A stretch of 64,000 nucleotides of DNA, taken from the NCBI GenBank assembly GCA_050084515.1, contig CM114271.1:20212001-20276000 (forward strand), written 5' to 3'. This stretch comes from Blasia pusilla. Taxonomy: Eukaryota. Below are positions 1 to 64,000 of the stretch, one piece after another. How positions within the stretch are numbered: position 1 is the first letter of the stretch; every line of letters starts with the position of its first letter. Made by a program: the position numbers and the translations under genes. Under the pieces are notes generated by a model that had not been told where the DNA came from, ran no database searches, and was given only the letters and a program-made list of their open reading frames with translations.

Positions 1-1025
1 GTAATTGCAAGACGCTACCACCTGCCTCTGCCAACAAGTTCAATGAGAGATCGTGGACGCACATGAGTTTCATACGTATCCCTTCATCTCCCATCTATCC
101 AGTGGCTCCACCCTCGTTCCGACTAGACAAGTATGGAGCAGATCCTTACTTCGTTGTCCAGCATATCTCGCCTGTTGTTTTGACCAGCAACCATGGTCCC
201 TTTTCAAGATTCATTTCTGACATGACATCGACTGGGTCTACAGAAATTACCACAGATCCATGCAGTTGCTCCGGCTGCAAACTCGACTCTCTACATTTAA
301 AAGTACAAAGTAAAACTGATATTCGGTTTCTCCGAGTCACTTGGCGCAGCTAGGAGTCACACAACCAACACAACCAACGCAGAAAGTGAGGAGGCTCCGG
401 ACTCGCCTAAGGCAGCCTATAGATCATGATTGTGTGTGTGTGTTGTAGTTGATGCCCCAAGCTTCTCCGGTTTGACTATTCCCAAGACTAAAGGTTTTGG
501 ATCATTATGATTCAGTGATTGACTCAACAGGCTTGCCACGTAAAGTGGCCGGTCCGTTCTCTGTGCAAAAAGAAGGTTGAATTGGGGACCGAGTTTCAGG
601 CAAGTGTAATGATGGAACGACTCCAGCGGAAAGTTTAGCTCTGACCTTTCATCGGCAAAGTTACTTTGGTCGGCACCCTCGCACAACTTTGATCTCTCAA
701 TCCAGCAAAGGCGGCATTCCATTTTCTTCTACATTTGCTCATCAGCCTCCTCAGTGCCCATACTCACGGTGCAGCCTTTTGGTTGACATGACAATCCTCT
801 TGTTAACAGGTCAAAACTTTCTAGGTTGAGGAATTTGAGGTAACTAGTCGTCTCCTTGCTTGGCTGAGTCAATTGAGTTGCCAGCCCAACCACCCAGCTT
901 TATGAGGAACACCAGTTACATTCGGAAGAAGGGCATGTCTTTTGGCCGCAAAAGGATGTGGAGCGCTACATTAATGGGCACAGAAGTCTTTAAGCTTTTT
1001 CACCACAGCCACTCCGAGCTGGGAG

Positions 1026-3250
1026 CTAAGTGAATTCACCAGGGAACTCTTCATCTGAATCAAACTCCACCTGCAAGGATAGCAAAAGAAGTGTGTCAAG
1101 TATAGTTTAGACGTATCTGAAAACCAAATGGCAGCTCACAACTCCACGTAGCTTGCTTCGATTTGTACTGTTACATCCACATATGCCAGTCACCAAGTAG
1201 TTACTTTCTGACGGAACGACATTCACGTCAAACACAGACTCCAATAGCCCTTCCTGAATCTGGCTCCATCAAATTGGAAGGTATCCAACAGAAACTTGCA
1301 GCGATGACTGAAGTTACCATAAACTAGTTACCACCAGTTTGACTACCCAACAAAGTGGATCTTTCTCTGAGAAAAAAAAATGATGTCACCATGCATAATA
1401 AATACCCGGCTTCTTTAACAAGAACGGATCCAGGATGCAAGACAAAGGAGAGAACAATAGTTACAATACATTTTCATCTCTGAACCAACCACCAACCCCA
1501 TCTCGCTTCCAACCAGATTCCTGCAACCGGAGCTCCCGCTGATGTCGTTTTTGCTGCTCTTGCTGGAGGTCCTGCTGGGTAGACTGAGGTGTCACTCCTA
1601 CGGATGCAGCTGATAATCTCCCGCCAGGATTCTTCTCAGATCGAGTCTTTTCTTCCTGGTCTGGTGAGTTCGAGCTGAAAGTTTCAAGTCCTTTCCGATG
1701 ATACCATGACGCTGGAACAGTCAGGCCTTTCCCACCCATTGCTCTCAAAAGTGGGCCGCCAACCTCCCGCTTCATAGAGGGAGGAACTCGAGATGAATTG
1801 TGAACTGCTGCCTTAGCAGTACCACCACCTTGTCCGAGAGATAAAGCAGCTTTGGACCTTTTTGTTGCGGTCAGAAGAGGAGCACTCCGTCTGGCATCTT
1901 GAATAGAAGGAGACGAAGTATCAGAGACCTGGAGAGCGCCTGGAGCCACAGCTTTTCCAAGAGCTATGCGCTTTTGGATCTCATCATGCAGCCGTTGTTT
2001 TTTATACAATTGTGTTCCTGCAGCGGTCTGGTGTCGTGCACCTTTCCTATGCATCTGTGCTTCCATCCAACATTCAAATCACCCGCCAAAAGCACGATCA
2101 GAAATCCACCCCAAATACCGGAGAAAACTGGTAGCGACGACCGATGGTTTAATGAACAATTCGTCCTTAGCATTCACGATCTCTCTTTGAAAACATAGAT
2201 TTAAATATCCTTCACCTCAAGAAAATCCTCATGAAAGCTTCCACAGAACGCTTCCATCATTTGATACGGCCGATGAAAATAGCTTAAAACCTGAGACTTC
2301 CTCACAGATAATAACATAGACAACAAAAGCCGAGATGGTGTCACTCACAAGCACAGCAAAAGCCTGAAGAGATTTGCGGGAGAAGATACATTTGGCAACC
2401 ACACAAATAATGAATGGATGAACACATTGATAAAGAGGCAAACATGAAAAAACGGACGCGGACGGCCTACAACAAAATGATAACACGAATTTAATGATGA
2501 AGCGAATACGCGGCAGCGAGTGAAGCACAACGTCCGGACACTCTCGGGGACGTCCCTCTCCAGCCTCGTTCGTTCCCTCTCGAGAGGGAACGAACGAGGC
2601 TCCAGCGGCAGCAGACGGATGGGTTTCATCCCAACTTTTCACAATCAAGTCAACAGACGCCTAGTGAAGCCAAATGTTCGGCCTCTTAGAGTGATAGAAC
2701 ACAACAACATGAACGCCCTCTAGAAAGAAATGCAAACAGGCTCCAACATCATCAGACAGGAAGAGCTCTATCACAAGTTTTCAGTTCCAATTCAATAGAG
2801 GTCGGGTGAAACAAAAGGCTGAGGCATTTAGGGTCAGACACAACAACAACTATCTTGAGACGAAAGCGAACAAAGGCCCAAATACCATCAGATGCACAGG
2901 TTTCAATGAAAAATTTCAGTTCCAATTCAACAGAAGCAACGGCTCGGAGACTTAGGGTAAGACGACAAAGATGAGGAAAAACCTCGACAGGAAAGCGAAC
3001 CAAGCTCCAGCGTCATCCGACCGAGACATTACATCCAAATGTCTCGGGTTCCAATTCAACAGAGGCGACTCACATGCAGCATCGGCAGGGTGTCCAGAAC
3101 GGGGCAGTGGGGGCAGACGAGGCACGCAAAGCGCCCATTGCTCATCCGCCGCACTTCATCCTCTTGAATGTCCTCCCCGAGCAGTTCCTCCACTCTGCGC
3201 TTCCTGTACTGCGTCTCCGGAGTCCAACTATCTCCTCCAAACGTACTCAT
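1026..3250 (-). CDS. SCNM1: Sodium channel modifier 1-like protein (zinc-finger, minor-spliceosome factor); exons 3250-3074, 2054-1470, 1070-1026; 268 aa
   Basis: N-terminus MSTFGGDSW...RKRRVEEL, zinc finger GRFACLVCPHCPVLDTLPMLH|MHRKGARH, acidic C-terminus GWKRDGVGGWFRDEN|VEFDSDEE. Both introns are GT-AG and phase 0, and the exons join in frame to a TAG at 1026-1028. Confidence 0.9.
2725..3065. repeat. Degenerate ~133-bp tandem repeat (about 2.5 copies) in SCNM1 intron 1
   Basis: Motif gttccaattcaa(t/c)aga recurs near 2784, 2919 and 3048; gc(a/g)aac...cca..catc(a/c)ga recurs near 2732, 2866 and 2996. Confidence 0.65.
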
Positions 3251-3740
3251 TCCTGCCTACCGGAATAAAAAATCCGCTCCACGAATTCACACCCCTCCAC
3301 TCCAATTCTCTGCACCGCTCGCTCTCTTCCGCGCTCAATTGCTCGTCCGCCTCCCATCCACCCAAAGCGCGCGTGATTTCAAACGCAGAAAGGAAAACTG
3401 ATTTCCTTCTGAACCATTCGCGAATGGCCTGTCGATCTCGTCAGTCCCGAGCATTGAGCAAACCTCGCCCGCGACGAAACGGAGAACGAGGTCTTGTCCG
3501 TGGAGGATCCATGGATCGATCGAGCCCAGCAACTGATCCACGACAATAGGACTAGGGTGTCATCGAACGCATTGTCACTTTACCGTGGAGCCAGCAATCG
3601 GACCTTCCAACCACACGCGCCAGAAGTTCTCAATTATGAAGCTCGGGCGAGAATGGCCGACAGATTCTGGAATCCCAAACTTTGCCGGCCGAGGGATTTG
3701 CAATCCTGTGTCGGATCCCATGCATAGAGAGGGTTGCCAT

Positions 3741-3838
3741 AGTGGTTTTCTAGGTGTCACGGCTGTTGGTGAGTTTGGTGGTTAGGGGGAGTGGTTTTCT
3801 GGGTGTCACGGCTGTTGGTGAGTTTGGTGGTTAGGGGG
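3741..3838. repeat. 49-bp tandem duplication
   Basis: agtggttttct(a/g)ggtgtcacggctgttggtgagtttggtggttaggggg occurs twice in tandem with one mismatch. Confidence 0.95.
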
Positions 3839-4147
3839 GAGGAGGCCCCATTTTGCCTTTCAGCTCACGGGTTTTTGGTTTTCTATGCCTTTTAAAAAAA
3901 TAAATTCTGATAGGTTTTCCATTAACTTTTCTATTAAAATGGATCTCCCTCTATTCTGTTAGGGGAAGTCCTCTTCTTTCTTTTCAGTGCCCCCATCTCT
4001 CTTTTCTCTGGGTTTTTTTTTATTGAAGTTTATCCTTCAAGTGAATATGCGCCATTGCCCTTACGCCATTACCTACTTGAAAGTAGTTATGAAGTATAGA
4101 GTGGAAAATCATTAATTTTCCATTTGACAATCTAACCTAAATGTAAA

Positions 4148-4938
4148 TCTCTATATATACGAGTGAAAGAGGACGGGATTTGAGAATCGTATCTTCTTGT
4201 GTTGACAAGCGAATATTTTTTGCCTCCTCTGGTGATTTTATAGGATTAAGCAGAACATGTGATTTATTTTAGCAAGTGATGTGTCTTTATTATTGTACCC
4301 TATTTTTTTTTCTATTATCGAAAAGTGCCACCTCGGTATGATGAGCTGATTCGGCGACACGTGTCAAAGGGTTCAAAACAATGTTGCCCCCTTCGAAATA
4401 AGTAACCTAAAAAGTTTTAGCTTAGGTTTTCATAACTAGATTAAATTTATTTTTAAATGTAATTTTCTAATTCTTCAAGTATTTTTTCTAAGAATCCCTT
4501 GTGGTCATTGTTTTTTTTTTTCAATTTTGAAAAAAAAAAATTTTGCTAAAATTTGAATTTTATAAGGAGGAATAAGTCATTATCTTAAAATTTAATTTTA
4601 GAAAAGGTTCAATTTTTAAAATCCAATCTTCATGAAATCTTCCTAAGTCTCCTTCCTGTTAATTATTTTTTTCCATACAAATTTTTTAAAGGCTTCTGCG
4701 AAAAAAATTATAATTCTTATTTTCAGGTTTAGTTTGGAGGAAAAATTGAGTCATGTTTTGCAAAAATGATTAAAATCTATATTATTATGGAAGAGTTCCC
4801 TTATACGAGGTGCCATCCTTCCTAGTGATATCTATCTTTTCTGGCCTCTTATTGATTGACATGTGTCGTTCTCCTTTAACTTTGAAATCCGAGCATGTCT
4901 GCTTTCATTCATCCGTGCAAAGCATGGGCACTGGCTAG
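4148..4938 (+). mobile_element. Non-autonomous Helitron
   Basis: 5' A|TCTCTATATATAC at 4147/4148. 3' hairpin ccgtgc-aaa-gcatgg (4913-4927) followed by gcactggCTAG|T (CTAG 4935-4938), a typical plant Helitron terminus. Interior is AT-rich and non-coding. Confidence 0.65.
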
Positions 4939-4940
4939 TA

Positions 4941-7900
4941 TCTTCTAAAAGAAGATGGCAGTGAAAACATAAATGGTTCATTTGTGGTGTTGGAGCTCAA
5001 AGTTTTTATTTTTTTTCACACAGGCAAACTTATAATTGTGATTTTCAACTATTATCTTTGGAGCTCAAATAAAGGAGCAAGTCGGTGGCATCGGACACTT
5101 TGTGTATTCAAGGTGGAATTTATCACATCATCGATCCATTTTATTTTGACGAAAGTGATAATTCCCAATTCACTCAGATATAAATCCACGATACTGAAAA
5201 TGAATTAGAAAATTGAGGGAGAGTTATGTCTCATGATATTCAATTAGAGATCTGAAGAGGGTAGCAAGATATGTTACATGAATATAATCCCTGTGTGAGG
5301 ATATTACGATACATTGCAAATGACGCAAGTGGTCCCAATCTTCGTAACCTTCTAAAAGCATAATCAAGGATTGAATTCCAAACCTTACAACGTACTTGCC
5401 AATTGCATCTAAGGTTGCTACAATCTTACTTGGTGATGGTAGTGAACCTATTTACCATCAGGATATTATTGTCCAATTATATGGAGGAGGAGTACATTGT
5501 ATTTCATATAAATGAAGCATATGTTCCATTGCATTTTGATCTAGTATTTGTCTATGATGAAGCAAGTTGACATCTGGGAATACTTCTTGGAAGATTTGAA
5601 GAAATCACAACTGCCAATATTCATTCTACAATGGAGACATGAAAGGATTAGATGATTGCATAGAGGAAGAAAGAATCGATGATGAGATTTCTCATAAAGG
5701 AAGGAAAAAATGTTACCGCGTTACAATTCACCTCTTTTTGACTTCAAACACATATTGATGGCGAAGATGATAATTGTTTTCTTGAATTTGGTTGTCTTAC
5801 TTAAGAGTATATGGTTGATATTTATGCCATAATAGAGCTACAACGACTATCTTGGGTTCGTTTAAATAAAAAAGAGTTGGGATCTGAATTATATGAAGCT
5901 CTAAAGGATGTTATGTATCAAAGTGATAAAGATGGCACAAGGTTTAAGAGATGCATTTTATTGCCTTCTTCTTTTAGTGGGATTCCTCGTCATATGCATC
6001 AACTATACCAAGATACAATGGCCATCGTGAGGCACCTTGGAAAACCAAATTAATCTATTACAATGATGTGCAATCCTAAATGGGAGGAGATCATATTAAC
6101 ACTATTACCATGTCAACAACCTTTCGATAGACCAGATTTGATTGTGAGAATTTTTGAGAAAAAAGAGAGTTATTAAGGCTTCTTCTTGAGAAGCTTGTTG
6201 AGAAGAACATAGGATTGTAGTTTGCATTTATGTGAATTAATTTCAAAACAGAGATTTATCACATGTACATATTTTGATTATTCTCGATCATGAGGATAAA
6301 CCATGCTCTACATCGGATTATGATGGTATAAAATCACTCGAGATCCCTAATCCAAACACTCATCCAAGACTTCATTCTACTCTAGCTAATTGCATGGTTG
6401 ATGGCCCATGTGGACAACTCAATCCAAATGCTTTATACATGGATAAGGAAACCAAAAACTGTTTCAAAGGCTATCATAAGCCTTTTGCAAGCATGACTAC
6501 AGAGAGTAAGTACACATATCCAATTTATCGAAGATAAGCAATCTATCACTAAAGTTTTTATCTTTCTCATGATACATGTTGGATAATAGAATAAAGATAA
6601 TAAAGCCCGATCAAAGGTTTGGACAATTCTTGGGTTATTCCTTACAATCTTTTGTTATGTACCCTCTTTGATTGTCATATTAGTTTGGAGATCACAAATA
6701 GCATTTTTGTTGTGAAATACTTATATAAATATGTATATAAGGGATCCGATGCAATATCATTTAAGGTTTCGAATGATGCAACTTCTAAAATGACAAGGGA
6801 GGTAATCAATTCAAGATCACATTATTGTGATGCAAGGTAATGACTCATTCTTGAATCTTTTTGTTCCTTCAATATGTTAGCACATTCTAGAACATACGTG
6901 ACATTACTAATTTCTTTTTATCCTCATTATTGTGTATCATACATAAATATGTATCTTCCTTTGAGACATGTTGGAGATTGTTCAAGTTTAGTTTACATGC
7001 GGAATATCAAGTATTGAAAGATTGATAGTTCATCTATATGACTTAAAAACCATTTTTTTCAATGATCACGATAATAATGAGGAGATACTACAAATGAATA
7101 GGGAGATAACTCTTAAAAAATCGTTTGCAGCGAATCGTTTAGATTTTGAGGCTAAAAAATATCTATACCTCAAGTTTCTTTTCTATTAGTGTTGGAGAAA
7201 AAAAAAGGAGTCGTAGAATTTAAAGAAGAAATGATTGTGTTCTACCGATTGTTGCCTATATCTTACGCACCCAAGTAAATCTCGTTGAAATTCAATCCAT
7301 AATATAAATTTTCAAACATCCTTTTGACCATTGCAATATTTTGTATATTAAGCAAATACATTCAAGTTTTTATAGTTGAAGGAAAACACATTTGGTTGCG
7401 GTTGCTACTTCATAATATTTGAGGCACAACTACATGCGAATACTTGAGAACTCTACATGGAGTGGTGTATCCAACATTTAGGGAAGACGCTATTCAAATG
7501 GGGCTTCTTGATGATGACAAGGATGTGTTTTTATGCTTTGAAGAAGCATATAAAATCTGCACAAGTTGTACGCTTTGTCAACTCTTTGTTATTATTCTCT
7601 CTTATAACACACCAAGTCGACTTACTCAACTATGGAGTTAATTTTTGATTCCACTCATAGAAGATGTTTTATATGAACGAGGTGAAGTAATTCCTATTCC
7701 TATTTCTATGATAAAATATTTTATTTATTCCTTTTGCTCTTAGACTTATTTCCCAAATCGTGGACTTTATACAAAAAAGGGGATTCCTTGCGTTGCCCTA
7801 GATATTTTGATTATTAATAGTGCATTATTGGAAGTTCACTACCATTAGCAAGATGAAGGAAAAGGATTATCTAATTTCCTACACATGCCTCAAGCAAATT

Positions 7901-8720
7901 TCCAAGTTTCATCTTCATACTCGTATTTGGAAGTAGAAGAGCTCTTATATGATCGAGATGACTTACATGAACAAGCTAGGTTAGGAGAGACAACTTTGAA
8001 TGATGGACAAAAGTTGATTTAGGATGCTATACACAATAAGCTTGATATCATCATTGCCAAGGATTCTACATTTAGTTTAAAAAATATTCTTCGTGAATGA
8101 ACCTAACGGAACTGGAAAAACTTTCGTATACAATCTTCTTCTTGCAAGTATATGAGGTGTTGGACGTATAACTTTAATTGTAACTTCATCGAGAATAACA
8201 ACTTTGTTGTTAGATGGAAGATACACTATCCATTCACGTCTCGAGATTCCAATCAATGTAGATGGAAGCTCTACTTCGAGTAAGTGTCTACCCAAATCAT
8301 GACTGCAATTCTTTAAAGTGGTAAGAAAATCTCTTGCCCAAATTACTAGTATCTTTGTTTTTTTTTGGTTTTATAGTTTACCAATTAAAAGCGAAGGTAC
8401 ATGCTTAATTCAAAGGGTTTCACTTAGTGTGTGGGATAAGGCACTATGACTTACCGTGCATTTGAGACTGTAAGTTGTTTCTTCCAAAACACCATGAGAG
8501 GAATATTGGAAGACTTGAAATATATTTTATTTGGTGGGAAATTACTAATCTTTAATGGGGATTTTAAAAAAAAAAACCAATTAATAATGAAGCTTGTTGT
8601 GTGGGATAAGACATCGACTCACTACTAGTAAATTACGTTTGAGGCTGTCAATTACTCCTTCCAAACTTCCACGGTAGTAGTAATGGAAGATTTGGAGACA
8701 AACCTTTTATGGTTTTTGTC
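4941..8720 (+). mobile_element. Degenerate autonomous-type Helitron (RepHel pseudogene), 3' truncated within the helicase
   Basis: Helitron_like_N motifs (LPSSFSGIPRHMHQLYQDTMAIVRHLGKPN, TMMCNPKWEEI), HUH motif FQNRDLSHVHIL near 6240-6280, KYLYKYVYKG near 6715, RTLHGVVYPTFRE, PIF1 P-loop GTGKTFVY near 8108, FGGKLLIFNGDF. Many stops and frameshifts; both ends are approximate. Confidence 0.9.
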
Positions 8721-9182
8721 ATTTTTGGGGTAGTTTACTGGTAATTAGCAAAGCTTCATACTTCAGAGAACTGCGCTTATTATATCGAATTAGGCATTAT
8801 GATTTAGTTTCATATATTTGAGATTGTACATTGTTCACCCTACATTCTCCCCCTTAGGGTAGAACCTACTATTCAAATGTCCTAAGCCAAAGATGCCCAG
8901 TTTAAGTACAGCAGAGAGGATGCTCTCCTCTAAACCCTAAAAGCCTATCTGCCTATTCTACCCATCAAAATGTGATTTGCACCACGACTTTAAGCCATTT
9001 ACTGACAACACTTTCGCAAACTGTTCCAACTACAATCTGCAGATTGCCTTTACCTGCTACCATTTGCATATTGGCTTCTTCTGCACCCACCTGTACAAAG
9101 CAAAATATGGGTAAAATACTGATTTGTGGCATCCATCCCTAATCTAATGATCCTGTATGTACACTTGTGCTCAAAATTTTCT

Positions 9183-12100
9183 TTACACCATTCGGGTATT
9201 CTTTCGGGAAGGTGATTCAGGCCAAACCTGGATGGGATCCTCATTGTTGCATTTGGTTGGGTATGAACTATGGTAGCTTCTGAGTGGCGAGTCTGTCAAA
9301 TCTACTACCTGCCCTACTTTCAGGGTTTCTTCTAGCTTGTTGCTAAACAGCTCTCGCTTGCGCTTGGCCAAAACATTGGGCAAGCACATTGCATTTGTAT
9401 TGGTGGAGGGTTCATAGTCAGAGAGATTCAGAGGAGCTGCTTGACTTTGGCCACTGCCATTTTCTGGTGCATTTCCACATGGTTTCATGTAAGCATGCAA
9501 ACTGGGCTGCACTTGGGAGATCTCAGCATGATTTTTAATTGGGGATGGACCCACTTCCATTGATTTATCGTCTTGTCCATCTATTACCTGCTCCACGCAA
9601 TGTACAATGTTTCAATATATTTGATGACTAGGCAACCATTCTGAGGGCACACACTCCGAAAAAAGTACAACTGTCTTCACGAGTGAATAAAGATGACATC
9701 AATGAGAAAGAGGGATACAGTCATGATACATCCAATAGTGAATTAACCCAAGCCCTTGGTTACATTAGGGCCAAAACTTGAATAAGTATCGTTCCCCAAG
9801 ACTTTGCTTTTGTTCTATGACCATAAGGATAGTAATTAGTACCTGGCCGAGAGTTTCCAGCTTGTGTCTTACAGTATCCCTGTCAGATTGGGGAGTTGCA
9901 AAAGAATCAGTCCAACAGAAAAACATTCAATATAACATACTTCAAGTCTCTGTCACAAGAAGTAAATTGTTGGACAAAAAGATTCTGGACACAGCTTTGT
10001 TATATAACCAAGTGGTCTGAATGTACTTTCCCCTCAGAATCATCACTACATACCCTAATTAGCATTCAGCAAGTGACCACATTACAATCAACACCCTTGC
10101 ATTTGTAGTGTCATTCTATACTGGTGGATTGGTGGTAACTGTAAGCCATAATACAACTTTCACTGGGTATGAGATAAATTTGTGCGCTTCATTGAAGGCT
10201 ACTCTCCAAACTACTGACTTGAATTTTACCACATGATATTGCAGGAAATTCAGGGGCTGAAAAAGTTGCTGAAGTACCAGATTAAGTCATCGATGGTGTC
10301 ATGTGCGTGTAGGTAATAGACATTGACAGACGATGCCTGTCAATTGAGTAACAATTATGAATACCAGACAGAAGAGGACGGCTATTTAAATTCAATGTTT
10401 GAAACATGCTTAATAAACATAAAAGTAACAGCAGTGATAAGGTTCTCTAACCAGTTCAACCTGTACCATTAGTACTATCTATCCATACAACTAGAAAACA
10501 GAGAAATGAGAATTTTCAAGTCATATGCCCTACCTGGCCAATCCGGTGGGCACGATCTTCTGCCTGTACTAAGTCTCCTGGTGTCCAAGTCATTTCAGCA
10601 AAAATGACAGTGGATGCTGCTGTCAATGTCAAACCCACTCCAGCAGCACGGATTCCAAGCTGTATGACCTCTCAGTGCAGTGGATGCAAGATGTTAGCAA
10701 ATGTTACTAGACCGTACTTGTATGAAAAAGTAGGGGGATCTCAAAGATCAAAGTACTTGATCTAGGTATGAAAGGAGACCCAACTCTGGTCTGGAGTAAA
10801 CTTGTACATACCACTGCTGCCATGATCTTCTCATCAGTTTGAAACTTGCCCACAAGATCTGCCCTTAATCCTGATGGTGTCTTTCCATCTATACGGATAA
10901 ACTTCACCTTCTTCTTCTGCGAAGAATTCAATCAGACGTTTAAGAATCTTCATACATCCTTTTTTTCGGGCAATTTCTTGTCAATTCCAGTGTTAAGATA
11001 TTCCTTCCCAGGGGTACTGTAAGGGTATGAAGCACTGCTACATTGGGTAATGCCAACCCTCCAATGAGTTCTACACCACCTTACACTGTCCTTAGTGGCC
11101 AAAGGTCAAATTCTAGCTCTTGCATCACCAATCTACCAGTATAGAATGAGCACACTACAGCGTCTAACTTTGGCTGAAAGGGCTAAGATTGAAGTACCTC
11201 TAGTAGTTCTTGAATTCCATTGAGCATTGTTTGATGATGGGCAAACACAAGAAATTTGCAGCCTCCCTGCTCAGTAACACATCATGATGAGAACGCCATC
11301 CTGTGAACTTGAAAGTTGAAGTTGCATGTAAGAAACAGTTATGATTCATACCTCAATCATTGTTTCAAGATACTCTTGCACAGCTGGAATTTTAACTTCA
11401 GCTGACTCACTGTATATCTGAGAAACAAAGTTAACACAAACTTAGCCTGGCAACAATCTGATGCAGAGCAATGGCAGCACCTGGTCATGCTGGAAAATCT
11501 CATCTACAGGCTCCAAGAAAAATATTAGAGAGATGGTATTAAAAGCTTTACAAGAAGTCATTATATGAAGAACTCTGGAGATAGAGCACACTTGAACAAG
11601 CTGGAAAGGTTGTACACGCACAAGAAGAGCTCATGAGAAGAAAAAAAAATGAACCTTTGCAAGAAGTTGCCTCTCCGTCATATTTAAGTTATCAATTTCC
11701 TCTTGATCTCCCAGTTGAATAGCAGTTCGAATTGCCTTCTTTGTATCCTCCAGCTGTTGTTAAAACAGACACCGATACGATCTTTGCCATTAGACTTTGG
11801 GAAGAAGTCTTGTGAAGTCAGATGAGAATAAGTAATGCATGGTCAACTAGTCCGTGGAGATTCTGACACAACAAGCAGGACACAACAAGCAGCCCATACA
11901 GCTTTCCCTGCTCACAACATCTGGTTGGGAGCTGAATGCAGATAAAATAGATCCTCCACAGCCACCTAGATCTTTCCAAGCAATTCCATATCTCAGCAAA
12001 GACTGCTAATCATGCATACTTAGGTCAAACAAAAATCTCCTTGGATTGCATGAGCTTTCAGATTCATGAGAGCTGTGCATACCTCAATCATGAGTACTCG

Positions 12101-15100
12101 AATCTGTTTGGAGCCATGGTCGTCAAGGGAGATGATGACCTATGTACCAAAATATTCCACAGCTATTAATGGAAGCATGATGGATGGATTGACAAATGAA
12201 TGAACAAACAACATGATTTATTGTCGACGGTGATCTGAGGGGCCAACGGAATCTTAAAAACTGCACTTCACAGATGTAAAAGCTTTGTGAGACACTCAGA
12301 TTGAATACCTGTTCGCGACGCTTCCTTGGCAGATATTTTAATACATCCTTTTTCAATCTCCGAATCATAATGGTTGATTTCACCAAGGCATGGAGTTCCT
12401 CCTTGTTGCAAGCTCCTTGCCATTGGCCAAAATAGCCCTGTAGGTAGAGAAGCACTTGTATTTAAAGCAAGTTGTAATCTCAGCATCAACTTCACAACAA
12501 AACGAGTTCAGGGAACAAGATGCTACTGGTAGATAACACTTACACCCTGGCAGTATCGGTTACCATATTCATGAATACTTTGGTAAACATGAGGTTGCAG
12601 AGCTTCAAGCTGCAGCAGGAAAAGACACCATATCAACTTCCATTGTCACTATCTTTCACACCCACATGGCACAAGTATGTGGCATTTCCAAGTCCTCCAG
12701 AACGTTTCACGAAAAACTGCCTATAATAGAAAGAAAAACAGTCGTAGTAGACTCTCAGAATTCTTTGGCTAAAAAGTGCAGGTATTTGGTTGGAAGGGCC
12801 CCTGGGGATATTGTTGCTTGCTAGGGCCCTTGGGCAGGATTAAACTTGCAGCTTTTAGATGGTTACTAGTGCTTTTATGCCCAAGGATCCTTATGAGAGG
12901 CACTGTTGGCCTACTGGCCCAACAAACCAAATAACAGCTGAAACTGAAAAGCTTCTGCAAATATGTAATCTGTACTAAAGCCTCAAATGATGGAGTCAAG
13001 GACTGAAGCAACCCTGGCGAAGCCTATGAAATGACTGGAATGGGAGCATGAGTAGTCCTCCTGCATTCTTAATCTAATAGTTGTTAAGCAAAAATCCTCT
13101 ACACTTTAGGTAGTTATACCTGTTTGTAAAGCTCAATAGGTCTTGAAAGGGCAGGAGTGCCAGTGAGTAAAAAAGCGTACTTTGCCTTCTGCATTTGGAC
13201 CCACAAAATTTCTGAGGCCATTTACCACTAGACCAGTAAATATAAAAGAGCAGAAGGCAAGGCTGTTAAGATTGTGCATTTAGCATAAAGTGATAATCTG
13301 TACCTGTAGCAGAGGAACACAAACATTTGTTCTCTTTGCCTGTGGATTTTTCATGTAATGAGATTCATCTGCTATCACAATCTGCTCCCAAGGAAGGCTG
13401 TGATTGTTAGAGATCTTAGCTCAAAAGAGAAGGCAAATTATTTTCTCTATTTCCATTCAGCTCAGAAAAATCTTTTGAAGTCATGAGTGATTCACAATCC
13501 ACAGGCACACTCCAAGAAGCTAAGGCGAGAGAGAGGGTTTGCAACTTACTTTAAAACAATTGTTCTTGATTACGACCTCCAGCTTGCTTAGCATATCATA
13601 AGACACAATATTAAATAGCCCGTCAATCTGCACTCTTCTTTTGCCAGTAGAGCGCTCAATGTTGAAACCATCACGACAGCTGCCTTGTGACATAACAATC
13701 TGTATGGGCAACAGCTCAATATGAGATTCAAGCATGTGGCATCTTATATGCGAAGAAGCTGGTGGGGCTCCAAATCTATAGCTGAAATTTCAGGGTTGGG
13801 TAGAAATTCAAGATGCTAACATCCAAACAATATTGTTTATGGTAGTGATGTGATGATACCGTTATGTCACTGGGGTCCACTTCTACCCACTGCACCAGCA
13901 TCTGCAAAACCATGCATCATTCCGAGAAACCATATTCATGACCAACAACTTCCACACACATCGCTGGATGTAGAGCCACATAACTGACCACACATGTAAG
14001 TACTTATTGTGGAGTTGCTTCTCATGAACAGAACCCCAAGAGATGAGAGGACATGATGCAAACCTTAGCCCAGTGCACGCGCAGTGACGAAGGGACAATG
14101 ATGAGTACGGGCCAATCATCTTTCAGGCAAGATACTACTGCTAAAGCCTGCACCAAAATAAAAGCTTTCTTTAAGAGGGATTGTGTGATGGAACAACATC
14201 GGCGTTGTACAGAAGCTCTGAAAGTTATGAGACAGTGTATTGATCCAAGTTGGTTACTGACCCCTTATCAGCTCCAAAAAACTGAAGTCAAGTGATTAAA
14301 ATACCATTCCAGATCCAGTCAAGACACAACTTCAACCTCAACTCTAAACAGCTACACTTCGGGGAAGTATGTGTAAGCAGCACCCAACCGAAATCGGCAG
14401 ACGCAATTCTGTATTGAGTGAAAGAACAGAAACGACTGTCACCTGCAAAGTTTTACCCAATCCCATTTCATCGGCAATGAGAGCTCGACCTCCATGCTGC
14501 AGAGCAAATCTGCATACACTTCCAGTAGACAGCAATCAAATTGACAGAAAGCCAGCAGTTGGACTAACATTGTACATCTGCATGCATGGTGTTGACTCCA
14601 TCTCACCACCATGCATGTCAACACATGTCAACGGTGTATCATGTGGAGGAGGAGAGTGGTTGCTCGTGTAGGACACCTACACTAGTTAGCTGCTAGGACA
14701 ACTGACTTCTTGTGCTGTCACTCCTCTGGCATAACCTGCTTACATTTGAAGTATTTGTAGCTTCAGGTAGCATGGCCCTGTTGGGTCACTCTGAAAATAT
14801 ACAGGCTCACTAATTATCCGATATAATACTCTCATTGCAAAAGTCATAGTAACATCTATTCTCGTTTATATTTCATTTGATCCAAGTTAAAAGCATGGTA
14901 ACTGATACAGAGATGCTTTTTCAAATGTTGAATTCTGAGTCAGAAGAGTAAGTGAATACACGAAGGCCAGATAACCCTTAAAAGTTACCTTTAATGGAAA
15001 ATTTGAAGGGTTGGTGATATAGTCCTGCAGTACCCAGAGCAAATAGAGAGCAGAAATTCACCTGACTCCTTCTGTTTGAAAGGGCATCAGTTGTGACTTC

Positions 15101-18100
15101 AACTTCCCAGCAACAAGTTCAAACCTTTCTGCAAAGCACATTCCCATCAAATCTCTACAAATCCAAGTCCAAATTCAGTGATTTAACAGCTGATGTGCAG
15201 GCCAGACCTGCACTTCATCCTTGTCACTCGGATATAAGACCACCTGTACAACTAGAAGAATAGATCCAAGACCACGAGCTAAGTTAGGGATCAAACCCAA
15301 CTAGTTCTTATCACAAGCTGAACCCAGCCACACGCATCTGTAAACCCAAGACTACACCAGAAGAAAACTCCGACCAAAAAGAAGCAAACCAGGCTAAAAT
15401 GTGAGCGTCATGCAATGTGACCTGTTGGGTCCCTCTGATAATGAATAGGCTCACTAATCACATGACGTTCACATTAGCCAAGGAAGCCCTAAATTTGATG
15501 AGATACATACTGAGATTTCGGTGATAAGGGGAGAGACAGGAAACCTTGCAGATCAGGGAGAGCAGATGTAGCGTCAAGCGCACGCTTCACAAGTGGTTCC
15601 AGTGGTTCAATCTGTCACCAACATGATATGGTACACCAACTGATTTTCCATTGATTCACACAAATACTTGTGCACAGGCATTGAAAGAATCTGAAAGCAT
15701 GATCTTGCTCTTCCCACAAGGCAAGACAGCGATTTGTAGGAGAGCCACACAAGGTGGAGAGACTTACAGTTACATCACGGTCACTAATGTTGCGAAGGAT
15801 CTTTTCTGCTTCAGTAAGTGATGAGAAAGGGAACATCCATAACCTGAAAAGACGGCCAGAGCCAAAGGTATATCAAGAGAGGATAATGGCTGCTGAGATA
15901 TCCCACACTGGCTCTTCCTTCTGGGATTGAAGACTATTACAAGGTGGACGTGGAGAGAGAGTTGCTCATGACAAGGAAGGGTGTAACAAACTTTGCAATC
16001 AAGGACAATGTCATAATTGGCCACCAAAGCCCAGTCACAGTCTACGTTGTACTTTTTGGAATGCATCAGAGTACCACCCAACACTCCCCCCTCGTGAAAC
16101 TTTACCAAATGATTACAACATGCGAAGTGTTTCGATCCTTTTAACCTACCTTGGTTCACGAAAGGCAGATGAGTAACCTACTTGCAGCCTTATCAACCCA
16201 CAGGACTTGGAAACCCCCATTTGAGTCCACAAATGAATGATCTATGAAAAATGAGTATATTACCAGAATTCAGAAACCCAACAAACCACAACACAGTGGA
16301 CATGTTTTGTGTTTGACACCTATCGTGCTAAGTAGAACACCATAGGTGAGATCTCGGATATCACTCTACATGTTTACGAGGTCAGTTGGGCTAACTCACC
16401 TTTCTGTGTGATAATATTCAGATCTTGGAATAATTCGAAATGCTGCTACCAATTGCTACAAGCAGGAAAGCGAATTGTCAGTTCTCAATTAACTACAAAA
16501 TAGGCAAAAACTCTTAGCACCAGCCATAGAAAACCACCTAGTGGGAGTAGGTATGAAAAGTAACGTGAGATAGTTCTAGAGTTTGGGGGGAGAAATTAGA
16601 CCTGATCATAATCATGCCTTGCAGCAATCTTGCCACAACTATGGAGAAAAAACTTCACTTTGCAGTATTTTCTGGGTACTGGTGTGGATGCACCATCTTG
16701 AGATGATAGAGGTTGCGATAATTTTGGAGAAATACTAGGAGATCTAAATCCATCCCTGTTCTCTGGAGGAATTGGTTTCGGAGGAGTAGAGAAAACTTCA
16801 AAGTCCTCCTCCTGAAAGTCAGCGTTTCCTGCATGGAAAACCGACAGCTGAGGGCATTAAAAAATTGCACATTGGATCTTAACTCAATCCTTTTGAAGGA
16901 ATTTTTCCAGCCACGTGAAGCTGTCAAGTTGGTAGTTGCATAACCTTGGGCTTCTCAAGTAGGCCTTCAAAGTCCATAAATACAACCCAAGGAACCATTA
17001 CCTATGTCCCTATTCACGTATTCTCACTCAGGAACATCATCAAACCGACTGGATGTGAGCAACCACCAGCTCAGATGAGTAGAGACCTACTGACAAGGAT
17101 GGTCTGCTTCCACATTTCCCGTCAATCTATCCAAGGTGCGTAATTGAAGAGATTGGGAAACCTCAGAATTTGGGGACACAAACCGACTATCAGAGCAGAC
17201 GTCTGAGCAGCTATGCCAAGAAAATACGGGTTACCTGCAGCGCATTCCTGTACCAGACCACCACGTACTGACAAAGGAGGTTCAACGCAAACCTACACAG
17301 AAACAATGAAATGTCCATCAAACCGTCAGAAGCGGGATGTACCCACTCTTGTAATCCGAATCGAACTCTATCAAGAAGGGTCAACTTTGCCAGTTGGATT
17401 CCTTCGTTTGAAACCAAACCGTGCCAATCTATGAGAAAATGCTGGGCATGCAAAGCCAGTAAAATGTTGAAATATACCAGGTCTCACAATAAATATGCAT
17501 CTGCTACGGCCTAAATTAGTCTTTCTATCTACTCAATCACCATAGGTGCAGTCATTTCTGATCCCCAACACAGCAAATCTGACAGAACAATAGTGTACAC
17601 AACGAATCACCAGTCCGTCTTGGTACTTCAGAACTTACCTTCAATTTTAAATGTGAAAGGGAAGTGACAGCTTTCACAACCTCTTCTAGTCCAGCCTCAG
17701 GATATGTCCAAACCCTGGCGACAGTTCGAGAATCAATCAGGGGCATGCAATGTGTTTTGAGCATTGAAGTCCGGTGTAGACATAGACCACTTGAGTTCAG
17801 CTACGGCAATCTAGTTGAAACAGAAGTATTTAGCAGCGACTAAAAGATGTCGTGGTACACGCAAGGACGCCTTTAAAATTCAGACAGCTCTTCATCTGAA
17901 CGTAGCTAGAAAGGGCTAGCTCAGAACACTCACTTCCGGACAGAATCCCACAGACGTCCTGCAACATTCTTTAGAGCGTTGACGAGGTGCTGCATCACAA
18001 ATATAATCCATGAGACAAAAATCAAGAGGCTTGCCGGCAGAAATCAGACTGCCCTCGCCACAGGTACAAGAATGATTTTTTTGGGAAAATCCAGTGGCAA

Positions 18101-18565
18101 GCATGGCAATTTCACCAAAATCTGAGACTTTGGATTTCGCAATTAGACTTCGATCTTGTCTACAGAATCACTAACCGCATTATACTGAGTTTCAACCGCA
18201 ATTCTTCCACCCTGCTCCTTCGTAATCTTCAGAGGAATTGCCCTACCGGGAGTCTTTGAAGGAGAGCTCCAGGTCCAAGCTGATTCCCCTCCATTCTTTC
18301 TCAGCGAGACGAAATCCTGGCTCATCTGCAGTTGGTGTCTCTGGGGAGTAGAATCTCTGATTGCATTGATGGACGGCATTGAAGCAGTGCCGAAATTCGA
18401 GGGCTCTGCCGGGAGCTGGATCTTCTGAGGTGAAGGAGCATGGCTTCCAAGGGGGAATTGCGCCGGAGCTGTAGATAGTAACCTCTTCCGGGCAAGGAGC
18501 GTTGCGGCATTTCTCTCTATCGCGTCCAAATCCTCACAGCTCCAACCGTCCCAATCCTCGTCCAT
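9183..18565 (-). CDS. SMARCAL1: SMARCAL1/HARP-like SNF2 annealing helicase (plant CHR18 orthologue), about 26 exons, roughly 920-930 aa
   Basis: Exons traced by GT-AG sites, e.g. 18565-18176, 17989-17934, 17714-17639, 16455-16400, 15843-15768, ~14509-14443 ([12 protein letters not shown]), ~13381-13304 ([11 protein letters not shown]), ~13188-13120 ([11 protein letters not shown]), ~12437-12309 ([10 protein letters not shown]), ~11266-11198 (KFLVFAHHQ), ~10916-10812 (IRIDGKT), ~10659-10534 ([11 protein letters not shown]...[11 protein letters not shown]), last exon ~9587-9183. Confidence 0.93.
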
Positions 18566-18613
18566 TTTCCCCTTCTACGACGTCTTTCGCATCATTTCTT
18601 TGGCCACCAGTGA

Positions 18614-18618
<5 letters not shown>

Positions 18619-18675
<57 letters not shown>

Positions 18676-18677
18676 CT
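18619..18677. repeat. (CT)n microsatellite just upstream of the SMARCAL1 start codon
   Basis: Directly visible; shorter (CT)n at ~18804-18824 and (CA)n at ~18958-18977. Confidence 0.95.
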
Positions 18678-20415
18678 GTGCTACTCACCCAATTCCTGTG
18701 TCCACTGCAATCGCATTCGGCTTCTTCTTTCCACGATCCCCTCTACCCCAAAGAACCCATATCTCTAGCTGCCTCCGAGACACGAAAAAGGACGGTTAGT
18801 CCACTCTCTCTCTCTCTCTCTCTCCAATTGGATCCAGTGACACAAACCGATGGCTGCAGCGGCACTCCTTACACGCACAAGCGCGAATCCCCACTGATTC
18901 CCCAGAGCCCACAAGCCCAATTGTTACAATTCGACCCACGGGCAGACCATCTGCATCCACACACACACACACACACATGTGCCAGCATCACTCAACTAAG
19001 GCCAGCACCGGTAAAGCTGGGCTGAACGCTGCTGAGCGGAGGCGCTCTCAACCGAAGTGACATCTTCCGACACCCACGCTTCCTCGCGACCGCTAGCGCC
19101 TCCGCAGTGGAACACATACGTACGTATGACGGAATGACCTCGCTCGCTGCCTCGCGAATCGAATCGGGGTCCGGGGGAGCTCGAGCTCTAGTCCCTGCAG
19201 AGACGATTGAAAAAATACCTTCGCGCCATTTAAAGCCCTTCGAATGTTCAAATCTGCGGATTTTCTCGAGCTCCAGAGAAAGAGTGAGTGAGCACTACTC
19301 CGTCACTGCAAGCAAACCGCTCTTAGAGGCTTAAATGCAACCTTTACTCTCCTTTAGCATCCGTGGAATTCCGTGCGTTCTCCGGCGGCTGTCAGCCTCG
19401 GGGCTAACGGCGGCCATGAATATAGTGGGGCTGATTCTCTTTCAGTGCTTGGGTTCATTTAATTACAGTTAGGCCACATGTGTGGACTATAGATTAGGAT
19501 TATTATGGTTTTCTAAAACAAGTATGCTGCCTAAGTAGTCCATTTAATATTGTGGAAAATATATAATGGTTACAATGATATATGATCTAAGTAGTAGTAG
19601 AAAGTACAAAATGGGTGCAATGATGTACTAGCAAAGTTGAAAACGGTTAAAAATTAATATTATGGAAAGTACAAAATAGCTATATTGATATATGAAAAGG
19701 TTGAAAACAGGTAGGCCATATTTAGAATGTTGGGTGTCCATAGTGGAGTAGCAGTGTATTTGAAAATTTGGTGGGATGAGAAAAATCGATGTATTATTGA
19801 GCAAATGGCAAAAGTGACTTTGGACATTATTAATGTATGTAGAAGTGAGATATTTTGGCTTGAGATTGGGCGGTGTGTAAAACATATGTAGATAGTAAAA
19901 GTTTGCAAATGGAAAGTTGGGAATTGTAATGGCAAATATGTGTAGCTAGAGCATGAAAGAATACATTAACAAAGGAAATGAGATAATTCCTTGTCATTGT
20001 ATGAAGAAAAGAGCCAAATGAATAACATACTTAAGAATATCTAGAAATGAAATTTTTTATAATGTGCTTGGCAGATTTTGAAGTTATGTTGTTTGCAACA
20101 ACATAAAAAAAGCTTAGAAAGTATCAAAGAACTCAAAAGATAAAGTCATTGAATATGAAGAGCATGATAGCAAAACCAACTTGATGCAGATTAGGTGGAA
20201 ATTGATCCTTAAAGAAACAATAGTACAGCAATAGCATGTGGCAAAATTTCTTATGAAAATTGGACTGAGTTGATGTGTATGCCATCAGAGTTCAGAAGAG
20301 CACGCAATAAAGTAAAGGTGCTTTAAGGTTACAATTGAAGAACTCTAACCTCTAGAGTCACGCAACATTGATTGTAGTACAAGCAACTGCAATGAAAGTT
20401 TAGGACTAGTTCAAG

Positions 20416-20748
20416 TTATAGGGTAACATCTTTTGTAAAGTCATAAAGTTTTGCCCTGCAATCCTTAAGTTGTGTTTTAATTGCCCCTATCTCAACAATA
20501 TTTTCCTGATTATCTTGTAATACATCTTGGAGCAAACTATTGAGAACGCTAACTTGAGTAGATAAGCTTGAGATGTGGTCTTGAGCAGCATCTAGATCAT
20601 GAACAAAGTGCTGGTAGGCATCAGGTAGCTCTAATGATGACACTTCTTGGTGGTATTGCAAGGTCGTATCCATGTTAGTGTTGTGACTGAATGCTTGATG
20701 AGATGCACGTGGTCCAGCTTGATGAAATGGACCACGACCATAGATCAT
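20416..20748 (-). CDS. Short ORF with heptad/coiled-coil character, possibly a further Helitron-borne gene
   Basis: 110-aa ORF in AT-rich DNA: ...LDAAQDHISSLSTQVSVLNSLLQDVLQDNQENIVEIGAIKTQLKDCRAKL. No family recognised. Confidence 0.4.
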   Translation of the reverse strand: MIYGRGPFHQAGPRASHQAFSHNTNMDTTLQYHQEVSSLELPDAYQHFVHDLDAAQDHISSLSTQVSVLNSLLQDVLQDNQENIVEIGAIKTQLKDCRAKLYDFTKDVTL

Positions 20749-21371
20749 ATTTATAAATATGATCTATGGAATAATATGAACAAACAACTACATTAGAAGT
20801 AAAGGACAATACATTGAGTTGTATTATGGACAAAATGAATCGAAGGCAATACAGAAGAGAACAAATAGAATCTAATATGGAAAGGTTCAAAAAATGGACT
20901 TGAAATGTGGTCCATGATAATCTATATGTAGATAGTTGAAAGAGACATAATAGGAATCACATAAACTTAATCAATTAGAAAATCAATTATTATGTTGGAA
21001 AGAAAATATAATGCAAATGAAGCAAAATTGAACTGCAACAACTGAAGAAGCTATCCAATTGAAATGTGGATGTATAGTTGAAGTATCAAAATACAAATGC
21101 CTATTCATGTTCCAGCATATGGAAGAAATGGGAGCATGTGTGGACATAGCTGCAGTTGAAAGTAATAAGATAGAGCAGACTATATTGAAAAAAAATGCTA
21201 AATTTATTTGTAGTGTTGAAGTAGATAGCTAATTTGGATCAGCAAGAAAGACCTGCATGAAAATTGTATAGAGAATATGAGTTTAAGTTAATGATGAAAT
21301 GAATTGTAAAATTTAAAGTCATATAAGGTTTAAAAGCATAGCTCCAATCCAGCAATTGGATGAATAAATAC

Positions 21372-22500
21372 CTAGACACGAGGTAGCTTAAAAATATTTG
21401 CGCTTATTGGGCGATGCAAGAGTAGGAGCGAGGGTGTAATTGTCACTTCAAGGAGTGGGAAAGGTTTAATTCTTAAGAGGACTTTCAAAAAAGTTTGGAG
21501 TGTCAGATGATGTGTTATGGCTACTACTTCCAAGTGTTGAAGATATACTCATAATACCATCAAATTTAGGAAACAACGGAAAATTGTGGGAATTATCTAA
21601 ATCTATTGGAAGAGTCACAAACTCAGGCAACTAACCATCATCACGGGCACTCTTCATGCGCTCAAGCATGTGGCTTGCTTTTACAGAGGTAGGATCCAAT
21701 ACCATTCCAATAGGAAAATGAAACTCATGCCTAAGCATACGTAGTTAGTCTAGGCGTATGCCGCCAGATATAAGGTTGAATAGAGGGGTTGCATCCTTCC
21801 TAGTTAAGGATGCCTCCTTGAATTCAACATTTTTGAACCTCAAAGCTTCTTTCTGTATTCCTGAAAAAGCAAAGTAGAATGGAGGAATAGTTAGGTGCAA
21901 GTGGATAAGTAATAATTTTGAAGTGGAAATCTACAAAACTTGAATGCATACGGGTTGATGCAGAAATAACACTTAGAACTAAACTGAAAATATATACTTA
22001 ACCTGATGCTGCTCCTTCCTTGTGGATTCTTAGGAACTTGGAATCCCATGTTTGACCTTGTGCAATGAAAGTCTGGATTTGACGTCCGATGATGCCATGC
22101 TCCCAAAAAGCGGGCATTACTCCAAGGTTACATATGTACTTCATCTGGTTCTCCATGGGACTTGTATATCTAGACTTGATGTCTTCTTGAATTGTGTTTA
22201 TGTCGTTCAAGATCATATTTGCAAATTCTAAATAATTCAGAGGGATTTGATAACATAATGTTAGCTCAAATATGAGGGAGTGTGAGAATAGAAAGAAAAG
22301 AAGAATGAAAGAAATACCAAACCGTTGATGGTTTGTTGATGCACTGATGTAGAAAGAAGTTTATTGTTCACATTGCTTGCATTTCCATCTTCTTGATTGA
22401 CATGTGCGTCCTTGGCATTGAGAAATGGCTGAGCTGCAAGGTGAGTTTGATTCAATGATATGCTTGACTGTGTCCTTGAAGAATTCCCGAGAGAAGCCAT
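21372..22500 (-). pseudogene. Spliced gene of unknown function directly downstream of the Helitron helicase; exons 22500-22323, 22227-22003, 21860-~21372
   Basis: Two GT-AG introns, both phase 1, join MASLGNSS...QQTIN / EFANMILNDINTIQED...HKEGAAS / GIQKEALRFKNVEFKEA...HEFHFPIGMVLDP in frame. Exon 3 has in-frame stops. Confidence 0.6.
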
Positions 22501-24438
22501 TATAACTTTTGTAGAAGAGATAAGTTTATCGTGAGTAATGTCATAGAATATCAAATACTTTAAAATCATCAGATATCAGATTGCCAAAAAAAATTAGTTG
22601 GCTTCTACTCTTAACGTGGAATAACATCACATAGGCAAATCCTAGTGCAAAAATAGATCTAATTACCAAAAGACAACATCCACTTATAGTTGAACCTTGA
22701 ATTTTATGAGCAGTCATGGCATACCCAAGTAAAAGAGGAAAGGTTTTCTTAACATATTTGCGGTCCGAATCATACCTTAATGTTGCAGACTTTGTCCTAG
22801 ATATAGTAACAAACTTACCGCTTGAGAGAATCATAACCTGAATTTGTAGTATCTCATTATCTTTATACATAAGCTCAACAACTTTTGCTAAAGAGCCATT
22901 AGCATCCTATATTCTCAATTTGATGTTGGATGTTAGCATGACTATGCAATGAAGGGCTACAAAAGGCAACTGGTAAAATCTCTTGAAGTTAAAAATTGGA
23001 GACATTTGGTTGTACTTCCAATACCTAACCATGAATGAAATAAAATGTTTTCCCACACTCCGGTGGTTCTTTGAAGAGTAGTAGACCAGATTTGATATCT
23101 TTGAAGAGTCAAAAAAGTTCGGATTGTTCACTATTTAGATTAGCTATGTCATGTTCAATAGGATGTGTTATGTCTGAAGTAGACTCATGTGTCAGTGGAG
23201 ATGATTGTGCTGTCATAAGGTCTGCAATATTAACCTGTAGTTCATGTTGTAAAGATAATGTACTTTTGCAAGGATATCTGCTACATGGACTTGACTCCAT
23301 AGATTTTTGAATCCATGTGCTTTAACTAGTATATAAGCATCATCGATAGATTTAATTATCTGCCTGAGAATACATTCATGGATATAATTCCATTTGATTG
23401 CAGATGAGGTCAACATACTACTTTCAAAATGGAACTTAACATTGGAAAGAAGAACTACATAAAAAAACTCATTGGTTTGGTGAAGTGGATGAAATTCAGT
23501 AAACCTAAGTACACGGGTAGTTTTTGAGACTATATTACCTAAGTTGTCTAAGCCAATGTAAGGTGTAATCTACTTTGGATAAGTTTTCAAAAACTGATAA
23601 TTAGTCCAGTAGTGTGTGAAGGTCAAATCTTCAAAAGCTTGTGGTCTATTGGAATATAGGAAAATTGGATGAATACATAGAACTGAAGCATCTTTATAAA
23701 AGAAACTCCGTTGTTTCGTCTTTTAGGATAGATCGATGAGATCTAGTAGAGAGCCTTTGCGATTAGTGAAGGACAGGCTCCGGAGCTCGAGATCGACCTG
23801 TTGAGGCCCCGGGAACTTGAGACAACATGCTTCCCCTTTGTTTCGGCTCATTTGGAGCCATATTAAGAAACTTACTATTTTGGATAAGTGTTGTTTTGAA
23901 GATATGATCAAATTTCTATTTTGGGAAGTAGCCCTTGACCTCCTACATCAGGTCAAGAGCCAAGGAGGTGACTTGGGAGCATAGGTTACCATGGAGAGAG
24001 CTTGGGAGAGGGGAGGGATATACTTCAAGGAGAGAGAGCTTGAGAGCTAATTCTCTCTTTGTTGAACCTCTTCGCATAAGGCGGCGGAGCTATGGTCCTC
24101 CTTGTCTTGTGTGTGTGTAACCCAAGCCTCTCATTAGGAGAGTGGGTTTGGTTTGACATTGAGAGAGACATGTGAGAGCTATGGTGTTGTGAGCGAAATT
24201 TGACCTTATTTTACAAAGAGAGAATGAGAGCGTGAGAAAACTTCAATGGAGGAGCTTGCTAGTTACTTGCTGTTGGTGCAAGTGGGGGACCGCTTTCCCC
24301 ATTCAGTGGCTCATGGGAGTGCTTATCGGACAAGCGCTACTTGTTTTACTATTTTTCATTGCCGATTTTTTATGGGGAAGAGTGGCGTGCGGAAGCGCTG
24401 CCCAAATTTCTGTAGAGATGAATTTTGAGGGCAAATTT

Positions 24439-25058
24439 CCCCATTCCAGTGCTCTCGAGCCGCGTTCGACCGTTGTCGCGTTGGTTGCCATTGCCGCCAT
24501 TACGGAGTGGACGGTTTTCCACGACAATTTTTTATTGTCTCACTTGAGCCGCCACCTCGTACTTTGTTGTGGCTGCCGCCGTCAGCCTTCACCATTGACA
24601 GTGTGTCGTCAACGGTCTACTGTCGCCTTCCGCTGTCAATCGTCGATTGTCGCCACCGCCTAGCGTCGCTTAGAGCCGCGTTTGACTGTTGTCCCATTCC
24701 AGTGCTCTCTGGCCGCGTTCGACCGTTGTCCACCGTTGGTTGCCATTGCCGCCATTACGGAGTGGACGGTTTTCCACGACAATTTTTTATTGTCTCACTT
24801 GAGCCGCCACCTCGTACTTTGTTGTGGCTGCCGCCGTCAGCCTTCACCATTGACAGTGTGTCGTCAACGGTCTACTGTCGCCTTCCGCTGTCAATCGTCG
24901 ACTGTCGCCACCGCCTAGAGTCGCTTAGAGCCGCGTTTGACTGTTGTCCACCGTTGGTTGCCATTGCCACCATTACGGAGTGGACGGTCTTCCACGATAA
25001 TTGTTGATTGTCTCACTTGAGCCGCCATCTTGTACTTTGTTGTGGCTTCTTCCGTCAT
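24439..25058 (+). repeat. ~254-bp tandem repeat (2 near-identical copies plus a partial third) in the leader of the outer element
   Basis: Units start cccattccagtgctctc at 24439 and 24693; the partial third copy runs to about 25058. Confidence 0.92.
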
Positions 25059-25595
25059 CGCAATTTCGTCATGAACCCGTGATGGAAGGTGACCTCGGGT
25101 TGATGGTGTTTGAGTTTTCATTTCATTCTGCTAAGTTGTGATTGGTAGTCGCTCGACGATGATCGAGTACCGTGCCATAACACCCTTAGCCGCGTTGTGC
25201 CGCTTGTGGCCGCACCGCACCGTCTCGATCGCGGAGCCGCTCCTTCACTAAGATGTAGAGCGTATGTATTTCTACATACGCTCTACACCTTATTGATATG
25301 CCGCACAGTGCCGCATCCCATTATCGAGTGCCGTGCCGTTTTTGTAGCCGTTACGTGCCGCCAGTGCGGCACCATATCGCTAGATTTGAACCGCATAATG
25401 AGGAGATTTGAGCATCGTTAGTATCAAAGGGATACGACTGGCTAATTGGAGGATTTTGTCGTCATGGTCGAGTTGGGGTCGAGATTTGTAGTTGTTAAGG
25501 AGCGATCAATATTTTTTCAGGTTACCCATTCTGGTCTTTTGCCTGTACGTGGTGTCGTGCGCATAAACATCGCTACATAACATACATCGCTGTCA

Positions 25596-25783
<188 letters not shown>

Positions 25784-26661
25784 TCCCATGCTAACTTATG
25801 GCATCCAAATAACAAGACAAGAAGTACCAAAATATCTCCAATAAAATAAGATCCAATCTCTCTCACAACACCATAGTTCTCATATGTGTGCACTCTAACA
25901 TGTCTCTCTCAATGTCAAACCAAACCTACTCTCCTAATGAAAGGCTTGGGTTATACACACAAGACCATAGCTCCGCCGCCTCATGCCAAGAGGTTCAACA
26001 AAGAGAGAATGAGCTCTCAAGCTCTCTCTCCTTGAGGTATACCCCTCCCCTCTCCCAAACTCTCTCCATGGTAACCTATGCTCCCAAGTCACCTCCTTGG
26101 CTCTTGACCTGATGTAGGAGGTCAAGGGCCACTTACCAAAAAATAGAAAGTCGATCATATACTCAAAATGGTACTTACCTAAAATAGCAAGCTCCTCAAT
26201 ATGGCTCCAAATGAGCGGAAACGAAGGGGAAACCTGCTCTCTCAGGTTTCCCGGGGCCTCAGCAAGTCATCCTCAAGCTATTGAGCATGTCCTCCACTAC
26301 TCACGAAGGCGCTCTACTAGATCTCATGGATCTATCCTAAAAGACGTGACACTTATCGTGCGCATACACATCGCTACACAACATACATTGTTGTCACCTA
26401 ACACACACACAAACACGCACGATCACATGCTAACTCATGGTAAATAAACAATGAGACAAGAAGTACCAAAATATCTCCAATCGCCCTCCTAGTTGGTGGT
26501 TAGATCCCTCTAACTCCAGATTGCCATCTATCCCTACTTACCATGACATACATCTCTCGGACGCTAAGAGCAAGAAGGTCGGGTGTTCATGTGGCCCCAT
26601 CGTTAGTCGCCTTCTTGTCATCCATGTCATAGACACAAGTCGGAATGTAGAACTACCTACT

Positions 26662-27900
26662 CTATGTACATCTGGGACACATCCATCGTCCTTGAGGAAC
26701 CCTAGTGAGAGGTGGCGTCAAACATGCCATATGCCATCCTCTCAAACACCCATCATAGACTAGCATAGTGGTTGCACCATGGGCGGAACCACACAATACA
26801 CACCGCAAGCCTGCAAGAACTATTACGTAACTCGGATCAACTGTACAGTCAATACTTGGAAGATGATATGGCGCACAGTTGCGCATATGGTCCTTCCAAA
26901 CCATACCATCTTGTCCCTCCAATAAGAGAACACTGGATGGCAAAACCTCACACACTCTCAAGACGGTGCACCATGCAGTCACATCCAACGTCGTGGGTGC
27001 CGTCTACTGCAACTAGACATAATCTCCCTGATGAAACCTCCAGATAGTAGGTCGATAACCACCTCCCCGAATAGTCGCATACCTCAACGTATCCCGATGT
27101 TGCGCAATCGCCAAGTTCTCAAACGCCATGGGCATCACTCTCCAAAACAACTCAGCCCTCAAAGAACATGCTCGCATCCATATATTAGGGTCATCAAGGT
27201 TCAACACCTCACTAGTATCTTGACGAATGGCCGTTGGTAAATCTGGCTCTCGGCCATAAAGCAACAAGTACGGCGAGAAAGATGCTAAGGATGCCTGCCT
27301 GTTGAATCTGTATCCCATCGCCAACCACGGCAACTAAAGGTCCCAATCTCCTAGGTGACCTCTCTGCAAGCCATACTTGCGTAGTCCTCTCTTCATCGTC
27401 TGCACAACCGCTCCGCTTGTCCATCCGCCTCAGGATGATCTCGCGAAGTAGTGCGGTGGTCGATCAGTGCCTGATCATACAAGGCTTGAAACTCCCTGCG
27501 GAACTCTGTACCTTGGTCTATCAACACCTCAACTGGTACGCTGTAACGACTCAACACTCGATCTAGGAAGGCATAATCTACTCCCTCACTCGCTTTGTCA
27601 TGCAATGCAACCAACTCTATCCACTTCGAGAAGTACTCGACCATCACCAACACATAACAACTATGGCGCTCCATCAAAGGAAAAGATCCTGCAAAATCCA
27701 AACTTCATCTATAACCTAAACCCATGATTGGAAGTGGATGTAACTGTGGAGTTGGAGCATTGAATGATGCTCAGACTCGATCATATACCATGCATCTGGC
27801 AATAAACTCCTGAACATCAGTGTGCATGCCTCGCCACCAATATTGAATCTCGAGCAAGCTGTATGTCCACTTCACTCCAAAATGACCCAACTCCTCGTGG
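26662..27900 (-). pseudogene. Integrase (H2C2 zinc finger, DDE core) with C-terminal PHD finger
   Basis: HEELGHFGV...YWWRGM...C near 27900-27790; core 27720-27200; PHD CVLCGSAHGATTMLVYDGCLRGWHMACLTPPLTRVPQGRWMCPRC at ~26805-26665. Confidence 0.9.
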
Positions 27901-28279
27901 GATGACGCACCAAACGTGCTCTCTACGAAGGATGAGGCACTACACGCACTCTACCATTCTCTCACACTTGCAATATATGTGTGCCCTCCCATCGAAATTG
28001 TCTGGCTCGCTGTAGGATCCGATCTCGCTCTCTAGCACCCACTGTGCTCGTGACGCTGCAAGTACGCAGGTACTCCAAGACCAGTCCATCGTCGTGAATG
28101 TCTTGGCCACCTGTTGTCTCCTCACCGGCCTCTGGATCTAAGGACTCTCCATCAGACCTCGCCATCGAAGTCTTAGCAATCTGGCTCTCCGTAGCCAACA
28201 AACCCAAATAGGCTGACACATGCCATCCTGGCACCAACTCCTCATCACTCTCACCATGCCAACGAGCTCTAGTCGCAAC

Positions 28280-29700
28280 TCACTGAATCGAGCATGGGTT
28301 ACGGCTCAAACCATGTGCATCCTGGTTGAGCATCCCAGGTCTATGCACCACTTGGAAGTCATACTCCTGCAACAAAAGAGCCCACCTCGCAAGCTTCCCT
28401 GTAAGCTTGTTGGACTCCATCAACAACTTAAGTGGTTGATGATCAGTAATGATGGTAAAGGGATTGCCGAATATATAACATCTAAAATGTGCGACAGCCC
28501 ACAATGCAACCAAGCACTCACCCTCATACGAGCTATACTTCGCCTCTACAGCGTTGTTTGAGCGACTAGCATAAGCCATCACAAACTCTCTACCATCATC
28601 ATCATGCTGGGTGAGCACGGCTCCAAGCCCCAACATGCTCCAATCAGTATGCAACTAGAAAGGACGCCCCCTGAACGATCTCCTCAATATGGGCGCGAAA
28701 GTCAATCTATCCTTGAGCATCCAAAATGCTCTCTCTTGCTCATCCCCCCAGTGCCACTCTTGATCCACCTTGGTCATCAAGGTTAGCGGCTTAGTAATCG
28801 AACTAAAACCCTTGACGTACCGTCAATAGAAGTTTGCCAATCCCATAAATGCACAAACTCGACTCACATCTGTAGGGCGTGGAATGCGTGAAATAGCCTC
28901 TACCTTCGTCTATTGCACACCAAGGCCCCCAGGGTACATCGTGTGACCCAAGTACTCAATCTGGTCATAGAAGAACTTGCTCTTGCTTGAATGTAGCTTC
29001 AGCCCATGTAACTGCAATTGTCGAAACACCTCCTCTAGATGTCCCTCATGCTCCTCAACCGTGGCGGTAAAGACTATGATGTCATCAATATAATACCTAG
29101 CAAAATCCAGACATGCCAAGATTCTATCCATGACCCTCTAAAACTCAGTCGGGGCGTTCTTTAACCCGAATGGTAAGAACCGCCACTGGTACAAACAATC
29201 CTTCCCGTGAGGATCGATGCCCCAAAATGTTGTCTTTTGCCTGTCCTCCAATCTGATAGGCAACTAATGGTATCCGACTCACAAATCCAATGAATTGAAG
29301 ACCTTTAATTTGCATGCCCAATCGCATCAAAGATCTCCTTGGGGGTGGGCATGGCATACCTATCGGACTTTGTCTGCCGATTGATAGGTCGGTAATCTCC
29401 ACACATCCGCCTATCCAGTTGCCATGCATATCCTTCTTGGCGGGCATGATAGTGGCAGATGCATACTCTCCATGCGACATCTCCATTAGTCCTGCTCCAA
29501 CCAAGGCCTCCTACTTTGAATCAGAGCCCTCTCCATGTCATTGTACCTGTAGGGTCGTCGGAAGATCGGCGTGTCACTCGACAACTCAATGCGGATCCTT
29601 GGACCCTTCAACGTACCCAAATCATGCATACTAAATGCAAAACAGCTCCTATAACTCCTAAGGAACTAGTGTATCCGACGCTGCTCTCCTCCTGTCAACT
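28280..29700 (-). pseudogene. Ty3/gypsy reverse transcriptase and RNase H
   Basis: EYASATIMPAKKD, YQWRFLPFGLKNAP, YYIDDIIVF (~29075-29095), IEYLGH, RNase H ORF 28280-28654. Confidence 0.93.
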
Positions 29701-30029
29701 TAGGGCCCATATATGGCTCCCAAGTCTCCATCGTGACTACGGTAGGACTCTCCGGCGTTGGTGTCGGTGGTTGCTATGGTGCAACCCCGTCTCAGACAAT
29801 AGAACTCTTATCTCCGTGTGCAGTACCCGGAACCACACTCAATGTTGTGGCTATCATCTCCTGGCGTACCTACAAAATATCCCAAGAAGTCCAAGGGTGT
29901 CTCTCTTGATCATCCTTGGTGTGTCGATCTCCTGGGTCTTGCCCCCAACCGCTGCCTTAACCGCCTCAATAAGCATGGGGCTCACCAACGCAATAAGCTG
30001 TGATCTCTCGCGTCCTCAAACAAAGCTGC

Positions 30030-30995
30030 TCAGCTACTCCTAAGCTGAAAATCCATATCAAACAGTTCAGGTCTATTTCCTGACCCAAGACATGACGTCG
30101 TGATGCCTCTGATAGTGACGGTACTACCGTCACTCTTGTGGGGAATCCCATCGCTCGCTCTGACTCATCGGCGTTGGGCTCCACCAACCTCTGTACTTGG
30201 TCATCCCAAACCAAGCCAGGTTCGTCCTCCTTAAATGCATAGGAAGCGGGAAAACCCACCAATGTGGGAAAGGCTGCCCGTGGCCTGCCAATCCTGTTGA
30301 CCACAATCAACGGCGGTCGATCATCTAGCCTCACTGATTGTGATTGACGGCCCGGATCCAATATAGAATCCACCAAAAAATTGGAGGGGCGCTCCACTCT
30401 CGCATATGCCCTCCGTAACACCTCGTGTGGTACCAAGTTGGTCCACCAAATACGGAGGCGATGTGCTTGTGAACCCACACTCGCCGCATCTAACAACAGT
30501 GCCGGGCCGATCCATGCGCGCACTTGATGTGCACTCGTCACCACGCGGGACCTCGAATTGCCCAAAATTGGCACATTCTCCATAATAGATGTTGGAGAAC
30601 GAGACTAATGCTCTTGTAAATATCGCAAGATCCGCATCATCTCCCAAAATAACCTAGACGGAGTGTCAACTAACCCGCTATCTCGTCCAACACTCAATTG
30701 GCCCTGACACGGCCAACCAACAATGACCAAGTCTATGGTCCCTACCCGCTCCAAGTCCTCCATCCCCACCAATGAAATGTCCCTCGGTAGGGAACTCTGG
30801 TAACCCTGAATGGCGGACATAGACAACAAGTCGGGAAACGGAGGCGTAACAATGCCACATGGTGAAGTGAAGCGTGCCTTGCAACATCATCAATCTCCAT
30901 ATACAGGTACTGCTGCACGCGCACTCCAGCGTGCAAAATTACAGCTAACCCAGTACTGATCCCTCCAAAGAGATCCAACACCCGAATACCCTTCT
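30030..30995 (-). pseudogene. C5-cytosine DNA methyltransferase domain (DNMT3-like) embedded in pol
   Basis: Motif I RVLDLFGGIS (~30955-30985), II YMEID, IV DLVIVGWPCQG (GWPCQG 30701-30718), VI ENV (30572-30580), VIII AHRLRIWWTNL (~30446-30463), IX-X ESERAMGFP...RRHVLGQEID. One frameshift and one stop. Confidence 0.9.
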
Positions 30996-31429
30996 CTGGG
31001 ATGCACCACACAATCGGGGTGGTGTCCAAAGGGGTCATAGCAGCACTCCTGCATACTTGGGGTTCCTTTGACCCGTCACACTCTGGTGCAAATATCTCGC
31101 TCCACGCAGTTTGCACATGCTCAGTGGCTAAGCGTCGGAGCTCCTCAGTCGAGCCCCAAAGTGGCACCTCTCCTCCACGGACTAATGCGGCTACCATGAC
31201 ACTCCTCTGCATAAAAATGTCAGGAACGGGAGTATCCTCTGCATGGACATGTCCCTCAATAAAATCACTAGGCCAAGTGATGGCACCACTAAATGCTGCT
31301 AAGGTCGCCATCTCTCTTGGCCGTCGCTCGATCATTGCACCTCTGAATCGAATAGGTAATGAGCTAAGGCGCCCATTATCTGACTGCCATCCTGGTGTGT
31401 AGGACGCTGACTCCTCCCAGTAATCCAGG

Positions 31430-33688
31430 GAAAACCCCATCGGGTATAACACTGCTCCACCAACCAAGACATCGTAGGACTCTGCATCAGTCACTATCGC
31501 CTTGGCTTGCACCACATACTCATCTGTACGATGTCTCGGGCGAATCCTCACCACGACCTCCTATCGGGTGATATATTGTGTGGTACTCGCTCCATCCAAG
31601 GATGTCTGTATCCGGAATGGACAACGCTCCACATCGGCTCTCGTCAAGCCCAATCCTCTGAATGACGCTTTCCCCGACATCAGGGGTTGCGCTCTTGGAT
31701 CCAACAAGACGCGCTGCGGACTAAAAGCTCTACCTCCGGGACTCACCAACTGGAAGACCTCTCCTCGGTTATCCACCAACAAAACACCAGGAGAAGCCAT
31801 GGCACGCTCTATCGCGGGTCTAGCGGGCATCTCTACCATCCTAGCAGCCGCAGCCTGCTATGAATCTGACGTAGACGGCCCGAGCATCCGCTCCAAAGGC
31901 AGGTCCATCACCTCCTCTCCAATCACCTCTGAACGTGATGCAGGAACTCCAACTCCACGCTCACATAGTGTAGCGGCCAGCCAAAAAACCTCGGCGGGCG
32001 TACCTCCGAACGTCATAACATCGGAAGCACATAACGGTGACCATCCCCAACAACGTACTTGACACATGCCCCTCCTGAGCATCAGCAATAGGAGTCGTCG
32101 TACTTGCTTCTCCCATCGCCCTTCATGCCTGCACACCAACAACATCACCAACTCTCCAGGAACTCTGATCAGGACCCATTGATGGGGTCCTCATTGCTTC
32201 AGACAACGTGAAAGATTGAGGAAGCCTAGTATGTTTTCTGGCTTCCCCTTGATGTGGATCCAACTCCGCGGCTGCTCCACGCATCACAACTACGGTGGCC
32301 TCCATCTGGGAAACCTCGTACATCCAACCAGGATCCTCCATATCTCTGGCTGCTCCATATGATGTCGATGCCATAGATCGGGCATCGGGTAACCTCAATG
32401 CCATAGCGGCAATCTGCTCCTGTAGCTGTTGTATCGGAGCAACCATCGTAGTCTCACGTTTGGCGTCTCCCTCGACGCGTCTAGGTGGTGGGACTCTACC
32501 TCCTCCATAGGAAACTCCACCACCCTATCGGGCAACTCGAGCTCCTCGTCCCCCAACGAGACCACCTGGTGCACGATCTCTAGGCCCACCCAGACCGACT
32601 ACTCGCTCTGGTGCCCTCTCTGGCCCTCGGTCCGGACGTAACTCAAGATGTAAATTGAAACACCTAGCACGTGTATGACCATACCTTTGATAATAGTCAC
32701 ATTGATAACCTCCTGGTGCAGCACCATCTCCTCCTCCATGCTGAGGCACACGTCCATGACCCTGACGAGTGCAATCGCGCTGATGATGGGCTCCACCACA
32801 TGACCAACAAGTAATTGTAGACGGCTGCTGTTGAGCCGTATATGAAGGCGGAGGTCTCTGTGGCACGGCCTCCCGATATCCTCCTTGAGCTCGTGGTGCC
32901 ATAGTCGACCTATCTCGGAGTCCACGTTGCGGCATTGGTGGTGTAGACAATCGTGACTACTCTCACCCAGAACCCATGGTGGCTACGCTCTCCTCTGCCA
33001 TGTTGCGCTCAATATTCTCGGCGGTCCTAAAAACATCTCTCAACGTAGGGGAGGTTTTCATAAGAAGCACCCCCTCCCGCACCTGTGTCCGCAGGGTCTG
33101 GTCCAGCATCACGTGACATGACTGGATAGCCTGAGCCTCTGTCACTCCTTGAGTGACGTTGATCAACCGGCGCAAGCGAGTGTAAGCCTCACACAAACTC
33201 TCACCCGGGCGCCTCTGGAAGTCGTGGATGCTTCGCAACTTCTCTGTCCGTACCCCCTTGTAGATCGCCCTCGACTCAGCAAAGAACTCAACCACGGGGT
33301 TGAACCTGGGACGAACCCGACTAGATGGTGCAACTGTTCCAGTGCGAGTGACCCCTCCTAAAACATCACTAGTGGAAGAGGAAGTAGGCTCTCCTGACTC
33401 CTCCTCATCTGGGAACGGCTCCGTCCATGACACATAATTGGGGTCATAGTAGAGTCGCCATGCCTCAATCTCCTGGGCATATGTGTGGGAGAACTCATGG
33501 AAATCGTCCATGGGCGCCCCTTCTAAATGTTGGAACATACCGTTCCATGCTCTAAACGGGTTGAACTCTCTAGAGCTCCTAGCCCACTGTGAGTCATACC
33601 AACTTCTAAATTCTTCAATGAAGTCGTGTAGCTCTATGGTGCCTATAGCACCTGAAAACCTACGCGGTCCTCTACCTTGATCGTCCAT
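31430..33688 (-). pseudogene. gag (two zinc-knuckle-like motifs) and aspartic protease of the inner element
   Basis: Gag-like FQRRPGESLCEAYTRLRRL; CWSCGGAHHQRDC and CDYYQRYGHTRARC; protease-like RVLLDPRAQP (degenerate LLDSGA) and YDVLVG flap. Confidence 0.8.
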
Positions 33689-36600
33689 CTCGTACGCTCA
33701 ACTGGTAGGACCACTCAATGTGTATGGTGGATCACTAACACACTCCCCCTCGTCTGAAGAAGACACAGAAGGAGATCGAGGTGGTCTCTCACGTGGAGAC
33801 CCTCAAAACCTGGCACCATTCCGGGTAAACCCTCCAAAGCTACTCTCAAGTCCACAACCTCGCCTCTCAAAATCCCGAAAGGACACCGTGATGGCCCTCG
33901 TGCCCCTCTCACATGATCATTCTCAATCTTGTAAGTAATTCCTCAATCACTCAAACTAAACATGCGGCACTCAATCTACACTTTCTCACTAAGATGTGTG
34001 CTCTACGGCAACAAGCAACGTGGTGCGGCAAATCAATCAATCTATCGTCTCATCGACAAACCATCCTCAACTCTGGACATCCCACACAGGTCTATGTCCC
34101 CTAAACCCATACATCATCGATACTTCTAGCATCAGCACGAAATCCAATATCCCAAATAACTTCCCAATATCCGGAAATCCCTCACACGTGCAGGGTAAGA
34201 GACCAGAATGGGTAACCTCACAATAATGTCGATGGCGCTCCTAGGCAACTAAAATTCTCGATCCCAGCTCGGTCGTGAAGACAACTCCTCCAATTAACAA
34301 GTCATAATCCTCTCGTACTGACATTGTTCAAACCTCCTTGATGTGTGGTGCAGGTCCAGCGGTCTGGTGCAGCACTAGCGGCACGTAACAGCTACAAACG
34401 GCACGGCACTTGGCGGCATATCCTCCTCAATCAGCAATTCACACGCTCTGCACCTTAGTGAAGGAGTGGCTCTACGATCAAGATGGTGCTGTGCGGCCAC
34501 AAGCGGCACGGCGCGGCAATTGGCGGCATGTTGCGGCTACGGGCGTCACAACACAGTACTCGATCATCGTCGAGCGGCTACCAATCCCAACATAGCAACA
34601 TGAAATGAAAACTCAAACACCATAACCCGAGGTTACCTGCCATCATTGGTTGATGATGAAGCTGCAATGATGGTGGCGTCTTAACCAAACTACGTGGTGG
34701 CGATGCAAGTCAGAGAATCAATGGTGGTCGTGGAAGACCCTCCACTCCATAATGGCGGCAATGGCAACCCAAAGGATGGACAACGGCCGAACGCGGCTCT
34801 GAGCAGCGCTAGGCAATGGCAACGGCCGACGGTGGACGGTGGACGGTGGATTGTGATAGTTGACCATTGATGGCAAACTGTTGACAATGACTATCACGGC
34901 GACGGCCTCCAACGGCACGGCGGCTGGTTTAGGGTTTGAACAATTTAACCCAAAAAAATTGCGTAGGAATGGTAGTTTTGCAAGATTGACCATAATTTTT
35001 TGCTCGCAACTCCAAATTGCACATCGTTTGTTGCACAGCCTGTACAGCTTCAAAATCTACGACAATATTAAAAAATAATTGGGAATCAAATATTCCAATA
35101 AAAACTGATGGGGACTGTTGTAATGCCCATTCTCCTACATAAAATTTGATAGCGCTTCCGCGCTGATTTCTCCCAACAGAAATGTAAAACATGTGAGAAC
35201 ACAAATCAGCAAGCTACATGGTGCTCCCAAGAGCATCCATATGGGGCAACCCGCCCCCATACTCAATCCCTATAAAAAAATTGGTCAGCACTTCCACGCG
35301 CCACTCTTCCACACAAAAAATCGGCAAAGGAAACATCACAAGTAAGCGGCTCTTGCTCCAGTGAGCACTCCCATGAACCGCTGAACGGGGAATATGATCC
35401 CCAACCTGAAAAACCAACTAGTGACCAGCAAGCTCCCCCATGAAGCTCTCTTACTCACTCATTCTCTCTTTGTAAAATAAGATCCAATCTCTCTCACAAC
35501 ACCATAGTTCTCACATGTGTGCACTCTCACACGTCTCTCTCAATGTCAAACCAAACCCACTCTCTTAATGAGAGGCTTGGGTTACACACAAAAGGCAAGC
35601 AAGACCATAGCTCCGCCACCTCATGCCAAGAGGTTCAACAAAGAGAGAATGAGCTCTCAAGCTCTCTCTCCTTGAGGTATACCCCTCCCCTCTCCCAAGT
35701 TCTCTCAGGTTTCCCGGGGCCTCAACAGGTCATCCTCGAGCTACTGAGCATGTTCTTCACTTCTCAAAAAGGCATTCTACTAGATCTCATAGATATATCC
35801 TAAGAGATGTGATAGTGATACAGAGTTTTGCGAGGAGTTTTAGGTCTTATGTGATCAGGTGCTGATCGACCACCGCACCATTTTGCGAGATCATCCTAAG
35901 ACGGATGGACTAGCAGAGAGGGTTGTGCAGATGTTGAAGAGAGGATTGTGCAAGTATGGCTTGCAGAGAGGTCATCTAGGAGATTGGGACCTATAGTTGC
36001 CGTGGTTAGCGATGAGATACAAATTCAGTAGGCATGCATCTTTAACGTCTTTCTCACCATACTTGCTACTTTATGGCCGAGAGCCAGATTTACCTATGGC
36101 CATTCTTCGAGATGTTGGTGAGGTGTTGAACTTTGATGACCCCGATGTATGGATGTGAGCATGTGGGCATGTTCTTAGATGGCTGAGTTGTTTTGGAGAT
36201 TGATGCCCATGGCATTTGAGAACTTGACCATTGCGCAACATCGGGATACATTGAGGGATGCGACTATTCGGGGAGGTGGTTATCGATCTACTATCAGGAG
36301 GTTTCATCAGGGAGTCTATGTCTACTTACAGCAGACGGTACCCAAGATGTTGGATGTGACTGCAAGACGCACTATCTTGAGAGTGCTTGGGATTTTGCCA
36401 TCTGGTGTTCTCTTATTGGAGGGACGCGATGGTATGGTTTGGAAGGACCATGTGCGTATCTGTGCACCATGTCACCTTCCAAAAATTGACGATAGTTGAT
36501 CCGAGCTAAGTAATAGTTCTTGCAGGCTTACAGTGTATGTTGTGTGGTTCCGCCCGTGGTATAGCCATTATGCTAGTCTATGATGGGTGTTCGAGAGGAT

Positions 36601-39600
36601 GGCATATGGCATGTTTGACGTCACCTTTCACTAGGGTTCCTTAGGGATGATGGGTGTGTCCTAGATGTACATAGAGTAGGTAGTTCTAGATTCCGACTTG
36701 TGTTTGTGATATGGATGACAAGAAGGCGACTAACAATTGGGTCACTACAGAGTAGCTCGAGCTATTCCTGAGCGCCGGTAAAAGCTGATGGATCTTCTTC
36801 CTTTAGGGCATGGAACTTTTGATGAGCCGCGCGCTCACAGGTGTCGATGTCCCATTAGTGGGCCCTTCACGGCTCGCTTAGGAAGGAAGAAAGGAAGGAA
36901 GGGTGCCCGCAAGCAAGCGAGCGCTATGGGAGGGAGGGAGGAGGGAGGGAGGACACCCGGCCTTTTTCTCTTAGCGTCCGAAAGATGTATGTCATGGTAG
37001 GTAGGGATAGATGACTATCCACAGTTAGAGGCACCTAACCAACAACTAGGGGAGCGATTGGAGATATTTTGGTACTTCTCACCTCTGTGTTTGGGTGCCA
37101 TGAGTTAGCATGGGATTGTGCGTATTTGTGTATGTGTTTGGTGACAACGATGTATGTTGTGTAGTGATGTATTTGCGTACGATAAATGTCACGTCTTTTA
37201 GGATAGATCGGTGAGATTTAGTAGAGCTTCTTTGCGAGTAGTGGAGGACAGGCTCATGAGGTCAAGGAGGACCTGTTGAGGCCTTGGGAAACCTGAGAGA
37301 GCAGGTTTCCCCTTCGTTTCCGCTCATTTGGAGCCATATTAAGGAACTTCCTATTTCGGATAAGTACCGTTTTGAGTATATGATCAATTTTATATTTTGG
37401 GAATTAGCCCTTGACCTCCTACATCAGGTCAAGAGCCAAGGAGGTGACTTGGGAGCATAGGTTACCATGGAGAGAGTTTGGGAGAGGGGAGGGGTATACC
37501 TCAAGGAAAGAGAGTTTGAGAGCTCATTCTCTCTTTGTTGAACCTCTTCGCATGAGGCGGCGGAGCTATGGTCCTCTTTGTCTTATGTGTGTAACCCAAG
37601 CCTCTCATTAGGAGAGTGGGTTTGGTTTGACATTGAGAGAGACATGTGAGAGTGCACACATGTGAGAACTATGGTGTTGTGAGAGAGATTTGACCTTATT
37701 TTATTGGAGATATTTTGGTACTTTCGCCTTTGTGTTTGGGTGTCATGAGTTAGCATGGAATTGTGCGTATTTGTGTGTGTGTTCGATGACAATGATGTGT
37801 ATGCGCACGACACCTTCTATGGTGAGGATAAGAGTCAATGTATGTGATAGATTGAGACCTATAGATTATGGGTATCTGCATGGATGTTAATAGAGCTTCT
37901 GTGGAAGACATAGACCTGTTGAGGACCATTCTAGAAATCAACTTTAGTCTTATCTCATCTACTCTCCAGAGACCTAGGCATCTGGCAGATTTTGTATCAA
38001 TATCCAAGGAACCGGTGGGTTCAGATTGAAGGGGATACTTTAGGAAAAAAACTCCAATTAGTATTGACGTTGTATGTTCATAACAACTCTCTAGAGAAGT
38101 AATATAAGTGGATGATATGCAATCACATTTCGATGATGAGGAGATAGCCTATAGTAATTACATTTCATTGTTAAAGGATCAATGAAAGGAACTAGTTCAA
38201 GGTTAATAGGTGATGGAAAGCCAAGACAACAATATGGTTTTGTTTGGCTTTTACGTACAACATAAATACCATCTTTGCACTTATGTAATTGTTTTCTCAA
38301 TTCATATTTTAGCAAAGTATCAAATGTCTTCTTTTGAGAGTGCGATAAATTGGGTAGTAACATACCAATAGTCTCTGTGGGTATGTATGTACATATCTCA
38401 GATGTTACTTCGTTTACATCTGAAGGCTCCAACCATGAAATCATGTGATAAGAAAGACTACCCCTACCCTGTAACTCATAACGTAGGAAGTAATTAATCA
38501 CTTTCCCAAGTAAGCGTGGCCCATTGAAAATAAACTGGCTCAGAAAAGAATGTAACCTGGTGTGAAATAATTGTGCACACTCAGCAGAGGCATCTCGCCA
38601 TGTGAAAATCGGTTTAAAGTTTTTCAACAAGGTTTCCATATTTGTGAACTCAGGCCATCGCGTTTCTAAGATTTCATCAGAGGTCAAAGTGAGGAAAAAA
38701 TGTGGCATGCCCCATTTGTGGACCATGGCTTTCAAGTCCTTCAAATGCCTTCTATGCCAAGTTGGGCTACCTGATAATTGGGGACTTATAGAGTATTTAG
38801 AGAGATGAACATACAAATCTCCTTCATGAACATCTGGTTTTTGTTTTCCAAGGTTTTCCAATTCTCTGTTTAGTATGAATGTCCTACTATTTGAACATAG
38901 AGAAATAGATTGACGAAGGTGGTGCATTAATAAGGCACATGGCTTATACAAGGAGAATGGATGGAATAATTTTTTAGAATGATTGCGCAAATACTTGGAA
39001 CACGTAGGGTGACCAATGAAATAACCCCAAAGGTAAGGAAGAAAAAATGGAAAGAGTCTTGTATCTATAGTAAGAAGTAGGTCTAGAGAATTTCCTGTGT
39101 TATCACTAAGTAAACTTTCATGTACGCATGCATATGCACACAACGTTATACTATCATTTTCAAAGATGTCAGTAGATGCACGCCTCCTAACAAGTAGCGT
39201 ATAGGCTACATCGTGTTCATAATATTTAGTTCAGGTTGGTAAGGATCATAACTCATACTAAAGGTTACTTGACCTTTTGCTTGAGACTGTTTTATTATGC
39301 TATTGATTGTTGTAGAAGGAAGTATAACAAGGCCACTGGAAGGATTAGGTAACTCTACTAAGGCTTTGTAGTCTTTGTGCAAGCTATTTATTTGAAGATT
39401 CATTACAAAGATATCCTTCAAATTTGCTGAAAGTGATCTTCCACTTGGAGATAGAGGATCGCTATTATTAAAGACGATAAGAGGAGAGTCTAGGAGAGAT
39501 GTCATATTGAAAAAACCTTAATGAAACCCATTGAACTTCTTCTCAATGCCTATCCTGGAGTCTACTATAGATAAAAGTTGCAGCTCAAGGGGATCAACAC

Positions 39601-40012
39601 TAAGGATGTGTCTAATATAGGATAGTGTCATATATATATTAAAGTAAGTCGATGGCTGGTTTGAGGTACATAGATCATAAACGTGGAAGTGCTCTGGTTT
39701 AGGTATAATATAATCTTTAAGGAATCCATTACATAGTGCATAGGGTGGATATGTTGACGAGTTCACTACACACAATTTTGTTCGTGGATTATTGTAGCGA
39801 ACATTTCCACAATACCCACAACATTGCATGTTTGTAAATGTAGAGGAACATATCTTCCTCTATTTAAGTGAGTAGCTATGTGCAAATGACCAACCATTAC
39901 AATAAGGTTGGAAATGTTGTTTTCTACGGTGCCAAATTTTTTCTGGCTGATTTTCCTTTGTATTGCTATTCGATTATTATTAAATGTATAGGATTGTATT
40001 CTTGAGGCTACC

Positions 40013-41546
40013 TATAATGTACAACTCAAGGAAAAAGATACCCTTTCTATCGAAAAGTATTAAGTTCGTTCCCAAGAGACCACTAATTTCCTGAGTAAAG
40101 AGAGGCTTTATAAGAAATAACAAGAATAACTTCTATCTTCACTTAAAAGGGTTCACTAACTCTAACAACTCTAACTTCACAAAGGTAAGGAAAAGATAAG
40201 ATGGTCTTCTTTCCTCATAGAAAAGACTCTTCTCAAGTGTAGAGAAAGACTCTTGTGAATCTACAGTAACCAAGCTCCACGAAGACCTCAAAGAGACCTC
40301 AAGAATGGCGGCTCACCCTACTTTCAGAACTAAATCTGTCATGGCAGGCTACTCACTGTCTAACAACTTTCCTATGCTTTTTCTTGATTATCTTCTGGAA
40401 TTCCGAAACTACAAGACTCAACTCTCATCTCTAATGCAGCCCAATAAGATCCACATTCAGTTCCACACCTCCGAGAGAATGAGAGAAGACTCTTCTTCTA
40501 CATCAAAGAGTGGAAAGTACTTAGAAGTAGTAAAAGCTTTTGAAAGTAAAAGACTCTTCAGCTTGGATCATCCCCCAACAAAACTCCTTACACTCTCATC
40601 AAGACTGCTAGTAAACTCAAGATAGACAGAACAGTATTGAGGAGTTCAAGATACAAGGGAAATCGATGATCCCTTCTTCTACTAATTGCTCTTTAAATAG
40701 TATTTATAGTTCCGATTGGTCTTTCTGCTCTAATCTAGATTTCTAACTGCTAATCCTAACCTACTCTATTCTGATTCTCTAACCCTCCATCTTCCTAAGA
40801 CGGTTGGTTGCCTTGGCGATTCATTTCCGCTCCCTCTTAAACAACTGTAACTGACGCAACTCTCCCTTTTCTCGCTTCCAAAACCGCCGCAACAATTCAG
40901 TCTTCACAGTCTTCGTGCTCTTCGTCGTTCTTTGCAAAAGACTCTTCCTAGTCTTTGTAGTCTTTCTCTTTCCTCTCCTATCTTCGCGCAAAGACTCTTA
41001 TCCTTCTGCCCCCGCGAAGAGTCCTTACTTCAGCTTTCTCCCAGGGATTCTTTATCTTTCTATCCCTCTTCTTAATATTCCTGTCCACTTTTGTGAAGAC
41101 TCTTTGACCTCTTTTGCTTCTTCCTCTTCCTTCTTTGAGTTCTTAGTCTTTGCTCTGGAGTCTTCGTCCTTCTTTTCCAGTCTTCGTACAGAGACTATTT
41201 TCCATCTTCTTTACAAAGAAGCTTTCCCTTAGTCTTTGTGGACAGTCCTTTACACTATTCTTTCTGTGGTCTCCCTTGCAAAGCACCCACGTTTCCTCTT
41301 CTAACTTCTTTTCCTATCTTTTCCTACTTTTATACAATTCTCACTCTTCCAAGATAGTCCTTAATCTTCTACCATTTCTTGTCTTCTCATCAGAGTTCCG
41401 TCCATTGCTCCTCTCACAAAATTGCAGTAAAGGAAGACTCTTTACTTCCAACAATGAGTCCTTAATCTTCACTTTATAAAGACTTGATTATAATCCACTA
41501 CAAAAACATCAAAATTTCAAAATTCTCATAAGAGTGGGTTATCACA
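40013..41546 (-). mobile_element. Solo LTR (~1.53 kb) with 5-bp TSD CTACC
   Basis: ctacc at 40008-40012 and 41547-41551; ends tataat (decayed tgtaat) ... atcaca. Excision restores the Helitron frame (MVKSKN...IKQAV|ASRIQSY...MQCCGYCG, with one TAG). Orientation is tentative. Confidence 0.85.
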
Positions 41547-41793
41547 CTACCGCTTGTTTAATATTGGTTAGGGCCTCATTTGGAACTGAGTTTCTCGCAT
41601 TCTTACTTTTGACCATGTTGTTCATGTTCAAGAAGATTATATGTAGTTAATTTTCAGTCAAGAAGGAGTAAAACAAGTTTCAGTAGTAAAGTTTAACCTT
41701 CTGAACTCCTTGGTTTGGTTGATAGATGGAAAAACGTTCGGCACAGGAGAAATTTTAACAGAAAGTCAAAGAGCTCATGTAGAGTAGAAACGT

Positions 41794-45204
<3,411 letters not shown>

Positions 45205-47751
45205 TGGTGGTGTGTGAAAGCTGTATCCCATAAATTATGCTTGTTTAGTAATTTTCTAGAGGATCCAAGAGCCAAGTCAAGGGCAAGAAGTAAGAAATAC
45301 GGGAGTAGTTAAGATGGGCAAGACGCCAAACCAGGAGTCAAGACAAGCGTCAGCCATGAGATACAAGAAGAAGTTCAAAGATGCGTTCGGGGAGCGTGGA
45401 CACTCTCCCTCCCTACGTGCTCAAATCCTTGAACAAGGACCTAAATATAATGCGTGTTTGATTATGTTTCAGGTTTGAGCTAAGGGACCTTGAGGGATTA
45501 ACAAAAGACGCTCCAATGTAGACTTGGGGAGACTGGTCGAGGCTTGGGGAAGAGGATTCCAAGGGAGACAATACACACTTGGGGAAGGCTTGACCCGATT
45601 AGCGCTTGATAATTTCTCGGCTACTTACGAAAGGGATAATTGGTTGAGTCTTCGGGGATTCAACCCGAGTCTTTCGCTTGCAAAGTTCAAGATGGGGAGG
45701 GCTTCGGCGCAAAGCTAGGAAACGTAGAGGTTAGATTCTACAATGTTGCTCCATGGTTTTATTTCTCCCCTAATTGTTATGCTCACTGCATCCCTCCTAC
45801 ATCGTGAAAAGAACCCAATTACATTTAGCGAGCAGGGCCAATGCATGTGAAAAGACTCTTTTTTTATTTCAGCATTGTCTTAGGAAGGAGATAGCAATGT
45901 GCTTAAGGTCGACGATTCGTGTCAAGATGGCAACATATTTGTGAATTGAAAGAAATGTTTCAAAAAGTAATTTGGAGATCGAAAAACTTTCATGCAAGTG
46001 CCAATTTGGGAAAGTGTTACAAGGCTACCAGATCAAACCTTGGATCCCTAAATCCTTTGGTAGCACATCCCCAAGTTGTCCCTCCATCTTGGCGTCAATC
46101 TAACAACTACAATGATGACACATAAGCTCTTCCATGATGTGGATACCTTGCATGGCCTCTATTCTTTGAAACAACATGCCCCCACAAGATTTAAAACCGA
46201 ATTTATAGTATGAAGGACCATGCTAAGACATTATTTCTCTAAAATATCGGACGCGAAAACCTCACCCTCATGATGGCTGAAGTTTCTTCATTGAAATTGT
46301 GCCCATAGAATTGAATCACCTCAATTTTTAAAACTTGATGTGTAGGATAAGTGTAAGCGAAATGTAATAATGGTTGCTCAATTCCAAGAACGTTGGAAGA
46401 ATGTTGGATGCTAGGTTCCAATTAAGTTTCATGGTAATGTAGGGAAATACAAACAACTCTAGCATATTTCAGAGTGGACTTTGATTGAGTGAATGATCTC
46501 ACTACATAATCTCTCATGTTTCCACACCATCAACGGGTCCACCCATGCTTTGGGGATTGAAGGGTCCCCAACTCAAGAGAATGGCCCGACACTCACTCTG
46601 GCACCCTTTCACTGCCAAGAAACAAAATATATAGAATTCTCTCTCTCCTCACCCAAAAGGATATGTCTTGAACTTCAAAAATGGATTTACCCCTGAAGGT
46701 GTTAAACAGGCTCATATACACATCCATTTAGGTCGTTGCATTGAAGATAACTCTAACTGACAGGTTCAAAACCATTGGCATACCAAAATTGACAACCACT
46801 CAAAGACAAGGCAAGCAGAATTATGGGACACCTGGCAACAAATTGAAGTTTCACATCCAGACAACAAAATATAGTACAATAGATGTGATGGTAAGTTCAG
46901 TGTTATCAGCCTCATAACACTGTACATTCAACCGATAACCGCTCACAAATAAGTGGGTTGTAAATTGGCTCTGGTTTCTGTGAAGGTCTTGTGGCCAAGG
47001 TAAACTTGAGGTGAGAGAAGTTAAGAGTTATCTCTATGAATGAGAAACACAACCCAATGAGAAACACAACCCAATGAGAAACTCCGATGCAGAACAAAAA
47101 TCAGATCTGTGGCACAATAGAGCTTTTTTTCACATTCCTGTCACACTGTGGCCACCACCTGTCCCAAGTAGAATCAACCAGATGTTAGAGTCTTTATTAT
47201 ACTCGTCCAAACATGGTGTCGGGATCCAGTTAGGCCCATCAGTGTGAAATGGCATCAAAGTTGGGTAGTTCTCCAAGCATGTACAAGTTCAACCATGGCT
47301 ACAACTGCCTGCTTCTCAGTTGGTGAGTTTCATGGCTGCCCTGTTGTGTCCCTTAAGTTACAGGTGAAGAGAAACACCTGGCAGTGACTAATGCCTACAC
47401 ACGCTTTTAAAGCATTCCCCAGATTCAACAGACAATCCCAAGGCATTATGATATACGACCCTTACTTCCTGATGCCTCAACCTCTTGAATCTATTCTAAA
47501 AAGTGAGTAGTTATATTTTCACAATCTATCGTTCCCCTCTTATTTACAACTTCAGACTTGGGAGGTTTAGATGATAGCCCGTCCTGTTCTCCTATGTGCA
47601 AATATCCTAGGAAAAGGAGAGGCTCATCCATCTCCTCAGGTAGGCCTAAACTTGGTGCCTTGAATACGACACCCTTTGATTATGGTTGGACAACCACATC
47701 TTTCCACAGCTAGAAAATCGTCTATATGTATACTTTGGTGCTGGATGAGCC

Positions 47752-50700
47752 TTAACCAAGGATCTCAAAATCTGAGAAAGGAGAACCTGGGTCCTTCCAT
47801 TCTCCCCACTCTTCATCAGAAGCACTACACTTCTCAGGTATTGGCACAGTTAGATCACCAGGAGGATACGGGCGAGGCTCTTTCAAAAGATACTCATCCT
47901 TTAGACTCTCTTCAGGAGTTGGCCTTTGCATGGGATCATATGTAAGAAGCTTTTGTAGAAACTGCAAGGAGTTTTCTGTTAAGTTCAGGAGATAGTTCCT
48001 GAGAGTCAGAGGAGACCGATCGTCCACAAAACAAATCTTGTTGTAATCAGGTAGGAGTGACACACCTGGCCAATCACTCTCACTTGGTGAACCCAATATT
48101 CTTACCAGACGGCTTAGTTGATCTATATCATTAATACCAGGAAAAAGTGGTTTCCCCCACAACAGTTCACCAAATATACAACCAACCGACCACACATCTA
48201 TCTCGGTTCCATATTTTGTGGCTCCATAGAGCAGCTCAGGTGCCTTATACCATCTTGTCCCTACCATAGTAGTAAAATCAGATCCATCCTCTGTTCCATC
48301 GTCACACCGGTCACTGAAGTCCTGTGAAAATCCACCGTTTCTGTTATAAGCCCCACCTTCTGAACCATCTTCCCATTCTTCCTGATTTGCAGAACCGACC
48401 CTTCTAGAATCACCAGTTCCTTTTCCACCTGAAGTATCTGCTTTTCTTGCTTCCATGTATGAATATCGAAACTGTGGGGCACCAAACCACCGAGTACCTT
48501 CAGCATCAGATAGTGAGGTGTCATGTTCCTCCATCTGTTCCCAAGAAGTGCCAACATCTCTATCAGCTGAAAGATTTCCAAGGTTCCCATCCAATCTTTC
48601 CTGCCGCATCTCCCTTACACAGCTGGCTTGCCCTTCACATCTTTTGTCCATTTTGTCAGTTTCAAACTTACTTGTTCTATTCTGTGGGAAGCTGGGGCGT
48701 TCTTCATCATCTGCAGGTGAACAAGTAGTATTGTGAGTTCCCCAGCCTTTGCCGACATCCCACAGGAAGTTATTGAACTTTTCTTTCTTGTTGCTCTTTC
48801 CTGAACCATCTTTCAATTCTCTCTTTGACTTCTCTTTTGATACAAAAATCTGATTTCCATGACTGATCTCCGAAGAAGAATCAATCTTTTCAACAAGACT
48901 ATTTGCATGCTGGTAGGCATCATTACCGGATAATTCCTTAATTGCCGAAAATTCATGACCACTGGCATTAGCCATTTCCCTCAGTGGCCCATTCAGCACC
49001 ACTCTATTTCCTGCCTTTCCTCCAATTCCTGATTCCTGCACAACTTTCTCCAGTTTCACATCCCTGTGCGTACCCTGGGCTTTGTCCTCAGCACTAAAAT
49101 CCTTGTCCACTTTGACAACACCACCACTCTGTGAACTCAGTATTCCCTGTTTCCCCAATCTACCATCTGGGAGACCTGCCACAGCCGATAAGCCATTCAT
49201 GTTCTCAGAAGTTTCCCTCTCAGCAGAGCAAGAGCCCTGATAGAGAGGGCTCCAAGATCCTCCTTCACATATTCCATGTGTTGCAGCCGATTCTTCAGGT
49301 AAGACCCTTGTATGTGAGGGTGAATGAAACAAAAAGTCCCTTGACGTTTCCTTGCAGATGTTCCTTCCATCCATTTGAATCTTGTCTGCAATACCAACAG
49401 GATTGTCATGAAGCACCATTTTTTCTTCCGCACTCAGTCGGTTTGTTCGCTTCCTCAAGAATCGCTGCAACTTGCGAAGAATATCATGTTCTCCCTTACC
49501 AGAAGGGACTTCCGTACTGTAGATCTCCATGTTGTCCTTGGTGACAATCCAGTCATTTTGAATTCCGTATTGCTTCTTCCAATTACCTTCACTCTCACCA
49601 GAGCTGGAATCATTTCCTTGCTCCGTCAGACAAACCTTGTCACTTCCATCAGAGACCTTTTGAACTGCACTTTCAACTCCACCTAGTACTGATAGTGACA
49701 TTTTCATGCTTCCACGGCCCTCCGCATTTTCCAAACAAAACCACCCACAGCAGCTAGGATCTTGACCCTCCCATCCCTTAGTCTGATTTCTGCCAACACC
49801 TGGTACTCCCAATCCATCTAATCCTGTTCCATTCCTTACCATTTCTTCCACCCCGACAGAGCTTGTAAACTCATCAGCAGTACCTGCTATTGGGCATTGA
49901 TCAGAAATATTTAGTGGAACAGAATATTTATCACTGCCTTGTTGCTTCTCAAAGTTCCTCTGCCCACATTCACGTCTGCCAAAATTTGTGTACTGCGACA
50001 GATGCTCCGGTTCATTGAAGATTAATACAGCTCCTTCACCACGAGTACCATGATTTTCCATTCGGTAAAGGCCACCAGAAGCTGCTGAAATCTCATCTTT
50101 CAGCTGCACATCCTCCGCATCGCTGCATGCAACCCCACCTATTTTGGGTTCGGATAACGGAATACTACCTCGACAAATTGGTAATATTCTTGGACTGCAA
50201 ATCTCTGTTACGTTGTGGACTTGACTTGCTGCCACATCCTCATCTGCTACCTCTGATTCATAGACATCTTCTTCATTCACATTGAGATCTTTCCTCAGCA
50301 CTCGTGCCTGCCCGAAATCTGCAATCTTGAGAGTACCATCCTTGGCAATCAAAAGATTGGTTGGCTTTATATCTCTGTGGACAATAGCCGCAGCATGACA
50401 TGCAGCTAGCCCCTGCAATATCTGAACTGTCCAACCTTTAACTTCCCCTTCTGAGAGTTCTCCTTTGCTAGCTCGTACTACTTCATATAAATTAGAGGGC
50501 AGGTATTCCAAGACCAGCACCATATTACTCCCTTGCACAAAGTACTCATACAGTTTCACAACATTGGGGTGATCCAGGAGCAACAGAGCCTTCACTTCTC
50601 GATATGAACTATCTGAGTCGTGAATTTCCTTCAAGGCTACGATGGTGTTATCTTCCCGTCTTCTTGCCCTGTAAACTTCCCCAAACGTTCCTTCTCCGAT

Positions 50701-50787
50701 CCTTTCAAGAATCTCATATCGTGACACAATCTCTTTGTTTCCATGTAAGCTCCAGGTGTCAGCGAAGGGCCAATCTTCAAAAGCCAT
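47752..50787 (-). CDS. CDKF;1: Cyclin-dependent kinase F;1 (plant CDK-activating kinase), 1011 aa, single coding exon
   Basis: WSLHGNKEIVSRYEILERIGEGTFGEVY, VALKEIHD..SSYRE, HRDIKPTNLL, DFGQAR, long insert, FTTMVGTRWYKAPELLYG, GINDIDQL, WPGVSLLPDY. The insert between subdomains VII and VIII is typical of CDKF. First ATG is at 50787; the track starts at an upstream TTG. Confidence 0.92.
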   Translation of the reverse strand: MAFEDWPFADTWSLHGNKEIVSRYEILERIGEGTFGEVYRARRREDNTIVALKEIHDSDSSYREVKALLLLDHPNVVKLYEYFVQGSNMVLVLEYLPSNLYEVVRASKGELSEGEVKGWTVQILQGLAACHAAAIVHRDIKPTNLLIAKDGTLKIADFGQARVLRKDLNVNEEDVYESEVADEDVAASQVHNVTEICSPRILPICRGSIPLSEPKIGGVACSDAEDVQLKDEISAASGGLYRMENHGTRGEGAVLIFNEPEHLSQYTNFGRRECGQRNFEKQQGSDKYSVPLNISDQCPIAGTADEFTSSVGVEEMVRNGTGLDGLGVPGVGRNQTKGWEGQDPSCCGWFCLENAEGRGSMKMSLSVLGGVESAVQKVSDGSDKVCLTEQGNDSSSGESEGNWKKQYGIQNDWIVTKDNMEIYSTEVPSGKGEHDILRKLQRFLRKRTNRLSAEEKMVLHDNPVGIADKIQMDGRNICKETSRDFLFHSPSHTRVLPEESAATHGICEGGSWSPLYQGSCSAERETSENMNGLSAVAGLPDGRLGKQGILSSQSGGVVKVDKDFSAEDKAQGTHRDVKLEKVVQESGIGGKAGNRVVLNGPLREMANASGHEFSAIKELSGNDAYQHANSLVEKIDSSSEISHGNQIFVSKEKSKRELKDGSGKSNKKEKFNNFLWDVGKGWGTHNTTCSPADDEERPSFPQNRTSKFETDKMDKRCEGQASCVREMRQERLDGNLGNLSADRDVGTSWEQMEEHDTSLSDAEGTRWFGAPQFRYSYMEARKADTSGGKGTGDSRRVGSANQEEWEDGSEGGAYNRNGGFSQDFSDRCDDGTEDGSDFTTMVGTRWYKAPELLYGATKYGTEIDVWSVGCIFGELLWGKPLFPGINDIDQLSRLVRILGSPSESDWPGVSLLPDYNKICFVDDRSPLTLRNYLLNLTENSLQFLQKLLTYDPMQRPTPEESLKDEYLLKEPRPYPPGDLTVPIPEKCSASDEEWGEWKDPGSPFSDFEILG

Positions 50788-53574
50788 TTCTAACTCCAAT
50801 GACTAACTCGCCCACGAATCAACTTTTACGCAGAGCATGACTTGGATGAAGGGTGCGCGTGCTATTGACGCAAGCTGAAAAACAAAGAAGGGAAAGCTTC
50901 AGATTCTGATAAGTATACTACAAAACGTCATTGGGTATGGCATTTGACGACTCTATACCTGAGTAGTCTTCTACACGCAGACCATAAAATAGCTTTCTCA
51001 TTCAATAAGAAGCCATCCCCTCTTCATACAATATTTACTAGACAGCTGTTGGAAATTGACTGGCATTCGTGTCGCACGACTGAACAGCAAGGCTACCCAT
51101 CACGAAATGCTATGAATCCAGCATAAATTGGGGTTCCATCCGACGTTTCTGATCAATGCGGGCTCAAAGGCTGGCAATCCACGGAATCTCATCATTTGGC
51201 AGCCTGATGTAGAGGATACGACGTTCGCGACGGAATTAAGACGGAATACACTCAAGATCTTTCGCATTTTCTACGTCCAACGTCCCTCAGGATGCTGACC
51301 TGACACAGAATCAAAGAGAGTACCTTGATGCTCCACATCCACATGTTTCTCTCTCGCCTAGATGAAATGAGATTTCGAATTCGACCCGTTATCGCTGAAC
51401 ATCCGTTACATCGAATCAAATTACTCGATGCTTCGAAATCGGGCTCCACAGATCATTACATGCGCGAGGAGAAGTCCATGACTACATCCCCTTTCTTACG
51501 CCCAAAATATTCCCGCATAAGTAAAGGACACTCACTTCTCAATAACAGAAAGAAAAGAATCCCACAGAACCATACCTGTCTTCACATTATCATCGAACCA
51601 CATAGCGTGGAAACGCTGAGAGTCATCTGATCGCCGCATGCTCGCTCTTACGCGCGGTATTCTTCACCAAAAACCTAAACGACACAGAAAGCGAAGCCAC
51701 AAAATCAGAATTTCCTGCTCCTGAGGAGCCAATCACGAGTCACCCGATCGCTGACCTCACTGGCACAAAAGATCCGGCCCACATATGCGTAGTCAAGCTC
51801 TCATCACCCGACCTAAAAAAAGCAAAGGACTCCTTCACCGCTTCAGACGATGCAGAGGAGTCAAGAGGCGCAATCATCAGTCTAGTCCGTTTAACAAAAC
51901 CAATCTCCCCTGCGCATTGAGAACATCGGATCACAATTCCCAGGCTCTGTTTGACGACTTACGAATTGCGGAAGCGGCCGGATCCGATCAGATCGCATGC
52001 AAGAAAATTGCAAACCTCTTTCGTGTCGAATATTTCACCCCCTCTCACATGAGCGAACTGACCCACGAAAGAAAACGCGAGACGAGAGGAGGAGGGGGAG
52101 AAGAGGGTGCTCCTTTTATGGGTTTTTTTTATATTATTATTATTATTATTTAGTATTGTTTTTAAATGTCTTTTTTCCTCTTTTTGAGAGTTTCCATTAA
52201 AAAAAAATTTTCTTTAAATACATGCTCTTTTTAAGAAGATGTTTTCACTCAAGGTTAAATGTGCTTTGTATTAGTAGAAGATAATTATGGAAAAAAATAG
52301 AAGTGCATCAAAACACTAGTGCAAACAAAACACCAAAAAGATTTTGTTGTAGCCCCATTATCTATACCATAAGGAGGGTTAATGTAAGTATGAAGATTAA
52401 AGGAAATTGTTTGCGGAGAGCTAATATAAGAAGTGAAGCACATGAAAAAACTGAAAGAAGCATGATCTTCACTATTCGATTGGAGCTGAGCTTGGCCATC
52501 CAGGTTAATTTTAGTAGGGAAGGGGGGAAAAGTATGTATGATGTAAGTCTGACGGTCATCATACGTTCCATTCCTGTGGCCAAAGTGGAACCTCTAAAAA
52601 GCGGGGGACATTTGCCCCACTAGTAGTGGAGGTTCCCCACCTTGAGCCCACCTTCCATACAAATGTACCCTCTAACTCTAGTCTTTGGCTTTTATCCACA
52701 AAAGGTGACTATGCCGTCAGCTAAGGTAACTTTTGGCAAGTAGTAATTGACGGTAAATACATACATGAAACCCATAGGATTTACTCTTCTTGGAGAACTC
52801 GAAGTGGATTACTGAAATTATTGAATTTCTTGGAGGAGTTGGAGGTGTGAAATTGAGGTTGTTGCTAAAACCACGTTTAAATTGTTGGGTAAATAAGGTG
52901 TGAAAAGTTGTTTTCATCCAAGTACTTTCCAATTACTATCATGTAAGATTCGATACATACACACAATTGTGTTGTTACTACTAATTGTTACTTGTTGCTT
53001 TTGGCTCCGGGATCAAAGTGTGAAAATCATGTGACTATGCATACAATATATGTTGTGCAAAAGTCACTTCCAATGCAAGTACGCCATTCTCTTTTGGAAA
53101 GTTGCCAAGTTTCCACACTCACTTTGTAGACCAACGGCCAATTACAAAAGAAAATCCGGAAGATATTAAGTAGGAAATATCAAATTCCTTCGGCAGACCA
53201 TTACCTTTGCTCAATCCACTAAGAAAAATTGAAGGCAATCCTAGCTGTTGCTACTAGCTTAGCTTTGCAATATCGGCATATGCTCTCTATGTGTGTGGTG
53301 TGAATGTTGGCAGGAGACCACAGGCAGAGTGGGCTAGAGTCATATCTAGGGCTAGGAGGACACTCCGTTCTGTACATGCACATCGGACAACAAGATGAAT
53401 GGACATCTTTGTCACTCTTAGGTTTGTGGTGGCTCCTGCAACCATGAATAACAACTTACTTTCAAGTCTCAGAGAGTTTTGAAATCGCTCAAAAATAGTA
53501 GGAAACGACAATGCTATCAAATCTTTGAACATTCAGCATAAACTAAGTAAGGAGCTCTAGACAAGAGTATGAGG

Positions 53575-55399
53575 CTGATCATTGTCCTCAACTAAAGAGC
53601 CCTGCAGTCAATGAGTACTTCTGAGTATGAGTCTCCCCTAGATCATAAACTGGAGCCTATGCTTTCCCAGCCCCCTAGCAATCATGCGCATAGGGAGTTG
53701 GGGAACATGATGATGAACAATTTCTTACTTGGTGTGTATTTTCGTGTCATAGCCTTGAGAGAGACTGAGAAAGAGAGATTGAGGATGAGTGAGAATTTGC
53801 GCTTCCTTACCTCGGATTACTTGGAATTCCCCCCTCCTTCTTCAACTGATACGTACAAATGAGAAATCACAACCTTCAGATCACAGGTGCTTAATGAAAT
53901 ATCCCCTCAAGTATGACTATCTATCAGTGGACCGCAGAGACGAGGATAGGGAGTCTGCTTGGAAAGAAATGCCCAGATCTCATAACACTTTCGAGAGGGA
54001 CATCAACTCGCACAGCAACGCTCACAGAACTCAAAATTGAAGCCTCAAACGTTGATATGATCCGGTTCTCATTTCATCTTGAGGAAATAATTTCATGCGC
54101 CCATATTGTTGGGAGGATTAGGTTTAGTGATGCAAGTTCAGCGCTATCATTGGAGAGAGAGAGTCAGGGACCTCGTAGGGAAATTGAAGGATGTGAGATG
54201 GAGTCAAGTTCAATTCACTTGACTAAGTCAGGTCATTGCTGAAGTACTTCTTACTTCACACTTATCAGTTTTTTGCTATGTCGCGCCTTTCAGCCAAAAG
54301 ATAGGGAGTATGATTGTGATTGAGTGCTTACTACTTCAAACCGCATTTCTTCAGCGGAGCAAATGGAAGTTGGCTGGGTCACAGAGATCTCAACAAGAAG
54401 CTGGCTTCTCCTACTTTCGGAACTCAATCCGTCTAGGCAAGCTACTCTCTGTCGAATAGATTTCTTACAACTCGGTGTTGATTATTCTATTGATGAAAAG
54501 GTTCTCCTGATTCGCTTTTCACTCTGCAGACCCAACGAGAATACTCACACATATGCATCACACATCAGAATGAAGAAATGAGTACTTTACTACTCCATCA
54601 AGAATGAGAAAGCTTCAAAAGTGTATACAAGCGTGAGAGGATACTACTCCCTTGCTCAGACCATTCCTACAGCATAAGGACTTTATGATAGAATGATGAG
54701 GATAGCTACTTTCATGCCTCTTAAATATTCTCCGAAGTAGGAGTGGTTTTAAGGATTTGAAGCGTTCTTGAGGAATATGGTGTCTCTTCAACATTTGTAA
54801 CTACCTAGATCTATGGTGCTCTTTTCTTTTCCTATGATCCCTGTGAATCCGATGAGTGTAACTGTACTAACTTCCTATTTGATACAAAAAGTCGTGCCTC
54901 TTCCTAGTCTAAATGTTCTAACGGTGTGCCTCTTGAAATCACTTTGAGTCTTAGCTTCGCTTTGCTGTGAAGTCTGGACCTCTTTTGCTTCCTTTGAGGA
55001 CGATGATCTTTCTCTTGATCTGAAGACGAAGCGCTCCATTGTTTGCTCTTATTCCAAGTGCTTCGTGCTTCGTTAAAGAGCGAAGTAATTCTTCCTCTTC
55101 TTCTTCATCATGCTTCCTTCAAGAGCGAAGCACTTCATAAAAAGATTCTTAATAAGGCTTTGTTGTCTTTTCCAAGTTTCGCTCTTAGTCTTTAGACTTC
55201 GTTACTGCATTTCCATCTCCTCTAAGGAAAATCCTTGATTATCTCCCTCTCTGCCTTGTCCTAGGAGCTTCGTGATTTCTTTCAATATTACTCATTCTTC
55301 TATTATACAAACATAATATCCAAAATCATTATGTATACACAAGTTTTTTTCAAATAGAAAGCTCTAAATCTTCAGAAGTACAAAATTGCGGGTATCAAA
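53575..55399 (-). mobile_element. Probable LTR or LTR-retrotransposon non-coding remnant
   Basis: Right end aaaattgcgggtatcaaa resembles the right end of the 40013-41546 LTR (gagtgggttatcaca) and the composition is similarly CTT/GA-rich. Left end and TSD are not resolved. Confidence 0.4.
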
Positions 55400-56824
55400 G
55401 GATGCCATTGTAATCCTTTTAGAAGGATTGCTACATATGAAGAAAACCCTCGTGGTGGGATGGCTATTGCACCTATTGACGAAGTAGTGGCTCCTATGAC
55501 TACGACTATAATTGATGACATCGATATTGAAGATAATATCAGGTATTACTATTTTTCATATTATTTCTTATTTCAAAACTCACTTTCTTACCTATGTTCT
55601 GTTAATTGACTTTGGTATTTTCTAGAATTTGGTTTCTTTTCTAGGTCTATGATAATTATATTGGATGTGCTTCCTCCTTTAACGACTATAATTATACCAT
55701 CTCCAATGTACTCTTCCAGACCATTAATTATTATCATATTTTATTCTTCCAAACTTATTTATTGATCTTTGTCCTTTTCAAGGATCCTTGTAAAAGATAT
55801 CACATCTTAATTTACCGATAGGTAGAGTTCTATTGCGTCAATGGCATAGCAAGTCAGCTAAATTTTGGATGTAGCTTCGTTATGAGGTGTCAAATGAAGT
55901 TGGCATCAGGTCCGTTGTGTCAGCAACGTCATTTTAGGAGATTTCCCTATTTTTGGTCTTTGTCAGTTGGTGACCTGCTAAGCAAGTTAGAGGCCAACCG
56001 GTAACTTGTGCACGCAAGTTACCGGTAGGTTGGCTATTTTTAGGGGAAGAGCCCTTTGGCTTTTCCCAAGGCTATATAAAGAGACAGATGGCTTTCCCAA
56101 GCCATCTTTCCCATGTTGGGTCGTTGGAGTACCTCTTTTGCTCTTATGTGAGTTATGAACCAGGATGCTAGCATCCGGATTCCCTAATAGCAGAGGGTGG
56201 ACAATGCTCGAAGCCGCTCAATATAACGATATAGATTTAGGAGTGGAGTTTTAGACCGAGTGAGCCATTTTTACTCTGATTTTTACATGAGAAAGATGCA
56301 AGGGGGCACGGGAATTTGTTGTTTGCAAGTAGGCAAGCGAGTTGCCTCAATGGGGAGCCCTTGGAGACGCTGGTTGACGTGTGTGTTGTCAATTTTTCAT
56401 TCGAAAGATCGTGAGCGGAAGCGATGTCCATTTTTCATAGATTTTGTTAGCGTAGATTGATGAGAGAGAGTAGTAGAGTGTAGCACAGAGTGTGGTAGCA
56501 AATGTAGAGTGTAGCGTGGTAGAATAAGCGGGAATGCTCTGAGTGTCAGGAAGGAGAGTCAGGTCTTGTAGCCACCGGGAGGGCTATCAAGTAAAGCCAC
56601 TAGGTCATGTGTAGCCTTTTTAGCTCGTTACTTAAAATCATAGGGATGTGAAGTTCTCAGGGCGGGAGGTCGAACAAGGCGTGTTGAGCAAAGGATCGAT
56701 CTTCTCCCATGATTGCAACAGAAGGGTTGTTCGGTATGATGTACGAACACCTTTGTGATTGCTTTCCTCTTGAGAACTTTGCTAGTGGCTTTTCCCAGTT
56801 CCTTGATGTTGTCTCTCACTTAGC

Positions 56825-58960
56825 TTAGGGGAGAGTGCCAATTTTAGTGGCCTAAGTATTGGGGGCGGGGCAACTATAAGCGTTGTCAAAGGAGGGTGGA
56901 GGTATTCATCTGATCGCCCTAGATGAGGTGCTCTTGCGTTTGGTTAGTTCCATTATCGCTCAGCAATTTCGTGAGGCTTTCTAGTCACATTTGAGTTTGC
57001 ATTAGCTTGGCGTTGCCACGCCGGCTGGCTGTGAGACAATAGCCTTAGGTTTGAAGGCTTGTCTCCATGTACATCTTGAGTGGGCGGTCCAAGTGGATGT
57101 GGAGAACGCCTTCAACTTAGTGTCATAGGAAACCATCTTCACAAAGTTGATGGATGCAGGTGGCCCCATTGCGAGCTTCATTCCTTTTATGCAGGCTTTC
57201 AATGGGGCCCCTTTGACTCTCTATTTCCATCATGGTTGGTTTGAGGAGGAGGTCATATTTTTGGAGTCCGCAACCGAGACTCGTCAAGGTGATCCTCTAG
57301 GTGGCACATTGTTTGCTTTGGCTTATTACGAGCGGTTCTTTCTATGGTGGAGGATTTATGGGTTGCATTTTCCCTTTGGTGACAAATGATACTCATATTT
57401 GGGGCTCTAGAGATCTAGTTCGTCGTTCCTATATTTCAACACTTTTCTGCAAAGTTAGCACGTGTCGGCCTCTGGGTGAAGGTGCGTAAGTGCAAGGTAT
57501 GGTCTCCATTAGGCCTACCCAATGATCTTCATGTACCCAACGGATTCATGACATCTGTCGGAGGGCTTTGCATCTTGGGAGTCCCACTCAAGAGCCGGGA
57601 CTTTGTCGACGGCAGCCCTTATCGAGGATTTGCTCCACGTTGATGATCTCAAGAGGATTGGTGACCCTGAAGTTGCCTGTGGCATTCTCTCTTCTTGTTT
57701 TGCTCGTCAACCTAGTTATCTCACTAGAACTGTTTGGATGTCTAGTCATCTTTCTACTCGCTATAGATCCTTTGATAGGAAGATCCTACAAGTGTTTGGG
57801 GATCTTTTAGAACGTGGCTCCTTTGAGTGCCCCATGGGGATCTAGCTCGTAGATTAGCTTTTTGGACAATTTCCTTTGGTGTAGTAGGTCTTCTCTCGAC
57901 CTCGCTCTCGACGGAGTTAGTGGCACCCTTGGATTTTTTAGGGGAGTTGGGCCATGGCAACACCTCTTCTTTGCTCTAGATTGATGGTTAGCGATCGACA
58001 ACTCCTTTTGCAATACGTATCCTAGGTCGATGATGGCATGTTTCCAGTGTAGTCTTCCCTCAGAGCATGTAGAGATTCCCTTCTTGTTGAGGCCAGAGCC
58101 GTTCTCCTCCTTTGTTAACTCCGGTCAATCTGGGCTCCAATCTCCTTTGATGGAAGCCTTCTTTGAGGCAATTTTTAGAGTCACTATATCACACGGGAAT
58201 TTTCCCATGGAGGTTTGGGCCCGTATTCGCTCTTGCTCTGAAAAGAGGACAAACTTATGGATGGGGGCTTGTTCTTGACTCCACTCATCTTGGATTTCCG
58301 TTTCGCATCACTTACCAATAATACAACCATGCGATTTCTGACTAGGCCTCCCCAGCTATCAATTGTTGGTTTGACACATTGTGAGTGTTGCCGGAGTTAA
58401 GATCCACTTAGTGTGCATATAACACACTGTCCGATGGGGGCTGAGAGGATTGCCGCTCATAATGTTGTGCGAGATGTCATGATCAGTATTGCTCGCAAGA
58501 ATGGCTTCCACGTGTCGAGAGAGAGGCACTACTCCATGCGCAATTCCTTATCTGTGTTGATTTTCATATGATACAAGAGACTAAGGTGATGGTGGCAGAT
58601 ATTGTAGTGATAGATACTAGGTAGAAGGTTGTGCGAGGCCATGTATTGGCACAAGGGAGATTGCTACAAGGAGCAACGGCAACGGCAATGGCGATGAAGA
58701 AGACTCATCTCTGTAGTCGACTTCACGATGGACATCGATTAGTTCCCCTAGTCATAGAGTTTTATGGGACTATGGGGGAGAGGTTTGACTCCTTCCTTAT
58801 GGATTGCACCCATCATCTCCAGTCGAGAAATGACTTGTCATTAGCTGCTGGAATTCTTTATTGTAGGCAATTGGTCCCCATACTTTACAACATGCCCATG
58901 CCAATGGATCTTTGGGATGGGCCCAAGATGTGATAGACACCGAGCCGAAAGGCCCACTTA
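56825..58960 (+). mobile_element. 5'-truncated, degenerate non-LTR retrotransposon with RT, CCHC finger and restriction-like endonuclease (CRE-like)
   Basis: GIHLIALDEVLLRL (RPIAxGE-like), LGVATPAGCETIA, QVDVENAFN, TRQGDPLGGTLFAL, LCILGVP, CECC...HITHCPMGAERIAAHNVVRD (~58380-58475), VADIVVID, LVPLVIEFYGTMG. Confidence 0.8.
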
Positions 58961-59710
58961 GTGGTAGTCATGTCTCTCTAGGTGTTGATGATATTGCCTC
59001 TTGCTGGTGAATTTAGACGATGTAAGGGTACTGCCTTTTCTTTTTCGGGGTTGGTTGAGGCCTCCATGTACTTCTTTCAGTCCCCATTTCGTTGTATTCC
59101 AGATGGGTTTTCCATTGCCCACTTTCATGTAAGTTAAGTAGATGTTTCTCCACTTTAGGGCTCCCACTATGGTACATATTTCCACAATGAAAAAGTGGGA
59201 ACTTTCCCAATGCACTTAAAATTTTTCATTTCTACAAAACCTGACAGCTTTAATCCACACTTCTAATTATCTTACTTCTTTTGTCATGTTAAGACTTCCA
59301 TGATTGGGAATATCCTTTTTTAAGGATTTCCACTCTAAACTTGTCCGCCATCAAAATTCGTCTGAAAATTTCCTGTTGTGAAATTTGTAGTGTTTAAGTC
59401 TCCGGCCTTTGCACATCATCAGATTCATAGTTTGTAAAGATCAACTAGTCCGTGTGGGGATCAGCTCTCAATGATTTGAGAGGATCTCTGCAAAAGCATG
59501 AGCAATAAATATTATGACAACTTTATTAAGTCTTGAGGACCATGGATGAGTGTTGAGCTTGTGGAACTGACAAGCTACAAAAGTCCTGACCATTTAAGTG
59601 ACAGACTGCTGATTGAGAGACTTGGTGGGAGAAGAGAACTTCCCTATTGTTACTGTATTGTGGAAAACATCTCCTCTTTCTATACTATACAAAATTGAGA
59701 CTTTACACAC

Positions 59711-63625
<3,915 letters not shown>

Positions 63626-64000
63626 TGGGACGAGCTGGGGACGATGTCGGGCTCTTGGACTGTCTTACACGCTTGAAGACAGCACCGCACAACACAATTA
63701 CATGAAAGGAGGAGGTAGGATTGTTTCATGAAGTGGAGCCGTGCAAGCCGTAATTACCAGAAGGGATCTATGACGGTGCAACGTGTGACGATATCAAGCA
63801 ATGTCCTACTCTGACCGACTACAACACCTACGAGAGTACGAGGAGCGTAACCACCGCCTTTGGCTACATTACATGCAGGTGATTTACATACAAGCACAGA
63901 GAAGCAGGGGGGCTTGGAGGAATCGCAACGCACTCACAAGGTAATCAGCGCAAAGCAACGATATGACTTGGTCTGGTAAGCAAGTGTCTCCGTTCTGCTG

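Follow-up and report, generated by a model that had tools for sequence, protein, structure and literature searches.

Split direct repeats in a Ty3/Gypsy lineage with a DDE integrase: evidence for a permuted layout and a proposed end-joined cDNA intermediate

Results

Two nested elements with permuted repeats

The window, meaning the whole 64-kb stretch of DNA that was analyzed, carries two retroelement copies built on two repeats, X and Z, which repeat searches and BLAST placed at four copies each in the window and nowhere else there. In both elements, X alone constitutes the 5' end, while a polypurine tract (PPT), Z, a short spacer (nn), X, and a second Z constitute the 3' end (PPT-Z-nn-X-Z), and a TG at the X start and a CA at the Z end bound the copy. 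X begins TGTCAC, and the decayed 5' X copies begin TGTTTC and TATCAC. The terminal Z ends CGACA in both elements, whereas the internal Z/X junctions read CGATA-AA-TGTCAC (outer) and CGATA-AG-TGTCAC (inner), a difference that would take either two separate C-to-T changes or an effect of subfamilies. The layout, the termini, and the inward-facing junctions are as the original prediction had described them. The parts of the outer element are as follows.

23708-23711, + strand: left 4-bp target duplication, CCGT (right copy, CCTT, at 37813-37816)
23712-24213, + strand: 5' X, beginning TGTTTCG, with no Z after it (repeat search, BLAST)
24214-25552, + strand: 5' untranslated part with 255-bp tandem repeats, aligning to inner-element positions ~350-1636
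35815-37047, + strand: 3' coding remnant (integrase C terminus and PHD region)
36746-36952, + strand: private 207-bp insert within the 3' coding remnant
37048-37056, + strand: PPT, aggggagcg, adjoining Z
37057-37184, + strand: internal Z, ending CGATA
37185-37186, + strand: 2-nt spacer AA, separating the abutted inverted ends
37187-37703, + strand: 3' X, beginning TGTCACG (repeat search, BLAST, reads)
37704-37812, + strand: terminal Z, ending CGACA

The inner element lies on the opposite strand.

35814-35473, - strand: 5' X, internally deleted
26662-33697, - strand: decayed gag-pol
32966-33697, - strand: gag open reading frame
32528-32956, - strand: zinc knuckle
29969-31560, - strand: DNA methyltransferase (DNMT; PF00145)
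28913-29510, - strand: reverse transcriptase (RT)
28283-28654, - strand: RNase H
27013-27704, - strand: integrase, with a zinc-binding domain upstream
26665-27003, - strand: PHD finger
26490-26482, - strand: PPT, aggagggcg
26480-26354, - strand: internal Z
26353-26352, - strand: spacer AG
26351-25842, - strand: 3' X (BLAST)
25841-25553, - strand: terminal Z, ending CGACA at 25553 and containing an expanded (CA)n

Although the inner element does sit inside the outer one as predicted, this is not a simple nest: the outer copy lacks an equivalent of inner positions 1637-8312, the gap falling exactly at the inner copy's site. With ~6.7 kb absent there, the outer copy is rearranged.

Coding content and lineage

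The element encodes gag, a C5 DNA methyltransferase, RT, RNase H, a DDE integrase, and a PHD finger. The pol order RT-RNase H-integrase, the Gypsy-type RT_RNaseH, and the rve core are those of Ty3/Gypsy elements; rve and Integrase_H2C2 are both present, in agreement with the predicted DDE-integrase Gypsy, and the integrase domains are kept across three families (the window's and two described below). The DNMT domain had been overlooked; PF00145 also occurs in one of the relatives, L040, and in liverwort polyproteins that are 61 to 68% identical. Liverworts supply the nearest proteins; a protein of Klebsormidium nitens also matches the integrase C terminus and PHD region of the window over the full length (48% identity, E = 1e-56). 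A profile search for a tyrosine recombinase (PF00589, Phage_integrase) found none in the inner copy, in six frames (E up to 0.05 sense and 0.01 antisense), or in L040, in three sense frames, both copies being decayed; none had been visible to the original prediction either. The two window copies are best explained as old, dead members of a highly abundant Ty3/Gypsy family of a streptophyte lineage that encodes a protease in addition to gag, the C5 DNA methyltransferase, RT, RNase H, and the DDE integrase, whose C terminus carries the PHD finger.

Target duplications

The outer element is flanked by CCGT/CCTT and the inner element by TCAC/CCAC, each a match at 3 of 4 bases. A 157-amino-acid minus-strand frame across the outer insertion site opens on removal of 4 bases, not of 0, 3, or 5, and the open reading frame next to it is Helitron_like_N, which bears out the earlier claim that a 4-bp duplication restores the frame of a host Helitron. 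Among 10 complete relatives, the 4-bp duplication was perfect in 6, matched at 3 of 4 bases in three, and was absent in one (L034, in which no target duplication was found). Both window copies and 9 of the 10 complete relatives therefore carry, at the X start and Z end, the short duplication of fixed length, here 4 bp, that is usual in Ty3/Gypsy elements.

The permuted layout throughout the lineage

We surveyed whole-genome reads of the source organism, about 1 in 100 of one run, in which read depth over the element was 2,500 to 4,500. Reads left the element at 37182 (998 reads) and entered it at 37187 (1,077 reads), and the flanks agreed at only 0.37 and 0.33 at these two positions, as random flanks do. 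The X start and the Z end, precisely where the random flanks begin, are therefore true termini. No joint of the Z end to the 5' untranslated region (UTR) was present among the 15 joints listed of 156, each of the 15 having at least 22 whole-genome reads or being seen in contigs, and there was no pile-up of read ends marking linear cDNA ends in the whole-genome reads; no extrachromosomal molecule in circular or joined form was seen. Roughly estimated, X-to-Z and X-to-UTR read counts are comparable in the window's family.

The same layout was found in two further families in metagenome contigs, and the three families are unrelated in sequence. The 43 distinct 3' ends of the first metagenome family comprised 20 of the long form (PPT-Z-nn-X-Z), 21 in which PPT-Z runs directly into the flank, and 2 cut by a contig end; the second had 3 long and 9 short. 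The short form, X...PPT-Z, which has no terminal repeats at all, is thus roughly as common as the long form among relatives and was not foreseen by the original prediction; four of the five complete short elements had a perfect duplication. Distinct 5' ends consisted of X alone in all 15 cases (13 relatives and 2 in the window), none of the 15 having a Z, so that elements with two complete X-plus-Z repeats, which would have spoken against the prediction, did not appear. The spacer was exactly 2 nt in all 23 distinct long 3' ends of relatives and in the 2 of the window. The mirror form, X-Z-nn-X...Z, was seen 0 times, versus 7 long forms, among complete elements (5 relatives and the 2 window copies). 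Every copy examined was decayed; hence there is no active master among them. The permuted layout is a property of the whole lineage and no local rearrangement.

Z-nn-X as the proposed replicative repeat

A purine run adjoins the intact Z start in 49 of 50 rows of relatives and in both window copies, so the predicted position of the PPT, next to Z and not next to the TG, holds generally. At the other boundary, the following features were recognized.

24019-24023, + strand: outer TATA-like box, TATAC
24050-24062, + strand: outer X-side arm ATTCTCTCTTTGT, the predicted RNA 5' end and self-primer, 31 nt downstream of the TATA-like box
24213-24227, + strand: outer predicted self-priming primer-binding site (PBS) ACAAAGAGAGAATGA, beginning at the last base of X
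~35653-35638, - strand: inner X-side arm
35473-35458, - strand: inner predicted PBS, directly after the 5' X

The outer arm and PBS form a perfect complement of 13 nt, which 1 of 300 shuffles reached, and the inner pair forms one of 16 nt, reached by 0 of 300; the folds close the arm/PBS helix with z scores of -4.2 and -4.3, respectively. As a control, the same comparison at the 3' X copies, where Z comes next, gave only 7 to 8 nt (167 and 69 of 300 shuffles). In the first metagenome family, 13 to 17 nt of complement was found at five of nine 5' ends (0 of 200 shuffles each), and in three of the five rows of the second it was 12 nt (L005) and 9 nt (L003 and L004, which represent a single locus). 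The arm and PBS sequences differ among the three families, and in all three the TATA box lies 31 to 32 nt upstream of the arm. Judged from these sequence features, the right LTR boundary would lie at the X end, and the earlier proposal that Z-nn-X is the replicative LTR is now much better grounded by the TATA box, the predicted self-priming site, and the homogenized repeats and imprecise X|Z joint described below. RNA start and self-priming would be Tf1-like. The PPT and the predicted PBS bound Z-nn-X, whereas TG and CA bound X...Z; the pair of identical TG...CA LTRs of a typical Ty3/Gypsy element, with a PBS after the 5' one and a PPT before the 3' one, does not occur here.

Repeat homogenization and the X|Z joint

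The internal Z (Z1) is 90.7% identical to the terminal Z (Z2) of its own element and 85.8% identical to the Z2 of other elements, and its best match was its own Z2 in 9 of 19 elements; the Z alignment of these 19 elements contains no columns specific to either class. Likewise, in three of five elements the 5' X was closest to the 3' X of the same element; in the other two, the own pair fell 0.002 and 0.010 below the best. Of 20 distinct copies, 13 deviated at the X|Z2 joint by a small insertion or deletion; the joint was blunt in 7 copies, overlapped by 2 nt (AT) in 7, and took other forms in 6. By comparison, deviations were seen in 1 of 50 at PPT|Z1 and 0 of 9 at X|PBS. Joint types were scattered on the tree (6 changes, a number reached by 328 of 1,000 shuffles), although the tree is star-like and a weak test of inheritance. 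In reads of the window's family, the TTTTA+ATTGGAG joint had 136 reads and a form with a 1-nt overlap had 234. The X|Z joint thus looks as if it is made anew in each cycle; the 2-nt variant sits in an (AT)n context, where slippage is a possible cause.

PPT-Z-nn-X was continuously covered by sense RNA reads. The X|Z joint was spanned by 1 and 4 RNA reads versus 392 DNA reads, at an RNA depth of ~1/25 to 1/40 of the DNA depth, so that, scaled to depth, it occurs 4 to 10 times less often in the RNA reads than in the DNA reads. In one run, 13 RNA fragments stopped 6 nt past the X end, inside the terminal Z.

Discussion

Integrase-bearing LTR elements are held to insert linear cDNA with LTR ends, and circles are taken for dead ends. 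In IS3/IS30 circle junctions and retroviral two-LTR circles, inverted ends abut ~2 nt apart, and an RNase-H-fold DDE enzyme acts. In IS elements, excision creates the junction from DNA ends; the retroviral circles are considered dead ends, and the circle-junction model for retroviruses was abandoned. The palindrome GACAGCTGTC in relatives resembles such an LTR-LTR junction; unlike in those systems, the LTR itself encodes the junction here, which would be the usual substrate. For Ngaro/PAT/TOC1-type elements, a joined or circular intermediate is presumed. Split-direct-repeat DIRS elements have the repeat order A1-internal-B1-A2-B2, which is given for Ngaro, PAT, and TOC1/TOC3 and is the order found here, but they carry a tyrosine recombinase and are described as lacking target duplications (PMC8969392), whereas the present elements have a DDE integrase, TG...CA ends, and 4-bp duplications. 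In Tf1/sushi elements and plant Tcn1, the element's RNA is described as priming with its own 5'-terminal bases, which match an LTR-adjacent PBS by complementarity (PMC7175516, PMC6317226). The predicted self-priming from the RNA 5' end would be alike here; those elements have ordinary LTRs and chromodomains, in contrast to the 13- to 17-nt arm, permuted layout, and PHD-bearing integrase of this lineage.

The closest precedent is KnitGypsy-Dnmt3 of K. nitens (de Mendoza et al. 2018, PMC5890265), whose Gypsy polyprotein includes a DNMT of the Dnmt3 type and for which the legend to Fig. 4c notes DIRS-type repeats (A-coding-B-A-B) together with Gypsy domains. A DNMT-bearing Gypsy polyprotein with A...B-A-B repeats is what we find as well, so the layout, whose novelty the original prediction had left open, had been remarked once in print. 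The relevant text and legend (PMC5890265) give no PPT, PBS, termini, duplications, or short form, and the mechanism is not worked out there. Our host differs in being a large-genome organism whose nearest named proteins are from liverworts.

We consider the following cycle the best explanation, and a probable one. Z-nn-X, not X-Z, would be the repeat regenerated by reverse transcription. Transcription would begin within X, ~31 nt past the TATA box; the first 13 to 17 RNA bases would fold onto the complementary site adjoining the X end and prime the minus strand, as in Tf1. The plus strand would begin at the purine tract adjoining Z, and the linear cDNA would therefore be (Z-nn-X)-internal-(Z-nn-X). 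The ends predicted for this cDNA, the Z start and the X end, differ from those found inserted, the X start and the Z end, which makes a joined intermediate hard to avoid. The integrase would ignore the cDNA ends and act on the inverted termini TGTCA...TGACA, abutted as a palindromic CA-nn-TG inside each LTR. An X...Z-nn-X-Z product would require that an X end had been joined beforehand to a Z start, either by circularization into a two-LTR circle or because the growing plus strand jumped between templates. The short form X...Z could come from a one-LTR circle that is cut open or from a linear cDNA cut at its two internal sites, and strand transfer would then yield the 4-bp target duplication.

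A simple two-LTR circle is complicated by the short form, which makes up about half of the relatives, and by the absence of the mirror permutation. The mirror form is expected from a symmetric two-LTR circle; as it is absent, the join or the cut must be directional. Of the original interpretation, the DDE-integrase Gypsy, the PPT next to Z, and the TG...CA termini are supported, and the Z-nn-X LTR is better grounded; the proposed two-LTR circle, if symmetric, predicts a form that is not there.

Several other explanations were weighed. Short forms could equally arise after insertion, by Z1/Z2 recombination, and it is conceivable, though unlikely, that only the long form is inserted and the short forms are such deletions, or that the short form is primary, cut from linear cDNA at two internal CA/TG sites, with the long form arising rarely by another route. 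The numbers of short and long ends (21 versus 20 and 9 versus 3) and the perfect duplications of most complete short elements invite such readings. However, the short form lacks a 3' X and therefore any terminal redundancy for strand transfer, so long forms must arise regularly for the lineage to persist, and the roughly comparable X-to-Z and X-to-UTR counts in the window's family also speak against these readings. A DIRS/Ngaro-style cycle without a tyrosine recombinase would run RNA from within the 5' X to within the terminal Z, let Z-nn-X bridge the cDNA into a whole-element circle with an RNA-inherited joint, and have the DDE integrase open the new Z/X junction. It would account for a repeat layout that is that of split-direct-repeat DIRS elements as described (PMC8969392, PMC5890265), for the few RNA reads across X|Z, and for the RNA fragments stopping 6 nt inside the terminal Z. 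We nonetheless regard it as rather improbable: the PPT and predicted self-priming PBS are placed as in an LTR element with Z-nn-X as its LTR, the joint is depleted in RNA, its variants do not cluster on the tree, and Z1 and Z2 have no class-specific differences.

Mobilization in trans, with a tyrosine recombinase supplied from another locus of the genome, would suit a layout otherwise known only from tyrosine-recombinase elements, yet it is highly improbable given the retention of integrase domains in three families and the 4-bp duplications and TG...CA inverted termini, DIRS elements being described as without duplications (PMC8969392). An ordinary X-Z LTR would require that the copies had lost a 5' Z and gained an extra Z or that a solo X-Z lies beside an element. 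The outer copy is indeed rearranged at the inner copy's position, but the 5' ends without Z, the invariant 2-nt spacer, the lack of a Z-end-to-UTR joint among the 15 joints listed, and a layout common to three sequence-unrelated families refute this for practical purposes. Returning to the favored cycle, we propose more tentatively, and with less than even confidence, that the streptophyte lineage as a whole (Klebsormidium, liverwort-like genomes, and the two metagenome families) normally inserts end-joined cDNA, its DDE integrase cleaving a palindromic CA-nn-TG within the LTR in the "paste-in" manner of IS3/IS30 and as the abandoned retroviral circle-junction model had it.

The mismatch between predicted cDNA ends and inserted ends, contrary to the textbook rule, extends over three families of unrelated sequence and thousands of copies. 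Standard LTR finders, which look for two equal LTRs and a PPT next to the TG, will misannotate or miss the family, the short X...Z form included, and the family accounts for a considerable part of a large bryophyte-type genome. If the proposed cycle is true, this would be a natural example of a retroviral-type integrase working at an internal junction, and it would connect LTR elements mechanistically with IS3-type transposons and DIRS/Ngaro elements; the split repeats would be a point of convergence with tyrosine-recombinase elements. As an added advantage, the X|Z joint and poly(A) site would lie at the 3' end only, with a fresh joint for each new copy. Finally, as the element encodes a DNA methyltransferase of its own, its life cycle is relevant to the interplay of element and host in silencing.

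Organization of the two window copies

Repeat and BLAST searches of the window found four copies each of X (about 500 bp) and Z (about 110 to 130 bp), every one within 23712-37812; the rest of the 64 kb carries neither. They belong to two decayed Gypsy copies, outer and inner, in each of which one Z lies internally (Z1), beside the polypurine tract (PPT), and one lies at the terminus (Z2).

Features of the outer and inner elements
23712-24213, plus: outer element, 5' X; unique sequence begins directly after
37048-37056, plus: outer element, PPT (aggggagcg)
37057-37184, plus: outer element, internal Z, then spacer AA
37187-37703, plus: outer element, 3' X
37704-37812, plus: outer element, terminal Z
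35814-35473, minus: inner element, 5' X, internally deleted
26490-26482, minus: inner element, PPT
26480-26354, minus: inner element, internal Z, then spacer AG
26351-25842, minus: inner element, 3' X
25841-25553, minus: inner element, terminal Z, with expanded (CA)n
29969-31560, minus: C5 DNA methyltransferase domain, between protease and RT

X starts with TGTCAC and the terminal Z ends with CGACA, and the internal junctions read CGATA-AA-TGTCAC in the outer copy and CGATA-AG-TGTCAC in the inner copy. Allowing for a few bases, every item in the original prediction's description of the two copies was borne out. CCGT/CCTT flanks the outer copy as its duplication, and the ORF beside this insertion matches Helitron_like_N; the proposal of a 4-bp target-site duplication whose removal restores a host Helitron frame held, since a 157-aa frame opens across the site only when 4 bases, not 0, 3, or 5, are removed. 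The inner duplication, TCAC/CCAC, matches at three of four positions. The Helitron remnant in which the outer copy sits contains a 379-aa ORF (38094-39230, minus strand; Helitron_like_N, E 5e-17).

The copies had been read as nested. Two copies are indeed present, but the two parts of the outer copy correspond to inner positions 1-1636 (left part, 23712-25552) and 8313-10268 (right part, 35815-37812), leaving the outer copy without 6.7 kb (inner equivalents 1637-8312) precisely at the inner copy's insertion point. Thus, a plain nested insertion does not fit; the gap could reflect a deletion that accompanied the insertion, an inner copy that landed at the junction of a deletion derivative, or two-site integration.

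Three local changes were also observed. Tandem repeats with a 255-bp period occupy 24457-25057 in the outer copy's 5' untranslated region, where the inner copy has one unit. The (CA)n of about 170 bp (25590-25760) is expanded in the inner terminal Z at a short TG-rich stretch common to all Z copies. An insert of about 207 bp at 36746-36952 is private to the outer copy: read depth there is about zero, and family reads pass from 36745 directly to 36968, a jump whose best-supported form has 388 whole-genome reads.

The permuted layout across the family and its relatives

Reads from a whole-genome run (about 1 in 100 read), two RNA runs bearing the same species label as the window, and one contig set were mapped on 35000-37950. 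Whole-genome depth on the element was 2,500 to 4,500, indicating very many copies of the window's family. At 37182, the Z end, 998 whole-genome reads exit with a flank agreement of 0.37, and at 37187, the X start, 1,077 enter with an agreement of 0.33; at the remaining four of the six best-supported loose ends the flanks agree at 0.86 to 0.91, marking private differences of the outer copy. Since the flanks disagree at only these two of the six ends, the X start and the Z end mark the limits of the family's elements. The cross-mapped joint between X end and Z start was found in 392 whole-genome reads; none of the 15 joints listed out of 156, each with at least 22 whole-genome reads or present in contigs, connects the Z end with the 5' untranslated region.

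Relatives were taken as the best 80 of 516 confirmed metagenome loci, retrieved with an alignment of the integrase C terminus and PHD finger. They split into a closer family (60 to 73% identity) and a distant family (43 to 47%), whose X and Z sequences are unrelated. After seven duplicates with identical flanks were dropped, the 50 distant-family loci among these 80 came down to 43: 20 end in the long form (PPT-Z-nn-X-Z, where nn is a 2-nt spacer, then flank), 21 in the short form (PPT-Z, then flank), and 2 are cut by a contig end. The closer-family 3' ends among the same 80 loci comprise three long and nine short. All 13 distinct 5' ends in these relatives consist of X followed by untranslated region, so that, with the two window copies, 15 of 15 5' ends are without Z. 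Five long and five short elements among the 80 loci are complete, and nine of these ten have a 4-bp duplication, perfect in six (ATGT, CCTT, CCAA, GTAT, ACTA, and TACA) and matching at three of four positions in three; it is absent in one. These data confirm the permuted layout as a property of the family and the lineage, in three families and thousands of copies.

Two loci deviate in detail. The long element at the metagenome locus L076 (11230-11390), which has a perfect CCTT duplication, terminates 17 nt short of its internal Z, where the CGTCACGACA motif occurs in an upstream copy. At another locus, retrieved as both L049 and L062, X position 76 is joined straight to Z; the joint itself may have suffered a large deletion, or the sequence may have been deleted afterwards.

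Boundaries of the probable replicative LTR and predicted self-priming

On the left, Z is directly preceded by a purine run in 49 of 50 distant-family rows (best 80 of 516 loci) and in the two window copies alike, as predicted for a PPT that abuts Z rather than the TG. On the right, the window's X-internal segment ATTCTCTCTTTGT (X position about 339) is perfectly complementary to ACAAAGAGAGAAT, which starts at the last base of X. The complement spans 13 and 16 nt in the two 5' X copies, and of 300 shuffles each, 1 and 0 attained these lengths. The 3' X copies, with Z behind them, served as a control; they give just 7 to 8 nt, which 167 and 69 of 300 shuffles attained. RNA folds of both 5' regions close precisely that helix (z of -4.2 and -4.3). 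In the distant family, AGTTTTTCTAGAATT pairs with AATTCTAGAAAAACT across the X end, perfectly over 13 to 17 nt in five of nine 5' ends (0 of 200 shuffles each) and in degraded form in the other four. In the closer family, three of five rows have AGTTCTTTGAGT facing ACTCAAAGAACT just past the X end: 12 nt in L005 and 9 nt each in L003 and L004, which represent a single locus. Moreover, a TATA box (TATAC, TATAAAG, or TATAAAAGG) lies 31 to 32 nt upstream of the X-side arm in all three families; judged by its position, this promoter element would let the RNA begin with the X-side arm, in the same geometry built from three different sequences. Self-priming has also been predicted for plant Tcn1 elements (PMC6317226). 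As for a tRNA-type primer-binding site (PBS), no TGG-initial site adjoins X, and the candidate TGGAGGAGCTTGC, about 37 nt downstream, was dropped as too distant.

With the PPT at the Z start and the complement at the X end, the regenerated unit is Z-nn-X. Its own ends are without TG...CA; TG and CA abut inside it, forming the palindrome GACAGCTGTC in the distant family's commonest form. Sense RNA reads span PPT-Z-nn-X unbroken at depths of 134 to 342, coverage drops at the X end, where only 1 and 4 reads cross X|Z, and 13 RNA fragments in one run end 6 nt beyond X. Altogether, the core of the original prediction, that Z-nn-X is the replicative LTR and that insertion takes place at the internal CA-nn-TG, is well supported by independent features.

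The spacer occurs as GC, AC, AT, GT, AA, or AG. We rejected the idea that it is newly made sequence, as its variants differ by transitions that fall on CAG/CTG positions of the palindrome. Methylated CHG sites mutate by transition, and the spacer transitions within CAG/CTG are attributed to methylation-driven mutation. Nor was the difference between internal CGATA and terminal CGACA upheld as a sign of separately inherited Z copies, since the same C-to-T change occurs in relatives, mostly before G, and no columns separate Z1 from Z2 as classes. CGATA in both window copies fits methylation-driven mutation but requires two independent hits.

Repeat regeneration and the proposed intermediate

If both Z copies derive from one template in each cycle, an element's Z1 and Z2 should be more alike than the Z copies of different elements. 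They are: Z1 was 90.7% identical to its own Z2 and 85.8% identical to the Z2 of other elements. Z1 found its best match in its own Z2 for 9 of 19 elements, and for 13 the own Z2 ranked within the top three (L028, a locus whose Z2 is cut, was left out). The 5' X best matched its own 3' X in three of five elements, and in the other two the own pair fell 0.002 and 0.010 below the best; the window's four X copies are too decayed for identity within versus between elements to be informative.

A joint between X and Z that is made anew should also vary. Among 20 distinct long copies (best 80 of 516 loci), seven joints are blunt (CAAT|ATACATG), seven are 2 nt short, which joining on the AT common to both ends would produce, two lack 1 nt, and one each shows +1, +2, -8/+1, and a large deletion. 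Alterations affect the Z start beside the PPT in 1 of 50 rows and the X end beside the predicted PBS in 0 of 9. In the window's family, 136 reads carry the blunt joint and 234 a joint with a 1-nt overlap. On the tree of long copies, well-supported sisters differ in joint type, and blunt versus -2 needs six changes, a number reached by 328 of 1,000 label shuffles; this test of inheritance is weak because the tree is star-like.

The original prediction had the cDNA ends joined into a two-LTR circle. Such a circular intermediate is plausible but unproven: the read data contain no circular or joined molecule, and the whole-genome reads no pile-up of linear ends. Its simple symmetric version is contradicted. 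With two identical junctions open to cutting, a circle should yield the mirror form (X-Z-nn-X...Z) and the observed form equally often, yet none of the 15 distinct 5' ends has the mirror form, and complete elements number seven long to zero mirror (binomial, ~0.008). A directional cut could account for this absence. Alternatively, only the plus-strand 3' end might be extended, from the X end onto a Z start by template jumping, a route that would give long and short forms only. Three origins are conceivable for the short form: a one-LTR circle, linear cDNA cut at both internal sites, or a later deletion between Z1 and Z2.

Relation to known systems

The window element resembles the split-repeat elements of the DIRS/Ngaro type in layout and in the putative joined intermediate, but it has no tyrosine recombinase and has duplications, contrary to what defines the DIRS order. 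Its proteins are those of Gypsy, whereas its anatomy departs from the canonical LTR. In IS3/IS30 circle junctions, abutted ends are cut by a DDE enzyme, and by analogy the abutted ends and DDE enzyme of the window element may be comparable. The likeness to Tf1 lies in the predicted priming.

KnitGypsy-Dnmt3 of Klebsormidium nitens was described by de Mendoza et al. 2018 (PMC5890265); thus, the bare layout observation is already in print for a relative, and the repeat layout itself is not new. The Klebsormidium section and Fig. 4 legend of that paper hold nothing on PPT, PBS, termini, duplications, or mechanism. The name KnitGypsy appeared in no other paper among those searched, and the literature search turned up no account of the mechanism, nor of this lineage in bryophytes. 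Within the reach of these searches, novelty extends to the anatomy, the short form, the predicted self-priming, the occurrence in bryophytes, and the argument for a mechanism.

Coding content, expression, and distribution

Frames of the inner copy were translated with stop codons read through as residue X and searched against Pfam. The sense frames matched DNA_methylase (PF00145), RVT_1, RT_RNaseH, Integrase_H2C2, rve, and PHD; the antisense frames gave no match, and a tyrosine recombinase was matched in no frame. A Pfam search of the three translated sense frames of L040, a distant-family locus, found the identical six domains, methyltransferase among them, and likewise no tyrosine recombinase, in line with the earlier reading. 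That reading had overlooked the methyltransferase, whose motifs LDLFGG and GWPCQG are seen in window ORFs. In P0023, a more distant relative (1701 aa, ENA contig), the order is RT, RNase H, DNMT, integrase, and PHD, so that the methyltransferase follows RNase H, as opposed to preceding RT in the window element.

The liverworts Calypogeia fissa and Marchantia polymorpha supply the nearest proteins, polyproteins or fragments at 61 to 76% identity (61 to 68% for polyproteins with methyltransferase), followed by a Sphagnum protein (60%) and a Klebsormidium nitens protein (48%, E 1e-56, over the integrase C terminus and PHD). The window's family is sense transcribed in both RNA runs (X19 and X20), at depths of up to about 340 with 6 to 12 in 100 of the runs read, and some of its copies are therefore probably still expressed. 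Since the liverwort polyproteins also carry the methyltransferase, Gypsy elements with a DNMT are not confined to Klebsormidium but abound in bryophyte-type genomes.

Follow-up and report, generated by a model that had tools for sequence, protein, structure and literature searches.

The question raised by this locus is whether a cytosine-5 DNA methyltransferase (DNMT) domain lying within the pol region of a retrotransposon belongs to the element and, if so, what kind of methyltransferase it is and what it could do for an element that carries it. The locus lies in a stretch of 64,000 nucleotides from the land plant Blasia pusilla (contig CM114271.1 of assembly GCA_050084515.1), hereafter the window, in whose coordinates all positions are given. 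It is highly probable, when the following points are taken jointly, that the stretch in question belongs to a dead Ty3/gypsy-type copy, as its DNMT3-type cytosine-5 methyltransferase domain, that the family to which this copy belongs has the order gag-protease (PR)-DNMT-reverse transcriptase (RT)-RNase H-integrase (IN)-PHD, that its DNMT domain appears to evolve under purifying selection and that the family is abundant in the host, where sense-strand RNA of the family also occurs.

Position and reading frames of the methyltransferase domain

Three-frame translation was utilized in order to delimit the domain, which is a non-permuted C5 cytosine methyltransferase domain at approximately 30032-31020 on the minus strand; the Ty3/gypsy-type element that contains it has the protease on one side of the domain and the reverse transcriptase on the other. 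This is close to the extent of 30030-30995 given in an initial annotation of the window, and the motifs named there (I, II, IV with PCQ, VI, VIII and IX-X, in canonical order between PR and RT) were all read in the translation. Motif I (VLDLFGGISTG) and motif II (YLYMEID) were found in frame -2, while motifs IV (GWPCQG), VI (ENVP), VIII (RxR; QAHRLRIWWTNL, RLRIWWTNL), IX (ESERAMGFP) and X (GQEIDLN) were found in frame -1. The motif names (I FxGxG, IV PC, VI ENV, VIII RxR, IX and X) follow the usual nomenclature of C5 methyltransferases. The domain is thus covered by two pieces:

30838-31020, minus strand: N-terminal piece of the DNMT domain with motifs I and II; frame -2; BLASTP to residues 304-364 of P0002, 57%, E 3e-21
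30032-30838, minus strand: DNMT motifs IV, VI, VIII and IX-X; frame -1; residues 365-640 of P0002, 65%, gapless

The best homologue of the window domain was this Calypogeia fissa protein, P0002 (E 1.2e-111, 65% identity). As the two pieces abut gaplessly on it, the domain contains exactly one frameshift, near 30835, and one stop, a TAG at 30605-30607 between motifs IV and VI, at the position of which both Marchantia proteins compared have Gln. An uninterrupted reading frame of the C5 methyltransferase domain is absent in the window copy. The frame of motif I, open at 30742-31560, also contains the conserved SYDVLVGGAVLYPMGF, located 3' of the protease DSG motif in relatives, and motif I therefore shares an open frame with the protease end, as had been annotated.

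The Pfam check proposed in the initial annotation was positive, with PF00145 matching the read-through domain (P0001) with 32.3 bits, where the curated cut-off is 22 (E 9.3e-8), and ORF 30605-30886 alone at E 4.9e-6. The match was limited to profile positions 49-120, corresponding to the motif IV-VI part. No Pfam family was matched by the motif I piece alone or by ORFs 29966-30604 and 30742-31560. A tblastn comparison of the window domain with phage records gave no match, and a search of the ESM Atlas with the Marchantia domain returned generic PF00145 clusters only.

Anatomy and decay of the element in the window

The Ty3/gypsy-type element spans approximately 25555-35819 on the minus strand, with gag upstream of PR-RT-RNaseH-IN, based on Pfam matches and collinearity in tblastn. 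Two Marchantia proteins, one with gag-PR-DNMT and one with PR-DNMT-RT-RNaseH, and a polyprotein from the algal side were used as queries and together showed full collinearity from 33673 to 26668. Apart from the DNMT domain, the following features were assigned to the element and to a second copy of the family:

35473-35819, minus strand: 5' terminal repeat A1 (LTR); direct repeat to 25842-26356, 85-97%; blastn 92% and 87%; four-way alignment
33698-35472, minus strand: 5' untranslated leader containing short tandem repeats; inverted match to 24213-25551, the leader of the second copy
32171-33697, minus strand: gag with 3 in-frame stops; tblastn to residues 9-490 of Marchantia P0004, 42% identity
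31021-32040, minus strand: protease region with 2 in-frame stops; tblastn to residues 527-932 of P0004; translation
28262-29722, minus strand: reverse transcriptase and RNase H with three frame changes and at least 6 stops; RVT_1, RT_RNaseH; tblastn frames -1, -3, -2, -1
27013-28102, minus strand: integrase (zinc-binding part and rve core) with two frame changes and several stops; rve; tblastn to residues 1048-1279 of P0017
26668-26802, minus strand: C-terminal PHD finger; PF00628, E 1.1e-9, residues 68-112 of ORF 26662-27003
26356-26481, minus strand: short repeat B1, directly upstream of the 3' terminal repeat; repeat comparison and alignment
25842-26356, minus strand: 3' terminal repeat A2 (LTR); repeat comparison, blastn and alignment
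25555-25842, minus strand: short repeat B2, 3' of A2, probable 3' end of the element; interrupted by an expanded (TG)n microsatellite (25597-25781)
23717-25551, plus strand: second family copy, terminal repeat and leader only; inverted match to 34185-35812, 72-84%
35808-37798, plus strand: 3' part of the second copy, with integrase end, PHD and B-A-B; tblastn to residues 1241-1524 of P0017; 87% inverted match to 25762-27200

Pfam searches of stop-to-stop ORFs placed RVT_1 at 28910-29137, RT_RNaseH at 28280-28654, rve at 27393-27704 and PHD at 26662-27003, and found no family in 7 of the 12 ORFs scanned. The gag ORFs likewise matched no Pfam family; a CCHC knuckle, CWSCGGAHHQRDC, was read in gag ORF 32525-32956. 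The terminal repeats at 35473-35819 and 25842-26356 were about 87-92% alike, A1 being without roughly 175 bp that are found in A2. The B1 segment 26401-26481 was 86% identical to 25762-25842, and 26356-26420 matched 25555-25619, which results in a repeat arrangement A-coding-B-A-B. The second copy is truncated and inverted relative to the main element, which it flanks on either side, and has the same B-A-B end (37057-37140, 37192-37703 and 37703-37798).

Frame changes separate gag from PR, interrupt the DNMT domain and occur at three places in RT and at two in IN, and at least 20 in-frame stops were counted across the element. The protease motif of the window copy reads DPR, while relatives have DSG, the retropepsin active-site motif (translation against P0004). 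The window copy is dead and cannot make the enzyme on account of the frameshift and stop in the domain, the DPR protease and the total of at least 20 stops.

An intronless kinase ORF of 1016 residues (47755-50802) lies near the element. The best 5 of its 120 listed matches were all from liverworts (Calypogeia, two Marchantia species and two Riccia species), and the next-best listed were from Arachis and a lycophyte, which makes a liverwort host very probable.

Relatives and the two domain orders

A search of 5673 candidate proteins with the window domain gave 38 at E≤0.001, including Calypogeia fissa (65%), Marchantia (11 rows, 53–61%), Sphagnum (47%) and metagenome proteins, with polyproteins, Cymbomonas and Monoraphidium among them, as weaker members. 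When one of the weaker polyproteins was used as query, 260 proteins were obtained, and named among the best 120 were Haematococcus (3), Chromochloris (1), EukProt transcriptome ORFs (2) and a record labelled as a bacterial MAG (1). The 50% library of all proteins yielded 2997 matches at E≤0.001, of which 794 reached 1e-10 and 233 reached 1e-30; the top 150 all belonged to the family, with E 1e-39 or better. No protein named Klebsormidium was present among the 38 matches, the best 120 of the 260 or the 20 clusters looked up.

Two Marchantia proteins carry the domain without interruption, P0004 having gag-PR-DNMT and P0006 having PR-DNMT-RT-RNaseH in one open frame. The window element is collinear with these single-ORF proteins and the pieces of its domain abut, which indicates that the DNMT domain is an integral part of the polyprotein, in agreement with the initial annotation, where a later insertion had been dismissed. 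Identity to Marchantia in tblastn was 60% for DNMT, 60% for RT-RNaseH, 43% for PR and 42% for gag.

Pfam coordinates revealed two arrangements of the domain. In Marchantia P0006, P0315 and P0318 the order is CCHC-PR-DNMT-RT-RNaseH-IN, while in P0017, P0098, Haematococcus P0165 and P0316 it is RT-RNaseH-DNMT-IN-PHD; the elements with the domain after RNase H form a sister clade in chlorophyte algae. The C-terminal PHD finger is common to the bryophyte family and the algal sister clade. The two arrangements corresponded to two clades with support of 100/100 in a careful tree of 31 rows and SH-aLRT 100 in a quick tree of 37 rows, both calculated without an outgroup and rooted at the midpoint for drawing only. 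SH-aLRT was the sole support measure of the 37-row tree, in which six rows have no RT on the protein and were left unassigned to an arrangement and seven further rows count as before RT solely by a protease preceding the domain. The window domain fell inside the DNMT-before-RT clade, adjoining Calypogeia, Marchantia and Sphagnum.

Five long metagenome loci were checked for terminal repeats. One (L052) had A-coding-B-A-B and another (L024) B-A-B at its 3' end; L047 had direct repeats only, approximately 7 kb apart, and such repeats were absent in L027 and L018.

Type of methyltransferase

In order to classify the domain, a profile of 9 family members was searched against all PDB sequences, of which 57 matched at E≤1. 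The best matches were to DNMT3A (E 9e-21), DNMT3C (E 6e-19) and DNMT3B (E 1e-18), while M.HhaI (E 5e-6) and DNMT2 (E 5e-4 or worse) were matched far more weakly; no row named DNMT1 was among the 57. DRM is a distant, circularly permuted relative of DNMT3 that occurs in the same plant lineages. DRM chains were matched by the profile only in the half with motifs I-IV (E 1.4e-9 to 2e-6; chain residues 223-352), at least 10 orders of magnitude more weakly than DNMT3, and the permuted order of DRM, with VI-X before I-V, is absent, the family having the canonical order instead. By these sequence criteria the family domain is not a DRM.

For the assessment of the fold, L003, a relative whose domain is uninterrupted, was modelled with AlphaFold (mean pLDDT 62.6, pTM 0.67, core mostly above 80). 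Foldseek ranks 1-50 of this model comprised DNMT3A, DNMT3B and DNMT3C chains only, with target TM values of 0.71-0.76 to DNMT3 catalytic-domain chains. The closest profile and fold matches thus point to a DNMT3-type domain, and the initial description of it as similar to DNMT3 and dissimilar to the permuted DRM was borne out. Cellular DNMT3 (animal DNMT3A/3B/3C) gave the best matches of both kinds and has the same motif order, whereas identity between the L003 model and human DNMT3 enzymes is about 21-23% and the family domain sits in a retroelement polyprotein. Neither PWWP nor ADD, the reader domains of cellular DNMT3, was detected by Pfam, the sole reader being the PHD finger, which is located at the distal end of pol. 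A plant DNMT3 is on record from Physcomitrium (Yaari et al. 2019, PMC6453930).

Conservation and selection

The domain alignment comprised the 161 of 178 proteins having at least 280 domain residues, 18 of them in the bryophyte clade and 143 in the algal clade. In the bryophyte clade FGG, PC, ENV, RxR and ERE were kept in 14-18 of the 18 rows, gaps apart, so that the loss of catalytic residues, which the initial annotation had named as evidence against an element-borne enzyme, was not observed. The E and N of ENV, RxR and ERE were kept in 135-143 of the algal rows and the catalytic Cys in all 143. The residue preceding this Cys in the algal clade was Glu in 100 of the 143 rows, Pro in 28 and Ser in 9.

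Absence of the domain from sister copies, also named at the outset as counter-evidence, was not found either, as the domain was present in bryophyte proteins and in 80 metagenome loci, kept out of 129 relatives. It was uninterrupted in 2 of the 80 (L003 and L028), while most loci had 1-10 stops in it. Domains with stops still aligned in one piece, which suggests that these copies decayed by substitutions more than by indels.

Ratios of dN/dS were calculated for pairs of copies by the Nei-Gojobori method with stops masked. For 33 DNMT copies, taken from metagenome contigs and not from the host of the window and compared in pairs that are not independent, dN/dS was 0.63 at dS 0.05-0.15, 0.52 at 0.15-0.3 and 0.63 at 0.3-0.6; it was 1.01 in the 12 pairs with dS below 0.05 and 0.15 in deep pairs with dS above 1. 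The corresponding ratios for RT-RNaseH in 27 copies were 0.53, 0.38 and 0.32. This pattern suggests that the domain is under constraint, which is weaker than that on RT-RNaseH and clearest on old branches. The dN/dS check called for in the initial annotation gave a mixed outcome, with a low ratio in the deep pairs and higher ratios in closer pairs. Values of 0.5-0.6 can be read as a blend of neutral decay after insertion and selection.

Abundance and RNA in the host

In a DNA run of the host, 70,314 of 12,434,590 records fell on 26600-33800 at a likeness of at least 88%, which is roughly 0.6% of reads. Only 116 of these 70,314 were at least 99% alike to the window copy. Summed depth over 29974-31178 was 383-713 as compared to approximately 1240-1985 in most protease, RT and integrase bins, meaning that the domain reached about a quarter to just under half of most neighbouring bins. 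The junctions of the domain with its neighbours were covered by family reads at depths of hundreds. One extra base at the site of the frame break was present in 200 of 397 DNA reads, which indicates that the break is not common to sister copies.

Coverage in three RNA runs was strongly one-sided (e.g. 89 against 4), the first mate being nearly always on the plus strand, which is the pattern that sense RNA gives in common stranded libraries. While RNA depth was approximately 40-145 in RT and IN, the DNMT domain had a depth of 1-10, and 0-1 RNA reads per run were at least 99% alike to the window copy. The low depth of both DNA and RNA over the domain suggests that it may be missing or diverged in the transcribed copies.

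A pile-up of loose read ends, located at 29793, was considered as a sign of sister copies without DNMT. This was rejected since their consensus resembles the next letters of the window and the joints skip 18-37 bases.

Possible roles of the domain

In live copies the DNMT domain would be released from the polyprotein, or stay fused to RT, within the particle, and would then carry out de novo methylation of the new DNA of the element, either ahead of its integration or in the course of it. The integrase-borne PHD finger would read histone tails and thereby influence the choice of landing site. A possible payoff would be that the new copy is marked in a way tolerated by the host, or that the element limits its own expression. 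Taken as a whole, this mechanism of packaging in the particle, self-methylation and PHD targeting is put forward tentatively, its chances being somewhat short of even.

The same observations bear on other accounts of the locus. An artefact, by which a host DNMT3 gene was interrupted by a retrotransposon, the domain was a later single-copy insertion or the assembly was wrong, would fit the rearranged state of the locus, with its truncated second copy of opposite orientation on both sides. It is nevertheless exceedingly improbable, as the same order is found in proteins of Marchantia (11 rows), Calypogeia and Sphagnum and in the 80 metagenome loci, other polyproteins also have the domain upstream of RT, the domain shares its frame with the end of the protease, and the junctions are covered by family reads at depths of hundreds. 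More weight, though still little, is given to the domain being a DNA- or chromatin-binding module that tethers the pre-integration complex, perhaps together with the PHD finger, with little or no methylation. The Glu that replaces Pro of the PC dipeptide in 100 of 143 algal rows would agree with such a module, as would the Klebsormidium domain described below, which gave no methylation in yeast (PMC5890265). We consider it unlikely, however, since the clade of the window keeps PC, ENV, RxR and the SAM-binding FGG, the pattern needed by an active enzyme; the catalytic Cys is kept in 143 of 143 rows even in the algal clade, and the yeast result is reported there as inconclusive because human DNMT3B failed too (PMC5890265).

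It is also conceivable that the enzyme is active and works chiefly in the nucleus, on copies already integrated or on host DNA next to them, where it would shape host methylation or the silencing of the element itself. This account, which differs from self-methylation of new DNA solely in the place and time of action, draws on the high abundance of the family and the presence of its RNA, and accidental activity on the host genome was raised in the 2018 Discussion (PMC5890265). The position of the domain between PR and RT suggests instead that it travels with the particle proteins, and we regard predominantly nuclear action as a serious but rather improbable alternative. Packaging with self-methylation of the new DNA is retained as the preferred account. 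If the enzyme is active, de novo cytosine methylation in bryophytes would have a second source, borne by a transposon. Retrotransposons that carry the silencing enzyme of their hosts are among the rare examples of parasites that have taken up epigenetic machinery from the host.

Comparison with known elements

Elements of this kind are already known from Klebsormidium and dinoflagellates; what is new is the land-plant host group. Judged by the published descriptions, KnitGypsy-Dnmt3, from the charophyte Klebsormidium nitens (de Mendoza et al. 2018, PMC5890265), comes closest among known elements; in it, a non-rearranged Dnmt3-type domain with its key residues kept lies in the Pol ORF of an LTR Gypsy element. 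Its copies are reported to be under purifying selection (Ka/Ks below 0.2), and the figure legends of the paper give KnitGypsy-Dnmt3 and DIRS repeats as A-coding-B-A-B, DIRS-like (PMC5890265). The window element likewise is an LTR Gypsy element with a Dnmt3-type domain in the Pol ORF and A-coding-B-A-B repeats, an arrangement also seen in the second copy, while its host is a land plant and not a charophyte, the likeness being one of published description and not of sequence. Packaging with RT and methylation of cDNA were already suggested in 2018 (PMC5890265). The Klebsormidium domain, the only Gypsy-borne DNMT assayed so far, gave no methylation in yeast; the same paper calls this inconclusive. 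Its available text reports Gypsy-Dnmt3 in Klebsormidium only, is without mention of Marchantia, Sphagnum or PHD and does not state the order of the domains (PMC5890265).

Literature on Gypsy-DNMT elements in bryophytes or in the algal sister clade was not found within the searchable literature, subscription journals being outside its scope, and Gypsy-DNMT3 elements appear there in Klebsormidium only or in streptophytes in general. The extension of the range to land plants, which the initial annotation had raised for the case of a land-plant host, is hence new in print; it is modest, because gene models of Marchantia, Calypogeia and Sphagnum with the domain are already in public databases. It is possible, though on balance doubtful, that Gypsy-DNMT3 is an old family of the green lineage with two arrangements, of which DNMT-before-RT survived into land plants and, in liverworts and mosses, has both a high abundance and transcription.

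Other retrotransposon-borne DNMTs differ more from the window family. SymbioDIRS-Dnmt3 and SymbioLINE-Dnmt of the dinoflagellate Symbiodinium (PMC5890265) have another backbone than the gypsy type of the window, namely a tyrosine recombinase DIRS or a LINE. The SymbioDIRS domains are Dnmt3-type, lie in the Pol ORF, occur in two domain orders and gave CG methylation in yeast (PMC5890265); two orders are also found in the family of the window. EpiLTRs of Cymbomonas and Euglena are LTR elements with a cytosine DNMT and a chromatin reader, where the DNMT is sister to DNMT4 and lies at the 3' end of pol with an adenine methylase and a chromodomain, and the preprint describing them calls them distinct from 'streptophytes (Gypsy-DNMT3)' (10.64898/2026.05.21.726589). 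REM1 of Chlamydomonas, a PHD-bearing Gypsy element (cited in PMC6673714), shares with the window family a PHD finger at the integrase end, which is likely a histone reader in both. As compared to these systems, the liverwort and moss elements make the question one that can be addressed in land plants, among them Marchantia, which is genetically tractable and has uninterrupted gene models, and the two clades defined by domain position, together with Glu in place of Pro in most algal members, offer natural variants for comparison.

Position and state of the DNMT domain

The DNMT domain was found at two positions in pol, either upstream of the reverse transcriptase, as in the Marchantia protein P0006 and the unnamed polyproteins P0315 and P0318, or between RNase H and integrase, as in the Haematococcus protein P0165 and the polyproteins P0017, P0098 and P0316. 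These positions correspond to two clades of the domain tree and reflect either a single move of the domain or two separate captures. Among 143 domains of the algal sister clade (proteins P0017-P0179, outside the window), the residue before the catalytic cysteine was Glu in 100, Pro in 28 and Ser in 9, so that most have EC instead of PC as the catalytic dipeptide. The cysteine was retained along with the ENV, RxR and ERE motifs. The domains with EC may be altered or inactive enzymes. The source label of one algal-clade polyprotein, P0143, is a bacterial MAG (Minisyncoccia), probably on account of a binning error.

Depth of the family's DNA and RNA reads on the studied element fell at 29974-31178, the DNMT domain, compared to protease and reverse transcriptase. 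Either the domain is missing from many copies or it is merely more diverged there.

Decay and genomic surroundings

Most metagenome copies (L001-L080) contained 1-10 in-frame stops and yet aligned as a single ungapped piece. Many stops in the window's copy are TAG at positions where relatives carry Gln. The overall pattern looks like decay through C-to-T changes.

The studied element is flanked by another copy from its own family, which has the opposite orientation. This second copy lacks gag through mid-integrase, and the gap is occupied exactly by the studied element. Tandem repeats with a unit of roughly 255 bp were observed in the leader of both copies (24457-25057 and 34686-34881). The second copy and the neighboring features of the window are:

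23717-25551 and 35808-37798, second copy
38094-39230 (-), ORF containing a Helitron_like_N domain (E 5e-17)
43225-43632 (+), fragment of a Copia-type reverse transcriptase (RVT_2, E 1e-30)
47755-50802 (-), uninterrupted protein kinase ORF of 1016 residues

The closest relatives of the kinase among the matches listed were liverwort proteins, and the names of its matches indicate that it is CDKF-like. Its CpG observed/expected ratio was 0.39.

Terminal repeat architecture

The elements listed below are arranged as A-coding-B-A-B, where A is the terminal repeat and B a short extra repeat, meaning that the 3' terminal repeat is bordered by the short repeat on each side. B-A-B repeats were located at:

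25555-26481 of the window, studied element
37057-37798 of the window, second copy
11569-12137, metagenome locus L052
14441-15093, metagenome locus L024 (3' end)

Such an arrangement is uncommon in elements with a DDE integrase; DIRS and Ngaro elements typically have it.

Follow-up and report, generated by a model that had tools for sequence, protein, structure and literature searches.

Two decayed retrotransposon copies in the 64,000-nucleotide stretch of the Blasia pusilla genome analysed here (hereafter 'the window') carry the same 16-mer, ACAAAGAGAGAATGAG, directly after their 5′ repeat. This 16-mer is the reverse complement of a segment inside that repeat, and in our best reading it is probably a primer-binding site for self-priming of the Tf1 type. 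In self-priming, RNA from the 5′ LTR loops back onto the sequence that immediately follows this LTR, as passages in PMC4600332 and PMC5006619 describe. The site sits in an element whose repeats are not arranged as two identical LTRs, an arrangement that a simple LTR cycle has difficulty accommodating.

Self-BLAST of the window, combined with direct reading of the sequence, delimited an outer element on the plus strand and an inner element on the minus strand, the latter spanning 25552-35814 and interrupting the former (Table 1). The repeats are ordered A-coding-B-A-B in both elements (2/2). Repeat A is what an earlier note on this DNA had called X, and repeat B, of roughly 110-130 nt, lies on both sides of the 3′ copy of A (A2), as B1 before it and B2 after it. 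Identity between copies of A is 87-94% by self-BLAST, all four copies being decayed, and self-BLAST within the 64,000-nt window found no further copies of the family. The first base of the element is the same position of A in both cases, with TGTCACG opening the 3′ copies and the mutated TGTTTCG or TATCACA the 5′ copies, and the last base is likewise a common position of B2 (...GCGCACGACAC); for this reason we regard the element ends as real. The integrated ends, where A begins and B finishes, form a TGTC/GACA inverted repeat. Direct reading of the flanks gave no unambiguous target-site duplication for either element, the inner flanks having only CAC/GTAC-type microhomology in common and the outer flanks nothing. 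We have kept a simple nested insertion of the inner element in the outer one as the explanation of the pair, with one coincidence not accounted for.

Table 1. Features of the two elements, in positions of the window.
Feature	Position	Strand	Basis or remark
Outer 5′ repeat A	23712..24212	+	Self-BLAST, direct reading
Candidate self-priming site, outer, identical 16-mer ACAAAGAGAGAATGAG	24213..24228	+	Directly after A
Partner in outer 5′ A, CTAATTCTCTCTTTGT	24047..24062	+	15/16; C to A at position 3
Outer leader	to 25551	+	Self-BLAST, direct reading
Outer Y	35819-37056	+	Self-BLAST, direct reading
Outer B1	37057..37186	+	Preceded by purine run AGGGGAG (37048-37054)
Outer 3′ repeat A (A2)	37187..37702	+	Carries the 16-mer at 37523-37538 (+)
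Outer B2	37703..37813	+	Ends ...GCGCACGACAC
Inner 5′ repeat A	35474..35814	-	Without ~177 nt found in the other A copies
TATA-like TATAC	35677..35681	-	28 nt upstream of 35653; in 4/4 A copies
Candidate self-primer / start of R, inner 5′ A, CTCATTCTCTCTTTGT	35638..35653	-	16/16 complementary to ACAAAGAGAGAATGAG
Candidate self-priming primer-binding site, inner, ACAAAGAGAGAATGAG	35458..35473	-	From the first base after A onward
Inner order after A: leader, coding region, Y, then B1		-	Direct reading
Decayed coding region, inner	26665..33697	-	ORFs and Pfam
Gag-like ORF, inner	32966-33697	-	
Zinc-knuckle ORF, inner	32528-32956	-	
DNA_methylase (C5, PF00145), inner	30608-30886	-	Partial match to the general Pfam model
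RVT_1 (PF00078), inner	28913-29137	-	Pfam
RNase H (RT_RNaseH, PF17917), inner	28283-28654	-	Pfam
rve integrase (PF00665), inner	27396-27704	-	Pfam
PHD finger (PF00628), inner	26665-27003	-	Pfam
Inner B1	26352..26481	-	Purine run AGGAGGG (26490-26484) 2 nt upstream
Inner 3′ repeat A (A2)	25843..26351	-	Carries the 16-mer at 25998-26013 (-)
Inner B2	25552..25842	-	Ends ...GCGCACGACAC; expanded (GT)n at 25597-25781

The boundary of repeat A is exact to within 1 nt. All four copies have ...CTTATTTT in common, beyond which the 5′ copies continue with ACAAAG... and the 3′ copies with ATTGGAG..., the shared A at the boundary being ambiguous because both continuations open with that base. In the inner element, read on its minus strand, ACAAAGAGAGAATGAG follows ...CTTATTTT. 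The 5′ and 3′ copies of A therefore part exactly at the start of the site, where a minus-strand primer must sit, and this bears out the earlier note, which had U5 ending where X ends. Its central observation was also reproduced: ACAAAGAGAGAATGAG follows the 5′ repeat directly in both elements and is the reverse complement of the internal CTCATTCTCTCTTTGT, at 16/16 positions in the inner element and 15/16 in the outer, and every coordinate that it gave was correct on re-reading the sequence. The partner 16-mer is exact in three of the four A copies, both 3′ copies among them, and matches at 15/16 in the fourth. Among inverted repeats of the inner 5′ region, this pair is the longest (16 nt, 100%); in the outer 5′ region it is one of three, the others being a 24-nt local hairpin and a 20-nt pair at 90%.

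As the 16-mer is GA/CT-rich, its composition was tested directly by shuffling. For each repeat, 20,000 dinucleotide-preserving shuffles were made, and each was scored by how long a perfect complement it offered to the sequence beginning with the first post-repeat base. The anchored perfect complement is 16 nt in the inner element and 13 nt, followed by one mismatch, in the outer; none of the 20,000 shuffles reached the observed length for either element, and the longest complement obtained was 12 nt. This puts the match far beyond chance pairing of a GA-rich motif, a concern that had been raised when the site was first noticed. Across ~1.3 kb of each leader, the site is the sole start with a complement of at least 9 nt, nested suffixes aside. 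Searching the window with up to 2 mismatches returned seven sites against 0.06 expected, six of which are the two post-repeat sites and their four partners in the A copies. The remaining site (53768; 2 mismatches) is unrelated.

Conservation was compared between the two elements and across the copies of A. ACAAAGAGAGAATGAG is identical at 16/16 positions between the elements, against 81% identity for the adjoining repeat and leader over the first 416-430 nt and ~77% for the remaining leader; by our own arithmetic, zero changes in 16 nt amid ~19% divergence would arise by chance with a probability of ~0.03. The partner lies within the best-conserved block of A and is altered at 1 of 64 positions over the four copies. 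In a four-copy alignment of A with 314 gap-free columns, seven two-state sites divide the copies by element, two by position (5′ versus 3′) and none in the third way. Downstream of the proposed start, all four informative sites (columns 367, 392, 511 and 514) group by element, which is expected if a single template gives rise to R-U5 of both copies in each cycle.

Folding gave a picture consistent with the proposed pairing. In minimum-free-energy folds of the RNA from the proposed start to the site, the helix closes the whole of R-U5, with 16 bp in the inner element and 13 bp in the outer, where the centroid fold has 2 further pairs beyond the mismatch. The fold z-scores are -3.2 (inner) and -2.8 (outer), a weak check because the ends of the folded stretch were chosen by us. 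RNAalifold on the four R-U5 copies found no compensatory pairs (0/49), and it indicated that the CU-rich 5′ end can also pair with other GA-rich stretches inside A. The only difference in the partner between the two decayed 5′ ends, the outer C to A, is uncompensated, so that covariation is absent, and this counts against the self-priming reading. A scan with a seed of 10 found no second self-complementarity from which synthesis could be primed where B ends or A begins.

The distance of the partner from a conserved TATA-like motif is plausible for a transcription start. The TATA-like tatac motif reported 28 nt before the internal 16-mer was verified, and it is kept in all four A copies. CTCATTCT matches the initiator consensus, and its A lies 31 nt from the T of the TATA-like motif. 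Beyond the repeat, the first TGG is found ~33-35 nt downstream of A in both elements, in agreement with the earlier statement that a TGG-starting tRNA primer-binding site is missing; with no TGG for ~33 nt after A, a tRNA 3′ end cannot pair next to U5. The window contains no tRNA genes and no Rfam families at gathering score.

We infer the start site, the cleavage and the priming alike from how these sequences are arranged. In the proposed mechanism, transcription would begin in A no more than a few bases from CTCATTCTCTCTTTGT, ~28-31 nt past TATAC. The CU-rich RNA 5′ end would then loop back across ~164 nt (150 nt in the outer element) to form a duplex with ACAAAGAGAGAATGAG immediately past A. 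Cleavage behind this duplex by RNase H would free a 3′ OH, from which minus-strand DNA would be made through the last ~164 nt of A. Plus-strand synthesis would copy the primer and so rewrite the site in each cycle, which would explain a perfect match of both halves at birth. The partner may, on the other hand, not be the RNA 5′ end. The self-primer complement of Tf1 is 11 nt long; the 16 nt found here exceed it, and this counts against a Tf1-type reading.

On the minus strand of the inner element, the Pfam domains are ordered DNA_methylase, RVT_1, RT_RNaseH, rve and PHD. No match to a tyrosine recombinase (PF00589) was found in 42 minus-strand ORF translations of the inner element (several of them scanned twice), and no chromodomain match was found in the scanned ORFs, a PHD finger occupying its place at the integrase C-terminus both in the window and in relatives. 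The RNase H ORF has 75-81% identity to proteins from Riccia, Calypogeia and Marchantia and ~56-60% to those from Closterium, and several of these liverwort and Closterium relatives carry PF00145 and PF00628. In intact relatives the order is zinc knuckle, DNA_methylase, RVT_1, RNase H, Integrase_H2C2, rve and PHD. Judged by these protein matches, the closest relatives of the element are in liverworts and Closterium. An adjacent host-type kinase ORF (47752-50802) likewise has its best matches in liverworts, in keeping with a liverwort origin of the window.

By its domain order and repeat layout, we classify the element as Ty3/gypsy of the Gypsy-DNMT3 kind, the methyltransferase being called from a match to the general DNA_methylase model. 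Two other classes were considered and set aside. A canonical tRNA-primed LTR element does not have a 5′ end of A only and a 3′ end of B-A-B, and here there is neither a polypurine tract before A2 nor a clear target-site duplication. The DIRS order was rejected as the element has an rve integrase and none of the 42 scanned ORF translations matches a tyrosine recombinase. The Tf1/sushi-type context that the earlier note had assumed is not upheld: by domain content, this is a gypsy element in which a DNA methyltransferase and a PHD finger are encoded and no chromodomain was matched. The Tf1-like self-priming reading of that note stands as regards the complementarity, the placement and the lack of TGG, and falls as regards the Tf1/sushi family context.

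The layout of the repeats also limits how far a conventional cycle can be carried. The split LTR put forward earlier is the A-coding-B-A-B layout known from KnitGypsy-Dnmt3; a plain cycle with X as the whole LTR leaves B2 unaccounted for. With A as the complete LTR, A2 should be preceded by a polypurine tract; there is no purine run of at least 7 nt in that place, and A as the LTR therefore does not fit a simple Tf1-type cycle. The sole purine run at a repeat boundary is short, at 7 nt (AGGGGAG or AGGAGGG), which also counts against such a cycle, and lies 2 nt before B1. Bounded by this run upstream of B1 and by the primer site downstream of A, the LTR of reverse transcription would be B+A. 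A plain LTR cycle predicts either A alone or B+A at both ends, whereas the integrated copies read A...B-A-B, and this counts against such a cycle; a normal cycle with a B+A LTR would yield B-A...B-A instead. On either choice of LTR, a simple cycle leaves B2 unexplained.

The two copies of B add to this difficulty. B2 ends in CGACAC and B1 in CGATAAG or CGATAAA, with the same difference in both elements, and a second difference, read by eye, is GGTGAC for the two copies of B1 and GATGAC for the two of B2; automatic alignment of B1 and B2 is unreliable past column ~63 owing to the (GT)n expansion. Recopying of B2 from B1 in every cycle should remove position-specific differences between them, and their presence is therefore unexpected. 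At the joint between A2 and B2 (...CTTATTTT|ATTGGAG...), the end of U5 abuts the start of U3 exactly, the last base ahead of the primer site being followed by the first base past the purine run and CG. In formal terms, a 2-LTR circle opened at a B|A site inside one LTR would have the same structure as the integrated form. One doubtful extension of this is that the lineage integrates from a circular or end-joined intermediate and cuts a site resembling the circle junction inside the LTR; the position-specific B1/B2 differences common to both elements count against it.

Several alternatives to self-priming were weighed. The 16-bp pairing could be a functional long-range RNA or DNA structure and not a primer, with first-strand synthesis beginning at another place, such as the RNA 3′ end proposed in models for DIRS-type elements of like repeat layout; its role might lie in packaging, dimerisation, translation control, strand transfer or circularisation. 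We consider this unlikely. It draws strength from the A-coding-B-A-B order, which is the layout of split-direct-repeat elements, and from the statement in Malicki et al. 2020 (PMC7192593) that the reverse-transcription primer of DIRS-1 is not known. The differences common to the B1/B2 pairs, moreover, hint at collinear copying of B2 and so at priming at or beyond B2, and since the complement of the RNA 5′ end is the plus-sense 16-mer, DNA strands could presumably pair equally well. Yet the duplex stops exactly at the last base of A, as is characteristic of primer sites and not of stems in general, and the seed-10 scan brought up no second complementarity close to where B ends or A begins. The grouping by element of the sites beyond the proposed start is that of an LTR-type jump, and the encoded enzyme is an integrase, with tyrosine recombinase absent from all 42 of the inner minus-strand ORF translations.

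It is also conceivable, but improbable, that the pair is a non-functional relic, a GA/CT-rich inverted duplication that arose once in an ancestor (e.g. by template switching) and was inherited by both elements. Both halves are of low complexity, the two 5′ ends come from elements of one family, and covariation was not seen, all of which such a relic would accommodate. It fits poorly with the failure of any of 20,000 composition-keeping shuffles to reach 13 nt, with the exact placement at the repeat boundary, and with the conservation of the site (0/16 changed amid ~19% divergence, ~0.03 by chance) and of its partner (1/64 changed). Priming by a host RNA, either an internal tRNA fragment or another small RNA that has this sequence by coincidence, for instance one with a 3′ end of ...CUCUUUGU, appears very improbable. 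Half-tRNA priming does occur in plant Ty1/copia lineages, as noted in PMC6317226, and with no tRNA genes or Rfam matches the window offers no host tRNA for comparison. However, the site has no initial TGG, which excludes a tRNA 3′ end, and as the 16-mer is present in the element's own repeat (exact in 3/4 copies, 15/16 in the fourth), an external donor is unnecessary.

Taken as a self-priming element, the Blasia copies resemble Tf1 of S. pombe, Tj1, the Tf1/sushi group and the plant Tcn1 and TAR lineages in having a post-repeat site complementary to the same repeat, past a TATA-like motif. As in Tf1 and other self-priming elements, a tRNA-type TGG site is missing, and RNase H and integrase are encoded. 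The element differs from the Tf1 group in its DNA methyltransferase, in a PHD finger where chromoviruses have a chromodomain, and in A...B-A-B repeats in place of two identical LTRs. Self-priming has been predicted for 12% of surveyed plant LTR elements, in the Tcn1 and TAR lineages (Neumann et al., PMC6317226), so the site alone is not surprising. A text search of the main text of that paper found no mention of Marchantia, liverworts or Klebsormidium.

A comparable published element is KnitGypsy-Dnmt3 from Klebsormidium nitens, for which the legend of Fig. 4c in de Mendoza et al. 2018 (PMC5890265) gives A-coding-B-A-B repeats. Going by the description published there, the Blasia element is like it in enclosing a C5 DNA methyltransferase within a gypsy Pol and in the A-coding-B-A-B order, and is unlike it in having a liverwort, and not a charophyte, as host. 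The terms 'primer binding', 'PBS', 'self-prim' and 'polypurine' have no occurrences in the main text of PMC5890265, and the priming site described here is therefore an addition to that account. A 2026 preprint (10.64898/2026.05.21.726589) names 'streptophytes (Gypsy-DNMT3)'. In the literature searched, which included the main text of PMC5890265, we found no prior statement on the priming mode of this lineage.

The repeats also resemble the split direct repeats of the DIRS order (Ngaro, PAT-like), drawn as A1...B1-A2-B2 with the junction of the termini internal as B1|A2 (legend of Fig. 1, PMC7192593). The difference from DIRS lies in the enzymes and ends, as an rve integrase with an H2C2 zinc domain is found instead of a tyrosine recombinase, and the ends read TGTC...GACA as in integrase-type elements. 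No replication model for gypsy elements with DIRS-like A-B-A-B repeats was found in the literature searched.

From its anatomy, the element is a well-supported candidate for the known class of self-priming elements, in an unusual architecture. A self-primer placed this precisely fixes the U5 end of the element, and with it, the boundaries of reverse transcription and the ends of integration do not coincide in this element. How the ends of a split-repeat element are rebuilt thereby becomes a testable question on a plant element. If integration from a circular or end-joined intermediate were true, the lineage would provide a mechanistic bridge between integrase-type and DIRS-type retroelements, and its self-primer would be the first primer identified in a split-repeat element.

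The outer element, a plus-strand copy of the gypsy-type family, lacks the interval running from the leader (the stretch after its 5′ A repeat) to the middle of the integrase gene, an interval that spans ~6.7 kb in the inner, minus-strand copy. Because GTAC is found on each side of the deletion joint (leader CCTGTAC/GTG, integrase GGTAC/AGAG, with the slash marking the joint), the outer element may be a microhomology deletion derivative. The joint lies only a few bases from the inner element (window 25544-25555 and 35814-35830).

A smaller loss is seen in the 5′ A of the inner element, where ~177 nt present in the other three copies of A are absent (window 35696-35701). The gap is flanked by two GAGAGAGC-like direct repeats and therefore looks like a deletion by slippage or microhomology. 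Part of the presumed U3, the portion of A upstream of the proposed RNA start, has been lost with it.

Several further repeats and pairings were found inside the elements (see table). The (CA)92 microsatellite grew out of a short GT run within B2, the B repeat following the 3′ A, of the inner element. In the outer leader, a third, partial and more diverged copy of the 255-bp unit extends to 25057. Further along the same leader, positions 25232-25251 are 90% complementary to a 20-nt piece of the upstream A (23763-23782) located 1.45 kb away, and this leader partner is adjoined by a hairpin with 24-nt arms (25245-25296); a search of the inner element at seed 10 found no counterpart of the 20-nt complementarity. 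The two purine tracts are specific to the outer element and are situated ~100-170 nt upstream of B1, the B repeat preceding the 3′ A.

Coordinates of features within and beside the two elements
Feature	Window	Strand	Details
(CA)92 microsatellite	25597-25781		B2 of inner element; 100% matches
Tandem duplication, 255-bp unit	24440-24949		Outer leader; 2.0 copies, 97% matches
Two long purine tracts	36880-36953		Outer element; 24 and 26 nt; repeated units AGGAAGG and GGGAGGGA
B1 ends compared (B1/A2)	37179-37190, 26359-26347		
B2 ends compared	37806-37813, 25559-25552		
379-aa ORF	38091-39230	-	Helitron_like_N domain (E 5e-17)
Simple-sequence array	41796-42012		~217 bp
1016-aa uninterrupted ORF	47752-50802	-	N-terminal CDK-like protein kinase domain

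Outside the elements, the Helitron_like_N ORF lies directly past the 3′ end of the outer element. The kinase ORF has its best matches among liverwort proteins, at 43% over the full length for a Calypogeia protein and 64-66% for Marchantia and Riccia proteins, the latter two across the kinase part. On the edge of the simple-sequence array, a 62-nt stretch matches 18608-18669 in inverted orientation (95% identical).

Both elements share differences between their B copies that depend on position within the A-coding-B-A-B arrangement. B1 terminates in CGATAAA or CGATAAG before A2 (the 3′ A) whereas B2 terminates in CGACAC, and GGTGAC of B1 reads GATGAC in B2. These two differences were identified by eye and are additional to the automatic counts, in which sites pooled over A and B grouped by element in 12 cases, by position in 4 and in the remaining third way in 0-1. 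Taken together, the shared position-specific differences and the site patterns hint that each cycle, the proposed round of reverse transcription, leaves the paired copies of A and of B incompletely homogenised.
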